64,000 bases of DNA, taken from Lytechinus pictus. Lineage: Eukaryota. Where the stretch lies: NCBI RefSeq assembly GCF_037042905.1, contig NC_087245.1, positions 24,306,001 to 24,370,000 on the forward strand, written 5' to 3'. Positions 1-64,000 of the stretch are shown here, one piece after another. The notes beneath the pieces are model-generated. The model worked only from the letters and a program-made list of their open reading frames with translations, was not told the DNA's origin and ran no database searches. Numbering within the stretch: the stretch's first letter is position 1; each line of letters begins with the position of its first letter. The position numbers were made by a program, and so were the translations under genes.

Positions 1-212
1 ATTCCCTCATTTGCATACCGACCGGGATATGCATATAACTGTTTTGTGAAATTAAGCGAAACTTAAAAATGTCATAACTTTCTTATTTTACATCCGATTT
101 TGATGATTTTTTTAAGTGTTATGCTTGATGGATTTTTCTCTTTCCATTCAAATCAACTTTTTATTAGGGTGAACTTGTCCTTTAAAGGTTGAGTATGTGT
201 GCCATCTAGTCT

Positions 213-465
213 ATCTTTTCAGGACTTCTTGCATTCCATGCAAGAGCTTTCCTAAATAGAAAGTCTTTTCTTGAGTCGCATATGACATATGAACCTAAAT
301 ACACTTGTTTGAGCTTGACCCCTTTCCTTCATTGATGCATGAGCATTAGTTCCATTAAGTCATGTACTCGGTCTTTTGGGAATTCAAGTAGAGGCCAAAC
401 TTTGCAAATGCATCCTCTACTGCAAAAAGCAGTTCTTGTGCATCCTTCAAAAGAGCAGTAGTCAA
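213..465 (-). mobile_element. Degenerate non-LTR retrotransposon (RTE-like) reverse transcriptase fragment
   Basis: Minus-strand frames read LLKDAQELLFAVEDAFAKFGLYLNSQKTEYM then GVKLKQVYLGSYV..DSRKDFLFRKALAWNA, resembling LINE RT C-terminal motifs; stops and frameshifts are present. Confidence 0.7.
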
Positions 466-995
466 AAACATGTGTGTTGGTCCCTACTAGTAGACATAGG
501 TTTGACGTCCTTTTGTTCACACAGAATCTAGTTAATCTAGTGAATGCACAATTCAGTGATATGCAAATGAGAGAGTCAATGTCTCGATGATGTCCCTCAT
601 TAATTATTTCTTCTTTTTTTTTATTGTTTAAATTATACCGTGTTTCAATTTTACATATTTGATAATAGGGACAAACTAGACTGAACCATTAAATCTTAAA
701 ACAATAGAAATTAAATATGTTCAGGGAGGAATAAAACACAGGACAATGAGGTGAAAATCAGAATGAGTGGGTAACGACATCAGTCCCCTCGTTTGCATAC
801 CGACCAGAGTGTTTATATAATTTTCTGTGAAATTATTAAAGTAAAACGTTCAAATGTCACATCTTTCTTATTTTACACCCGATTTTTAATGAAATTTTGG
901 ACTTCTTTTTTTTATTCAGTCAAATCAACTTTTCCGTGGGGGTGGATTTGTCCATTAAGTTTAAGATTAAAATTATTTACGCGCGTACAGTTAAA

Positions 996-1858
996 ACAAG
1001 TGGAGCTCATGGGGCAGTCTCCCCTGCATTACGCGATTCAAAATAGCAACAGCGCTGACTTTGAAAAAGACAATGGAATATTTATTCACTAAAGACATCA
1101 TTAATATGATGATAAAATACTATGTTCACTGACCCTAAATGACATTTGACCGTGATCTTGTGGCCTGACTTATGCAAGATGGTTAGTGATTCTTGATTAC
1201 CCTTATAAACAAATATAAGTCTACAAAAAAACTTTCAAAGTTATGATGGCAATTAAAATAATATCTCCAAAATGGCCAAAGTTCATTGACTTTAAATGAC
1301 CTTTAATTGGCCTTGGTCATGTGACCTGAAACTCAAGCAGCATGTTCATTGCTACTTGACTACTCTTATGTCACAGTTTCATGAACTAGATCTATATACT
1401 TTCAAAGGTTTGACATTTAAAAAAACTTAACCTTGGTAAAGATTTCATTTTGATTCCCCAAAAGAATCTAAGTTCATTGACCCTAAATGGCCTTTGACTT
1501 TGGTCATGAGACCTGAAAATTAAGCAAGATATGCATTGCTACTTGATTACTCTAATGTCCAAGTTTCATAAACTAGATCCACAAACTTCCAAAGTTATGA
1601 GGACATTTCAACAAACACCCCCCAACATGGTCAAAGTTCATTGACCCTAAATGACCTTGGACCTTGGTCATGTGACCTAAAATCATGCAGAATTTTAGGA
1701 ATACTTGATTACCCTTTTGTCAAAGTTTAATAAACTTTGTCCATATGCTTTTTAAAGTTTGATGACATTTCAAAAACTTAACCTTAAGATTTCGATGTTG
1801 ACGCCGCCGCCGTCGCAAAAGAGGAGCCTAGTCTCGCTCTGCTAAGCAGGTCATACAA
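996..1858 (+). mobile_element. Non-autonomous Helentron/HINE-like element with internal tandem (satellite-like) repeats
   Basis: Starts ACAAGTGG; repeated TGACCTTTGACCTTGGTCATGTGACCTGAAACT units; GCC microsatellite and GTCTC..CTGC subterminal hairpin at the 3' end; homologous copies at 45065-45862 and 54846-55800. Confidence 0.6.
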
Positions 1859-2052
1859 AAAAAGGGGTGGGTAAACGGGATAATAAGAAATTCACCGCAT
1901 ATAGCAAGCCTATATGCATAAGCCAATATTTTAATTCTTAGTCCAATTTACAACATATATCTCACATGTGTAAGATCCAGTACTAGGAGGCCTTTCAAAA
2001 TTGACATAAACCTAATATGCTTAGATTCTGATGAAGGTTAAAATTGACTTAC

Positions 2053-2137
2053 GACATTTTGTACACGAAGACACCACAATGTATTTCTTCCTGTTCACTT
2101 GCCTTGATTTCTTCTATGTCTGGTCCGCGTTCTCCAC
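2053..2137 (-). CDS. Exon 8 of Ig-TM-GTPase gene (IFI44-like IHC motif)
   Basis: cag|GTGGAG...ATGTC|gtaagt; reads GERGPDIEEIKASEQEEIHCGVFVYKM. Confidence 0.75.
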
Positions 2138-5100
2138 CTGCCAGTATAATTAATGCAACATTTCATATATAAATCTTGATCGGATTTAATGAACGAAAGC
2201 GTGAAAATATCCTAGCTTGGTAAGAAAAAATAATATTCAGACTTGCATGGTCACTTAGATTAAATGATACAAATATCAGTTAAAACGTGCATATGTTAAA
2301 AGCTAGTACTGCATGAAGTAATGAGGAATTTGCAAAAAATTATGGGGGAATAATAAAAAAACTGGAATCATGCAACACCAACGTAAATGAAGAAATATTT
2401 AGCTGAACTGAACTGAACAATGAAAAATGAGGATTGATCACTAGAATGTGAGATTACTGATGGCATGACATGTATAGGTTTTTTTAAAACCAATTCCCAC
2501 AACATACCAACCAGTTTCTTTGAATTAACCTATAACTCATGCCCTTTAACATCTCGTTCCCACGATTTAATAAGCCCCTTTCACAATTAGTCTGCAACGA
2601 TTGCGACCTTTTAGTCGCATGACAAACTGCAACAGGCATTAATCGCTTTATATACATGTATATGTCATTAGATCCCAGGAGGGATTTCACAAATGCAACA
2701 GCTGTAGTTCAACAAAAGCGATTGGAAACGCCGTTGCACGAGTAAGTCGCAATTGCTCGAATATGCTCGTAATAGCGGCCGTGCGTTCACATGCGAGTGT
2801 TGCAAGAGTGATTGCGAATGATTTTACGACCGATTGCATAGTCAACTCGAGGTAATACGATCGCTCGTACGATTGAATACAAAATGATATGAGTATTCGT
2901 GCGAGTAATGAAAGGTTAAAACGTCCTTTAAAGGCCCTTTCAAAATTGATTCCAGATCAGTTTACGACCGCCTGCAATTGATTTTTTATTGATGTTGCAC
3001 GATCCATCTCTTGGTGTCTTGCGAGCACTCGGGGTCGTTGTAGACGATCGCACGAACTCGAGACGGTCGTGAATGGTCGCATCTGAATTTTGAACATGTT
3101 CAAAATCCAAACGCGATCAAAAATACGATCGATTCACTCGCATCATACCATCTGTCGCGTGATCATCGTGTGAGTGTTGTTCAACGTTGTACGACTTGAT
3201 GCGAGAGGTGGCACAACTAAGCAGTCGCATTTAGTCTACTGGAGGTCGTACACACTTGCACATGTGCTAGCGACCTATAGAGACCAGTTTTGCGACTGGG
3301 TGTAATAATATAAAGGCCATAAGACTGTTGCAACACCGATCGCAACACGGCTTACAACATTGCACTACCGTGGCATTCGCATGTATGCAACCGTTCCTCT
3401 GTGCTACAAAATAGGAGTTAAGAATGATCGAGCTTTAGAACATTTACGGTCTTAATTACATGGATGTTGTCGTTCCTCTTCAAATGTACCCTCACAGGAT
3501 GATGAGGTTGCTGCATCTTCGGCTACAATTACAACGCTTTAGAGAAAGGCATGGTATCAAGTTGCTCGTTACCGATTGGCTGATAGCCCATCGGAAGCCA
3601 CCAGCTATGGTTGCTATATTACATTGCTCTGAAGTTAAATTTGTCTCTACAAAATCACTCCAATCGCACGAACACTCGCACCGGTTTCATTCAAACGTAC
3701 GAGCAATCGCATTGTCTCACGTCGACTCTCACGACTATGCAATCAGTCGTGCGAAACCACTCGCAATCACTCTTGCAACACTCGCATGTGATCGCACGAA
3801 CACTCGCACGAGCAATTACCAGCATTTTCGACTTACTCGTGCAACGGGGTTTACTGGTTGCTTTTGTTGTACGACAGCTGTTGCATTTTTGAAAGCCTCT
3901 GTGCGATCTTTTGAGATAAATAGCGATTGATGCCTCTTGCAGGCTATCGCGCGACCAAAATGTAGCAAGTGGTCGCACGTCAATTGTCAAAGGGGCTTAA
4001 CACAAATTCGATATTGAAAGACACAAACAAGATGAAACTATTAGGTGGGGAGCATGATAACGATTTGATGCTCATATTTAACCCCCTATATAGAACCCCA
4101 AGGAACAGTTGTATACATGCGCATGCATTCAGGCCTCATTCCCACTTCCTTGCGATCAGTTGCGAAAGCCACGATGGCCTTTCGTAATTGATCGCGAAAA
4201 TTTTTAGACCATTCAAAAATTTTCTACGATCAATACGATGGCCACGACTGGTCTGATACGATTTGATATGAACTGATACGTTCACTACGATTACTCCACG
4301 AATGATAGCAGTTTTAATCGTGGAGCGAATCGTGAAAGTGGGAACTAGGTATGTCATGTTGTGATCGGTCGTGAAGCTCAGTCTCTCATGGCCTCTATTT
4401 TATCGCGCCAAGTCGCAAGACTGGTCTCTATGTAGGTCGCTTATGTACGTGTTGCACGACTTCCAGTCCACTAATTGCGACCATTTAGTCGTGCCAACTC
4501 TCGCATCATTTCTTGCAGCTTTGAACACCACTCGCACGACATTCGGACGACTGGTCTCACGATCGCGTTTGGATTTTGGACATGTTCATATTTCAGATGT
4601 GACCAGTCACGGCCACCTCGGGTTCGTGCGATTGCCTGCAAAGACACCAAGCGGTCGATTGGGCAACATCATGAAAAACAAAGTTGCAGGTAGTTACAAA
4701 CTGATCGGGATAATGTGAAAGGGGCTTACTCGTCCCATCGACTGGCATCGACTAATAAGTTGAAGGAGTGTACGAGTTGTGCTTGATTGCCACTCCCAAG
4801 AAACGAGTATTCAGACATTACAATATATGGTTGATCTTACACCTTTTGATAGACACAAATTCCAAGTGACGATGTAACGATTGCAAGGAAAGTATAACTT
4901 ACGAAGCTGAGCAGTTACTTCAGTCAGGTAATCTTTCTTGAAGTCGGCCATGCCTCGGTTGTCGAAAATATGAATGCTCTCAGTGAGCATTAGGACAGTG
5001 CGTGCAATGGTTTTTCCTCCACCAGATTCCTTGTCACCAACCACCTGACTCTCCTTATATTTGCCTGTTTGATGAGAAGGGAAAAATCCCTTAATTTGGC

Positions 5101-8100
5101 AAGGAAATGATATGTTTCAGATCGTTGAAATCAAGTGGGTGAATCGCCAAAAATATATAGCCCATACCATTACACATTCATTTTCCTTTTGTTTCATTGA
5201 AGATCACTAGGTATATTAAATGGCGTATTTTATTCATACAATGATACTTGTGTACATAGATTAAGAAAATATGTACGCATCAATATTCTTATTAAGAAAA
5301 TATTTTTTATGTATGTAGAGTGTTCAACAAGTTACACTTCAGACTGCTATGTCCATTTAGTCAAAAAAAATCATTGAAGCTTCATTCTATCATCCTAAAG
5401 ATATTCAATTTCTTCTTTTACTATTTCGTAGTTCGCGGCTTATTTCTTTTCATAATAGTAGGCCTATGCCATATGATTGTAGAGCCTAACCTGTAAATGC
5501 AAATTCAAGAGAGTTTATGAAGGACGATTTTCCAGCACTCATTTCTCCAAACAGGCCGATGTGTGCAGCCTTCACAACGGATCCATCTCGCTCAAATTTG
5601 AAGTCCTTTAACCGTTCACGTACATCAGCCAATTCTTCTGTAATTCTTTCTGAAATGTGCAAAAGGGTCTTCAATGAATTAGAAATCATAATAGCGGAAA
5701 GATGTTCATCAATAAATATAATATCCCGTTTAGTTCCTGGGGGAGGGGGGGGGGCATTGACGAGTGGATACCATGCGTGATCATGGGGTTTCGAAAAGCA
5801 CCCTAAACAAGTAATTTCCATGCTCTGAAAATGCATCCCTTATGAAATATTGGCGTGTAAAAGCCTACTCTTAACAAGTATTGGAAACAGTACACTTGTC
5901 AAGTATCCCTGAATTGACCCCTAAACAAGTACAACGATATCTTAATTGTCACAGACGTCGGCTTTACCTTTACTTTCATTGGGTTTATTACCACCCCCAC
6001 ACATCTCACTCAAAAATTGGACCCTAAACACGTAGTCTTGTGGTAAAAAGTACATCCTTTATAAAGTATGTTATATACCCTCGCAAATTGGACCGTAAAC
6101 ACGGTAGTTTTAGCGAAATATATACCCCTTTTCATTATTTTAGTGTTTTTGACTCCCTTATTAGGTTACGTTTATAACGTGCCCAATCATGAAAAAGGGA
6201 TACTTTTAACGTGTTTTGGGGGTCACGCATGGTATCCACTCGTCAATGAAAGTCCGCCCCCGGGGGGGGGGGGGTATTCATAACTAGTCAAAATGTCATT
6301 ATTGCATTGACAATGACATTTTATCAATTTAATATTGCATTTAAGCTTTGCAATTTTGTAATGATTTGAATAAGATTAGGCTTATGACATTATACGATGG
6401 AAGATTCGCCCTGTTCAAAACATGTGAAGAAACTTGAAATTTGGACAGCTACCCTGAAACGTAAGTCAGGGGCCGCGGAACCAGGGAGGGGGGCTCCGCC
6501 CCCCCCCCCCCAACTTTTTTTCCAAAACCGTTTTCAAAAACGTAAAAATGACCATATGGTTGTGGTTTTTAGCATGGTCAGCCCCCCCCCCCCCCCCCCC
6601 ACTTTGAAAACCGTTCCGTGGCCCCTGCTAAGGTCCCCTAGCCTAAATATCGTACTTGAAGTATCATTTACTAGGTAATCATTATTATCCAAGATGCGTC
6701 AACACAAAATGAGATTTGAATGCAAATACTCACGTAATCTCACTTCTTCTGGATCTGGTATGGGCAAGTACACTGATCTCAGAAATGGAATGACATTCAA
6801 GACTACTTCACCTGTTTAAAAAGAAAAAAAAGTCGTTATTTTGTGTTTTGTACGGCAGATTCCCGAGTTAGTGTCTACTAAAGAAAGTCATAAGAGCTAT
6901 GGGAATTTTCCTACAGTGTCTTAAGGCTTAGTCCCACTGGCCGACAGATACAAAACGTATTCATAAAGGACACAGCGGACGATCTAAGATTTGCGGGTGG
7001 CTCCATCCGTTTTCATCCGCTCCAGAAATTGACAAAATTGGCGAAAACATAACGGAAAGGACCCGGGAAAGGAACGGACGTTGGTACTATGTAGCGCGGA
7101 TGTTAAACGGTTGTTCATCGGAAACCTTGCGGATGAAAGCGGATGGAAGCGGATGACAGCTTCAAGGGTTTACTTGGGGTTTTAAATACTGAGATGCATA
7201 CGCTTGCATCTTTTCTATTTCCGTGCTACTAACGATGTATAGACGTTCCACGTACCTTATCTTCCTCCCTCTTTCCATTGTTCAGCTCCAGTGGATCTGA
7301 GTTACGATGATGCATTGAGGATATAGCAGACGTTTAACGGATGATAACGTACATGGAATTATATACATGTATAGGCCTACTGTTTACCTTTAGCGTATTA
7401 CAGTCTATTCAAAATTTCCGTTAGTACAGAGAGAGTACAAAGTGATGAAGTTTTTTTATGTTAAAGCTTTCACCAATCATCTCAGATTTTCCAGGGTCTT
7501 TAATTCCCTGTCAGACCACTTTGCAATATTATTTTGAATTATTTTTTGATGAAAACTATGAAATCAAATACCTAGGGGCGGTAGTTTTTTCTTCCTCCTT
7601 AGAACCAGCAAAGTCACAAATAAAGCGACTATTCCAATGGCTATCAATAGCAGTATAACAAAGATAGATATCGCAACCTTGCCTCCAACTGATAGTCCAC
7701 TCCTGACAGGTTCAGCGATCACTGCATCAAAGAATTTAAAAAAAAATGAAAATAATGTGATAACCATTTCAGAAATGTAAAACAGTATTGACACTTCATG
7801 CTTTTCGTCCGAGTATATGTCAACTTTCTTTCCAAATCTAGGGTTTCTCTTTTGGGCGCGATAGAGTAAACTACATACTGGGTATTTTTGTTTTAGATTC
7901 CATTCGATTGGTTTTCTCTCGTCTAGTTTTCCTTACTGTTTTTTTTAACATGGGCCTCATCCCTCGCCAGTAATTAATCAGATTGTCAACAGCATTAAGA
8001 ACTCAATTTCCGTGAGGCAAGGATCCTTGCCTTAACTAGGTTTTAATTTTGGATTCGAACCGAAGAGATCGATGGTAACAGGAACACTTAACCCCTAGTC

Positions 8101-11100
8101 ATGAGTTTTCATTTGGAAAACTAATGTGTTAACACAACATTTATTTTGTCTCTTCTATAACATCATCAAGTAACATATAAAGGTACCATGAAAATCACTG
8201 TTAAAGATCAATCAAGACTTCCTCATGAGATGAACTTTTGTATCCGGTTGTTGTTGTTTTTCCTTATATTCTTAAAAAGCAGTTCTATCCCCAAAATTTT
8301 CAATCTCCGTTTAGCTGTTGGGTGTTTCATATAGCTATTCGTTAAGTTTCTCTGCGATAACTGGTTACACGATCTAAACGATATATCAATGTTGTAACTC
8401 AGCACGTAAAAAGATATTCCAGTCGTGCGTAACTTTGCGAACATCTTCATGGAACTCCCAGCAAACAATTTATTGTCCTATACCTGTCGACATAGGTGGA
8501 ACCAGGACAGTAACGGTCGTTGACCGGTCAGCGCCATTGGTGGCATTGCCCCTAACAGTACAGGTGTAATTCTGTTCTTCGTCTTCTTTAGCAGCCACAC
8601 TGATGGTCACCTCCCTTTCAGATCTACCATCGGGCAATGTCCTTCGGGATGGATTTCCAAGGGGCTGCTTCACTTTACCCGATGACGTCCATTCAAGCGT
8701 AACATCGGGTCTGAAGCCACTGACAACACATTCCAGGTTAAAGGGATATGTGTTGGCCGCTTCAACGATGCACAGATGTTGGTATGGGTTATTTGTTGAC
8801 TGAGGGACACAAGGTGTTACCTGAAGCATTGATGGAGATGCTGTGTAATGGAAGAGAGACAGGGTTTCGAGAACTACAAGAAATTTCATTCTCAAGATTA
8901 TGTCACATTGACCAAGTACACAGAAAACGGTGAAGAAGAAACGTAACGCAATTATGTAGGAAACGGTGAAGAGGAAACGTAACGCAATTATGTAGGAATA
9001 TAAAAAAAATGCGTGTCTGTATGATCGTACCCTTGGGAAGCCACTTAAAAAAATTGCTTTTCCTCTTCTCGCTCTATGGTCGTAGCCTCTCTAACATCTT
9101 ATATTCTAAAATCTTTTTAAAAAATTCTGGATAGATAAAAATGTCACATCCGTTATTTTATTAGATGTTTATTTCAGAAGTGAAAACCCGGGCGCCCTTT
9201 GTAATCAGCCCCCGCCCCATTCCTCCCGAAAAAAAATCAATCGGCTGACTATGCACAGAGTACACTACTTACCGTAGATGGTGAGTTCGGAACTATTAAC
9301 GTAACCATCTCCAGAATCAAGTTCTAATGTGCAAGTGTATTCTCCTTCGTCTGACACCGTTAAATTCAGGATATCGACTGAATAGTCACCATTCAAACGA
9401 AACCGTTCATCGAAGCTCACAAGTTCACCTTTGAAATACGATACTTTTGTTTCACCATTGCTGTTCGTCCAGTACAATGCGAGGACATCAGTGTAGGGGA
9501 ATTCACATGGGAGACGCACCGTCTCACCAAACCATCCTATTGCATGTTTTTCAGTATATACCCTGGCCAAACAACCTAAGAAAAGAAGTGAGAGGAGAAA
9601 GGTGATACTGAATTCTAAATGAAGAGTCAATGATCAAAATGAAATGATTCATTGGCAGTGCTTTGTTTGTAAGTTGGGTCTATTTTGAAAGTATCTTGTT
9701 AGAGATGTCTAGATATCGACTTGAGTCAATGTAAGAGTAATATTGGATTGAAAACACTTCCAGGAGCCGAATTGCTTCTATCGTGGCCGAACATTTTAGC
9801 TCTGTCTGAAAGAACTTATTGGGTCTATTTTGAAAGTATCTTGTTAGACATACTCTTCATTTGAAACTTCTTATGCCAATATCACTAGATCATGAGCCAG
9901 TTCTGAAACTTGCTGATGACTTTGGTCGGGAGTTTTATGTTGGGCTACAGTAAATGCCTGGAGTTTGATGATTGCCCGACGTCTTCTACTTTATCTCCCT
10001 TTTACTTTTAGGCTGTATCAGGTGATATGTTGAAGGTAATCCAAGATAGTTCTTACTAATCAACTGGACCCTTTACGAATATCGTTTCTGTCATTTTAAA
10101 TTGAACTAACCAACAATTTCTTGTCTTGATGGGAAAGTATCTCGGATCAGTTTAAGGGGGAAACCGGAAGGCTATACATGTATACAGTGCGTCCCACAAA
10201 AAACGAAACCGAGATTTATCTATAATTTATCATAACTTAATCACAAACACATAGACAAATGACCTACCATTGTAAAGCTTAGAATCTCCTCTTTCATCTG
10301 ATATTACTTAGATTATTCAGGCATGAGTGAGCAAAAACAATTTGAAGAGGGGATACCAAAAGTCATTTGGCGGGCTGTATCTGGGTTTCAAAAATCAAAC
10401 CACATTTTCAAAAATTTAGATATCTGCTCTTTAATTTGATACCTCAATTACAAAAAAACGGTCCAGAAATAACAAAGTTCTGGTTATTGGAAATAAGGCT
10501 TGAATTTCAATAATTTCATAAAATGGAGAGGTTTTACAGGCTAGCGTTCAAACTCACTCGACAGTCCGTTTTGTTGACGATCAGCCATGCATTAAGTCTT
10601 TTGTTAAGCATGCGATAGCTTCTGTGGGATACCGGTGAAAACACGTTTATTTAATAAAATTATTGAAATACAAGCATTGTTTCGAGGGAACATGACTTTT
10701 TTAATTCTTGACCATTTTTTGTGATTAAGGTATCAAATAAAAGAGCAGATATTGAACTTTTTAGGCAAGTGATTTTCTTTTTGAAATTCAGATAACCCCC
10801 GCCAAATGAGTTTTTGGTATCCTTTCTTCAAATTGTTTTGGCTCACTCATGCGTGAATGAGGAATAATCTAAGTAATATCAGATGAAAGAATAGATTCTA
10901 AGCTTTACATTGGTAGGTCATTTGTCTATTGTATCTGTGATTAAGTTATGATAAATCATCGCTTAATCTCAGTTTCGTTTTATTCTGGGACGCACTGTAT
11001 AGTGACTACTTTTGCAAATCCTGGATACGCACTTCCTCTTTAAGCAAAAGTAAATCATAGACCATTTATTGTAACCTATATTTTCTCTTTCTTCTCAGTA

Positions 11101-12161
11101 GATTATCCATTTCAGAAATTCCATTTTATTCTTGGTATAGTTGGTATACAGGCTAATATTACGAATTCATATCTTGTTCATAATTTTGCAATTTGTATAT
11201 AGACATAAGATGATATTGTGTATTCCGTTTCGAAACCCCACCCATTCCCAGCAGTTTTGTTCAATTCTTTTTTTGTAAAGTGGCAAGTCTAAGGTAATGT
11301 TCCTTCAGATGTCAAAAAAATCATCTGACTTAATGTAAAAAAAATTATATGATATTGTAGCCAAAGAGTCAAAGAATCCATTTCCAATAAAGCAATATGT
11401 TAAATAATGGAAATTAGCGCAAAATGGGTGCCCTAATTGGCATAATTTAAAAACAGCAACTTGCGTATTGGACAATTAAAAAAAAAACATTATTTTAATC
11501 AGTTGGATTTATTTTTCACCTAGTTCCTTTGTGGACATGACCCTGTAAGATTTGCAATGATTATTTTTTTAACTAATTCGTAAAAGAGGGAACTTTGATT
11601 TGGTTCCATGACTTTATGAATGTCTGTACCGAAGCATCGATTATTTTATTTTGAAAAGATACAAGATGAAACTCCATTCTCCAATATTTTGGGTATAGCA
11701 CTTTCCCTTTTATAGGCACGCTCACCCACAATACACTAGCTTACCCAATCGCATCCCAATAAACACACTCTCTCTCTTTCACTCTCTCTTACCCTGTTTT
11801 TTTTTTCGTTATTTTCATCTCTCATATAAATGTCATTTATTCACTTTTCTTCCTTGTCTTTCTTACACCGTACAGTCGTACACTCTTCATTTTATGATAA
11901 TTGACTCACTCTCTCACACACTCTCTTTCCCCCTCCGTTTCTCAATCATGACTATGTATCCAAGATTTAAAAAAAAACAAGGGAGGATGTCGAAAAGAAC
12001 AATCACACGATAAATAAAATAGTAACATAGTTTAAACTGTAGCTTAATTGGTATAGGCCAATATCACAATAAGATAAATCTATAAATTACTTACTCATTC
12101 CTAGCTCATGGTAAGCAATCAGGAATGTGATCAGATAGTCAAGACACAATTTTGCTCTCAT
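2053..12161 (-). CDS. Multi-exon gene: signal peptide-IgV-IgC(2)-TM-cytoplasmic IFI44-like P-loop GTPase (3' end lies beyond window start)
   Basis: Exons 12161-12095, 9575-9273, 8840-8484, 7721-7572, 6811-6734, 5649-5491, 5064-4903, 2137-2053, all AG/GT bounded with matching phases and giving one open frame of about 453 aa. Confidence 0.8.
2574..3996. mobile_element. Non-autonomous DNA transposon with long inverted arms (PIF/Harbinger-like MITE); related copy at about 4131-4728
   Basis: TIR GCCCCTTTCACAATT / AATTGTCAAAGGGGC flanked by TAA/TTA; about 2690-2880 is an inverted copy of about 3690-3895. Confidence 0.65.
4903..5064 (-). CDS. Exon 7 of Ig-TM-GTPase gene (G2 Thr and G3 DxxG)
   Basis: cag|GCAAAT...CAGCTTC|gtaagt, 162 nt; GKYKESQVVGDKESGGGKTIARTVLMLTESIHIFDNRGMADFKKDYLTEVTAQL. 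Confidence 0.8.
5491..5649 (-). CDS. Exon 6 of Ig-TM-GTPase gene (Walker A / G1 P-loop)
   Basis: cag|AAAGAA...TTTACAG|gttagg, 159 nt; HIGLFGEMSAGKSSFINSLEFAFTG. Confidence 0.85.
5737..6277. mobile_element. MITE with G-rich ends and TIR containing TTGACGAGTGGATACCATGCGTGA; related copy at 35068-35360
   Basis: Inverted match between 5757-5781 and 6222-6248; similar termini at 35068-35110 and 35310-35360. Confidence 0.6.
6734..6811 (-). CDS. Exon 5 (juxtamembrane linker) of Ig-TM-GTPase gene
   Basis: cag|GTGAAG...GATTAC|gtgagt, 78 nt, phase 1-1; EVVLNVIPFLRSVYLPIPDPEEVRL. Confidence 0.7.
7572..7721 (-). CDS. Exon 4: transmembrane helix plus basic stop-transfer
   Basis: VAISIFVILLLIAIGIVALFVTLLVL-RRKKK; cag|...|gtattt, 150 nt. 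Confidence 0.85.
8484..8840 (-). CDS. Exon 3: Ig C2/CD80-like domain
   Basis: LECVVSGFRPDVTLEW...NYTCTV; 357 nt, phase 1-1. Confidence 0.9.
9273..9575 (-). CDS. Exon 2: Ig V-set domain
   Basis: GETVRLPC...LYW...ILNLTVSDEGEYTC; tag|GTTG...TACG|gtaagt, 303 nt. Confidence 0.9.
10185..10997. mobile_element. Tc1/mariner-type palindromic MITE
   Basis: TA|CAGTGCGTCCCA...TGGGACGCACTG|TA with arms several hundred bp long. Confidence 0.8.
12095..12161 (-). CDS. Exon 1a: signal peptide MRAKLCLDYLITFLIAYHELGM
   Basis: ATG plus 67 nt ending A|gtaagt, phase 1, in frame with the IgV exon. Confidence 0.7.
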
Positions 12162-12315
12162 CTTCTGCTCACTTTTACGTTTTCCACCTTCAAAATTATA
12201 TCTTCCAAACAACAAATATAGGTTTATCATTTGGGCGCGGCACATCAATGTGTGTCGCATGGAACCTTACGTTCAACGCGAGCTGTAGATATAGAAGACA
12301 AGGTCAAAGGGGACC

Positions 12316-12326
12316 GGGGAATCCCC
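12316..12326. promoter_or_regulatory. NF-kB-type site GGGGAATCCCC about 155 nt upstream of exon 1a
   Basis: Match to the GGGRNNYYCC consensus, in a block similar to 16098-16130. Confidence 0.5.
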
Positions 12327-12481
12327 GCTTCGAACATTCTCACACACACACATTCATTTGAAGTGGTTTGGATGGAGTGGAGTTATATAGCGTACCGCGA
12401 AAGCGAATGTCCATGCATGTGTGAATGTACATCAAAGAAGTGCACGAAAATGCATATACAAACTGGGTATTTGAAAGGTGA

Positions 12482-14113
12482 ATCCAAGAAGAAAGAAAAC
12501 GGTAAGACCAGTACTAGTATTCTTCTTTTACTGGTTTCAAGTATACTTTTAATGGGCCAGTTGATTTCTAACTGGACCATTAAAAACATTATACATGAAC
12601 TGGAAACCAGTTCCTCACCGGGGCATACCAGCTCAAGAAAAGAAGTAATACCAGCTAAATTGTTTTCATTAACTGGTGTATACTGGATCCGTATGAACAG
12701 TATTTCCTCTTTTTTGGGGGGATACTGGTTTCAAATATATTTGTACTGGGCCAGTTGATTTTTAACTGGACCAGTAAAAATCAACTGGAAACCAATTCCA
12801 TCAAATTGATACCAGTTCAAGAAAAGTAGTAATGCCAGCTATATTGTTTTCATCAAACTGGTGTATACTGAATCAGTATGAATACTATTTATTTTTTATC
12901 GTTTCCAGTACATTTTTACTGGGCTAGTTGATGTTTAACTGGACCAGTCAAAATCAACTGAAACCAATTCCATCAAGTCAAGAAAGATATTAATACCAGC
13001 TAACTTGAAATTGTTTTCATCAAACTGGTGTATACTGGATCAGTATGAACAGCATTTTTTAATGGTTTCCGGTGCATTTTTACTAGGCCAGTTGATTTTT
13101 AATTTGACACTGGTGTCTGCTGGACCAGTTTGGTCAGTATTTTTTTGTATTGGTTTCCAATATCTTTTACTGGGACAGTTGATTTTGAACTGGACCAATA
13201 TAAATCGAGTGAAGACCAGTTCTATCAGATGTATTATTATTATTATGATTATTATAAATACTATCATTAATATTTTGATAATTATTTTCATTGTAAATAT
13301 TGTTATTATTAAGAGATAAAACAAGATATATCCCCCGATAAGTAAACTGGTCTAATTCCAATTTTTGTTTGAAATAAAATCTAGTCATGGCTAGTAATTT
13401 TGATGCTGCTGATCACGTGGTTTAGGCCTACCTCATTTGCATATTTACATTTTTAAACAAAAAAAAATCAAGAATAAAATATCCATGCAATGGCACTCAA
13501 TGTTAAAAAACATAAATATGTGAACTAATTTACGATGAAAATGTGTAATTTTGCAATACATATTTCAAATAAAAGCAGAAAGATTATTGACCATATCTTT
13601 CCCACAACATTTCATCGATCATGATATGAAACAAATGCGTATAATAAATTGATACAGAGCACCAATCAGACCAGTAGAAAATACCAGAAACACCAGTAAG
13701 ACCAGTTGAGTTTGATAACAGTTTACAACATCAGTAAGATCACCGAGACCAGTAACAAACTCCAGTAATCAAGACCAGTTTAAAATTCCAGTTAAAAATT
13801 AACTGGAAACCGGTAATTAAACACTAGTTTAACTGAACCAGTATAATTTTAATTGGACCAGGGGCCCATTGCATAAAACTTTTAACCTGAGAAAACTCAG
13901 GTTGTTTTTACCGGAATATTTGCCCTGTGTTAAAGTCAATGGCAGAAATCAGACCAACCTTAGTTTTGAGTTTTTACCAGAGTTTTCTCAGGTAAAAGGT
14001 TTTATGCAACAGACCCCAGTATGACCAGTAAACCAATGTTCCTATATCCAGAGTATACCATTGAAACTCTACTGGTCAAACAGGTCCGGTTAAACTGGTT
14101 CTTCCTTCTGGGA
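12482..14113. mobile_element. Non-autonomous DNA transposon with ACTGG/CCAGT-rich subterminal repeats; small MITE nested at about 13861-14018
   Basis: Ends ATCC(A/C)AGAAG.. are inverted relative to each other; left half rich in AACTGG and right half in CCAGT. Confidence 0.5.
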
Positions 14114-15834
14114 TGTCGTTTTTTTTTTTTTTTTTTTTTTTTTCCCTTTCTTCTCTTTCCATTTCTGTCTGCCTTTCTCTCTCTTTCTTTTTCACTTTCT
14201 ATCTACTTTGTCAAGCCTTGTTTTCGTTTTATCTACATCATGCCATCTTCTGGTTTCATTTAGTTTCGTGTTGTGTTGACTTATTTCTCATATCTTTCTT
14301 GGCTCACTTTGTCTTCGGTGATGCGTTTGTAAAAAGTTATGTGATTGAACAGATATATATTTCATATCGTAAACGTAGAACGAGATATGATTGTTGTGTG
14401 TGAGGACAGTCAGGGCTTGTGTGCGCGTGTATTAATAAAAACAAAATAATGCATATAATGTCAGTACCCATCAGTAAATTGTATGCGAAGAAAATAAGAA
14501 AATTTTACTTAAAACTGACAAATTTATAAATACTTGAAAAATTAAGGCAATTTTTTGCCTTAATTTTATTGAGTAATTTCAATTTTTTTTACAGTTTAGT
14601 GTTCATTCAACCTGGCTATTTAACTAACAGTTGTTGTTTTTTGCGAATTAAATGAACATTAAAAACACTGTGTTTAAAGCAATAAATAATATAGATTTAA
14701 AAAAGGCTCTTAATTCAGATTTGTATAATTTTTTTAAATCTAAACAATGCCTGATCGGGTGATGTAATAATAACGGTGATTTTATGAAAAGAACATAACT
14801 TTCCTTTCCATTGCTGATAAAAAAATAAGACTCAAAAGCAGAGGGCATTGGGAATTTTCAAGACGTTCTTCTGTATATATTTTCGCTTCATTTAACAAGT
14901 TAGATATACATTATTTGATCCAGGATAGGACCAATAGAAATGGACCTAACGTTGTTTTCAGATACGTATATGTTTTGAAATTAATTCTTGCCACTTCAAG
15001 GGTGCCGGCATCTAAATGATTATAGGCATTGTTGTAAATTTGCTAAATGACATACATGTAAATGCTCTTGATGTGCAAAAGTGGACTATTGCACCCCGCC
15101 GTAGGCCACTGCGGGATCTATGCAGTAGGGGATGGGGCGAAGCCCCCCCCCCCCCCAATACCAAAATGGCAAAATATCGACCTTCTCACGGAAAATCACT
15201 ATAAAAATTGAGGAGAGTGGAGTGCAAGGGGGGGTGTTTTGGAAATTGTCGAGGAGAAAGACAGCGACACATCCAACCTCCATGGTCGATAATTGTTTTG
15301 TTTTGTTTTTGTCAACGATATCCAACGTTTTGTGACAAAGTAACACCAATCCCCTTCCCCCTCTCAAGACCCACAGATTGCAATGTTATTCGCTATATAA
15401 CAAGCGAAAGGGGGAATGGATGGACCCCAATGGACACATTGGATTAATAGCTCAACAAAGTTACCACCAAGTTACACTGGCTTGCATGGACGGGAACCCC
15501 CCCCCCCCCCCTGTCCCCCCTACCCAAAATGGTTGTGGGCACAAGATAAAAATGTCCCCCTACTATTTTTGGTCCTTTATGATGGAAAGAAATACATCAT
15601 TTAAAATCAAAATAAAACATGTATTTTGGGTGAGATGACCTTACTTTTTGAGTGATAACCCCCCCCCCCCTTTTTTTTTTTTTGCTTGTCAAATTTTCCT
15701 GCCCCTGGTCCCCCTACCTTTGGGGAGAGATTTCCGCCCTTGCTGGCTTGTAAAAATGATTCTACACACCTGTGTAACATTATGACAGAACATTGACAAA
15801 CAAAGTTAAACGTTAGAACAGTCAAATCACTTAC

Positions 15835-15907
15835 CTCTTGAAAAGGCACATACTAACAGTAATGAGCTGAAATAGTTTAACCAAGATGCTTTGCTAATTT
15901 CTGCCAT
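15835..15907 (-). CDS. Exon 1b: alternative signal peptide MAEISKASWLNYFSSLLLVCAFSR
   Basis: ATG plus 73 nt ending G|gtaagt, phase 1, compatible with the IgV exon acceptor at 9575. Confidence 0.55.
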
Positions 15908-16113
15908 ATCAAGTGCTATATTTTGATGAAATTAACTAACGTATCAATCAATCGATCAATCAATATAACGTTAGTATTTTCCTGCTCCATAGAATGTGTG
16001 TTGAAAATCTATTTGAGTTAAATGACGTGTAGTATTGGCCCGGAGTATCGGATATGATTTGCGCACACAATATCATTATCCGTTATGTGCTGATCGAAGG
16101 TCAAAGGCAACCT

Positions 16114-16123
16114 GGGATTTCCC
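16114..16123. promoter_or_regulatory. NF-kB-type site GGGATTTCCC upstream of exon 1b
   Basis: Canonical kB decamer; second kB-like GGGGAATTTAC at 16158-16168. Confidence 0.5.
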
Positions 16124-16697
16124 GCTCTTCATCATGAAGCACATATCACAATAGCGAGGGGAATTTACGTGATTAACCCAACCATTCGTGTCGCCTTACT
16201 TTGTAATTTTGATGTTGAAAAGTTCAACAAGAAATCTTGTATTCAGGCAATCAATAAAGGGTATTCAGTGAGATGGGTAGTTCGATCACAAAATTTAGAA
16301 TAAATGTGACTTTATATATAAAGAGAACATTTGTTCTTTCTCTTCCATCGTCCATGCTGCGTTCAATAACATGACTCATACGTATTCTATGCTGCAAGAG
16401 ACCATTGGGATTCCCAATGTGATGTTTTTCTATCTAAACTTTCACTTCATCTTACAAATAAGGAATCTATATATGAAGAGCTCACTTGCAAAAAGGGTTA
16501 GGTCCATTTTTCATCAAATTTGATTTTTATGTCTCAATGTATGGATCTTAAGTAGCTCTATAAGATGATACCAAAGAAAAGTTGAAATTCCTGTTAAAAA
16601 GTGAACTAAAATGGCAAAGAAAAGTCACTTTTTTCCAAAAGGGGTTAGGTCCATTTCAGTTTAGTTGCAAAAGGGGTTAGGTCCACACGGTGTGAGT

Positions 16698-16725
16698 GAA
16701 AGTGAAAGGCAATGTGGGATTTCCC
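16698..16725. promoter_or_regulatory. IRF/ISRE-like GAAAGTGAAA next to kB site GGGATTTCCC
   Basis: Direct motif match in a duplicated promoter block. Confidence 0.4.
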
Positions 16726-16757
16726 GCTCTTCATATGAAGCAAATGACATTCGGGGA

Positions 16758-16952
16758 GGCGCGATAGCTCAGTCGGTAGAGCGGGGGTTTCGGATTCCGG
16801 TGACCCGGGTTCGATTCCCAAGTGGCGAGCTAGTGCCCTTTGATAAGGCATTTATCCTCATTATCAGGTCCCTCGGAGAGGACCTTAAGCCGTTGGTCCC
16901 CTGGTTGCTTGCTCACAGGCATTCGTGCTTTCTTAGCAGTCAGGTAAAAAAA
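16758..16952 (+). mobile_element. tRNA-derived SINE
   Basis: A box TAGCTCAGTCGG, B box GGTTCGATTCC, no proper acceptor stem, body ending in an A tail; the 3' part recurs at about 52167-52235. Confidence 0.8.
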
Positions 16953-17652
16953 CCTTGGTTTAAAATAATAGCGAGGGGAACCTATATGGTACTATAAAAA
17001 GCCCCCCCACACACACAAACATCCGTCCACACCCTCACACACACTCAACCACACACTCACCCTCCCATATGATCGTGCACGCACACACACCATCCCCCTC
17101 TCCCTTTCTTTCTCTCTCTCTCTCTCTCTCCCCCTCTATTATATATCATGTGAAATCCAGGAAGTCGTGAAATATTATCTTATATTTATCCCACAATAAG
17201 ATTCTAAATATTACCATAGTTTTCATTTTGTCTGAATATTTGAATACACTCTCACTCGCAATATTATTTCCCATTTACTCGAAGCATTACTTTTGGATAA
17301 ATGAACTTTCTTTGCTGTTGCAGAGTTTTGTTATCAATCATTCAATTGTGGCGGCAATTTCCGGTATGAGAAAAAATATCCTTGACATGCCACATGTTAA
17401 TGAAATTTATCTCATAAAAATATCTCTAATCATGTTACCATAATATCCATAAAACTCATTTATTTACATATATTATAAATTGTGTACAGTGTAATTCTTT
17501 ATGTACAGTATATGGGTCAGTATACATGGTATATGTGGTAAAGGAGGGTATGACTATACATGCACAGATGTGTGTATTGCATTCACACTAAAATGACAGA
17601 TGCATGAAGCAACCAGACCATCCACTCTACACCATGACGTTGGTCATTAAGC

Positions 17653-18340
17653 TACATCATGCAGGAAACTGTAAGATCGATTTCACTTAGTTTCAATGCT
17701 TATAACCTTATAAAGATTAATGGTGAATGGGGTCAGACTAGGTTAAGGACCCCCCCCCCCCCCAAAAAAAAAAAAAAAAAAGAGAGAGAGAGAGAGAAAG
17801 AGAGAGAATTAAGTAAATTGATAACTAACAAATGATAAATAATAATAAAGATATGGACCATTTACTGTAATGTATGTCTTGATATTATATAATTACCAGG
17901 GATGTAGCCGAGCTACCAAATAGGCGCTAAAGCAAATAGAGGAATAACTTCCTATAGATACACACTGGTACACACTGATACACACACACATGTACACCCT
18001 ATTACACACACATTGATACACACTGATACACATTGGTACATCATGCAGGAAACTGTAAAAGTTTTGATGCTTATAACCTTATAACTAAGATTAATGGGGA
18101 ATGGGGTCAGGCTAGGTTAATGACCCCCCAAAGAAAAGGGAGAGAGAGAGAGAGAATTAAGTAAATTGATAAATAAAAAAAATAATAATAATAGAAGAAA
18201 AACAAACATTTACTCTATATAGCACAGTTACTATATTAATGTATTCTTAACACTTGATATCATATTACCAGGGATGTAGCCGAGCTACCGACTAGGCGCT
18301 AAAGCAATTCGAGGAATAACTTCCTATAGATAGACACTGG
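17653..18340 (+). repeat. Local tandem duplication of about 390 bp
   Basis: TACATCATGCAGGAAACTGTAA...CCTATAGATA(C/G)ACACTGGTA occurs at about 17653-17970 and 18038-18342. Confidence 0.8.
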
Positions 18341-19222
18341 TAATGGTGATTGCCGAATGTCTGTTTATTGTCACAAAACACAAAACAAACGTTTAAAATT
18401 CAACTGTTCAATACACTCGGAAAAATAATTGAATAATATAATAGTATTATTGTTCAAGTATTTACATTCACGATGCAATATTTAGGTGTATATACATACA
18501 GTATAATTTTTTTTGGTAAAATATTATAATTAAATAGAGCATTATTAAAAATACATTCATATAAAAGCAAGTTATACAACTCATTGATTCGATTGTTTAC
18601 GACCGTTATGATATACTGTGTACATTTCCCTTTCTCTGTTGATCATGTAACACATCACCCAATTAATACGCTATTTTAACAAACACCTCGAACGACATTT
18701 TAATGAAGGCTTAACGGGCAGGTTTGCAAGGAGTTGATTGTAATGTAGAAAAAGTAGACAAAAGTAATATTGGTGAAGTTTGAACAAAAAATATATAAGA
18801 ATTGTAAAGGTACGAAGTTTTACTTAGTGACGTCCTAAGCCAGCAGTTCGGTTCCCTATAGTCATGTGAAATAAAGCATCTATTTTTGTTAATATTTCAA
18901 TATTTCATAGTGATTGAAATATTTTTCTCATTACACCGTGTACGAATAATGATGCATTTGATGCTAGAGTGAATCCACGGGGTAAGCTATTTTATAATTG
19001 CATTTTGTGGTATGTGTAGGCCTATCACATGACATGTAAGGGAGCTGCTTATACATGTATGTGACGTCACAAAACTTAAACTTCAAATATTCCAAACTCG
19101 CTTATGCTTTCACGGATATGCACAACCCTAGTTGGTACGTTTCCTTTGTTTCCCTCCTTTTAACAAAATCAACTAAACCCAGCGTCAACTTCCCCTTTAA
19201 ACATGCAATATAAGTATTACAA

Positions 19223-19629
19223 AATACCTCTTAACGCGCGAAGCGAGTTAATGAGAGGTTATCTCAGGTCAGACTAGCTGGACAACAACATAGCCCGCCA
19301 GCGGTACGTAACAGGTGTTTTACAAGGAAGGAGCCTGGTCAGGCGAATTCCTTTGCCCTGGCGGAGATATGTTGCGATGCCAAATATGGTATTTTGTCGG
19401 ACTTCACGAGGAGGCGTGGCCAAAAAATGTTGCGTTGCGAATTTTGGTATTTTTCGGACATTACAAGGAGGCGTGGCTAAAAATGCTACGTCGCGTTAGC
19501 TGACGTGGTAATTTCGGGAGGGGGCAAAAGCCAATTTCTAACAAGTTAGCATTCTTCTTCGTGGAGTCGATTTGAAAGCATCTTCCATCTCAATTCACCT
19601 GTCTTGTGCAACATACTTCCTGTATTTTT
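19223..19629 (+). repeat. Split direct repeat A1 (407 bp), copy of A2 at 25007-25413
   Basis: Same sequence at offset 5784; identical 62-aa ORFs at 19315 and 25099. Confidence 0.95.
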
Positions 19630-19847
19630 GTTATTCGTTCGTTGAACTCTTTAGTTGTGATCCTTCTAATTGTCTTTCTTACCCATTCATATATCTTAAA
19701 GAACGCTTCGCAGTTGAGAATTTATTCTTTTATCTAGGAACATACCTGTATATTTGTGTTATATCCGTTTGTTGGACTTTTGAGCTGTTAGGAGTCACAG
19801 TTTGCTCTAAGGACTTTTCAATTTCGCCACCCCTGCATTATTCAATC

Positions 19848-20957
19848 ATGCCCAAGGTTAAGCCAGGCAAAAAGTTAAGTCAGAGGAAGTCTACTCGTCG
19901 TTCGGTCCGAGATGCCGCCAGCCAGCCTTCTCCTGTCGACCTCGAGACAGACGTCGGCCAAGTTTTTACTTCTACGCAGAGTCCAGCTGCTGGAAGTTCG
20001 GCGTCGACAACCAACGGTGAGTTCGGGACAATGGGGGGCTCCTGGCCTCTTGTGACTTCTCCACAAGATCCGGTCATTCCCCAAATTCAATCCCAAGCTT
20101 CTCCTTCTATCCCTCCTGCCCATGTAGTTGAGGGGCTTAATAGTCATGATAATTTTACACCAGCCCCCAACCCTCCTTTTCCTACGCTGTCTGCGCAGCC
20201 AGATATGCTTAGCTGTGTGTGTGATGATTTGGGCGGGGAGGTGCCTTCCAGTGTTAAGGAGAAGATTTGGAAAGGTGAATTTGTAGAGTTAGGTGGATTA
20301 CTAAAAAGGGAAAGCTTAAGTGAGGAAAGTTCCCAGTTGCAGGCCTTCAGCCTTTGTGCCACCGGGTCCGCTTTAATGCTTCGCCCCCAAAGCAAGGCTC
20401 CGGTGATCGCCAGCATAGAACAGTGGACATCTGCGTTCATTATTTACGCGTCTATATACTTGGAGCGACACTGTATGCGTGCGCGCGAGCTCCTCAAGTA
20501 TATGGATATCGTTCGCTCTATTGTGCGTTTTGGGGGTTTCAATTGGCGGGCCTATGACATTCAATTTCGGTTACGTCAGGCCCGTCATCCACATCGTTCC
20601 TGGGCTGTCATAGACACCGAGCTATGGCTGACAGTAGCTTCGACGCCCGGTCGAGCAGCGTTTTCGTCTTTTGGGGGTAACCAGCCCTTTCGGCCATACG
20701 ACCGGTCGTTTCGGCGGGGTAGTTTCCCATCCTCAGGATATGCCAACAGACAAGGGGCAATTCGGGCCCCTGGCGCCGCGCCTGCCCCCTTCCGCTCCTC
20801 ACCAGTCTGTTTCGCCTTTAACGCTGGGTCATGCCAACGCACCGCCTGTCGTTATGCTCACCGGTGCGGAAAATGCTCCTCAGCAGCGCATGGCTCACAC
20901 ACCTGCAACTCTGCCGCTGCAATCGCCAAACAGAAGCCTAGCTCCAACTCCAATTAA
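19848..20957 (+). CDS. gag: Gag-like protein of Ngaro element
   Basis: First ATG at 19848 in ORF 19572-20957; KEKIWKGEFVEL, W..AF.IY, WRAYDIQFR and C-terminal Cys/His knuckle CFAFNAGSCQRTACRYAHRCGKC...HGSHTC. Confidence 0.85.
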   Translation: MPKVKPGKKLSQRKSTRRSVRDAASQPSPVDLETDVGQVFTSTQSPAAGSSASTTNGEFGTMGGSWPLVTSPQDPVIPQIQSQASPSIPPAHVVEGLNSHDNFTPAPNPPFPTLSAQPDMLSCVCDDLGGEVPSSVKEKIWKGEFVELGGLLKRESLSEESSQLQAFSLCATGSALMLRPQSKAPVIASIEQWTSAFIIYASIYLERHCMRARELLKYMDIVRSIVRFGGFNWRAYDIQFRLRQARHPHRSWAVIDTELWLTVASTPGRAAFSSFGGNQPFRPYDRSFRRGSFPSSGYANRQGAIRAPGAAPAPFRSSPVCFAFNAGSCQRTACRYAHRCGKCSSAAHGSHTCNSAAAIAKQKPSSNSN

Positions 20958-22521
20958 ACTTGGCAGCATGCTCCCATTTCTTAGACGGCACCATAATCAA
21001 CATAATGCAGCTTTTCTGATTTCTGGTTTTAGGTTGGGTTTTTCATTGGGTTTCACAGGCGAGCGTCGCTCTGTGTTCTCGCGTAATTTGAAATCTGCTA
21101 GGGAGCATAGGGACATGCTGTTGGAGAAAGTTGGTAAGGAAGTTAGTTTAGGGAGAATGTCAGGTCCTTTCCAAGACCCGCCTTTCGATAACTTTCGCTG
21201 CTCCCCGGTAGGGCTCGTCCCCAAGCGAAATCCGGGAGAATTCCGTCTAATTCAGCATCTATCTTCTCCTCGGGGGGCTTCGGTTAATGACCACATTGAT
21301 TCCGATTTATGTTCCGTGAATTACACTTCATTTGACAAGGCGGTTGATCTCGTTGCTCGCTTGGGAGCTAGTGCTCTCATGGGAAAAACCGATATAAAAT
21401 CCGCTTTTCGCTTACTACCAGTGAATCCCTCCGATTTTGACCTTCTGGGGTTTTGCATTGATGGCGCGTATTACTTTGATAAATGCTTGCCAATGGGCTG
21501 CTCAATTTCATGTGCCCATTTTGAGCGTTTTAGCACTTTTCTTGAGTCATGTTGCCGTGAAATTGCGAATTCAGAGCAAATTTTGCATTATTTGGATGAT
21601 TTCTTTTTTGTTGGCGCAACACGGCAGGAATGTCGTTCCTTGATGTATCATTTTAAGGCGATGTGCGAGGTTTTTGGCGTCCCGATAGCGGAGGAGAAGA
21701 CTGAGGGGCCCGTTCCCACTATCATATTTTTAGGGCTTGAAATCGACGCGGCTGAGCAGAGAGTTCGGGTACCCAAGGAGAAAGTAAACGTGTTACAGGC
21801 AATGCTCATTGATTTTGTTAAGAAAGATAAGCTCTCGTTGCGGCAGTTGCAGTCGCTAATTGGCAGCCTTAATTTCGTGTGTAAAGCCGTGGCTCCCGGA
21901 AGAGCCTTCCTAAGGAGACTTATCGATCTTACTAAAGGGGTCCGCACCTCAAACCACCGGATAAGGCTTTCACGCGGCGCAAAAGAGGACATGCAGGCCT
22001 GGCTTACGTTTCTGTCCGATTTCAATGGCACAGTTATGTTTTCACACTCAACATGGGTAACTAATGCTCATTTTCAATTCTTTACTGACGCTGCGGGTAG
22101 CATTGGCTTTGGTATATCCTTCCAGGATAAGTGGGCTCAAGGGAAATGGCCAGCTGAAATACTGGAGAAGAATTATTCCATCGCTTTTCTAGAGCTTTTC
22201 CCAATAGTAGTCGGTATACGTATGTGGGGGGCTCTTCTAGCTAATTCTAAGGTCTTATTTTGGTCAGATAATCAAACAGTTGTTCATGTTGTTAATTCCT
22301 TAACTTCGAAATGTCCTAGTGTAATGAAACTGGTTCGTTTGCTTGTAGTTCTTTGTTTGGAACATAATATTATGTTCAAAGCACGTTACGTGCCAGGCTC
22401 TCGCAATGAAAAGGCTGATGCCCTCTCTCGTTTTCAGATGGACAGGTTTCGCAGGTTAGCACCAGGCGCAGATCTGGCTGGCAGCAAGCTTCCCGCCCAT
22501 CTTTGGAGCAGCTTCATATAG
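20671..22521 (+). CDS. pol: Reverse transcriptase-RNase H of Ngaro element
   Basis: KTDIKSAFR, LPMG, YLDD, FLG motifs; RNase H FTDAA..LELF..WSDN..ADALSR; overlaps gag; first ATG at 20968. Confidence 0.95.
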   Translation: MGVTSPFGHTTGRFGGVVSHPQDMPTDKGQFGPLAPRLPPSAPHQSVSPLTLGHANAPPVVMLTGAENAPQQRMAHTPATLPLQSPNRSLAPTPIKLGSMLPFLRRHHNQHNAAFLISGFRLGFSLGFTGERRSVFSRNLKSAREHRDMLLEKVGKEVSLGRMSGPFQDPPFDNFRCSPVGLVPKRNPGEFRLIQHLSSPRGASVNDHIDSDLCSVNYTSFDKAVDLVARLGASALMGKTDIKSAFRLLPVNPSDFDLLGFCIDGAYYFDKCLPMGCSISCAHFERFSTFLESCCREIANSEQILHYLDDFFFVGATRQECRSLMYHFKAMCEVFGVPIAEEKTEGPVPTIIFLGLEIDAAEQRVRVPKEKVNVLQAMLIDFVKKDKLSLRQLQSLIGSLNFVCKAVAPGRAFLRRLIDLTKGVRTSNHRIRLSRGAKEDMQAWLTFLSDFNGTVMFSHSTWVTNAHFQFFTDAAGSIGFGISFQDKWAQGKWPAEILEKNYSIAFLELFPIVVGIRMWGALLANSKVLFWSDNQTVVHVVNSLTSKCPSVMKLVRLLVVLCLEHNIMFKARYVPGSRNEKADALSRFQMDRFRRLAPGADLAGSKLPAHLWSSFI

Positions 22522-23429
22522 AGAGAGAGCATCTGTTGTTTTCTTCGCGGGCGCCCGGCACTCATCATACTTATAGGAACGCTTGGTCTGTGTTTAAGCA
22601 GTTTCGGCTGCAATATCATTATGATATAAGTATACGTCCTGACGTTGAGCAGGTCGCTCAATTTATTGCTTATCTCTCCTGGAATGGGTATGCGGGGGCA
22701 ACAATAAGTACATATATATCAGGCCTGGCTTTTACGATGCAAACATTGGGTTGGCCTGATGTGACTGACGCGTTTGTAATCCGGCGGCTGGTAGACGGGT
22801 GCAGGCGGAAAAATGCTCGCCGTGATACCCGGTGTCCCATAACCCTGCCTATTCTCAAATCCATCCTAAATTCATTGACTCACGTATGCGTTAATACGTA
22901 TGATCTGGCATTGTTTCGGGCTGCCTTTCTAATCGCTTTCTTTGGTTTTCTTCGAGTAGGGGAGTTCACGTCTCGATCTAGACATGAACCCGTTCCTTTA
23001 TCAGAAAAAGATGTTATTATTCAAGGGATGGGTAATCAAGCAAAATTGCGCATTGTGATTGCGAGGTCTAAAACAGATCAAACTGGACGTGGATGCTCGA
23101 TTTTAATTCCACAGAATGTTGTTTCGTATTTATGCCCACTTCGCGCTGTAAATGATTACCTCGCTCTGCGGAGCTCGGTCGGCTCTGCCTTTTTCCGTCA
23201 CTTTGACTCGTCACCCCTAACGAGGCACCAATTTGGCCAAGTTTTAAAGCGTGCCATTAGTTTTTGCGGGCTACCCGTTGCTCATTTCTCTTCCCATTCT
23301 TTCCGTATTGGGGCGGCAACTTCTGCAGCCATGGCAGGTGTTCCCGATGTTTGCATTCAAAATATGGGGCGCTGGGCTTCCAACACACACAGATTGTATA
23401 TTCGACAACCTCTCCCCCCCTTAATTTAA
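22503..23429 (+). CDS. Tyrosine recombinase (phage-integrase family) of Ngaro element
   Basis: Catalytic set GFLRVGE (R), SKTDQ (K), HSFRIG (HxxR), GRW (W), LYIR (Y). Confidence 0.95.
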   Translation: MEQLHIEREHLLFSSRAPGTHHTYRNAWSVFKQFRLQYHYDISIRPDVEQVAQFIAYLSWNGYAGATISTYISGLAFTMQTLGWPDVTDAFVIRRLVDGCRRKNARRDTRCPITLPILKSILNSLTHVCVNTYDLALFRAAFLIAFFGFLRVGEFTSRSRHEPVPLSEKDVIIQGMGNQAKLRIVIARSKTDQTGRGCSILIPQNVVSYLCPLRAVNDYLALRSSVGSAFFRHFDSSPLTRHQFGQVLKRAISFCGLPVAHFSSHSFRIGAATSAAMAGVPDVCIQNMGRWASNTHRLYIRQPLPPLI

Positions 23430-24395
23430 GCAATTTTGCCAGTATGTTTATCACCCTTCTATGTTTAATACCAGTTTGTGCACAATTTAATATCGACCTA
23501 ATGTTTATTTGTTTTTGTTTTTTGACAACCCCTAACGAGCAGTAAATATTAACCTTACTCTCTCTCTCTCTCGCTTGTTGCCATGGTGACGCAATGGTTA
23601 TCTTACCCGTTAATAGTTCCACGGGCGCAGGCAGAATTGCTCGCCCACTGTTAGTAGATTGTGGTCTTTGCTACACTTATCGTGTTTATGGTAACTATGT
23701 ACCCCCCCCCCTTTTTAGAATGTACAATTGGTGCCGCTGTTTCTTTCCTTTTCTCTCTTCCATGTGCAGTTATTTGGAGTCTCAACGTGGGTTGTGTCAG
23801 CATTCCACGGAATCGTAAGAGAGGAAGGGGACAATTCACGTTTCGCTGACGCGGGCAGTCCCGCTCTAGTTGGGGGCGGGCCCTCACTACTCGGCACGTG
23901 GCCGGGTCCTAAAACTCAATACATCCGCGAACAGGAGAACACTTGATTTCTTTGTCGCGGAGCGAAATCACTAGATTAACAGCTGTTTTACCTCCGTCGA
24001 GGACTCGCTGGCTCGGACGTCGCGAACAGTTGGAACTTTTTTATGAGCAGATGTTATGACCTGAATACCTTATCCAGAACTCACACGTGGTATCATCAGA
24101 TCTCACGTCTTTACTACAAACTTCACTATTTACTGACTAAGCCCCGCCCCCCCCCCGCCTCTCCTTTATCTTAGTGCACTAGACTCTTCGCAAGTGGACT
24201 GAATGAGCATGAATCCTCCTAGATGGTTTAATTGTGCGTCCCTGTTCGTTTAATGCACCCCCCCCCCCTTTTCCCCGCTTCTTAGCGTGGACCTTGTAAA
24301 TACAGCATGGTTTGAACTATTGGCATCATATTGTGTTGTGGCGGCGGGCTGACGATGAGTCATCCCGTTTGGCGGCATTCCATTTTTTGCCACAA

Positions 24396-25009
24396 CACAT
24401 TATGATTCTTCACTTATTTTGGGCTTCCTGAGATAATATTTTTCATTTATTTAGACCAATTTCGTATATTCCACTCCTCATGTTATAATGTGAACGGGGC
24501 TTGGTTCGTCACCCGATTTGGATGAGGCCACCAGCGAATTCCATTTCGGACCGAACATTAACGTTGCCTCGTTCACATTCTAGTTCAGGGCCGTTGGTGG
24601 GGCTTCTGAGCACTAGTTTCTGTTTTAAAAGTTTTCCTGCATAAGCTCGTGTTGCAAACGGGAATCTTTGCTTCGTAGCTTTGCAGATGGAATTTTACGT
24701 TGCCCACATTTGGCCAACATGACAAACTGGTGTCTTTGTCATGAATGTGGATGGACTGTTTTAATTGTCAATTGAGGAGATTGGTTTAATAACTTTAATT
24801 TTTCGCATATGACACATCTCAGGAGGCTTTACGTTTATATTATTATGTTTTGATTGTTGCATTATATTATGTTGGCTTTATTTGACAACACACCATTTTG
24901 CATTTTGGTATACATCATTTGGATGATGCTTTTCAGAAACAATTTTTATTAAACTCCACGGAAAATGCATTTACTCGCCTCTCGTGTATTTTGTCTGGGT
25001 TGAGATAAT
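24396..25009 (+). repeat. Split direct repeat B1 (614 bp), copy of B2 at 25677-26290
   Basis: Same sequence at offset 1281; one substitution noticed (24467 T vs 25748 G). Confidence 0.95.
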
Positions 25010-25413
25010 ACCTCTTAACGCGCGAAGCGAGTTAATGAGAGGTTATCTCAGGTCAGACTAGCTGGACAACAACATAGCCCGCCAGCGGTACGTAACAGGT
25101 GTTTTACAAGGAAGGAGCCTGGTCAGGCGAATTCCTTTGCCCTGGCGGAGATATGTTGCGATGCCAAATATGGTATTTTGTCGGACTTCACGAGGAGGCG
25201 TGGCCAAAAAATGTTGCGTTGCGAATTTTGGTATTTTTCGGACATTACAAGGAGGCGTGGCTAAAAATGCTACGTCGCGTTAGCTGACGTGGTAATTTCG
25301 GGAGGGGGCAAAAGCCAATTTCTAACAAGTTAGCATTCTTCTTCGTGGAGTCGATTTGAAAGCATCTTCCATCTCAATTCACCTGTCTTGTGCAACATAC
25401 TTCCTGTATTTTT
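25007..25413 (+). repeat. Split direct repeat A2
   Basis: Copy of 19223-19629. Confidence 0.95.
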
Positions 25414-25676
25414 CCCTCCTCCATCCCCTTGTCACCCCCACTAATTTTCAACGTCAAGATGTTTTGTTTCATGTTATTCATTCTAACCTGAATGTGAGCT
25501 TCGGGCCTTAAGCCTGGTCGCACACCCAAAGTGGGCCGCAAGGTAATTCCATCCAACCTGTTCACCTAATTTTGGATACCTTTTTGTATTTTACTTTGGT
25601 TTACCAGTTTAGTTAATTTATCATCAGGTGTTCAGGGGGGTGTTTTCGCCCTTGCTGGAGCTCGGCCTTTTCCTAT

Positions 25677-26290
25677 CACATTATGATTCTTCACTTATTT
25701 TGGGCTTCCTGAGATAATATTTTTCATTTATTTAGACCAATTTCGTAGATTCCACTCCTCATGTTATAATGTGAACGGGGCTTGGTTCGTCACCCGATTT
25801 GGATGAGGCCACCAGCGAATTCCATTTCGGACCGAACATTAACGTTGCCTCGTTCACATTCTAGTTCAGGGCCGTTGGTGGGGCTTCTGAGCACTAGTTT
25901 CTGTTTTAAAAGTTTTCCTGCATAAGCTCGTGTTGCAAACGGGAATCTTTGCTTCGTAGCTTTGCAGATGGAATTTTACGTTGCCCACATTTGGCCAACA
26001 TGACAAACTGGTGTCTTTGTCATGAATGTGGATGGACTGTTTTAATTGTCAATTGAGGAGATTGGTTTAATAACTTTAATTTTTCGCATATGACACATCT
26101 CAGGAGGCTTTACGTTTATATTATTATGTTTTGATTGTTGCATTATATTATGTTGGCTTTATTTGACAACACACCATTTTGCATTTTGGTATACATCATT
26201 TGGATGATGCTTTTCAGAAACAATTTTTATTAAACTCCACGGAAAATGCATTTACTCGCCTCTCGTGTATTTTGTCTGGGTTGAGATAAT
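25677..26290 (+). repeat. Split direct repeat B2
   Basis: Copy of 24396-25009; ends at TTGAGATAAT. Confidence 0.95.
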
Positions 26291-27202
26291 GCGATATCTA
26301 GTTTATCACAATACAGCGAATGAAAATATTACTTTGAATCTATCAAACTAGTTTAAAAATTTATGATTTTACTCAATCATGGAAAATTTATGCATGTCGT
26401 GTTTATAATTCTTGATACAGTGAATTGCCTTTTCAAAAGATATCATATAAAAAGGACATAAAAGAAAATAACAGACAGTATTAAGCTTAATAATTGCATA
26501 AGATCGTTCTTTGAAAAGGGTAATGTCAAGTTTCAATCTTTGACTAATTTAATTTTATTTAAATCTACTTGTATCCCGGAGTTAATAATCACTTTCAGTT
26601 ATCAAAAACAGTTACCATATGCGATTCCTCTCTATAATATTACTGCAGGAATTCTTTCGTCTGTGTAAAACGGGTGAAACAGTAGTATCGCCGTCTTGAA
26701 CCAGGAGGACAATAGACAAAGCCAATAAATGAGTTAAGTAAACCAAAAATATTATTATTATATTATATATAACCAAGAATATTAAACCTGAGTAGTCCCT
26801 CGCAGGTCTGTGAGTGGTCAATTATAATTTATGTTTCAATAATTCCTTTTTTTTACTTCAGGTTTACCCTTCACTCAGAATTCAAGACACACTTATATTT
26901 GGTCCATCCGATCATCATGACAGCAGAAAGTATGTAAACATCGATTTATTTATTTTTGTATGAATAAAAAACAAAAAACAGAGACAGAGAGGATACGTTA
27001 TCACCGGCTCACTATCCATGTTAAGTGTACCACTGTCTTGTAAAACTCTAAATTTACGAGATCTTAATATTCACAGGTTTTCAATTAAGTGTTGTGCGTG
27101 TGTCGATGTTTATTGACTTAGCGTTTAAAGAGTAAAGATGTTTATTGGTTCTCTTTACAGGATGTGCGTAAGTGATGGCAATTAGAACATGACAGTTTGG
27201 TT

Positions 27203-29062
27203 TTAGTAACTCGCATACGAATAATTTGACAGTTCATGGCAACTCGATGTCTTTCGACGAGGGGGTTTCAGATTTCCACCCATTTCATCACTGGTAGCAT
27301 ACACGTACACTCCAATATCATCTTCCACTACCATGCTCGGAACGAGGTAACCACTTTTGTCCACCTGGTCCTCTTGCCATGATCTTGCGGATATCGTTTT
27401 CTTGCTTTCTACCAGAACTTCTGTTGGTGGATAGTGTGCTCTGGGGTTCCTTGAATTTTTGGCACGGAGGACAATTGGGCTCTCATCACCAACGCCTTGC
27501 GCCCCGTCAGGTAATAGATAGTCATCGTCATCCGATATGCAAATGGGAAGTTTCATCCCGATCGAGTCTGTGGATTGACTTTCGTTTAAGTTGGAACGGG
27601 TCTTTCCTTGCGCAGGATGGTTGACCCGTGGAACGAGAGCCGGGGATTTTCTTACTTGAATATCCGGACCACTTGCTCCCTTTTCTGCAGGGCTGGGATG
27701 CTTGGCTCTCTTTGTGATGTTACGGCTCAGAATGTCTTTCATTGACACATACACTGGCATTTTCCGATTTTCGTTTTTGTTGGCTCCTTCTTTTTGAGTC
27801 ACAGATACATTATTACGCTTTCTCGTCTTGCAAATGAAAATAAGAAAGCAGAAAGTAATAACAAATAAAACTGATACCGAAACAATTAAAGGTAAAACTA
27901 TAGTCATACCAAATGTTTTATCAAGAATATTGGTAGATCTTTTGTGAGAATGGTCAGAAAAATGAGACATGATTGTTAATAGTGCTTCCGATATCAAGAT
28001 GTTCTCATTTTGGTCCTCACTTATCAGTTGACAGCTGACAATCAGTGGTTCGTCTGTAAGTACCTGAATGTCTTTTATCATCAGCATGCTTGCTTTGTTG
28101 GACTGCGTTATCTCCATTTTACTGATAAGGTCTCCTGGATCATACAATCTTGAAGACACGTTCCAATGAAACGTTCCGTTGGGTGCTTCCAAACTTGCGA
28201 TGCAGACAAACATGGCATTCATTCCCTGCTGAATAACACTGTACAATGGATCAATCCGGACACCTTGGCGACGAACTTGAGCCAATAACCCCGATCGTTT
28301 ATTTTGCATATAAGAGCAGGTCTCTTCAAAACGACCCTCGCCTATCATCCCGTTCAAGGCGCATGTGAAATTAAAGCATTCTTCGATATTGTTGAGCATC
28401 ACCCTTGCCGTCACTATCTCACCAACAAAGTACTTGCTCAGGAGTTCCTTACCATTGCAGAACAACGTCGGCCATGCGTCAGGATGATCTTGAGCAGACC
28501 AGCTACACCTAACCTCCATCTCCTCTTCGTTTGCATTAATCAGATTCATCATCGGCGGAATATAAGACGCAGAACATTTTAACGAATGTGAAGGATTCGG
28601 TATTTTGGATCGGTCAAAGTCTGAAGTATCAAGCGAACTCGAAAAATCATTTCCAGGAATGACGATCACCTCTCCTGCCCAAAGTACTTGCTTGTCCAAA
28701 CCTATAGAGCTGTAACACATGTAAATACCGCTCACGTCCTCACTCGCCATGTACACATCAAGGTAATATATGCGATTCAAACCATCAACCGTATCAACGC
28801 TTATTCCAAAGTTATCCCAATTGGTCCCATAGTCGAAGAGTATATCATTCTTGCTAATGAAACGGCGATATCGTATGGATAACCAGTAAACGTCATCGTT
28901 GTTGGCGGTTCCTGCTTGGCATTCCATAGTCGCACTTTCGCCAGCATTAACGGTAACTTGTTGAAATTCTACATCACCGATGTCCAGAGAAAGTGCAGTT
29001 ATGCTGTAACAGCTTCCCAAAAGAAACAAAACACCTGTGAAGACCGAAGTTGCTTTCATCAT
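27203..29062 (-). CDS. Intronless Ig-superfamily type I membrane protein with tyrosine-motif cytoplasmic tail (619 aa)
   Basis: Signal peptide; Ig domains (GESATMEC..VYW..SGIYMC; AMFVC..FHW..IVSC); TM IVLPLIVSVSVLFVITFCFLIFIC-KTRKR; tail YVSM, YLLP, YLVP, YVYA. Confidence 0.88.
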   Translation of the reverse strand: MMKATSVFTGVLFLLGSCYSITALSLDIGDVEFQQVTVNAGESATMECQAGTANNDDVYWLSIRYRRFISKNDILFDYGTNWDNFGISVDTVDGLNRIYYLDVYMASEDVSGIYMCYSSIGLDKQVLWAGEVIVIPGNDFSSSLDTSDFDRSKIPNPSHSLKCSASYIPPMMNLINANEEEMEVRCSWSAQDHPDAWPTLFCNGKELLSKYFVGEIVTARVMLNNIEECFNFTCALNGMIGEGRFEETCSYMQNKRSGLLAQVRRQGVRIDPLYSVIQQGMNAMFVCIASLEAPNGTFHWNVSSRLYDPGDLISKMEITQSNKASMLMIKDIQVLTDEPLIVSCQLISEDQNENILISEALLTIMSHFSDHSHKRSTNILDKTFGMTIVLPLIVSVSVLFVITFCFLIFICKTRKRNNVSVTQKEGANKNENRKMPVYVSMKDILSRNITKRAKHPSPAEKGASGPDIQVRKSPALVPRVNHPAQGKTRSNLNESQSTDSIGMKLPICISDDDDYLLPDGAQGVGDESPIVLRAKNSRNPRAHYPPTEVLVESKKTISARSWQEDQVDKSGYLVPSMVVEDDIGVYVYATSDEMGGNLKPPRRKTSSCHELSNYSYASY

Positions 29063-30284
29063 GTCAATTAAAAGTGGGTGTTTTTTTTAAAACTAAAATC
29101 TTAAAAACTGACTGACGGTTATGCAGAGAAGATTATAAGGAGAGGAATAGTAAGTAGGTCTCACTGATCCAACTAAGTGTCCGTCTTCATGTGATGGCCG
29201 TGACGCCAATGATTAATTGTCAGTGTTATTTCAAACAAAGATAATATAAACAGCAGTCATTTCCTCTTTGACTGGACGCTCTTTATAATTGGAGTTAATG
29301 TTTCAACAGAGATTAGAAAACACTACAATGGAAATGATCAGACGATAGGATATTCGACTTGCGGATATTACACAACTTTTATATCCTGATGAAAAATAAA
29401 CTGATTAAGAGGTCACCACGCTTGCCTTCTACCACCGAGTGATGTAGATAATCGTAGTTTCATTTACCATGGTCAGGTAAAATATTTTACCTCTGCATTC
29501 AATGATCAATGACGTCATGGCGGCAAAAGAGGGTGCCATACAGCATGTACAGTTGATGTGAATGCTAACTCTCCAAGGCTTTCCCTTAATGGACCAGCAC
29601 AAATCAAATAAAACTTCACAAAGTCCATAAAAGGTACCTTCAAGATGTTAGGTTGTTTGATTACCATTTATCGAGTATGTTTAAATCCAGTACACATTAG
29701 GTTACGATAATGGTGATAATACAATTCAATAAAGATAATTGTGATGAAAATAAATATCGGTATCAATTCCCATATTCATTAAAAAAATAGATACAGATAA
29801 ATTACTAAATAACTGACGAAGTGGTAAATCTGGAAAGTTATTCTCTAAGTGTTGTATTGATAAAAGGGGACGTTGCCCTTTTAATTAGATAAAGATCAAG
29901 CTCTCGGAACCCACCCCCCCCCCCCACCCCTGGTGTGAAAAATCATTCACGTTTGAACACCTATTGTATACACTAAAATGTTCTTGATTTTGCCAAATTA
30001 AGTTAAAATTTTTGCTTGAAGCCGTTGCATTTTTATTTTATCCTTACAGCGAGGCTCGGAAAAGACTGGAATTGCGATTTCAGTATTCATATCAATGTTC
30101 GGAACATTCATTCTTCATATCAAATTTCATTACAATTTATTTGAAATCGGATTGCAACGGATCGCTGTAATGTGCATCGGACTTTATTCTAAAACTCCAA
30201 TTTGACAAAAAAAGGTGAAGCGATTGTATATATTTCTTAGTTATGTAGAAAGAGGCATTTGAAGGGTTTGAAGCTAAAATATTG

Positions 30285-31344
30285 TCATTTAGAGGAAACG
30301 CGATTCGCCACAGTGTACAAATATGGGTTGATTGATGAATTGATGGGTAGGACAAAGACTACAAGCCAGGCATAGATATCAGGGGTCACAACAACCACAT
30401 CGGCCTGGACTAGGATTCCAATGACAATGATTGGCATCCAACAGCACAGATCAGTTCCAACAATGAGGAACATCTTGCTGGCCATCTTCACCTGATCTAG
30501 GGACTTTGACTTCCGGCCAGCACTCCTTCCAGCGAAGTACACCTTGATGAAAACTGCTATGTAGCACAAGCAGATCACCACAAAGTTGAGCAGATTAACA
30601 CCAAGGAAGAGGGCAATCGCATACTGCCAAGTGGGAATCGATGTCCCAGAAATAATGGCGAATTCGGTAAAGCCGTACATCGACTTGGTGTAAGTATCTA
30701 CTGCGGCATACAGATCAATCTGCTTGCGGATGAGGGGAAGACCAACGCAAACGTCACTGAGACTGTATGCGTCGGTGTTCAAAAAGCCAAATGCGATTGA
30801 AATGCTACTGACCAGAAGAGCCAGTGCCCAGGTGAAGCCAGAGAAAACACGAGCAGAGACAACCCCCAGTCGCTTTTGACTGAAGGGAAATACAATGCAG
30901 ACTAATCGATCAACTGAAATGAGAGTGATAAGAAACACGGATGCCTCACTGCTTAAGACGGAGATGAATCCTGCAATTTGACAGGTATTGCTCTTTCGCC
31001 ATTCTTCGGATCTACCCTCCCAGAAGTAGGAATCCCCTATGTATATATCCATTACAGCTAAGATGATCATATAGACACCCATCAGAAAATCGGACACAGC
31101 TAAGTTGGTAATCAGTGTTGACTGAACAGAAGATATAGTGGTTTCGTGCTTGGTTCGCAACCTCATGATAATGACAAACGCGTTGCCAACCAAAGCGCTG
31201 AGACCGAGTATCCAGATAAACACCTTGATGGTTGTGTTTTGAAGAAATGTCTTGCGGCAGGTAAAGAGTGGGTGTGGTGGTTCTCTATTTACACATTCAG
31301 CACCAACCGGACGTAGACAGCACAGTCTTGGGTCATACACATGT
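30285..31344 (-). CDS. Terminal exon: hinge plus rhodopsin-type 7TM domain
   Basis: DPRLCC hinge, LVGN, NLAVSDFLMG, SVDR, TDLCCWMP, INPYLY. Confidence 0.95.
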
Positions 31345-34300
31345 CTGTATGAAAAAATACAGTTATATTGATCTATTGTTACAATCCCATTATATCAATA
31401 CGCGTTTGAGACACAACGCAGGCACTAAGTACGAAAACTAAAATAAGAGAAAATAATTGCGATGGAAGAAATTTCCAAATCCAAACATTGAATCGAATTT
31501 CGTCTAATATTCGAAAAACATATAACAGGAATCGAATTTGTTTGACAAAAACTAAAGACAAGGGGTAAAAAAAAATGATCGTGATTAACCAAGAGAAATA
31601 CGTATCACACAAGCATAGGCGGGGGTCCCCCCTAAATTTGAGGTGGGGGACGATCCCTCCCCCTAAATTTTTCGTTGATGACCTTTTTTTTTTTTTTTTT
31701 TTTTTTTTTTGCTTGTCAAAAATTGTTTTCGGTTCCCCCAAAAATGTTGGTTGATATGTAACTTTTTTTAGTTTTGCTTGTTAACATTTTTTGGTGGTCC
31801 CCCCTAAATTGTTTGGCTTCCGCCGCCAATGCACACAAGTAATACTTACAAAACCTTTAGATTCACAAGGCCTTCGAAAAGCTCGGGATAGAGAAGCATT
31901 GGTTTTGAGGATCTGGTCATTATACGCCTTTAAAGATAATAATAATAATAATATTGTTATTGAGACTACTGGTTACCCGTCTGAATCAACAAAATTTAGA
32001 TGACATCCATACACAGGATGAGAGGTAAAACCAACATTTAATAGAAGTCATAGAAACATTTTCCATCTGATTTTATTCAAATCCTTGAGTGGAATAATAA
32101 TACTACTGTCATTGGTGATTCTGCAAGAAGAGAATGCATTCCATTTTTGCAAACGAGAGAGACTTATTATCTTGGCTTTTAAGATTTATTTCTTTTACGG
32201 AATATTCGTCTTTTAAATTTGATGTTAGTCGTTGACAACGGAAATTATGTTGTTAAAAATTACCCCCCTCGTCCGAGAAAGGAAACATTTTTTTTTATTA
32301 CTTCTTCAATATTGGCACGTTTTTATTTGAAATACTCATTACGTAGGCGAAAATTTACTCTGATGCCCCAAGAGGGTTTTGAGTGTTAATAAACTTTCAA
32401 CTTTCACACTTTCAAACATCAACATAAACCAAAAAAATGCTCTATAATAATACGATATAATATTGGCAAGATCATACATGCCTCAATGTTTTTACTTTGA
32501 CATTTATTTTATTCATGTACTTACAAATCTGTAAGTTGAGGTTGGTCGCGAAAGGTCCCCGGTTCAATGAAGTAGATAGGGTTGCGGACCAATACCCTTG
32601 GGAGAAAAGCAAATATATAGAGAAATTCTTCAAGAAATTCATTAAAAAAATGTCGGTGTGTTATTCTCTTAGATTATGTAGGTTTGGAATTGAACGTTAC
32701 CAAATCCATCCATCTGTTTGTTTTTGAAAATCTTGAACCCATCTCCTACGGTTTAACGTTGTACAGATGATTATACTGCCTCTTGAAAATCAGAACCTAT
32801 CTCATGCAGGGGTGTAATTTAACAGCAGACTGTCGTCTTAAATGTTAAAGTCAAGAAGTTATTACAAATCGATTGGCCATCAGTGAGTTTACCGGCTATA
32901 TGGAGTTATAAACTTCTAACCTTCTTTTAATCGTCTTTTGATGAGTGATTGATAGTAAGCATGTTTCAATTGATTCTCAAGCCTTTTTTATGTCACTTTC
33001 TTCGATTTTATCCTGGATGCATTTTAGATGACTAATCGATAAACTCAAGTGATGTATTTATTTGTGGTAAAGACCGTAACATGGACTCACAACATGATAA
33101 ACTGCTCCCCCATTCCTTCCAGTATTGAAGCATTGAAGGATGTCATCAGGTTGTCCTCCAGAATCCTTGTTAACAAAAAATGTCAAGAGAAGACATTTGA
33201 ATCAGTAATAGTTTCTTCACCGTTCCTATTCTAAATACTAATTTTGCCAGAGCAAAAACATTAAAATTTCGCCGTTTCAATTTAATTCGCTTCAATTTGC
33301 GATACTCACATCCTGAAAATAATCAACTTTTTTTCAACCCACATTTCTAAGAATTTATGCCTTACCAATCCCAAAATCATTAGTCGCCCACAAATCAAAT
33401 CAACATATTAATTATGATCCTTTTCTTTGGAATTATTTACCTACATGAGCTGAAACATAAATAATCCGCACTTAATGCCATGTTAGATCATCGTCTAGCA
33501 TATAAATCACTAATTCTATTCTCTGATATTTTTTTTAACATTTCTCCTTTATTCATTATTTCTCCTATTTTCACTGTAGCTTTATTAATGCAGCGGTATC
33601 ATACTGGAACCCTTTCTCCTCAATTAATGAATATGTTTTCTTTCAATTGTAATATACATAATCACTATACAAGGTCTTCAAGACAACTTCACAGATGAAA
33701 TTACAAGAATGACTTATCTAAATTTTCATTGCGTCACACTGGTCCCACAATATGGAATAGTCTGAATCTTGAACAATTTAATATTACCTTTCATGATATT
33801 TTTAAAAAGCAATATAAAAATAAACTGATCCAAAGTTACTAAGATCCTCATCGTACTATAAATTTCCATTAGGTTTGCTTTGTGTCTTGTTGTTGATGTT
33901 TTTTTTTTTTTGTCTTTGCTTTTGTTCTTTTGCTACTTGCCACATCCATATATTACAATTATTTTAAGAATCAATTTACTTTGGGTGTGTGCGTTTTAAC
34001 AAGCCTTCTCCTGGCTTTTTTAGTGCACTCATGTTTCCCATTCATTTATCCTTCGTCTTGTTTTATATTGTTTCAATGATCTGGCAACAATACTTTGATT
34101 ATCACTTTCGCTTGTATTTATTTATGTTTTAATGATATGTTTTAATTTCTATTGTCTTCTTTGTTTGTACATGATCATGATATCAACTTGCATTTTTGAT
34201 GAATTGGAAATAAATGCTGAATTGAATTGAATTGAATATATTGTTGTCTTCCTGTAAATTTACTTGCAATTTACCCCCATTTGTACGAGCTTTTCTGCAA

Positions 34301-37300
34301 TATTCTAAATTTCTTATCACTTGAGACCGAATCAACCTTGTCGACATCTGCCAAGCTGTTCTTGATGGTAGCGCCTCCATTCCGTAAATAGCCCCCTTTC
34401 GCAATCCTCACGGACGCTAATATTAGGGTCCCCTAACACAAAAGTTAACGCTTAATCATACACTTGATTTTTAAGATTGATTGTACATTATAGTCAATAG
34501 AATCAAACGTAAAAAACTGCTCTACAATCAATGCTAAGCTTTGTGTAACAGGGGGTTACAGGCCCTACAGATCTGATTTTCATGTGCAAAATTCTTTCCC
34601 GCGACACCCGCACCATAAATGCATGTACATTACGACTGATGACTGGAGATATTCGAAATGCAGGACCTACAATAGATTATGACATGTATAAGAAAGTGTT
34701 TTTTCAAACAAATCGGGTACATATTGAGTGAGGAAAAAGTTACTGAATTAAGGCTTAGATATAGATCATTACAGTCCATCGAATCGATATTGCATTTAAT
34801 GTGGATTATTGGTGGATCTCTGGCAATTGATTCCATGGGTCAAATCACCTCTCCAGCCGAAACCATTTCGCATGCGTTGATTATGTACACAGCATGTATA
34901 CGTCTGAACAGGGACGTGAGAGGCCGTCCTTGGTCTGAACACGTACCAGCCGAATTTGCGGGTTTTTTTCTTTTGTTTACTCCTACACAAACAATCTGCC
35001 TCTAGCACACAATGTAATGGGCATTATGTTTTACTTTCGCCAGAAATGGGGGATTAGATTCGAATTCCCGGGGGGACCACTTCCATTGATGAGTGGATAC
35101 CAGGCACGGTTTCGAAAAGCACCCTAAACAAGGGAAGCAAGGCTTTTCCAGATTATGAAAATGCATCTCTTAACAAGTATTTAGCTTGTGAAACCCTACA
35201 AGTATTGAAAACATATCCTCCTTTTCAGTATTTTAAACATCGTTTTTGACACCCTTATAACGTTACATAGGCCTATACGTAACGTACTTGCCCACTCTTT
35301 CCCTTTTTACGCGTGGTCGCGCCTGGTATCCACTCTTCAATGGAAGTGGGGCCCCCGGGCGGCCTCTCGAGCTCTGGGAGGAACCAAATGTGGCTTTGGA
35401 AAGTCGTCCTAAATCGGATATATCACTGTTACCATTATGATAGTAGCAACCATAATTTTGCACCCGAAACGCAGATTGAATGTTTCCGTTCCAGATGCGA
35501 AACGAAAAAAAAATTTCATGTCACACAATTTGCATTGCAGGACAGAGTTTTACGACCATGACGACGGGCCCAAATGTCTCTTCCAAAATCAACTACCGTC
35601 GCAAATAAGCGTTCGCGTTCTCCAACGAAAGGTCGGGACTGTCTCACCTTTACAACTATGAATTGTCTTAATTTTTGCTCATTGTTTTTGCCAACTTTAT
35701 GTCTTGGTGACAGAAATGCATACTTACAGCCGTTGTAAGGAGCCACCTAAATCGGTAAACGTCCCTGGGCGAAGCTCGGCTAGGCTGTTGTCCTCGAAAT
35801 TACTAACGTAAAACAAAACAAAACAAAACAAATATCGTAATATGTTCGACCGTTGCTTTTGAGGAGGCCTTATTAAGATTAAACGTGAGTCGAGTTCACG
35901 TCAATTTAAAATCAAGCATTTTGACATGAACAATGTCCCATTGGCAGATTACCCCCCCCCCCCCCCCCGAAAAAAAGGGTAAATTGACATATTCGGTGAC
36001 CATTTCTATAGTTATCAATAACTTTAGGAATTTATAGTCCCGGCTTATAGTAAGGCCTATGAGAATGATCAATAATCAATATACAAATGGGATATTATCA
36101 TTTTTGTCATCAAACTTGTTGCCTTGATTAATGTTTTATGCAATACCCTTTATAAGAATACTACAGTCTGCTCAGACAAACACATTTATAAAGAAACCTT
36201 AATAAAACAGGTAATTTTTCTGCGTACTCCCCTTCGTTCGTGCCTATATTTCGACCAATTAGGTGTCTCTGCAAAAAAAAATGAAATGGTATACGCAGCG
36301 TTTCTCGACATGGAATGTTGTGATTGCCGTAGTCTTTGTACAAGGACGACCCTGTTGTAGTATAATTATAGGTTATATGTTAAGTAGATCATTCTTACAT
36401 GAAGAAAAGGTTGTGCAGGTCCCGAAAACAACCCTCGTCAAGACGGTGGATCTTGTTTTCATCTAAAAATCTGTCGATCAAAATGATGAGACATAAAAAA
36501 AAAGTTCTTAAGGAAAATGCAAATTTTTTTGGTTAAAGTAACACTTTGTAATTATACTTTTCGATGTTTAAATGAAAATGTATAAATAACACACAGTGGG
36601 TTCTCGAACTTCGCGGATGACCCCGAGGTCTGAATTTTCAAAACCAACAATATCCTTGGTTCGTTTTGTAAAGCGGTAGCACCCCTACATTGCGTTTTGA
36701 CGGAAGTGAGTGACGAGAAGTTGTTGGTACTATATATGACAGATATGTGCAATTAACCCAAAGAGATTGTGTAGCAGAAACGTAGTTATTATCAGTAATA
36801 AAATTGTTAATATGATAAATGCCAATTTGAAATTAAAACTTCCGGACGAACTTTCACTATAACTACAACATTATGATAAGGATATAAGGCCACATTGTGT
36901 TCAGCGATAAATAACATACTCACAATAGACGTAGGTTGTACAATCCTCGAAATGTCCCATTTTCTAAGACGGATAGGGAATTGTTTAGAGCTCGCCTGTG
37001 TATTGAAATTACAAAAATATGGGGACATCCCGATAGACCGCGGGTCCGATAGACCGCGGGTCCGTTAGACCGCGGGTCCGATAGACCGCGGGTCCGATAG
37101 TCCGCGGGTCCGATAGACCGCGGGTCCGATAGTCCGCAGTGTGTGTAAAATTATGATCAGATATATCAAATGTCATCGAGAGGTCCAAAGGTCAAATGAT
37201 ACGAGGCCATGGGGTTCTATCAGGTGCGGATCCATGGATGGCCGAGGGGGAACTGCCTCACCCCCCCCCCCCCCCACCCCCAGCTCAAAAAAAAAGAGGG

Positions 37301-40300
37301 GGGAAGAGGGGAAAAGGGAGAGAATTAAAAAAGAAAGAGGAAGATGGGAAAAGAAGAGAATAGAAAAGAGAGTAAGAAGGAGAAAGGAAGAGAAGAAAAA
37401 GGGGAAAGGAAAGACAAAGAAAAAAAGGGAGAAGAAAAGGGGAAAGAAGAGGGAAAAAAGAGGAGGGAAAAGGAAGAGAAGAAAAGAAAGGAGAAAGGAA
37501 AAGGAGGAAAAAGAAGAAAAAAAAGAGGAAGGAAGAGAAGAATATTTAAATAGAGAGGAAGATGAAAAGAAAGATAAGAAAAAGAGAGAGAGGGGAAGAG
37601 GGGAAAAGAAGAGAAGAAAGAGAGAGAGGGAGGAAGGGGAGAGAGAGAAGAAAAAAGATTAAAAGAGAAAAAAGGGAGAAGGAAAGAAAAAGAAAAAGGG
37701 AGAAGTAAAGGGGAAAAGAGAAAAAAAGTGGAAGAGGGAAAAGAAAGAAAAGAAAAGAACGGAGTAAGGTAAAGGGGAAAAAGAAGAAGAAAAAAGAGAG
37801 AGAGTAAGTGGGAAGAGAGGAAAAACGAGAAAAGAGAGAGGGAAAGAAAAGACAGCAAAAAGAGAAGAAAAGGGGGAAAGAAAAGATGGGGGGAAAGAGT
37901 AGAAAGGGAGGAAAAGAAGAGGGGGAAAGAAAGAGAGAAAGAAAGAGAAAGGAAGGAAGGGGAATGAGGATAAAAGAAAGAAAAAAAAGAAAGAAAAGGA
38001 GATGGGAAACGGAAGAGGGAGATGTTGACCTGGACGTCGATTTGATGGCGCCAAAATGACGTTCGAACTATGGGGCGCCGAATTGATGTTCGATCTAGCG
38101 GGGCACCAAATTGATGTTCGAACTAGGGGAGCGCTAATTTGAATTTTGACCATAATGCGACAAATACATGTTTCAGAGAGGAGAGGGGGGGGGGGGCAAA
38201 GTTATATTTCACATGATGGGGGCGCCAAGTTTATGTTCAACCGAGGGCGCCAAATTGACCTTGAACTTAGAGGGCTTCATGCAAATTCATTTTCGACCGG
38301 GGACGCAACATTGCCTGTTTATAGTAAAATATATGTCCTGCCAAAATACTTCAATTAATGCGGCTGAATTAAAATATCCCGTTTTTACGATAACAGAGAA
38401 AAAAAATGTTTTCGAGTTTTAAGTCTGTTTAGCGAGATAGATACCCTGTTCAGGGTCACAAAAAAGGGTTATTATCAAATTCAGCTCGCGCTACGCGCTC
38501 GCAATATTTGATTAATGAGGTATGCATCCTCTGCTTCAATCCCACATGTAAGTGTTAGTGTTTTTCAAGTCAACATACATAGGTCGATCCAGGGGGCAAA
38601 GATTTTGCCCCCCCCCCCCCCATGGTGGCGCAAAAAGGGGTAAGAAACAGAAAAAAGGAAGAGAAAAGGACAAGCAATTAGAATAGGAATTATACCTTAG
38701 TCCTTCTTAAGTCAGTATATAAATACAGCTCAATAGGCTGATATGTAGTTTAAAATATCAAGTTTTGATATCAATATACAAAACATAATTCAGCTCGGAC
38801 ATCGATCTTTCATTATTTTGTTTTATTTACCAATTTATGTTCTAAGTGCTCTGGAAAATGTCCGTTTTATGGTTTGAATCAACATTTTGTGCGCTCGCAC
38901 TATATGCCAAGTAGGCCTACGTATTGTCTTTTTATATTTCATATAAGATTCTCTAAATATACCTTTTCAGGTGTCTCGATTGTAAAAAAAAATAATAAAG
39001 GCCTATGAGCTAGCGCTGTGCGCTCGCGTTTTGATTGGTGAGTTATGTATACCTATATATTAATTTTATAACAAACTACTTAAATCCCCCCATTAAAAAA
39101 AATCCGGATCGCGATTTGTGCCTGCATTATTTGCTAAAAATATATCAACCAATGAATCCTATTCATGATTACAAAAATACCTAAAATATCCAGTTTTCAG
39201 GCCTCATGCACTGTCAACAAATTTCACACACTCATTAGGCTTAACAGATTAATAAATATGAAATAAAATTTGTATAAATTCATTTTAACTAAATTGTCCC
39301 TTTTTCAGAAATAAATTTTTAGGAAAAGAAAGAGAAGATAGTCATCATTCTTATATGATGACAAAATGTCCTTAGGCCTAAAATGTCTCGATCCTAGGTC
39401 AAATAAATAATAAAATATCAGCTCGCGCTTCGCGCTCGCATTATTTATATAGTACTATCAAATTTCCCTATATACACAGTGCTGTAAACAGTGCTTAAAT
39501 TGACCCTTTTCATATCGGAATTTCAAATATTATTTTCAGCTCGGGCTCTGCGCTCGCATTATTGATTTTTATGATGAAAAATGAAATGTATTCAGATTGC
39601 CAGGATTCTGTCTAACTCTAAAACACGCGCACGCATGTTTTTAGGATACAAAGCTTGATCTTATTCAAAACGTGCTAAAATTATCCAGTTTCGAATCAGA
39701 ATATCAAAAAAAATTTGCTCGCGCTTTGCGCTCGCATTATTATTGTAGGAAGATACCAAAAATTACCCATCCTTTTTCATGATTGACAAACATGAATCGA
39801 ATGTCCCATTGGGGGATTTGAAATCTCATCTTTTTAGGTTGGAATATCAAAAATGTTCAGCTCGCGCTTCGCGCTCGCATTATTTAATCGTTGAAATATG
39901 TATCGTCTTAATGGCTAACTGCAAAACATCCTTAACATGTCCCTTTTCGACCAGGCCAGAACGAATATTTAACATTTCTGCTCGGCTTCGCGCTCGTGGT
40001 AATTATCTAGTTACATACGCGCTGTTCAGGTTCACAAACATTGCCCAAAATGTTCAATTTTCAGGACAAAATACATGAAATTTCATTTTTAGATTACATA
40101 GGGCTTAAGACATTATTACACATTTATGTTGCTTATAAAGTAAAGCTAGGAAATGACTGTTAGGACATGGGTGTTTTGCCCCCCCCCCCAAAAAAAAAAA
40201 AAAAAGAAGAGAGAATCAAGACTAAGAAAAATAGAGAGAAAATGTAAGGGATTAGGATGAAATATAATATTATTTTCTAAATATTATGTCAAAATCTATC

Positions 40301-43300
40301 ACAACCTTGTATTTTGTAATAAAAATGTCAGCATATTTGCTTGCTCGCTTCGCTCACTGGCAACTTCTTATTAATTTTATGCGATACACCATATCGAGCC
40401 CCCTCGAAATTGTTGGCTCATTACGGCACTGGGACAACCCCTTCAAAGAAACAAAAAAAAAATCAACTTTGAGCGGCCGATCGGGGAAAATATGGGAGAA
40501 AAAATGGCCCCTCACCCTAATGGCGGAAGCTGGGTCCGCCCCTGACTTAGGCTTTCAGGATATAATACATGATAAATCTATTTTTAAAAAATCAGATCGA
40601 GCTTCGCGTTCTCATTATTTATTTAGGCCTTGTGAGATACCTCAATTTGTTTTTAAGAATGAAATATCAGATTTTCTTTGACGTCTACCCCCCCCCCATT
40701 TCATTTATTTTTTTAACTTGGTGCCCTCGCCACCCACCCCCCCCCCCCCCGTGCACCCATGCTGAATAAATACGCCACTGATGAGGAGAATTAGTCGATT
40801 GCTTCGAGATTGCATTATTCCCAAGAGGTTATCATTAATATTATTGAAGGGTATTCTAACACAACAGTACAGAAACTACAGCTCCCGTTCACAGAATATT
40901 CTAGTAGGGCCTACTCTGGCGAGAAGTTAAACCAAATTGAACCCCCCCCCCAAAAAAAAAAAAAATAAAAATAAAAATCGCTCGTGCTTTCCGCTCCCAT
41001 TGATATTACATTATATATTCATGGATTTTTTTTTCAAGAACACATGAAAAAGTGGTCTTTGGTTTTTTTTAAATGTGATTATAAGATAATTCAAAATCCA
41101 TTTAAGGCACTTTAGTTAGCCTGGCCGGGAGGGAGTGGGCGCCATTTTTCGAAAAGTACACATATGGGCGCCAAAAATCAGGTCAAATTTGCCCCCCCCC
41201 TCCCTCCCCACGAAATCCTGGATCCGCGCCTGGGTTCTATAACAATAACCCAATTAGGGCAATTACCCCCTGACAACTACTTCAAGGAAAATATTATCCC
41301 CATATTTTTACCGGCGGGGACTGATACCCCCCCCCCGGAAATTTACCCTCCAGATAATTACCCCGGATAATTACCCCTAGTATGGAGCCTTGAAAATGCC
41401 ATTAACGCGACGACATGGCGTGGTACTTTATCTTGCCATGTCTTAATTAATCATTGGCGGTGGAAGGCAAACAAATTTAGGGGGGTCCACCTGAAATTTT
41501 GGGATGGACACAGGTAAAAAAATTGACAAGCAAATCAACCAAAATTTATAGGAAGGACCACCAATTTTGAAAATTTTTTGACAAGAAAAAAAGGTTATAA
41601 ACCAAAATTAGGGGGACAAAAAGATTTTAGGGGGGGGTCCACCTCAATTTAGGGGGGGACGTAGAAAACAAATTGACAAGCAAAAAAAAAGGTTCTCAAC
41701 TAAAAGTCTAGGGGGGACCGTCCCCCCACCTCAAATTTAGGAGGAAAGGTCCCCCCCCCCCCCCCGCTTCCGCCGCCTAAGTAATTAATACGCTTATTAT
41801 TTCGACATAGCGATATATTCTATCTTGTCAAGTCGATATGTCCACATGGCGAGATATGAAGTGTACAAGTCCCGGCGAGAATCCCGATATATCGCTATGT
41901 TGACATGTAACTTATTTAAGTCGACTTGGCAAGATAAAGTATCTCGCCATGTCGTCAAGTCGATGGCTCCGTATGGCGTCTAGAGGGTAAATTTCCGGGG
42001 GGGGGGGGGTAACAGTCCCTGACGATAAAATATGGGGATAATATTTTCCTTGAAGTAGATGTCAGGGGGCGATTGTCCTTTGGGTCATCGTTATATAACC
42101 CCAATGGACTCGTATCATTGGCCTTTTGACCTCTTGATGGCATTGGATCTCACTATATCCTGACCATAATTTTACACACACCGCGGTCTATCGGACCCGC
42201 GGTCTATCGGACCCGCGGACTATCGGGCTGTAACCAAAAATATGATGTTGTGCATTTTAGAAAAAGGCTTCTTCCTTACACCGTGAAAAGGAACACACAT
42301 AAACCGTATAAAACAGCAATGATCGAATTTGTCAGATAACAATTTAATTCATCATGTTGATGAGTTGCATGTACAGTAGCATGATGTAGAATTCATGTTT
42401 TTTTATTTGATGTTGAATGTACTTTTATGTAAATTTTGTAAATTGCTCTGCAATTCGGCTTTTCAGCCGCTATAGATATCCTAATTGTTGTAGTAAACCG
42501 TTTTAAATAAATAACTAAATAAATAGATTCGAAAGAAAACTTACACCATATACAACCGTTCTAGTCCATCAAAAACACCGACGGGTAAATGTGAGATCTG
42601 GTTATCTGAAATATCGCTAGAATGGTGAAAGACAAAAAATCCAACAATAACGGGAAAAAGAAACATCCTATTAATATTTCTATTACTTGTTAATATTGTA
42701 GTGTGGACAAAGTCTGCAATAAAAAAATGTAAACAAAATATATAAGTATATTAAACATTTGGTCACTCGGAGATGATAGATACAGAACATTCATACATCA
42801 AGAGTGATTACCTGAATACTGACTTAATCAGAAGTCTCTAGCACTCTACATAACTTCGGCACTCTTTAGTACTCTGGCTAAAGCAGAGTAGCTGATACAC
42901 GCACTACGTTCACCTCACCTGGGTTGAGTGCAGCACGATGTGGGAAAATTTCATGTTACATTGATAATGTCAATTTTAGAAGATTAACAGAAACTTCAGC
43001 AGCAATTGAAATTATTCTCTCAATCAAGAAGTTAGAGATAAGCTGTTTTGCTCTTTTTTCTATTCAATATTATATTGGACACATACCCACACCACAATAT
43101 TTGTTTGTACCGCAGTAGGACCGCATAAATGAGGGAGTTTTAGCTCCGTGACGTACGGACGCACAGTGGGCCAGAATGAGTTGAAAGTGCGCCAAAATTA
43201 TATTCCGTGTTATATTTTTACTTTAACATGTTGATTAAGGGTAATTTTGGGCGTAGAATCGACTGAACATAATTTAAAGCCGATATGACGTCATTTGGAT

Positions 43301-46300
43301 ACCAAATTTTGATTGGCTTCTTAAAACCTATTTGTGAAAAGACAAATTACGCTAAACAATGTGCAGTATATAAACTTTGTGTTATGTGTTACTTTAAGAT
43401 TGACCAAAGTGAATGTTGGTTTATGCTTCTCACATGCCTATTAATTGTATGAGATCCTGAAAAAATGTTATGGCATCAAAATGATCATTAGATCTACAAA
43501 AAAATACTTAAAATCTGAAAAATATTAACCGTGCTTTATCAAGCGGTGTAGACTTGGGTAAAACGCAAAGTATATAACACCACGAATGTTTTACTATGAG
43601 GAGGGCTTTTGGCTGAAATTATTTTACAAGTAACTTTTATCTCAGAAAGAGGGGGTGGGAAGCCCTTATATGCTTTTTCAACCTTTATTTTGTTTGCATT
43701 ATGCCCGGAATTCATGTCATTTTCATGGAATTGAAGGGGAATCGTCCTCGCCGTGCAAAAATGAACGGCAATGTACACCCCACACGCTGCGCTGCAATGA
43801 CTGCGCGGTATAAAAATGACCGTTTTTTAACAGGTTTTGGGGGTGTTGTGTCCAGTAAAATCGGCTCTAACATATAAACGGGCAAAACCGGGCAGCTAAA
43901 TTTAGTATCGACTTAAACCTTAGACATCTGGCAAAGTGATGATGATAGAATTTAAACGGAAATCCACGGAAATCAAAACGTTTCTAATGTAAATGCAAAA
44001 AACATGGATTATCAGCATATTTCGAGGAATAATAATCCTAAAAACCTCCTGAAATGTGTCTTTTATCTACTTTGAACCCTTTCACATAAAAAAGAATATA
44101 TCAGGATTATGTGGGTGCCATTTCAGATTCCTACATGAAAAACCTCCTGTGAAATGGCTTGTTTTTTAACTAAGTTGTCATATAAGCGGCATTTCGCAAA
44201 ATGTCACATTTTACGTTTTGAGGTAGGAAATTAACAACCTTTATGCAAATTCCCGAATGAAATATTTTGCTGAAGTATTCTTCAAAGTGTTGTCTTTCAG
44301 CTGGGCATGACAAAATTTAAAAAATCTGAAATTGCCCAAAATTGCTTTTGGCGCACTTTTGTTTCGCCCCGGCCCACTGTGGGACGGTTCGAGAACGGAG
44401 GAAAATTATTGTCAAGTGACCTTCATGACAAAGTGCAACCAGTAAAATCTTTGTCGATGGTGGGGTGAACCATAACATCAGTTTCATCCTGGACTCGGGA
44501 CAATTTGTTTGTTCGTCAGCTCCAAACCTTAGGACAAAACTGACTGACTCTGCAATTGTCGACAAAGACCTCCCAGTTGTCCTTTATCATTTTATGGGCA
44601 TTTCCAATACATTTACTGTGTTCTCGATCCCTACGTATGTTGCGGAGCAAAAACTCACTATTGCATGACTGCGGACGCTTAAAATTGCGATTCTACTTGA
44701 CAAGATGGGGACATTATTAAGTCGACATCTGAGAAAATAAATGTATGCCAAGTACCAATGACAATATGCAAGTTTTAAAGGTCTATGTGGTAAGATTATT
44801 TATAGGACCCTGTCGACTTCCAAATTTGATAAGTCGACATGATAAGGCTATTAAGCGGACTTGATAAGATAACATGTTTTGAATTCTCTTCAGAGTTTTT
44901 TTTTAAGTGTGTTGAATAAAAATGATTAAACTTACAGTGAGTGGAGATAATCATATCCTCTGAATGCTCCCGGAGTCAAGATTACCAACGAATCACTTCT
45001 GACAAATCTGAATAAAAAAAAAAGATATCCTATTAATTCAAGATGTATTCCTTAAAATAAAAGAAACAAGTGGAAAGCCTCTGGCAGTCTCGCCTACATG
45101 TGTGATTCAATATAGCAGCAGTGCTGACTTTGAAAACAGCTATTGAATAATAATTCACAAAAGAAAATATTCATAAGATAATCAAATACTATGTCCATTG
45201 ACCCAAAATGACCTTTGACCATGATCATGTGATCTAAGGTGTGTTCAAAACATTCATTTATACTTGATTACCCTTGTATCTATGCTTCATGAACTAGATC
45301 CATAAACTTTTTAAGTTATGATGCCAATTCAACAAATACCCCCAACATGGCCAAAGTTTATTGACCCTCAATGACCTTTGACCTTGGTCATGTGACCTGA
45401 AACTCGCACAGGATGTTTAGTGATACTTGATTTCCAAGTTTTATGAATCACTCGCATTTGTTGTTGAAAACATTTGACCTGAAACTCGGGTAGGATGTTT
45501 AGTAATACTTCATCACCTCTATGTGTAAGTTTCATGAACTTGGTCCATATAATGTTTAAGTTATGACATTTTAAAAACTTAACCTTAGGTTAAGATTTCG
45601 ATATTGATTCCCCCAACATGGTCTAAGTTCCTTGACCCTAAATCACCTTTGACCTTGATTATGTGACCTGAACCAAGGCAGGATGATCAGTAATACTGAA
45701 TTACCCTTATGTCCAAGTTTCATGAACTAAGTTTCTATACTTTCTTAGCTGTGATGTCATTTCAAAAACTTAACCTTAGGTTAGGATTTGATGTTGATAT
45801 CGCCGCCGCCACCGTCGGAAAAGTATCGCATATTGTCTCGCTCTGCTATGAAGGCGAGACAAAAAGGCAAGAATGTTTGTACCGTGCGTCCCAGATAAAA
45901 AAAGGAAACAGTTATTCAGTATATTTTTGCCATCATAATCATAAATTCGCTTCATGATATGTACATTAATGAAAGAATATGTTTCCCCTCTTTATTTTAT
46001 AACGCCACCACAACGTTCATAATACATGCTTGACCGAGTTAAAACAATTGAAAGTGGTGGTACCAAATTGTCATTTGCATAAATTTTCGTGGATGTTCAT
46101 TTCTTATGAAATATTTTTAACACGTTTATTGCAATGTTTATGAATAAACTTATCCACCACAGTCGATTTATATCTAGTTCTGACACCCCTTCTTCAGATA
46201 ATCTACTGTATTATTGGATTATCTGACAATCGGCAACAGATGGGTTTACCGAACTGCATGAAAGGGGCGCGCGAAGTAAAGATTTTAAGTAAGAAAATCA

Positions 46301-49300
46301 CGAAGAAAGATAAATCAATATAAAAGTCATCTCAGTATCATAACATTTTGATATCATGGTAGTGATGCTTACATGATTTCTGTTTTCCGTGCTCCTTGGT
46401 GTTTGATGTATGGGATCCAGCTCTCCGTAGCATTGGTTGAGAAAGGAAGCCAGTCATCCTCTCCTTCTATGTTACACGAAGGGAGCTTGGGACCATATTG
46501 GTGATTGTAGAACATTTCACCACATCTCAAGCCATCAGGGCACCTCAGTGATTCTATATCGATATCATCAGATAAATACACCAATGTACCTACCAAAAAT
46601 ACAGGGTCAATCTATTTCATGGTTCGAAGTTTAAAATCGAAGGCAATATGTCACCTTTTAACAATTATGACTCTGATTCTCTTTTAGTTAGGCGCGGTGT
46701 CCCTGAAGGTTCCATTTTAGGCCCACTTTTATTTTTACTCTATGTGAATGGCATTATCAAAACTCTTTTTTTTCTTATTTGGTAATGACACAAACATATT
46801 TTACTCTCACAAAGACCATAATCATTAAACAAAATAGTGAGCAAACAGATGAAACGTGGCGACATGAAGGTGATCAGACATGTTTATAATACATAATATA
46901 CACTAAGAAATCCCGGTGCAAATGGGGTGTACGATACGTGGGTACACCGCTTAATACCATCGAGGTGCAAGTTAGCTCTTATGCGAGAGTACGTGTCTGT
47001 TGTACACCCATGCACTCTTTTCGTGCACCCCATCAGTCTCGCTGATAGCCAAATGGTATAGATAAAGTTGATTTGTGATCGAAGATTACCCGAAATAACA
47101 ATGCACTTACGCCACACTTTACCGAAGTGAAATAATTTTTTAGAATATTTAATATCTATGTGATGATAATTGATTCCAAAACACATCTGATAACGTATAC
47201 TTTTGGAGAATCAGTAAATAGAGCTACTTGAATCACAACTATCAGCACAAGTCCCACTCTATATTTTGGTGTTAATTGTTTCTGATGTTAGATATTTTGT
47301 ATTTTGTATTTTTGATGTTGTTTGTTGTTGTTGTTCATAGTTATCTTGACATGTATTTTAAACTGCAGGGCGCCTTTGTAAAGCAGTTTTAAGAACTGAA
47401 CAGGCCTACCCTGCAGTATAAAATAAATAAAACAAAATAAATAAATAAATAAATAAGTCAAAAAAATATCGGATCATGTCGCTGGAGGCCTCATCAGGCT
47501 TCAGCGCTTATCGCTGGCATAGCGGGAAGAATCTTGACTATACATAAAACGAGGTGAGTTCGAATCCCAATTGAGGTAACTAAAAAATCGATACAGAAAG
47601 TGAATGGACCGGAAGTCTCAATAATCATTTTGCTATTTTGGGTGGGGGTACACTATGCACACTAAGGGGTAGACGTGTACACCCTCTAAGGTGCAGATGG
47701 TCACCCCAAACAGGAGTGGACACTGTACACCCCTATTCGGTGTGTACGTGTGCACCGCTAGGGGTACTCGTATAGGGACAAGCCTGTGCACCCCGAGGGG
47801 TGTAAAATTGAACAAGAATTTCTTAGTGTGTAGGCTACAAGTAGATAAAACATAAATGAAAACATGTCTGACTTTGAAAACTATCAAAGAAGGATCTAAC
47901 CTTGGTCATAAAATGTTGTGTGGAGAGGAAAAAAATATGTACAACAGAGTGTTTAAAGTTTGAAAGAAATCGAATCAAGCAAGAAGAAAGTTATGTCCGT
48001 TTAGAATTAAAACGGATCCTAAAACTATGTAAATTTCAAATTGGCAACTGCGTGAGTAAATTATGACGACTTGTAGGTTCAACTTTCTCATAGGTCATCT
48101 ACATAATTATCAGGGATTATTTGGATTGCAAACAGTTTTTTGCAACTTTTGCAAATTCATGAAATTTCTTTGTTTGCCCGATATTGTTCAAATTTTCACA
48201 TAATCTACTTGTCTGATTTTGTAAAATAACATTGGTAGTAAGTTCGATATTAAATGGGGGTTGTAACTGAAGAGTACATACCGCATCGTTCTTCATCGTC
48301 TCCTTCAGGGCAATCTTTAAATCCATCGCACTGAAAGTCACCTAATATGCATAAACCATCAGTATTCCTGCATTTATAATCACTTTCTTGACATTCTGAA
48401 ATGAAATGTTAAAGAAACTGAATGAATGCCGTTGGTAGTTCCATGGTCGAATCGGTTAATCCTCCCTAAGTTTGTTTGCTTGCTTGATTGTTTTTTTTTT
48501 GCTCAACACTGATTTAGCCCCGTGAGTACAATAATAGAAAATCACTGAGTGCTATTTCAGTTCTGGGGTATTTTCTTTAGATTCCAGTTTAAAATTAATT
48601 TATGAAATACAACCGAAATCTTATTTTGCCAATAAGCAAATAAACGAATGCATGAATGAACAAAAAGATATATCTATCAAAACTTCGATTTCGTAACGGC
48701 ATGTGTCCCAGCGTAACCATACTGAATTTAGACATAATGTAGACAGACTATGTTTAACCGATTTTCTTTTTGTTAAAAAGATGAACGCTATGTTTATGAC
48801 ACCACTAGAAACATGTCATTTTTATCACCTAAAAGCGTTAAACGGATGATAATTCATGCTCCAATTTTGCAACATCAAGCGTGATGGCATCAAACTCGTC
48901 TTAGTCATGTCAGTCTGTTAAGTACAAACGATTTAGATTTAGATATTATTTCCTCCATTTCCGTCAAAAATATAAACAATCATTGCGAAGTCAAATATTA
49001 CCAGAATTTTCAATCAAACATAAAAGTAAAATAATACAAATAATATTGAATAACTAAATTATGGATTGAATTTAAAATTTAAATTGATCTAATAATATAA
49101 TAATCATTTATAATATAATATAATCTATGGTCCTTTCTTGAATGCACAATGCATGGGGGAAAATCAGGTCAGTGTGTGGGACCTAATATGCCAGAAAATG
49201 GAAAAAGATATCGTATTTGTCACGAGTGTCTGAACAATAATCACCAGTACCTTTAACATGGCACCGTTCTTCGTATTTGAATAGGCCTTTTAATTTTGTA

Positions 49301-49773
49301 TTCAATACTAATCTTACCTCCGCATCCTGTTTCGTCTGAGAAATCATGACAATCAATCACGTGATCACATCGAGCCAATGATGATACAGACTGCAGACCG
49401 GATGTACATAGGAAATCATCTGATACTGCGCAATGAGTACCAGAGGAGTTGCCTGTTTGTAGAAAAGAAATAAGGTTGTATTTATGTAATTGCGAAATAA
49501 TAATGATGGCACTATCACCTAGAAAACTTGGGATCAGTTCAGTCGGTAGCCTATAAAGTTCCACGGCTGAACAGGTTCTTGATTTATGACAATCTGATCT
49601 ATTTTTGCCCTCATCCAAAGCTGTGTACGTCCACGCTTGAGAGTAACAACATGAAAAGACATACAATCAACTATAAAATTGATTACATATAGAATGATAG
49701 AATAGTAGTAATGGCGAATATATTTATCCTTTTCAAAGTAGTATATATTGCCCCGCATACATATATTTATACC

Positions 49774-49812
<39 letters not shown>

Positions 49813-52800
49813 CATGTGTGTGTGGGTGGGTGAGGGGTGTGATGGTGGGTGCGTGTGAATGAATGTGTGTGTGTATTATTGTCATATTGGGTGTTTCTAC
49901 TCAAATGGACGACGCCGTTCTCAGTTTCAATCCAACTGACAAATTAGTTGAATTATTAAGGACCACCTCTTTCAGTACATTTTAAGAATACAATATAATT
50001 TATGAAGGTTGAAAATTAATAAAAAGAACACTGGTTCCCGAGACTTTTGTCCAAGACCAGACACAGTTGGAAATTAATAAACTCAACTAACATACTTAAA
50101 GGGCTTTTAGGATGTTGTTTTTGTCCTAGAGAATTGCAATCTAAGGATCAAAATCAAATTTCTTGAAAATATTTGCTTTCTATAAATTTGCTCTTCGAAA
50201 TATCATTACTTTGCCTTTCCTTGCCGAAAATAATATAGCCGGCGAAAGCGCATGGGTATTCTTTATCTTTGTCAAGACCTAAATTCCCCTAAAAATTATA
50301 TAAAGTAACGTTAATTTCCGGCCACGCAATATTCAGCAATGTCACAACCATGGCAATACAATGTTTAAGAAATCGCATAAAAAACGTTGACGTTTTACAC
50401 AATGAGTGAGAGCCTTTCCCAGTCGCCATAGTCAAATATCAGATCACAATTGTAGGTTCAATTATGCAGTATATTTAATATATATAAGCTAATAGCTATA
50501 TCCCCTCTCTCTCTCTCTCTCTCTCTCCCTCTCTCTCCCCAGCCCGAAAGGTTGGAAAGGCATGGCTAACTTTGTATTATTCATTTTATTTCCAGGCAAG
50601 TTAATAACAAGCATGAGAAATTGAAAATTTTGTCTCCACATTGGCTGGTGCCTACATAGAATAATCTAAAATAGATTTAAATTTAAACATGTAATTATAA
50701 TGAAATGCAACTAATGCAACTTTTCCTAAAGAAAATCATAGTTCTAATTATTGATTTGATAAAACATTCTGAAATATTGTTAAAATGAAATATGAATATA
50801 TACAAATTGTTTTACTATTGTCCATGATGTAGAGTTTCTTCAGGGGAGTGTTTCATGAAAGAAAATATTGTCGGATGTTTTATCCGACAAAGTCTGATTC
50901 ACTCGACATTTGCCATGGTAACAGTACTTCTCGGCCGATAAGATAACAAATGTCGATGAAACGCTCTCTTGGGCCTCGTATAACACAAGGGTTAGCAATT
51001 AATATTGCTTGATAAAATCGCCTATCAATATCTTAGTTGCATGCGCATTTTGCTCTGTAAATAGACTGAGGATTTAATCAGAATTGTTCTTTCAATTCAG
51101 CGACCAAACGCTACTCTTTGTTTTAAGGTGCCCTGATCGCCTTGTTCTTTCATCTATCTAGTTATGAGAATGAATACTTAGGAGACTTTTATCGACCTAC
51201 CCGCAATAGGAAATGATCGTGCGTTGATAGCGAATCCCCGGTGCTGTACCATCAAATCAGAACAAAAGTTCAAGCTTACTGTACCGGTCGGCAGTTGAAG
51301 GTATTTCACATGACTGTTCTTCAAACGAAATGAGATAGCATTGTGGCTCAGAGCAGACTGGTAAGTGACCGTGAGGGCGTCCCATGGGTGTTCAATCTCT
51401 AAAACGTTCACCTGCAAAACAACCTAATAGAAGAATCATAATTTAAACGTGACATAAAGTTGTGAGCATAATTTTTCTGTCGTTAAAAAGGGTATACACA
51501 AATCGCATTAAGTTGGGTAAAATTTATTTTAATTCCAGATCAAAACATTTTATTGTTAGCTTTGAAAACATACTTTTTTAATTTTATGTCATTTTAACCT
51601 CTTTAGCTCTTCTAATAACCAAAGATAATGCCCACTGTCTTGTTGACTGAAAAACCGAAACTTTGTAAAATGGAATATAGCTAATAGTCTTTTTAGAAAA
51701 ATATTTACGGCTTTCGAGGGTACTAGATTTATGTCATTTTCCAAGAGTTATCTTCATTTTTTTAGAACAGTTCTTCACGAACGAATAAATAAATAAATGA
51801 TTATAGAGTTGAAAAAAGTACGCAAACTGTATGCATTATTTTTTTTTGTCAAACACACATGTCAACATTTCACAATCTCAGTTATATCGCCTCTGGAAGC
51901 TACAAAATAATGCTACCCGTAGATAAGAGAAATCACATAACCCCTATACGCATATATCTGCACTGGTTACCGGTTGTACATCGCATATAGTTTGAAATTG
52001 CTCTTGCTAGTTTTTTTATTCATTACACGGAACTGCACCTCATTACAACTGTGACTTGCAATCCCTCTCGTAACCTTGGTCGGCTAGCTTATCCTTACTT
52101 GCTGTATACCATGCACAATTCATATAGGGGGTCGGTCATTCCAATATGCTGTGCCATTCCTATGAGGAAGCCGTCGGTCCTCTGGTTGCGTACTTACAAG
52201 CATTCATGCTTTCTTAGCAGTCAGGTTTAAAAAAATCAACACCGCCAACTTAATTGAATAAACTTTCAAAAGACATCCGCAATATTTATTGTCTCGCCAC
52301 TTTCAAAAATTCACTGAAAACCTAATTATTCACACAAGCTTTTAAGCAATTATGATTCTTCCCCCTTCTTGATTAGGGTTCCTTTTTTTATTCTTTCTTT
52401 ACAGCGCCATGAGCATCTTTTTTAATGATGGATACCGGCACTTTACAAATGTCTAATTATTATTATTATTTAACGTATAAAAGGGGAAATTCCGACTTAC
52501 TACGACGGAATACATGCAAGCGTCACACTTACATGAATTGTCTATCTTCATTAGATGTGAAATTCTCCAGTCTGGCAGTCTCAGTTCTACCCATTAATGT
52601 TTTGCAATACATTACGCAGAAGTCGCGAGCGCCTTTTTGAGAACGACTATCTTTTTAAGACAAGCATGAAAGTTTGCAGCAGCAAAATTAAGTTCTGCAG
52701 GTTCAAGCAGATTTTACAGAACTGAATTGATAATTGCAAATTTAATCTCAGTTCAGAAGACATTTATGCAGATTCATTTTTATTTCATTTATTTCTTACC

Positions 52801-54395
52801 TGTTTCTTTTTCCTTTTTGTGCGTTTTTTTTTCATTTACCTTTTCTCATTTTTTATGATCTTGAAGAATTATTGTTTAAACACGAAGTTTTCAAATGAAA
52901 GCATTTAATTGTGCAAAAGTCAATTTTTGCACAATATTCAACAGTCATACATACAATAAAAAAGAATGTTTTTGAATCGATCAGAGTGTATCAATTGATG
53001 ACAGTGATCTTGTCAAGGCGCGTTCCCGTTATTAACTAATTTTTCGCCCCCAAAACTGGCTTTCTAGGTTAAGTGTAATCAAGAAAATATGCAGTTTGAG
53101 TTATTGATCCCTAAATTTAGGCCTATATGAAAGGTAGAAAACATACCTGTTCATCCTCTGGTATATCAATAGTCCACTGTTTGTAAGTGTTGGGTGGGTA
53201 TGCATCTGGGTATTCCGGAGATACCATAGTCACAATGTGAGCTCCGTCTTGAAAGCACTCGCATGGTTCACCAAGCACTTCTGGCGACATGGATGTGTGT
53301 AAAAGGGAGTAAGAAATACAAAAATGAAAAAAAAATGACAGTGAAATTCCGAAATGTTAGAAACAGAATTAGAAATCCTCCGAAACTTCATTTTGCCCCA
53401 ATTGATCATGGGCCAGGCAGCCACTGAACAGCGCCAGATCGACGTTGCTCTATCCCTTAAACCGCTGAACGCCGGACAAGGCAGAAGCAATTCAATATTT
53501 TGGTTTGACGCGGCAGGAGCTTGAACTCCCGACCTCCCGATTGGGAGACGGACACTCTACCAACCAGGGGCATATCCAGGATTTTCCAAAAGGGGGGGGG
53601 GTATGGGGCCATTTTTCCGAGGAAAATTTGACAAGCAAAAAAAAGTCTTCACTTTCAAAGGGGGGGGGGGGCACACTTCTGTTCCAACAGCATTTTTACA
53701 TATTACAAATTTCAATTTTCCTTCTAAAAGGGGGGCATGGGGCGGCTGTGCCCCCCCCCCCAATCCGCCAGTGCTACCAACTAAGCCAAAATACCGTTTT
53801 AACTCAAGTTCGGTCATCTGAAAATCACAGCGGTTACTAAAAGATTTATATGCACAGAACTGCCCGAATCTTATCTTCTTTTATTGAGCCATGGTGGAGA
53901 GAGATTAGATGTTGAGTGTATAGCGAAAGTGCCCAATGAATTTTTTTTGCCACATTAACCCCGGTCAAATCGAGGCAATAAAGACAAAATTCCGTATATT
54001 GAGTTATTTAATATTACCAATTACATACCATCCGTCGAGTTTTTGTGCACAGTATTAAAAAAAAACGCTGTTTAAAATTTAAACAGTGCTGATTACAATA
54101 CGAACGTTGCAGTAGGCTTACACTTTAAAAAATATATAATGCTAATTCAGCACTTACGGAGCCTGTATAGTGACTGCACTTCAGAGTGCTAAATTATAAT
54201 GCAAATTTGAACTAATATGTATATAAATATATATATATATATAACGAGAGAGGCGTGGATATATGTACCAATCGCTTTGATCATTGTTTATAATATATGT
54301 GTGAAGAGTAGAGTAGAATCAAGGATGAAGCAAAGTATACACTATGTTGTAAAGCTTTCGGCCCTGGCCTTCTTCGGTTTTTATTTGCTAAACAA

Positions 54396-54457
<62 letters not shown>

Positions 54458-57400
54458 AACATATATTCATACATTGGTCAGTTCGGTCTACTACCGTCGG
54501 TTTCACGCTTTCGGCTATCTTCAGGCAGACTGGTGATTTGACGACTCGGTTGTGTATATACATACATATATATATAAAACACGACCGGTCATAATAAAAC
54601 AATTCGCTATGCGAGTGTGAATAATTTTCAATATTAAGACGTTAAGACGGAATATTGGTTGTTGTTTTTGTAATTATAAACATGATGCGTATCTAACTAA
54701 ACAATATAAGTGCGAGCGCTATAAAAGAGCGATCTGAAAATTATTGATATTCAGACCTAAAAAACATTTTAAAAAAATTATAGAGAGGATATATCTCAGT
54801 AAATAAGTCGACCTAATGCGAGGGCGAAGTGCGAGCTGGTTTTTTTTGTCTCACCTGCATAGCAGAGTGAGACTATAGGCGCCGCTTTTCCGACGGCGAC
54901 GGCGGCGGCGGCGTCAACACCAAATCTTAACCTGAGGTTAAGTTTTTGAAATGACAGCATAACTTAGAAAGTATATGGACCTAGTTCATGAAACTTGGCC
55001 ATAAGGTTAATCAAGTATTACTGAACATCCTGCCTGAGTTTCATGTCACATGACCAAGGTCAAAGGTCATTTAGGGTCAATGAACTTAGACCATGTTGGG
55101 GGAATCAACATCAAAATCTTAACCTAAGGTTAAGTTTTTGAAATGTCATCATAACTTAGAAAATATATGGACCTAGTTCATGAAACTTATACATAAGGTT
55201 AATCAAGTATCACTGAACATCCTGCATGAGTTTCACGTCACATGACCAAGGTCAAAGGTCATTTAGGGTCAATGAACTTTGGCCGAATTGGGGGTATCTG
55301 TTGAATTACCATCATAACTTTGAAAGTTTATGGATCTGATTCATGAAACTTGGACATAATAGTAATCAAGTATTACTGAACATCCTGTGCAAGTTTCAGG
55401 TCACATGATCAAGGTCAAAGGTCATTTAGGGTCAATGAACTTTGGCCAAATTGGGGTATTTGTTGAATTACAGCCATAAATTTGAAAGTGTGTTGGTCTA
55501 GTTCATAAAACTTGGACATAATAGTAATCAAGTATCACTGAACAGCCTGTGCGAGTTTCAGGTCACATGCTCAAGGTCAAAGGTCATGTAAGGTCAAAGA
55601 ACTTTGGCCACGTTGGGGGTATTTGTTGAATTGCCATCATATCTCTATAAGTGTATTGGTCTAGTTCATAAAACGTGGAAATAAGAGTAACCAAGTATCA
55701 CTGAACATCTTGTGCGAGTTATAGTAGTTTTCAAAATCAGCACTGCTGCTATATTGAATCGCGTGATGCAGGTGAGACGGCCAGAGGCATTCCACTTGTT
55801 TATATTAAGATCTTAAGACTGAATATTCTAAGTGCTCTTAGTAATCATTATGATACATAATAACAATGCGAGCGCGGCGCGAGCTGCAAATTATTGATAT
55901 ATAGACCTGCAGTCGGGACATTTTAGGGAGAAGTAATCCATCGATGCGTAACTAACTAAGCAATTAATGCAAGAAGGAGGGGTGAGCTGAAATTTTTAAT
56001 ATATACTTATTTAAAAAGGAAAATTTTTAAGGCCTATTTGTAGGAAAAGGATACATATCTCATCAGTGTAATGCGAGCGCGAAGCGCGATATGATTTTTT
56101 TAATGTATATCCTCTTTTGAAAAAGGACATTCTAATGATTGAAATGAAAAGAATCAATCAATCATAAATGGATACATAAAATATAACACTTTTTTTGTAA
56201 GCAGTCCTATATACTTCAAGGTTCCGATCTGCCTGCTTATTACCAGAGAATTACTAACAATTTCCTCATTCTCTGTACACTTTCAGTTCATTATGCAGGT
56301 ACACTTTAGTCAATTCTAATTGGTAATAATAACATTTTCATGGGCCCGCTGGGAGAACATTTTTCAGAACTAAAGTGGCTACCCTAGATAAATATGACGT
56401 TATTACTATTATTATTATTATCATTGGTTCTTAATTCGTTGCCTCTTCAAAAATTATTCAATAATGTATTTCAATGATAGATTTCATGACCATTTGAATG
56501 ATCAAAAGTGAATTTATCTCTTATTTAACATGCTTAAAATTATTTATGACTCTTTTGGCTTACTGTTCTTTAATTTCCTCAAAATAATGTAGTATGTTTT
56601 TTTTGCCAAATAAGGGATCGGAACTTTGACAATGGCCTGACATGGTGCATGGGGCAAAATTTATGAAAAGCAGCAAGTGAGCGAAGCGAGCGAGTAAAAA
56701 AACCTTTTTTTAAATATAGAAATCTATTTGTTAATAGATTTTGACATAATATTCAGAAAATGGTAACATATTCTACTCTATTTTCTGTAATTTCCTTTTT
56801 TTTCGTCCTTTTTTTCTTAGTCATGAAAATTTCGGGAGGTCCATGGCCCAAAGGTCCAATGTACGTCAATGGAACAGACATTAGTGATATTAAAGAAAAA
56901 TAAAGTAGGGCCCATGATAGAAACCTGGTGGAAAGTGCACTTAAAATGCATTATGCTAGAATTAAAGGCCTTATAAAAAAAAACCACTGAACTATGATTT
57001 TGATAATGTTCACATTGAAGAGGAAAAAAGCAGTAAGAAAAATAAATTCGTGCACGCAAGTTCAAGATATCCGTGACTAAGTAAAAAAAACAATAATTTC
57101 CTGGGGATATTGGACAATTATAACACGTATTAGTGTATGTGTAAAATTTAAAATGTTGTTTGCAGTCACTTTGTATTTCACTCTTTTCTGGGTTTCAATT
57201 TTATAAAATATCATAGACACAGGTGACAATTCGGACCTTTCAGCTCAATTTTTTTTAAAGTAAAATCAGTGCTTACCCATGCCTTTAAACGGAAGTAATT
57301 TTGGAATATATACCATGCTGTTTTATTAATCAACACGAATGCTGAGCCTCAAACACCATTGTGAAGATCTTTTATTATTTTTTTTTTTTGGGGGGGGGGT

Positions 57401-58975
57401 ATTGAGCGAGTCGAATGCATTACTATTAAACATGTTAAAAAAAATTAATGTATCTGTAATAAGAATGACCTTTCCTAAATCATATTGATTGGATACACAT
57501 GAAACGCTGATTAATTAATCTCTATACAAAACTTTTTACCGTAATTAAGTTTACAGTAGTTGTTTAAAATCTTATGCAACTATGTAATTTTCTTTATATA
57601 TTTAATCTACAGCGGTTTAACTAGCAAAGTTCACACAGTGAAGGGCCTTGTATGATATTTTAAACAGCGTTTACCGTGTAGAACCGATTCGCCCAAGTTG
57701 TTGACGTGCTACGAAGTTTACAGGATTAGGACAAACAATTGTGATTTCGTGTGGGTGCACTCCGTGTGGAAAATAGTAATACATTTTGAAATCATTAGCA
57801 ATTCGGAATGGAAATCCACAACTCTATAAGATTAAGTGGAAAGGTACATGTATACATTTGATCAGCAGAATTCATTATACGACGGTTTGGCATGGGAAAG
57901 GTTGTTACCGAATTCCTTGCACAACACCCTAGAAGAAAACACGGTGCAACTAAGAAATGCAACACTGGTAGGCTACTTTTGGGGATCAACTTTGCACCCG
58001 GTGAAGATTTTGGCTGCAGTGCTCGGTTTCTAATGTAGATTTACCTCTGGGGAAGGTGGAAATTTGCACCATTTGAACGCAACGATCGAAGCATCCTACC
58101 TAGTGCAAAGAATTTCCTTTTTTAAAGGACAAGTCCACCCCAACAAAAAGTTGATTCGAATAAACAGAGAAAAATACATCAAGCATAACACTGAAAAATT
58201 CATCAAAATCGGTTGTAAAATAAGAAAGTTATGACATTTTAAAGTTTCGCTTAATTTCACAAAACAGTTATATGCACATCCTGGTCGGTATGCAAATGAG
58301 GAGACCGATGACGTCATCCACTCAATAATTTATTTTGTACTTTATTATATGAAATATAAAATATTCTAATTTTCTCCTCATTGTCAAGGGAAACAACAAT
58401 TAATTCCTCCCTGAACATGTGGAATTAGCATTATTTAATATCATTGGGTTCAGTCAAGTTGGTCCTTGTTGTCAAATATGTAAAAAATGAAATATTGTAT
58501 AATTCAAACACTGAGTTGTGCATATCAATGTTTCGGTGAAATATAAGCAAAACTTCAAAATGCCATAATTTTTTATTTTTCATCCGATTTAGATTAAATT
58601 TTCAGCGTTATGTTTGTTTGATTTTTCTCTATTTGATGAAATAAACATTTTCCTGGGGTGGACTTGACCTTTAATGGAATGTAATGGGCATTGCGGGGTG
58701 CAAGCCAGAAAAAAAATTAAAAAAAATTGCACTTTTCTTTTTACTTTGGGACCAAAATTACTTCGAAAAATCATGTACTGCAATTTTGCCTTCAGCTGAC
58801 AAATGTACACCTTTATTTTTAGTGTATAGGCTAAACTTGCAAAACATATAAATGTTAGCTCATTTGGTGAGCAAGAGCGAAAAGAAGGAAACCGTAAAAG
58901 TATATAATGTATATCCTCACCAGAAACAAACAGCAAGAATGCAAAAGTAATGATAACAGATGTTCGATGGATCAT
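30285..58975 (-). CDS. 14-exon CUB-LDLa-LRR G-protein-coupled receptor (GRL101/LGR type C-like), about 799 aa
   Basis: Exons 58975-58921, 53280-53147, 51423-51201, 49452-49318, 48341-48282, 46589-46373, 45007-44936, 42616-42545, 36470-36399, 35802-35728, 33165-33091, 32596-32525, 31927-31850, 31344-30285 sum to 2400 nt in one frame. Confidence 0.85.
31614..31831. mobile_element. hAT-like MITE with 8-bp TSD CACACAAG
   Basis: CACACAAG|CATAGGCGG...CCGCCAATG|CACACAAG. Confidence 0.75.
31850..45007 (-). CDS. Seven phase-2 LRR exons (72-78 nt) of the GPCR
   Basis: For example DISDNQISHLPVGVFDGLERL (42545-42616), FLDENKIHRLDEGCFRDLHNL (36399-36470), NFEDNSLAELRPGTFTDL (35728-35802). Confidence 0.85.
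33480..33850 (+). mobile_element. Degenerate CR1/L2-clade LINE 3' ORF2 fragment
   Basis: HNHYTRSS..FSLRHTGPTIWNSL-type C-terminal motif. Confidence 0.65.
37221..41232. mobile_element. 4.0-kb non-autonomous hAT-like element with 8-bp TSD GGTTCTAT
   Basis: GGTTCTAT|CAGGTGCGGATCCA...TGGATCCGCGCCTG|GGTTCTAT; contains a purine tract and repeated GCTCGCGCTTCGCGCTCGCA motifs. Confidence 0.8.
37285..38020 (+). repeat. Polypurine (GA-rich) low-complexity tract
   Basis: About 735 nt almost entirely A/G; explains the spurious K/E/R and F/S/L ORFs. Confidence 0.95.
41452..41781. mobile_element. hAT-like MITE with 8-bp TSD TAATTAAT
   Basis: TAATTAAT|CATTGGCGGTGGAAG...CTTCCGCCGCCTAAG|TAATTAAT; same family as 31614-31831. 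Confidence 0.75.
43162..44381. mobile_element. Non-autonomous Transib-superfamily element (CACAGTG termini, 5-bp TSD GGACG)
   Basis: GGACG|CACAGTGGGCC...AAAGTGCGCCAAAA and TTTTGGCGCACTTT...GGCCCACTGTG|GGACG. Confidence 0.85.
45065..45862 (+). mobile_element. HINE-like element with internal tandem repeats (family of 996-1858)
   Basis: Same termini and internal TGACCTTTGACC repeats. Confidence 0.65.
46373..49452 (-). CDS. GPCR exons encoding LDLa modules and LRR N-cap
   Basis: CAVSDDFLC...RCDHVIDCHDFSDETGC (49318-49452), FQCDGFKDCPEGDDEERC (48282-48341), RCPDGLRC (46373-46589). Confidence 0.85.
46600..46850 (+). mobile_element. CR1-clade LINE RT fragment
   Basis: GVPEGSILGPLLFLLYVN matches the RT GVPQGS motif. 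Confidence 0.75.
51201..53280 (-). CDS. GPCR exons encoding a CUB domain
   Basis: MVSPEYPDAYPPNTYKQWTI (53147-53280); LNFCSDLMVQHRGFAI (51201-51423). Confidence 0.85.
51940..52350 (+). mobile_element. Degenerate L2/CR1 LINE 3' end with SINE 3' fragment inserted at about 52167-52235
   Basis: PSRNL..., GRSFQYAVP..., NKLSKDIRN..LATFKNSLKT.LFTQAF-like remnants. Confidence 0.6.
53340..53796 (-). mobile_element. tRNA-derived SINE interrupted by a hAT-like MITE (53565-53773, TSD CTACCAAC)
   Basis: Minus strand TGGCTTAGTTGGTAG[insert]AGTGTCCGTCTCCCAATCGGGAGGTCGGGAGTTCAAGCTCC; TSD 53557-53564 and 53774-53781. Confidence 0.75.
54398..54455. repeat. (TA)n microsatellite
   Basis: Direct. Confidence 0.95.
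54486..54530 (-). ncRNA. Candidate minimal type I hammerhead ribozyme (Penelope-like element remnant)
   Basis: Minus strand GUCUGC-CUGAAGA-UAGCCGAAAGCGU-GAAA-CCGACGG-UA-GUAGAC. Confidence 0.5.
54846..55800 (-). mobile_element. Best-preserved copy of HINE-like satellite-bearing element
   Basis: GTCTCACCTGCAT subterminal inverted repeat at both ends, 3' hairpin, GCC microsatellite, several internal units, T-run insertion site. Confidence 0.7.
58126..58670. mobile_element. TTAA-flanked palindromic MITE (Kolobok-like); fragments also at 1-185, about 560-955 and about 18711-19200
   Basis: TTAA|AGGACAAGTCCACCCC...GGGGTGGACTTGACCT|TTAA with long arms. Confidence 0.7.
58921..58975 (-). CDS. GPCR exon 1 (signal peptide MIHRTSVIITFAFLLFVS)
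   Basis: ATG plus 55 nt ending G|gtgagg, phase 1, in frame with the CUB exon. Confidence 0.7.
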
Positions 58976-60576
58976 CCTCCCAGTTTACATCAAGATGGAA
59001 TCAAAAGACTGCTACCTGAGATATCCAGCTCGTCATCTCAAACTGAATCGATTTTTGTTCTGATCAACCATCCCGTCTCACTCTTCTGCATCATGATTAT
59101 GAATATAATACAAGGATCGACTAAAAGCTTATGAGCGCACCTTGATCAACCAATCAACCCACTCCCAATCCTCGTCATTCCCCGCACAGTAAAACAAAAA
59201 GCAAAAAGAAACAAACAAAAAAACGCTGTTGACATTTTTATCCGCAGTTATTTTTTATTTCATCGCTCACACTGTTCTCTACTGCGCAAACTTTGGAAAT
59301 TCAGATTTTTTTATATCTTCACTGAGCACTGAGTACTGGTTCAGACCTACGATATGGGTAAATACAGTGGCGTAGCGAGGATTTTTTCCTGGGGGCACTT
59401 GGGGGGTCAAAGTTGGTTTCCGTTTGTTTGTTTGTTTGTTTCTTTGAAGGGTAGTCCTCACAATCACTTCTTAGCTTTATTCTTACAAAACAACATAAAA
59501 ATGAAGTAATGTCATAAGCCCTATTTATTTATTTCTTTGAAACTTCGTGTATTTTGTCCTGAAAAATTAACATTCTGTGCTATGTTCATGAGCTGAAATA
59601 TGTTTTGTTCTTCCCCTCACCTTATTTTATTCACTCGTCTTCCTCCTCTTATTTTCCTCTTCTTTTTCCTCCTCTCTTTTCCCTTCTTATTTTCTTTTTC
59701 TTTCTTTCTTTCTCTTTTTTCCCTTTTTTTTTGCTCCGCCATTAGAGTGGGAGGGCCACTCGGCCCCCTGGATCCGCCTGATGTGTGAAAAAACATATAG
59801 GCATAGTGATTGTTATGATTTCCCCGTTTCAAATCTGTGCTCTCATTGACCAGAGAAATATGTATAACACTTAAGCAAGAAATGTAAATGATGCTGTAGT
59901 TTAGCTAGGCCCTACCATTTTTTTTTCAGGGGGGCACCTGGGGGCACACCAAATCTCTGGGAGGAACCCCCCCCCCCCCCCGTATATACGCCCCTGGGCA
60001 AATACGAGGATTGTGACAAAATGGGGTACATCCAGGCTACAATTAATAGAGGAAAATTCAAACAAGCAAAATACAGAAAAAGTTATTGTATTTTATACTT
60101 TTGCATTATGAACAATTTCATGTATGTCAACTTTAATCATGCAATGGGTGATCTGATAATGTCATGTCCACCCTTGTCACTTTCTTATTTTATTACATAG
60201 ATTCTTTATTTTTAACAAGATGAAGTAAATGTATTTTATACTTTTGCATTATTTCAGTGAAACAATTTCATGTATGTCAACTTTAATTATGCAATGGGTG
60301 ATCTGATAATGTCATGTCCACACTTTTCACTTTCTTATCTTATTACATAGATTCTTTATTTTTTTAACAAGATGAAGTTATTAGTTGGTGTAATTTAATC
60401 TTAAAAAGGAAAATATTTTATTATACATCTGTAATCATCATGTCTTTTTCAATGAAATAATTCAAAACTTAAGACGGCCATGCATAGCTTTATTACTTTT
60501 TTTAATCCGATTTCGATAAGTTAATGGCATTTTCTGTGTTGTATTTCTTTGATCTTACTCTCTCTATATATATAAA

Positions 60577-61376
60577 GAGCTAACTTGCAAAAGGGGTTAG
60601 GTCCCTTTTTCATCATATTTGATTTTTATGTCTCAATGTATAGATTTTTAATAGCTCTCTAAGATGATACTAAAGAAAAGTTGAAATTCCCAATAAAAAG
60701 TGAACTAAAATGGCAAAGAAAAATCACCCCTTTTTTTTCAAAAGGGGTTAGGTCCATTACAGTTTAGTTTCAAAAGGGGTAAGGTCCACACATAATTTTT
60801 TTGGAGAAGAATATCTTTAAAAATATGAAGACAGGTAGATTTCTTTTATACCCAATTTGATGTTCTCATGGTTGGGTATCATGAAAATTCGGTTTCGCAT
60901 AAGAATATTGCAATATGGGAGAATTAAAAAATGATTTTCTTAAATTGGACCTAACCCCTTTTGCAACCAAACTCTTATGAAGAACTCATTTGTCAAAAGG
61001 GGTTAGGTCCATTTTTCATAAATTTTATTGTTTTCTGTCTCTAAACCTCTAAATTTTTAGTCGCTCTGATGATACCAAAGAAAATGTGAAATTCAAATGA
61101 AAACGTGAATGAAAGTGGCAAAGAAAAATCACCTTTTTAATCAAAAGAGATTGGATTCATTTCAATTTGCTTGCAAAAGGGGTTAGGTCCACAATGATAA
61201 TTGTTTTTTTTAATATATAAGAAAAAAATTGAAGACAATTTAATGTTCACGTGATAGGATAGTACATCATGACAATTTAGTTTCTCATAAGAATATTGCA
61301 ATACGTGAGAATAAAAAAAACATGGTTTTTCTCGGAATGATCCATTGTGGACCTAACCCCTTTTGCAACTAAACTC
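60577..61376. mobile_element. Tandem pair of MITEs with GAG..CTC termini and repeated AAAAGGGGTTAGGTCC motifs (Sola-like); truncated copy at about 16478-16690
   Basis: GAGCTAACTTGCAAAAGGGGTTAGGTCC vs GGACCTAACCCCTTTTGCAACTAAACTC, structure repeated twice. Confidence 0.55.
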
Positions 61377-61544
61377 TTAATATAGTAATTCGAATCCTCT
61401 CATTTTCGACCTTTAGTGCCCCTTTAACCTTTGCAAAAACCATTTGTATTTTTACCCCTGTTTTCTCCAGCATGATTGTTTAGGCCGCCTGAGACGACAC
61501 CTCACTGTAAAAATATGGTATTACAACATGTTCAGGTCTTCTCC

Positions 61545-61700
61545 TACTTCTTCTTTCTTTCTTTCATTCTTTCTTTCTTTTCTGCTTCTTCTTTTCTTCT
61601 TCTTCTTCGTCTTCTTCTTTTACTACTACTTCTTTTTTTTTCTTCTTCTTTTTCTTCTTCTTCTTCTTTATGTTCTTCTTCTTCTTCTTCTGTTTCTTAT
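61545..61700 (+). repeat. (CTT)n-rich low-complexity tract
   Basis: Direct. Confidence 0.9.
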
Positions 61701-64000
61701 CTCTTGATCTCTTTGGAAATCATAGAAAACAATTATATAAGGTATAACCAGGTCAAAATAAAGTGTATTTTGTAATTATGCCTTCTTTTAAAATAAAAAG
61801 TCACATTACCTTGCTCTGTAGGAGTACAAATTACCAACAGACCCGATCACGAAATTGATATTTTCAAGAGCATTTAAATGACTTTTGGGATTTGCGATGT
61901 GGGGGGTTTTAGCGATTATCCATTTAAGAAGATATATTTTGTGGTTTACTTCTTATATGCTGGTGCTTTCAATTGGATACAATTATAAGTGTCTTGTATG
62001 CCTCATTTAATTGTGAACAATAAGTCATTTGTGCATTTGATTCTGCAGTTTTTAAAACGTTTTACCCATTATAGGGGATGCTTTATGATGTGAAATATAC
62101 AATATTGGCAAGTGTTGCTTTTAACTGCTTATTTTTTTATTAAAGTACTTACTTGATAATTTCTTTATCAAGTTTTGTTCTCAGAAACAAGGGAGGGGTT
62201 GATGTCTCCACTTTTAAAATTGAATCTATAAGATTTCCATGCATACTTATGTTGATTAGTTTGCTTACGCATGAAAATTTTGAGAAAATGAAATTAAAAT
62301 CAAACAAACACGCGACCGTTTTATTTTATAACAAAAATATCGTTATTTGTAATACATACATACATACACACACACATATATATATATACATATAGATATA
62401 TATATATATATATATATATAAGACATCAGAAATGCGAAACAAATTCACGAGTAATGCAGTTTTTGAAGTGCCAACAATTAAGTTATATATATATATATAT
62501 ATTTGTTCTAAACTGATAGACTATTGCATAATTTTTCAGAATTTTGACCAACATCGCTTATTGTTTCCTTTTTTTTTATTCAGCAGTATTATAGACCCAT
62601 GCGTGCGTGTACCATCTAAAAAAATAGTGTCGAAAAAAAAAATGAGATACGGGCTTGAAAAAATAAAAAAACATAATATTGTTCGAACTAGAAATCAGAA
62701 AGAGAAATCCTTCAAAATTAATTTTGCCCTATTGATCGTGGGCCTGACAGCCACTGAGCTGAGCCAGAATTCAGATCTGTTGTTGAATAAAATTTGTACT
62801 TTACAATTTAATCTGCGGTGAACATGGTGAGCTGTAAATTGATTCTGAGAAGATGTGTGATAATCATGATCGTATAAAAAAAAACATTACAGGTTTTCAA
62901 TAGTATTGACATTTCACGTTGTTGATATAGACCTTTATACAAATAAATACCCTCCTTGAAAATAATGTCTATCTTGACGCGACATGTAACTTTCAGAGTT
63001 ATCCTAGGTTTTTGGCGGGTTGTTTTGAACACGGAGGTAAAACGAATGGAGTGACAACGAAAAGCAAGCCAGCTTCCAGTTACTAAAGTAAAAAGAATAC
63101 ACAAGTGTACTGTAGCCTTTGCCGGCGGCCAGTGATACCGCCACTTTCATGAGAAAACTGAAAAGTGATTTGTGTTGAAAATTATATTATAATATTGGGA
63201 ATATTTCCAACTGTATTTCATGTGAAGTCATGACTAAAGATATATCAAAGCCTGTATGTCCTGAAATTGGGCGAAATAATGTACGACGACACTTTCAACA
63301 TTTTGAAAAAAAAAAGTATCCTCACTGGTCAGATATGAGAGGGGAATGAGTATCATTGGTTCTTTCACAAAGGAAGAGGGGGTCATAATTATCAAAAATA
63401 ATTTTAGGGGGCCTTTCAGAAAAATAGATTACAGGGCATCACATACCACTGACAATAAATCTTCCTCCAAAGTGATAATAGCAAAGAAAACAGGCAGGAG
63501 GAATGGGGCCAGCCATATCGGAGAGGATTTGCTTACATCGTTAAAAAGATAGAAAATAGTACACTTATCGCAACATTTTTTTTTTTTTTATTTTTTTTTT
63601 TGGGGGGGGGTCTTTTTCATGCAAATTAAGAGGAAAACATAGCAAAAGGGAAATATTTTGAATAACCTTGAGTATGACATTAAGAGTTTGCGTAATTATG
63701 TAAAGATGAACAAAATTCATGTAGGCCTACGTTTGTATCAAATCATTACAAAATATCTAGGACGTTTTGATATACTAAGAATTGTAACGTAGGTAATTGA
63801 ATTCAGAAAATATCATCAGTAACTCAAATTACTTTGCCTTGAAACATGGGGAAGCAGAAAGTGAAGGGAAACAAGGGCCTCCTACCTGAAGGCAAGGGTC
63901 CGGTATTGTCCGGTATTGTCCATCCTTGCAGACCTCACTTTTGCCTGATCGGCTACTCAAAGAGCAAAAAGCTTGGTGGGTTGTTTATTTTTTTTTTCCG

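Follow-up and report, generated by a model that had tools for sequence, protein, structure and literature searches.

The window, a 64,000-nucleotide stretch of the Lytechinus pictus genome, contains on its minus strand most of a predicted receptor gene. An earlier note had joined eight phase-consistent exons here. All eight have GT–AG ends and introns 1–7 are in phase 1. The spliced frame, open for 453 aa and carrying the motifs quoted in the note, is identical at 453/453 residues to RefSeq XP_054765861.2 (P0010; Lytechinus pictus LOC129272677, labelled 'uncharacterized'). The exon chain is thus upheld. Yet the interval 2053..12161 is not the whole gene, since two more exons lie past the window start and another at 15907. 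With the two exons beyond the window the full protein is 609 aa, ordered signal peptide–IgV–IgC–transmembrane (TM) segment–G domain–basic tail. Its parts are:

15835..15907, minus strand: conserved first coding exon with the signal peptide, isoform X1 (P0009); equals P0009 residues 1–25 and matches the first exons of P0001, P0004, P0005 and P0013
12095..12161, minus strand: alternative first exon, isoform X2, with a weaker signal-like segment; zero depth in 4/4 runs
9273..9575, minus strand: IgV exon (Pfam V-set, E 1.4e-11); a run X1 contig breaks exactly at 9273
8484..8840, minus strand: IgC-like exon (Ig_3 E 8e-8, C1-set above cut-off); two run X9 contigs break exactly at 8484
7572..7721, minus strand: TM exon (hydropathy 3.3) with a basic stop-transfer RRKKK
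6734..6811, minus strand: juxtamembrane linker exon, 26 aa, matching the RefSeq model
5491..5649, minus strand: G domain exon 1, N-terminal helix and G1 (GEMSAGKSS), from motif, fold model and alignment
4903..5064, minus strand: G domain exon 2, G2 Thr, conserved Arg and G3 (DNRG-M), from alignment
2053..2137, minus strand: G domain exon 3, IHC strand; the gene runs on past the window start
G000:C1:24304340-24304272 and 24303217-24302828, minus strand: two further exons outside the window, encoding G4 (THAA), ENYT and the basic tail

A signal peptide is present, as the note had it, but the conserved exon for it is 15907–15835, shared with L. variegatus and S. purpuratus; position 12161 belongs to the read-less first exon of isoform X2, a model that in RefSeq begins 33 codons before the start chosen in the note. 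Likewise the IgV label holds and 'IgC2' does not: exon 8840–8484 scores above the Pfam cut-off for Ig_3, I-set and C1-set but below it for C2-set, so 'IgC-like' is preferable. Searching HMMs with the spliced protein, a check suggested at the outset, returned V-set and Ig_3 matches. By hydropathy-based prediction the product is a type I IgSF receptor, with signal peptide, Ig domains and a single TM with a positive-inside flank. The ectodomain carries 4 predicted N-glycosylation sequons, and its fold matches include CD166, Rst, PD-L1 and BTN.

Gene predictors might have merged an Ig–TM gene with a separate soluble G-domain gene. Soluble paralogs are common, and an Ig exon is missing up to 9.5 kb upstream at 19 of 20 other G loci. 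A Met lies in frame 13 codons ahead of the 5649 acceptor, so a soluble isoform is possible. Four runs were aligned to the window, X1 and X9 consisting of RNA-type contigs (no run holder is on record as RNA), and the read tables, swamped by repeats, do not display TM-to-G splice junctions. In the two raw RNA runs, exon depth was essentially nil (0–0.05). Yet contig depth per exon base was alike over the Ig, TM and G exons (71–138 in X1, 9–63 in X9) and zero in intron-only bins, for example 7867–8280. Exon order and phase, moreover, are identical at five loci and across five species, the linker exon is conserved, and trees group the receptor G domains together. We regard a merged annotation as very improbable. 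These data support a single sea urchin gene in which an Ig ectodomain and a TM helix are linked to a P-loop G domain.

The paralog count and proteome search proposed earlier extended this result. Five L. pictus genes have the Ig–TM–G architecture, and the exons for these parts follow one and the same order at all five loci. The architecture also occurs in gene models from L. variegatus, Strongylocentrotus purpuratus and two Diadema species. Among the best 150 HMM matches the architecture occurs in 12, all echinoid (12/12), with further paralogs and orthologs besides. Such genes are hidden behind the labels 'uncharacterized' or 'butyrophilin'. A branch uniting the receptors with three nested rows that lack a TM received SH-aLRT 92 in one tree and 82/72 in a 36-row tree; the 99* support of the 'TM' branch was set aside, as it counts grouped rows only. 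With three TM-less rows nested in it, this support at most allows a single origin of the receptors. Separately, the big C8 Ig clusters were considered as Ig–NACHT or additional Ig–G receptors, a reading that found no support: 7/7 IgV loci had no G-domain match within 20–30 kb downstream, and none of the listed NACHT matches is adjacent. A death-domain reading of the exons downstream of these clusters was also dropped (1 weak match in 19 ORFs, E 0.007).

What kind of G domain does the receptor carry? Modeled alone it reaches an AlphaFold pLDDT of 90.8; the full-length model is of low quality (pLDDT 58), with Ig matches alone in its Foldseek list. The isolated domain is predicted to have a TRAFAC G domain fold, with GIMAP2 and septins as top Foldseek matches and Irgb6 also among the fold neighbours. 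VIA-align gave Toc33 a Z of 13.0 over 202 residues, level with other G domains; GIMAP2, septin and Toc33 score much as the EF-Tu, EngB, Arf-like and Rab rows do, and the dimerising clade is not singled out. The domain has no Pfam family of its own: in the five receptor proteins AIG1 gave no match at E 0.1, septin stayed below the cut-off in 2/5, and 0/5 reached a GTPase cut-off. A PDB sequence search gave a best E of 0.036. The core motifs are nevertheless recognizable across 14 receptor-labelled rows, with G1 Lys in 14/14, G2 Thr in 12/14 and G3 Asp in 12/14, along with an Arg after G2 (12/14) and a G3 Arg (11/14). Met occupies the Q61-equivalent position, that of the Ras-type catalytic Gln. 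At G4, THAA replaces the guanine-specificity motif [NT]KxD, so GTP specificity or binding is not assured. Asp at G4 +3 is found in 5/14 receptor rows and 22/68 soluble rows; TKxD is present in at least 86/102 fish IFI44 proteins.

The domain had been called IFI44-like, after a protein induced by interferon. A language-model lead to IFI44 (0.96) and HHalign (97.7%, E 1.7e-12, 213 columns, 21% identity) agree, and the relationship extends beyond the P-loop: with that segment removed the alignment still gave E 0.002, and 0/20 column shuffles scored as high. In the controls GBP reached 5.7% and dynamin-like profiles aligned over just 20–22 columns, and a plain fish-IFI44 HMM gave no better than E 0.003, on the P-loop. 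Strict membership, by contrast, does not hold, because the receptor lacks a TLDc domain (no TLD match in P0001–P0005, whereas each of the 120 listed fish proteins has PF07534), lacks TKxD and falls on a separate branch. In the unrooted 36-row tree, with IFI44 from fish only and as a long branch, IFI44 plus five soluble rows lie apart from the receptors (97/92). One protein query did not find fish IFI44 in the L. pictus genome, from which absence does not follow. Judged by sequence, the receptor G domain shares homology with IFI44 from end to end, yet is not IFI44. Its closest relatives form an unnamed soluble G-domain family (P0040, P0042, P0055, P0141; HHalign 99.95%, E 1.9e-38).

Selection differs among the domains. 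Between tandem paralogs, dN/dS is 0.04 for IgV versus 0.5–0.6 elsewhere (Fisher p 0.005), with 0.61 for the G domain, which points to strong purifying selection on IgV, unlike a diversifying pathogen sensor. Gene conversion as the source of IgV identity is unsupported, dS being 0.11 in every domain. Such constraint would suit an adhesion molecule or co-receptor (butyrophilin/nectin/CD166-like) for a conserved self ligand, in which the G domain serves as nucleotide-binding sensor or pseudo-GTPase scaffold, loosely like the butyrophilin B30.2 sensor, and signals inside-out or non-enzymatically. The degenerate G4, the relaxed G domain, the ectodomain fold matches and RefSeq's label for the S. purpuratus ortholog ('butyrophilin subfamily 2 member A2') fit as well. 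But deep paralogs at ~30% identity retain G1, G2 and G3, and, of the globular domains, IgV has diverged most from S. purpuratus (61/101, versus 158/234 for the G domain); we find this reading doubtful.

A receptor-delivered membrane effector is less likely still. Here the Ig domains would capture a target that is internalised, and the G domain would oligomerise on the phagosome or contact membrane in a structural or remodelling role (IRG/GIMAP/septin-like) rather than act as a signalling switch. The fold neighbours GIMAP2, septins and Irgb6 and the GBP fusions among amphibian relatives favour it, as does sea cucumber AjNLRC4, whose NTPase tail couples Ig binding to actin-driven phagocytosis (PMC8699970). 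The receptor, however, has no helical stalk; after the G domain comes just a 54-aa basic tail of low AlphaFold confidence, absent from the paralogs P0013 and P0004.

We tentatively favour a third mechanism, by analogy with GIMAP, septin and IRG dimers, in which ligand clustering would bring the tethered G domains together. The protein would be a type I urchin membrane receptor that signals through a P-loop G domain of its own, one belonging to an IFI44-related family. Binding of the IgV/IgC ectodomain to a ligand, carried by a cell or microbe, would cluster the receptor and raise the local concentration of G domains, which might then pair through their nucleotide-binding surfaces, as is the case for GIMAP, septin, Toc and IRG GTPases (G-interface dimerisation, PMC4774019). 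Pairing could promote hydrolysis without a Ras-type Gln, perhaps via a conserved Arg, and the nucleotide state may recruit effectors, among them perhaps soluble proteins with a paralogous G domain, with an output in defence or self/non-self recognition. The immune context is by association, as G-domain relatives are fused to TLDc (IFI44), GBP, TIR or VWA and AjNLRC4 dimerises upon infection (PMC8699970). Counting against clustering are the THAA at G4, the decay of G1 or G3 in some Diadema-type copies (P0173, P0027), the unspecific fold matches, IgV purifying selection and the near-zero exon depth in both raw RNA runs.

A bolder reading, which we consider possible but rather unlikely, is that these are true receptor GTPases, in which an outside ligand directly switches a covalently attached inner GTPase, like the kinase of receptor tyrosine kinases. 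They would have arisen once in echinoids by phase-1 exon shuffling, perhaps in parallel in chordates, and would signal by recruiting soluble G-domain paralogs.

The signalling domains of single-pass receptors are usually kinase, phosphatase, cyclase, GAP, TIR or death domains. If a conserved and expanded family carries a G domain in this position, the immune or recognition repertoire of the urchin, an animal used as a laboratory model, would gain a signalling chemistry. How IFI44-type domains work biochemically is poorly defined; the word GTP has 0 occurrences in a 2024 IFI44L review. A naturally tethered IFI44-type domain makes activation by clustering directly testable, and receptor GTPases, if real, would give the first tractable handle on how such domains are activated.

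The earlier suggestion of an unrecognised receptor class is borne out insofar as we found no description of an Ig–TM–G receptor in the literature (Rast 2006 and Hibino 2006 may mention these Ig genes). The family is undescribed, but it is a variant of a receptor-NTPase kind that has precedents. AjNLRC4, an Ig–TM–NACHT receptor, is likewise an echinoderm membrane protein, carrying two Ig domains outside the cell and a P-loop NTPase inside it (PMC8699970); it differs in having NACHT (STAND ATPase class) and two TM segments, where the urchin receptor has a TRAFAC G domain and one. In Crassostrea virginica, PMC8195603 describes Cys-rich–TM–DED–TRADD-N receptors with an AIG GTPase, similarly lineage-expanded and single-pass with a variable tail that may hold an immune GTPase; their ectodomain is Cys-rich, and the GTPase (AIG1 family) is optional behind DED–TRADD-N. 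Chordate Ig+IFI44-like and V-set+AIG1 clusters in the ESM Atlas (75, 72 and 63 members) also place Ig and an immune-type GTPase in one chain; at scores of 0.88, 0.88 and 0.82 these are no more than leads to putative membrane-anchored relatives. Butyrophilin/B7/nectin-like proteins share the IgV–IgC–TM front half with phase-1 exons and the ectodomain fold, but the urchin receptor shows a G domain in place of their B30.2 or tyrosine-motif tail.

With IFI44/IFI44L the receptor shares a collinear N-terminal helix, G1, DxxG, the IHC strand, a T-x-x-x G4 strand and (E/K)NY(T/S). It differs in G4 (THAA versus TKVD) and in missing the IFI44 insertions. IFI44/IFI44L proteins of vertebrates and oyster combine TLDc with a G domain (oyster IFI44L is described as cytoplasmic, with TLDc and MMR_HSR1 domains, in PMC11682996), and are soluble, cytoplasmic or nuclear; the receptor instead has a signal peptide, Ig domains and a TM, and its signal-like N-terminus, TM and sequons predict a membrane protein. 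The unnamed family of amphibians, urchins and amphioxus has DNRG, TH and ENYT in common with the receptor, but its members are soluble or fused to GBP, TIR or VWA, whereas the receptor is an Ig–TM fusion.

The eight minus-strand exons of the earlier note are all present with canonical splice sites, and their joined frame is open for 453 aa. All 453/453 residues are identical to the predicted RefSeq protein XP_054765861.2 (L. pictus LOC129272677 isoform X2). The predicted isoform X1 model (P0009, 609 aa) has a different first exon, at 15907–15835, and it is this one that L. variegatus and S. purpuratus share. The rest of the G domain and the basic tail come from two more exons past the window start. 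At 2390–4780, in the intron separating the final two G exons of the window, lies a long insertion that derives from repeats and contains inverted segments; parts of it match the intron of the paralog.

Contigs from sequencing runs X1 and X9 indirectly support one transcript spanning the IgV, IgC, TM and G exons. Contig depth, a poor measure of expression, was normalized per exon base over 7 bins free of obvious repeats. It was similar across these exons (71–138 for run X1, 9–63 for run X9), with the 'RNA?' label of the runs a guess and paralog contigs possibly contributing at the 85% likeness used for placement. Intron-only bins (e.g. 7867–8280) had a depth of 0, and listed contigs break off precisely at positions 9273 and 8484, with unplaced sequence remaining. 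Counting against a single transcript, raw RNA runs X5 and X6, each sampled to about a quarter, gave essentially zero exon depth. For the single-gene case, comparative evidence from the family is stronger than that from the contigs, and we regard a merged annotation of separate genes as very improbable.

At E ≤ 0.001, an HMM built from five G domains matched 341 cluster representatives. The best 150 of the 341 were examined, the other 100 within this set being scanned for domains only at E 1e-6; 13 of the 150 have an Ig domain, and 12 combine Ig with a TM upstream. These 12 all come from echinoids, namely L. pictus, L. variegatus, S. purpuratus, Diadema antillarum and D. setosum. Receptor ectodomains contain one, two or three Ig domains. 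Ordered Ig, TM and G exons occur at no fewer than five loci in the L. pictus genome:
Receptor gene of the window
Tandem paralog, ~50 kb from the window gene
Contig C1, 28.9 Mb
Contig C8, 1.70 Mb
Contig C8, 14.98 Mb
Among 20 other G-domain loci checked, Ig exons lie within 9.5 kb upstream at 1 (the C8:1.70 Mb gene) and are absent from that interval at 19; locus counts are lower bounds, and mirror-image C8 clusters may be assembly duplicates. All receptor G domains fall in one tree group with three nested TM-less rows, albeit with weak support: a quick 73-row tree gave SH-aLRT 92 and a 36-row tree 82/72, with rows hand-picked for coverage. This grouping is compatible with one receptor fusion and then some ectodomain loss.

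A G-domain subfamily with no Ig exons close by is also present on contig C8 in nine copies, at 31.0–31.4 Mb (plus strand) and 35.7–36.0 Mb (minus strand), a mirror layout that may be an assembly duplicate. This subfamily nests among receptor G domains in trees; one relative, P0043, carries a TM at its N terminus but no Ig. The copies are possible soluble partners or decoys.

An AlphaFold model of the G domain (82 sequences) had a pLDDT of 90.8. Foldseek ranked GIMAP2 and septins at the top, EF-Tu and EngB scoring much the same, and VIA-align gave Z of 12–14 against many G domains, Toc33 yielding the longest alignment. The predicted fold thus marks the tail as a TRAFAC G domain and does not fix its subclass. 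Profile comparison linked it to fish IFI44 (213 columns, 97.7%, E 1.7e-12); GBP reached 5.7%, and dynamin-like domains matched at the P-loop only. With the P-loop removed, the IFI44 link persisted at E 0.002, and 0/20 shuffles scored as high. An unnamed soluble G family is far closer (E 1.9e-38). The tail called IFI44-like in the earlier note is related to IFI44 beyond the P-loop without being IFI44. Motifs G1, G2 and G3 are kept, and G4 is THAA; the 14 'receptor' rows compared include P0027 (no detected TM) and P0034 (no detected Ig). The labels G1–G5 and Q61 follow G-domain convention.

Outside the receptors, the G domain occurs in soluble proteins or in fusions with GBP (Bombina), TIR (Branchiostoma), VWA or TLDc (10 proteins named):
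Behind full GBP: P0055 (Bombina bombina), P0066, P0107, P0128, P0139
Behind TIR: P0141 (Branchiostoma belcheri)
Behind VWA: P0136
With SAP30 zinc finger: P0150
Pfam has no family for this unnamed, mobile module of immune type, and the company it keeps hints at a possible immune role for the receptor.

Our best reading, a tentative one, is that ligand would cluster the receptors, tethered G domains would pair via the G interface, and pairing would switch their nucleotide state. The analogy is to the dimers of GIMAP, septin, Toc and IRG GTPases (PMC4774019), and the model agrees with the Met in the Q61 position and with two conserved Arg. An IgV dN/dS of 0.04 (1 non-synonymous versus 7 synonymous changes) and the degenerate G4 favor instead a sensor or scaffold tail on an adhesion-type receptor, which we consider somewhat unlikely; a membrane effector delivered by the receptor seems more doubtful still.

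Several other elements lie in the window, and related Ig exons elsewhere:
19542–23429, plus strand: tyrosine-recombinase (DIRS/Ngaro-like) retrotransposon with three overlapping frames (gag-like, RT/RNase H, recombinase)
27203–29086, minus strand: second Ig-type TM protein, long open frame of ~620 aa, several tyrosine motifs in the tail
30285–31394, minus strand: rhodopsin-family 7TM exon
49253–49666, minus strand: LDLa exon, upstream of the 7TM exon
Contig C8, 2.0–2.3, 13.7–14.0, 18.4–19.0 and 23.6–26.1 Mb: IgV/IgC exon clusters
The retrotransposon sits upstream of the receptor, ~3.6 kb from its conserved first exon. The 7TM and LDLa exons possibly form one gene for what we take to be a GRL101/RXFP-like receptor. 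Dozens of related IgV/IgC exons make up a large receptor-like expansion on C8, C9 (1.35–1.53 Mb), C10 and C11. Exons 3′ of these clusters encode ~110–170 aa, are helical-looking and gave a weak Death match in 1 of 19; the ectodomain family may carry other tails too. Retroelement fragments, presumably Gypsy-like, lie near a C8 Ig locus (L058:2636–5700, plus strand).

Across the open literature searched, the Ig-TM-G architecture was described in neither titles nor abstracts; subscription papers (including 2006 urchin immune-gene surveys) and supplements may list the genes. In the ESM Atlas, chordate clusters pair I-set with IFI44-like and V-set with AIG1 domains, at scores <0.9 that make them leads only. 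These may be parallel inventions, and they lower the claim that the urchin architecture is unique. The proposal of an unrecognised receptor class holds as far as the architecture is apparently undescribed in the open literature, but the design has precedents in AjNLRC4, the sea cucumber Ig-TM-NACHT receptor (PMC8699970), and in oyster TM-DED-TRADD-N receptors with an optional AIG GTPase (PMC8195603). Snail AIG proteins with a TM and no signal peptide are a further precedent (PMC7053062); zebrafish ifi44 genes are expanded, with Ig fusion unmentioned in the available portion of that source (10.1101/693333). The G-domain-tailed echinoid receptors form a real family, conserved and expanded and apparently undescribed, which would work like a receptor-NTPase and is distinct from both IFI44, its relative, and butyrophilin.

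Follow-up and report, generated by a model that had tools for sequence, protein, structure and literature searches.

A predicted junction hairpin in a Ngaro retrotransposon of Lytechinus pictus as a candidate folded attachment site for its tyrosine recombinase

Introduction

The CTXphi attP(+) site is a folded single strand that mimics a duplex site, on which XerC exchanges one strand. As the available sections of PMC7790495 indicate, CTXphi shows that a folded strand can serve as substrate for a tyrosine recombinase (YR) without the integron I2 helix. Integron attC sites are cut at AA/C, at the end of a paired box that is followed by an unpaired spacer, and their recombined strand is richer in G:T pairs and often carries a GAA loop (PMC5027507, in the part available).

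Among retroelements, the closest described systems are DIRS-1 and Ngaro. In the DIRS-1 model, as given in the accessible parts of PMC7192593 and PMC3266345, an internal copy of the joined ends (ICR) restores the termini, the junction contains AA and the intermediate is a circle. Single-stranded cDNA exists and can complete transposition, the circle is made double-stranded (before integration in PMC7192593) and recombination takes place at a 3-bp match; the model as set out in these parts includes no junction fold and assigns no role to the "right extension" of the ends. The same sections of PMC7192593 report that YR specificity has never been studied experimentally and that the predicted circle junction went undetected by PCR, and the only hairpin that they mention is a different, priming one. 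Ngaro elements, according to the available parts of PMC8547959, PMC9210276 and PMC4157794, have the layout A1-ORFs-B1A2-B2, encode gag, reverse transcriptase (RT)-RNase H and YR, give no methyltransferase match and have two to three letters in common with their targets at the ends; these parts describe neither a junction hairpin nor an integration mechanism. A term look-up found "hairpin" absent from the text available for PMC8547959, PMC6681497, PMC3783388, PMC9210276, PMC4157794 and PMC3266345. No junction fold or folded-strand mechanism for DIRS-order elements was found in the literature searched, which consisted of partial article texts.

Results

The window carries an intact Ngaro element

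The window, i.e. the whole 64,000-nucleotide stretch that was analysed (NC_087245.1, 24,306,001 to 24,370,000; positions below count from its first letter), contains a complete element with the following parts.

19223..26290, plus strand: complete Ngaro-type YR retrotransposon, A1-ORFs-B1A2-spacer-B2, delimited by repeats and ORFs
19223..19629, plus strand: repeat A1, 407 nt, identical to A2
19542..20957, plus strand: ORF1, gag-like by position, with a Cys/His-rich end and without a Pfam match
20638..22521, plus strand: ORF2, reverse transcriptase followed by an RNase H-like part (RVT_1, E 2.8e-13)
22419..23429, plus strand: ORF3, YR, with the catalytic residues and a fold nearest to Cre
24396..25009, plus strand: repeat B1, 614 nt, one difference from B2
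24948..24953, plus strand: poly(A)-signal hexamer in B1, 61 nt ahead of the crossover, with a second copy in B2 at 26229-26234
25007..25413, plus strand: repeat A2, identical to A1
25677..26290, plus strand: repeat B2, the right terminus, from repeat comparison

By structure, this element is an intact, ordinary Ngaro, and the junction is its point of interest. It agrees with published Ngaro in its direct, split repeats (A1-ORFs-B1A2-B2), in its gag-like, RT/RNase H and YR ORFs, with the YR ahead of the internal repeats, in the two to three letters shared at its ends, and in the lack of a Dam-like methyltransferase domain, none of which was found in a domain search of the element. It differs in having no SGNH hydrolase ORF, which is present in two sister Ngaro families. 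The DIRS1-like layout of ITR plus ICR is absent from the window element, whose repeats are direct, and true ITR/ICR elements occur elsewhere in the genome carrying the window (G000). The family has about 30 copies in this genome, and the RT of the window element shows 45-47% identity to the hydrolase-bearing sister families and 20-27% to PAT-like families. Strictly, the element's own letters are 19225-26289, the AA core being common to element and target.

The A1/A2 and B1/B2 pairs are nearly always identical within a copy, which fits rebuilding in each cycle without placing the template switches. Raw RNA runs contained 7-41 reads each, mostly in one orientation and often extending into flanking DNA, too few for mapping starts or ends, and there were no records of RNA type among the listed matches to the element. 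Repeat A holds two diverged copies (82%) of a 58-nt unit, at 19369-19495 and 25153-25279 in the window.

The YR resembles Cre by sequence and predicted fold, and residues R179, K218, H293, R296, W319 and Y327 are unchanged across six families. In the YR model, 14 residues lie between helices 240-254 and 269-282, where we take I2 to be placed, and this interval is too short for an IntI-type I2 helix. No IntI-specific model was present among the four NCBIfam matches of the YR, and the IntI structure 2a3v ranked 47th in the structure comparison, below Cre.

Insertion ends map to a single bond

The B/A junction is the point where Ngaro copies join the chromosome. A reading made earlier from the letters of the window (hereafter the sequence-only reading) had taken a shared AAT as the crossover. 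Mapped element ends correct this to a single bond.

25008..25009, plus strand: crossover bond AA/T, from mapped element ends

Among 22 distinct left ends of the window family, A stands at -2 in all 22, A at -1 in 21 and T at -3 in 16, and T stands at +1 in only 14 of 24 right ends. The bond is fixed between 25008 and 25009 because T follows in no more than these 14 right ends and because one left end has T for the second A. The same letter counts indicate a target that resembles TAA 5' of the bond and is loose 3' of it. All 24 right ends match at most three letters of the start of A, and 21 of the 22 left ends match at most four letters of the end of B, the remaining one being a counter-example with six. 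The ends of the window family map to one bond and form a single crossover class. With the two-strand exchange chemistry of YR, as set out in the available part of PMC3458562, exchange over a mismatched 6-8 bp spacer would be expected to leave two classes of ends; one was observed. In a PAT-like family (L069), GAC/TAT is joined to targets ending in AA (9 of 10) with zero shared letters, so target choice there is not by homology.

Permuted junctions were absent from all 54 readable junctions in three families (16 + 31 + 7, the 31 being the distinct places among 39 rows of one family): the spacer comes next in every case, never the ORF side. A duplex circle with two equal B/A junctions would be expected to give permuted copies in about half of the cases.

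These counts bear on the classical alternative, that of the published DIRS model, in which the YR binds the double-stranded junction of a circular molecule and uses a 2-3 bp match for recombination, the self-complementarity of the junction representing repeated binding arms or cruciform extrusion. A Cre-like YR without an I2 helix suits such a site, as do the AA common to the target in 21 of 22 left ends and the circular intermediate described in the parts of PMC7192593 and PMC3266345 available (the former with conversion to double strand before integration). On the other hand, the second crossover class is absent, no junction is permuted and one family integrates without shared letters.

Several copies depart from the standard layout. 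A tandem extra A-spacer-B unit is present in two of them (L401, G000:C4:24882500-24892499, and L038), solo A-spacer-B copies were found at L026 and three times in the L069 family, and many A-ORFs-B copies lack that unit. Homologous recombination explains the extra, solo and shortened copies, and YR excision from junction to end would look identical. A separate one-junction circle as the source of the A-ORFs-B copies is unneeded, since full and shortened forms have one right flank in common (L393-L395). At L278 (1500-1515), the right flank of one insertion resembles the start of A with an offset of one letter, and L279 holds an element-free paralogous host repeat.

The junction is predicted to fold into a long hairpin

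The predicted fold comprises the following parts.

24993..25058, plus strand: B1/A2 junction hairpin, candidate folded attachment site (predicted fold)
25001..25008, plus strand: arm preceding the crossover, paired with 25043-25050 and corresponding to the R box of attC
25009..25010, plus strand: unpaired bases 3' of the crossover, which may slide to 25008-09
25011..25042, plus strand: apical stem, with a 3-nt bulge (25035-37), a G.A mismatch and a 3-nt loop (25024-26)

The pairings named in the sequence-only reading are all present: 24993-97/25054-58, 25001-08/25043-50, 25011-15/25038-42, 25016-19/25031-34 and 25021-23/25027-29, closed by the loop 25024-26. As single-stranded DNA, 24993-25058 reaches -16.2 kcal/mol (z -5.9), with none of 200 shuffles equally stable, and its minus strand -14.8 kcal/mol. 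Under a fixed window rule, the junction is the lowest of 175 windows of 66 nt in the element, i.e. lower than the 174 others. The full stem had been said to require that B's end be joined to A's start, and this holds as well: the corresponding window folds to -10.4 at the left terminus and, at the right one, to -4.3 (z -0.7). The apical part (25011-42) lies wholly inside A, so it can form at A1 too.

The 2-nt bulge that had been placed at the crossover is present, but it slides between 25008-09 (-16.2) and 25009-10 (-15.8), two registers 0.4 kcal apart. T25009 is the only base unpaired in both (P paired 0.07). The lowest-energy register in the window family spans the crossover with the bulge, which counts against a folded site. 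The bulge had also been likened to the extrahelical bases of attC; the bases are indeed unpaired at the crossover, but their counterpart is the unpaired central spacer of attC. Further irregularities, absent from the sequence-only reading, are a 3x3 loop (24998-25000/25051-53), the 3-nt bulge (25035-37) and the G.A mismatch.

As duplex DNA, the inverted repeat with a 7-nt spacer that had been noticed around the crossover is present with 6 of 7 matches, in keeping with a duplex site, but 7% of nearby positions score equally. In the other three Ngaro families (below) this repeat is at background, with 35-93% of positions scoring equally. As conserved binding arms it was rejected, being at background in five of nine families, at 7% in three and below every background position in one. 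The centre of the hairpin, moreover, lies 16 nt off the crossover, and altogether we consider a classical duplex site improbable.

The GCGAAGC mini-hairpin has special stability. As a sign of single-stranded DNA it was discarded: the loop G is replaced by A in all three runs carrying the label of a second organism, and GCGAAGC is absent from the other families. These runs show two changes within the hairpin, both at unpaired bases, and 11 substitutions plus two indels in the flanks. In one subfamily, a C-G pair of the apical stem is replaced by T-A, a compensatory change, and one further change yields a T.G pair on the plus strand. Covariation counts gave one compensatory pair among four variants (279 of 500 shuffles as high), three pairs in the mirrored group described below (36 of 500) and one pair in a two-sequence set (240 of 500). 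RNAalifold on MAFFT alignments recovered neither consensus fold, and the four Ngaro junctions are not usefully alignable. The check across families that had been suggested thus gives compensatory changes that fit the fold, but in counts too small for significance and with no consensus fold.

Reads and contigs of two organisms match the window at 25029-25069 only, with other sequence on both sides, and perhaps represent a further related family; a partial relative, detected in loose read ends, was not found among the 390 loci examined.

The junction layout recurs in other families

YR and RT searches of the same genome identified three more Ngaro families, five PAT-like families and several DIRS1-like families. 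Two of the PAT-like families have Dam matches. Those of 40 loci that lack a readable junction were left out of the counts, as was L048, a chance tandem match.

A long junction hairpin is predicted in all nine split-repeat families, with only 0-4 of 93-194 other windows as low. Self-complementarity by chance and without function is hardly credible. Another hairpin of the window element has a similar z and the covariation counts are non-significant, as chance would allow, but the top-ranked fold falls at the same functional point in nine of nine families with unalignable sequences.

The register of the fold was scored by a rule of at least five paired bases 5' of the crossover and a first unpaired base 0-2 nt 3' of it. 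The eight other split-repeat families all have this register on the plus strand and none of the eight has it on the minus strand, at a chance rate of 11-28% of positions on the arm; in six of the eight the crossover is assumed by analogy, with a 2-nt ambiguity in three Ngaro families, a 1-nt ambiguity in one PAT-like family and little or no flank data in two, and the families are related and from one genome, hence not independent. An exactly mapped crossover is available for the window family and two PAT-like families only. The window family itself conforms in its 25009-10 register. In three PAT-like families the arrangement is mirrored, with the loop in B and the junction on the 3' arm, and the paired-then-unpaired polarity is retained.

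Conservation of the hairpin and of its bulge position in relatives was a point on which the sequence-only reading could fail. The fold and the crossover register do recur, in the eight split-repeat and in three DIRS1-like families, but the size of the bulge does not: in place of two unpaired nucleotides at the crossover, other families have 1x2, 3x3, 4x3 or 5x4 loops.

In the DIRS1-like families, the ICR matches the joined ends without a mismatch, yet the joined ends themselves fold, the outer stem being the ITR tip and the inner stem the right extension. In all three families with mapped ends, the outer stem of the minus-strand fold ends within 0-2 nt of the crossover; under the register rule two of these pass and the third is clipped by its window. 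Published DIRS1 circular junctions have AA on the minus strand in 25 of 28 elements (our count from Table 3 of PMC3266345, a paper available in part). Among further DIRS1-like copies, L281, L292 and L293 were inspected by eye only, and the crossover of L281 seemingly lies 3-4 nt inside the outer stem. The right extension forms the inner stem in L285, L287, L290, L292 and L293, several of which have a common short loop motif.

The ICR of these elements recalls another alternative, in which the distal arm in A1 would act as a splint that pairs with the free B2 end and holds linear cDNA ends for ligation or end restoration, like the DIRS-1 ICR. The distal arm is complementary to both the end of B and the start of A, and the available sections of PMC7192593 state that the ICR is required for DIRS-1 retrotransposition after first-strand synthesis and that most cDNA is linear. 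However, nearly every family leaves the bases immediately 3' of the joint unpaired, an unfavourable arrangement for ligation, and the DIRS1-like elements with a perfectly matching ICR keep the fold anyway. We therefore rate a splint as highly improbable.

Two layouts among the PAT-like copies deserve mention. In one family (L158-L161), B1A2 lies ahead of the YR ORF and B2 after it. Another (L128-L157, L166-L177) has at least 40 identical junction copies, stops in most YR ORFs, one open ORF and a very weak target preference. Outside this genome, viral contigs gave no match with a single protein and, with an alignment, only distant YRs without RT. Of 80 loci from metagenomes, four were Ngaro-like contigs, and split repeats could be mapped in none of these four.

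Strand bias and the poly(A) signal

G.T pairs in the junction folds number 14 on the plus strand versus 1 on the minus strand (P ~0.005 against flanking composition). A clear strand excess is present in only four of nine families, and in the window family the plus/minus energy gap of -1.3 equals the expectation from composition (-1.1 +/- 1.1), i.e. there is no strand excess. The excess of G.T pairs on the plus strand may instead reflect a GU-rich poly(A) downstream element.

Such an element is central to the strongest rival, which could coexist with a folded attachment site: the hairpin at B1A2 would form in the transcript and hide a GU-rich element downstream of the B1 poly(A) signal, allowing read-through to B2, or would mark a site of RT pausing or template switching, and the YR would act on duplex DNA. 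Several observations suit an RNA switch of this kind. A poly(A) hexamer lies 52-62 nt ahead of the crossover in all four Ngaro families, and it is the sole plus-strand hexamer type in the 3' region, with only two copies, as against 19 for the opposite strand. The left arm is rich in G and T. Folded as RNA, the junction is stable too (131 nt, z -3.9), and the fold exists at B1A2 only and favours the sense strand. In addition, if the pairing were selected just to mask the end of B, it would go no further than the B/A border anyway. However, a hexamer is absent within 170 nt of the crossover in all five PAT-like families. An RNA switch would also leave unexplained the mirrored PAT-like folds, whose inner stem is confined to B and whose pairing starts again past the unpaired bases, as well as the minus-strand polarity of the DIRS1-like elements and the lack of permuted copies. 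We regard it as unlikely, although it suits the Ngaro families well.

Discussion

Comparison with attC, CTXphi and DIRS-1

Compared with attC/IntI as described in the available parts of PMC3458562, PMC5027507 and PMC7790495, the junction has an imperfect hairpin of like size, predicted here. In the predicted folds, two paired boxes flank an unpaired central spacer and the crossover lies at the inner end of the first box. As in attC, the predicted cut follows AA at the paired-box end of the 5' arm, and next come unpaired spacer bases, another stem and a short loop of purines; the favoured strand is biased towards G:T pairs, and a single strand exchange is apparent. Several features are different. 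The core is AA/N rather than AA/C, and the RYYYAAC motif is lacking (AA/T here, other letters elsewhere). Fixed extrahelical bases are lacking too, with a 3-nt bulge here, 1x1 mismatches elsewhere and no shared bulge. The YR, as modelled, has no I2 helix, the target is loose rather than attI, the loop falls 5' or 3' of the crossover depending on the family, and the element is a eukaryotic retroelement with its own RT. Without an AAC core, fixed extrahelical bases and I2, the junction site is neither an attC site nor an integron.

With CTXphi the element would share a folded strand, a YR lacking I2 and the exchange of one strand (here proposed). CTXphi uses host XerCD and the fixed dif site, whereas the window element encodes its own YR and has many targets, with few letters shared at most and, in one family, no homology; it is thus not an IMEX of the CTXphi type, in which a dif mimic is recombined by host XerCD. 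From the DIRS-1 model our proposal retains the internal copy of the joined ends, the AA-containing junction and single-stranded cDNA. It departs from that model in the junction fold, in having no double-stranded circle with a 3-bp match, and in giving the right extension a place, as the inner stem.

A proposed folded-strand route to integration

The crossover position, the predicted fold, the layout common to the families, the single crossover class and the lack of permuted copies are the observations on which our interpretation builds. On balance, we favour the view that the junction is a folded single-strand attachment site for one-strand exchange by the YR, likely on a gapped circle with an unpaired plus-strand junction. 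The sequence-only reading had a single-stranded cDNA integrate through a folded site. The fold, the crossover register and the single bond agree with this, but the favoured strand is plus and the single-stranded DIRS-1 cDNA on record is antisense (DIRS-1 literature, available in part), so that second-strand DNA, not the first cDNA, is the more probable substrate. A plus-strand single-stranded intermediate is not reported in the parts of the DIRS and Ngaro literature searched.

Given the position of the poly(A) hexamer in the four Ngaro families, the terminal junction is likely missing from the RNA and, as a consequence, from the first cDNA. The RNA would end ~30-40 nt short of the end of B and start inside A, and the first (minus) cDNA would be without that junction. 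During plus-strand synthesis, template switches from B2 to B1 and from A2 to A1 would then copy the junction from B1A2. The product would be a gapped circle, in which the new B2/A1 junction alone is single-stranded and folded and B1A2 is duplex. The YR would cut the folded plus strand after AA, where the outer stem ends, and would cut the target on the 3' side of a TAA-like site; one strand pair would be swapped with little or no homology, and replication or repair would resolve the junction. The template copy of DIRS1-like elements (the ICR) is inverted, which would put the restored junction and its fold on the minus strand, where the layout is found. Restoration of the ends by copying B1A2 or the ICR would explain both why no copies are permuted and which strand folds in each of the three layouts.

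More tentatively, and with some doubt, Ngaro, PAT-like and DIRS1-like elements may all integrate by one integron-like route. The restored terminal junction would be single-stranded and fold into stem, unpaired spacer and stem, and a Cre-like YR without I2 would transfer one strand into a near-arbitrary duplex target. The folding strand would be set by repeat geometry, plus for direct repeats and minus for an inverted ICR.

If true, a folded single-strand site would explain the "homology" of two to three letters, the single crossover point and the absent permuted copies, and also why DIRS1 ends have a right extension and why single-stranded cDNA accumulates. It would amount to eukaryotic folded-strand tyrosine recombination by an enzyme without the integron I2 helix. 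With a substrate of 66 nt whose strand and cut site are predicted, the question of integration becomes reducible to oligonucleotide scale.

Other features of the window

A second strong hairpin at 24320-24412 (z -5.15 for this 93-nt stretch) straddles the start of B1. Beyond the element, two frames lie on the minus strand: an uninterrupted frame of 627 codons at 27203-29086 for an Ig-like membrane protein (Ig_3 E 1e-5, below the cut-off), and a frame at 30285-31394 for a rhodopsin-family 7TM receptor. A 16-nt tandem array at 37014-37157 is followed by a long purine-rich tract to ~38200. A dispersed repeat with units of ~162 nt in both orientations forms three clusters, at 1035-1786, 45104-45817 and 54894-55720.
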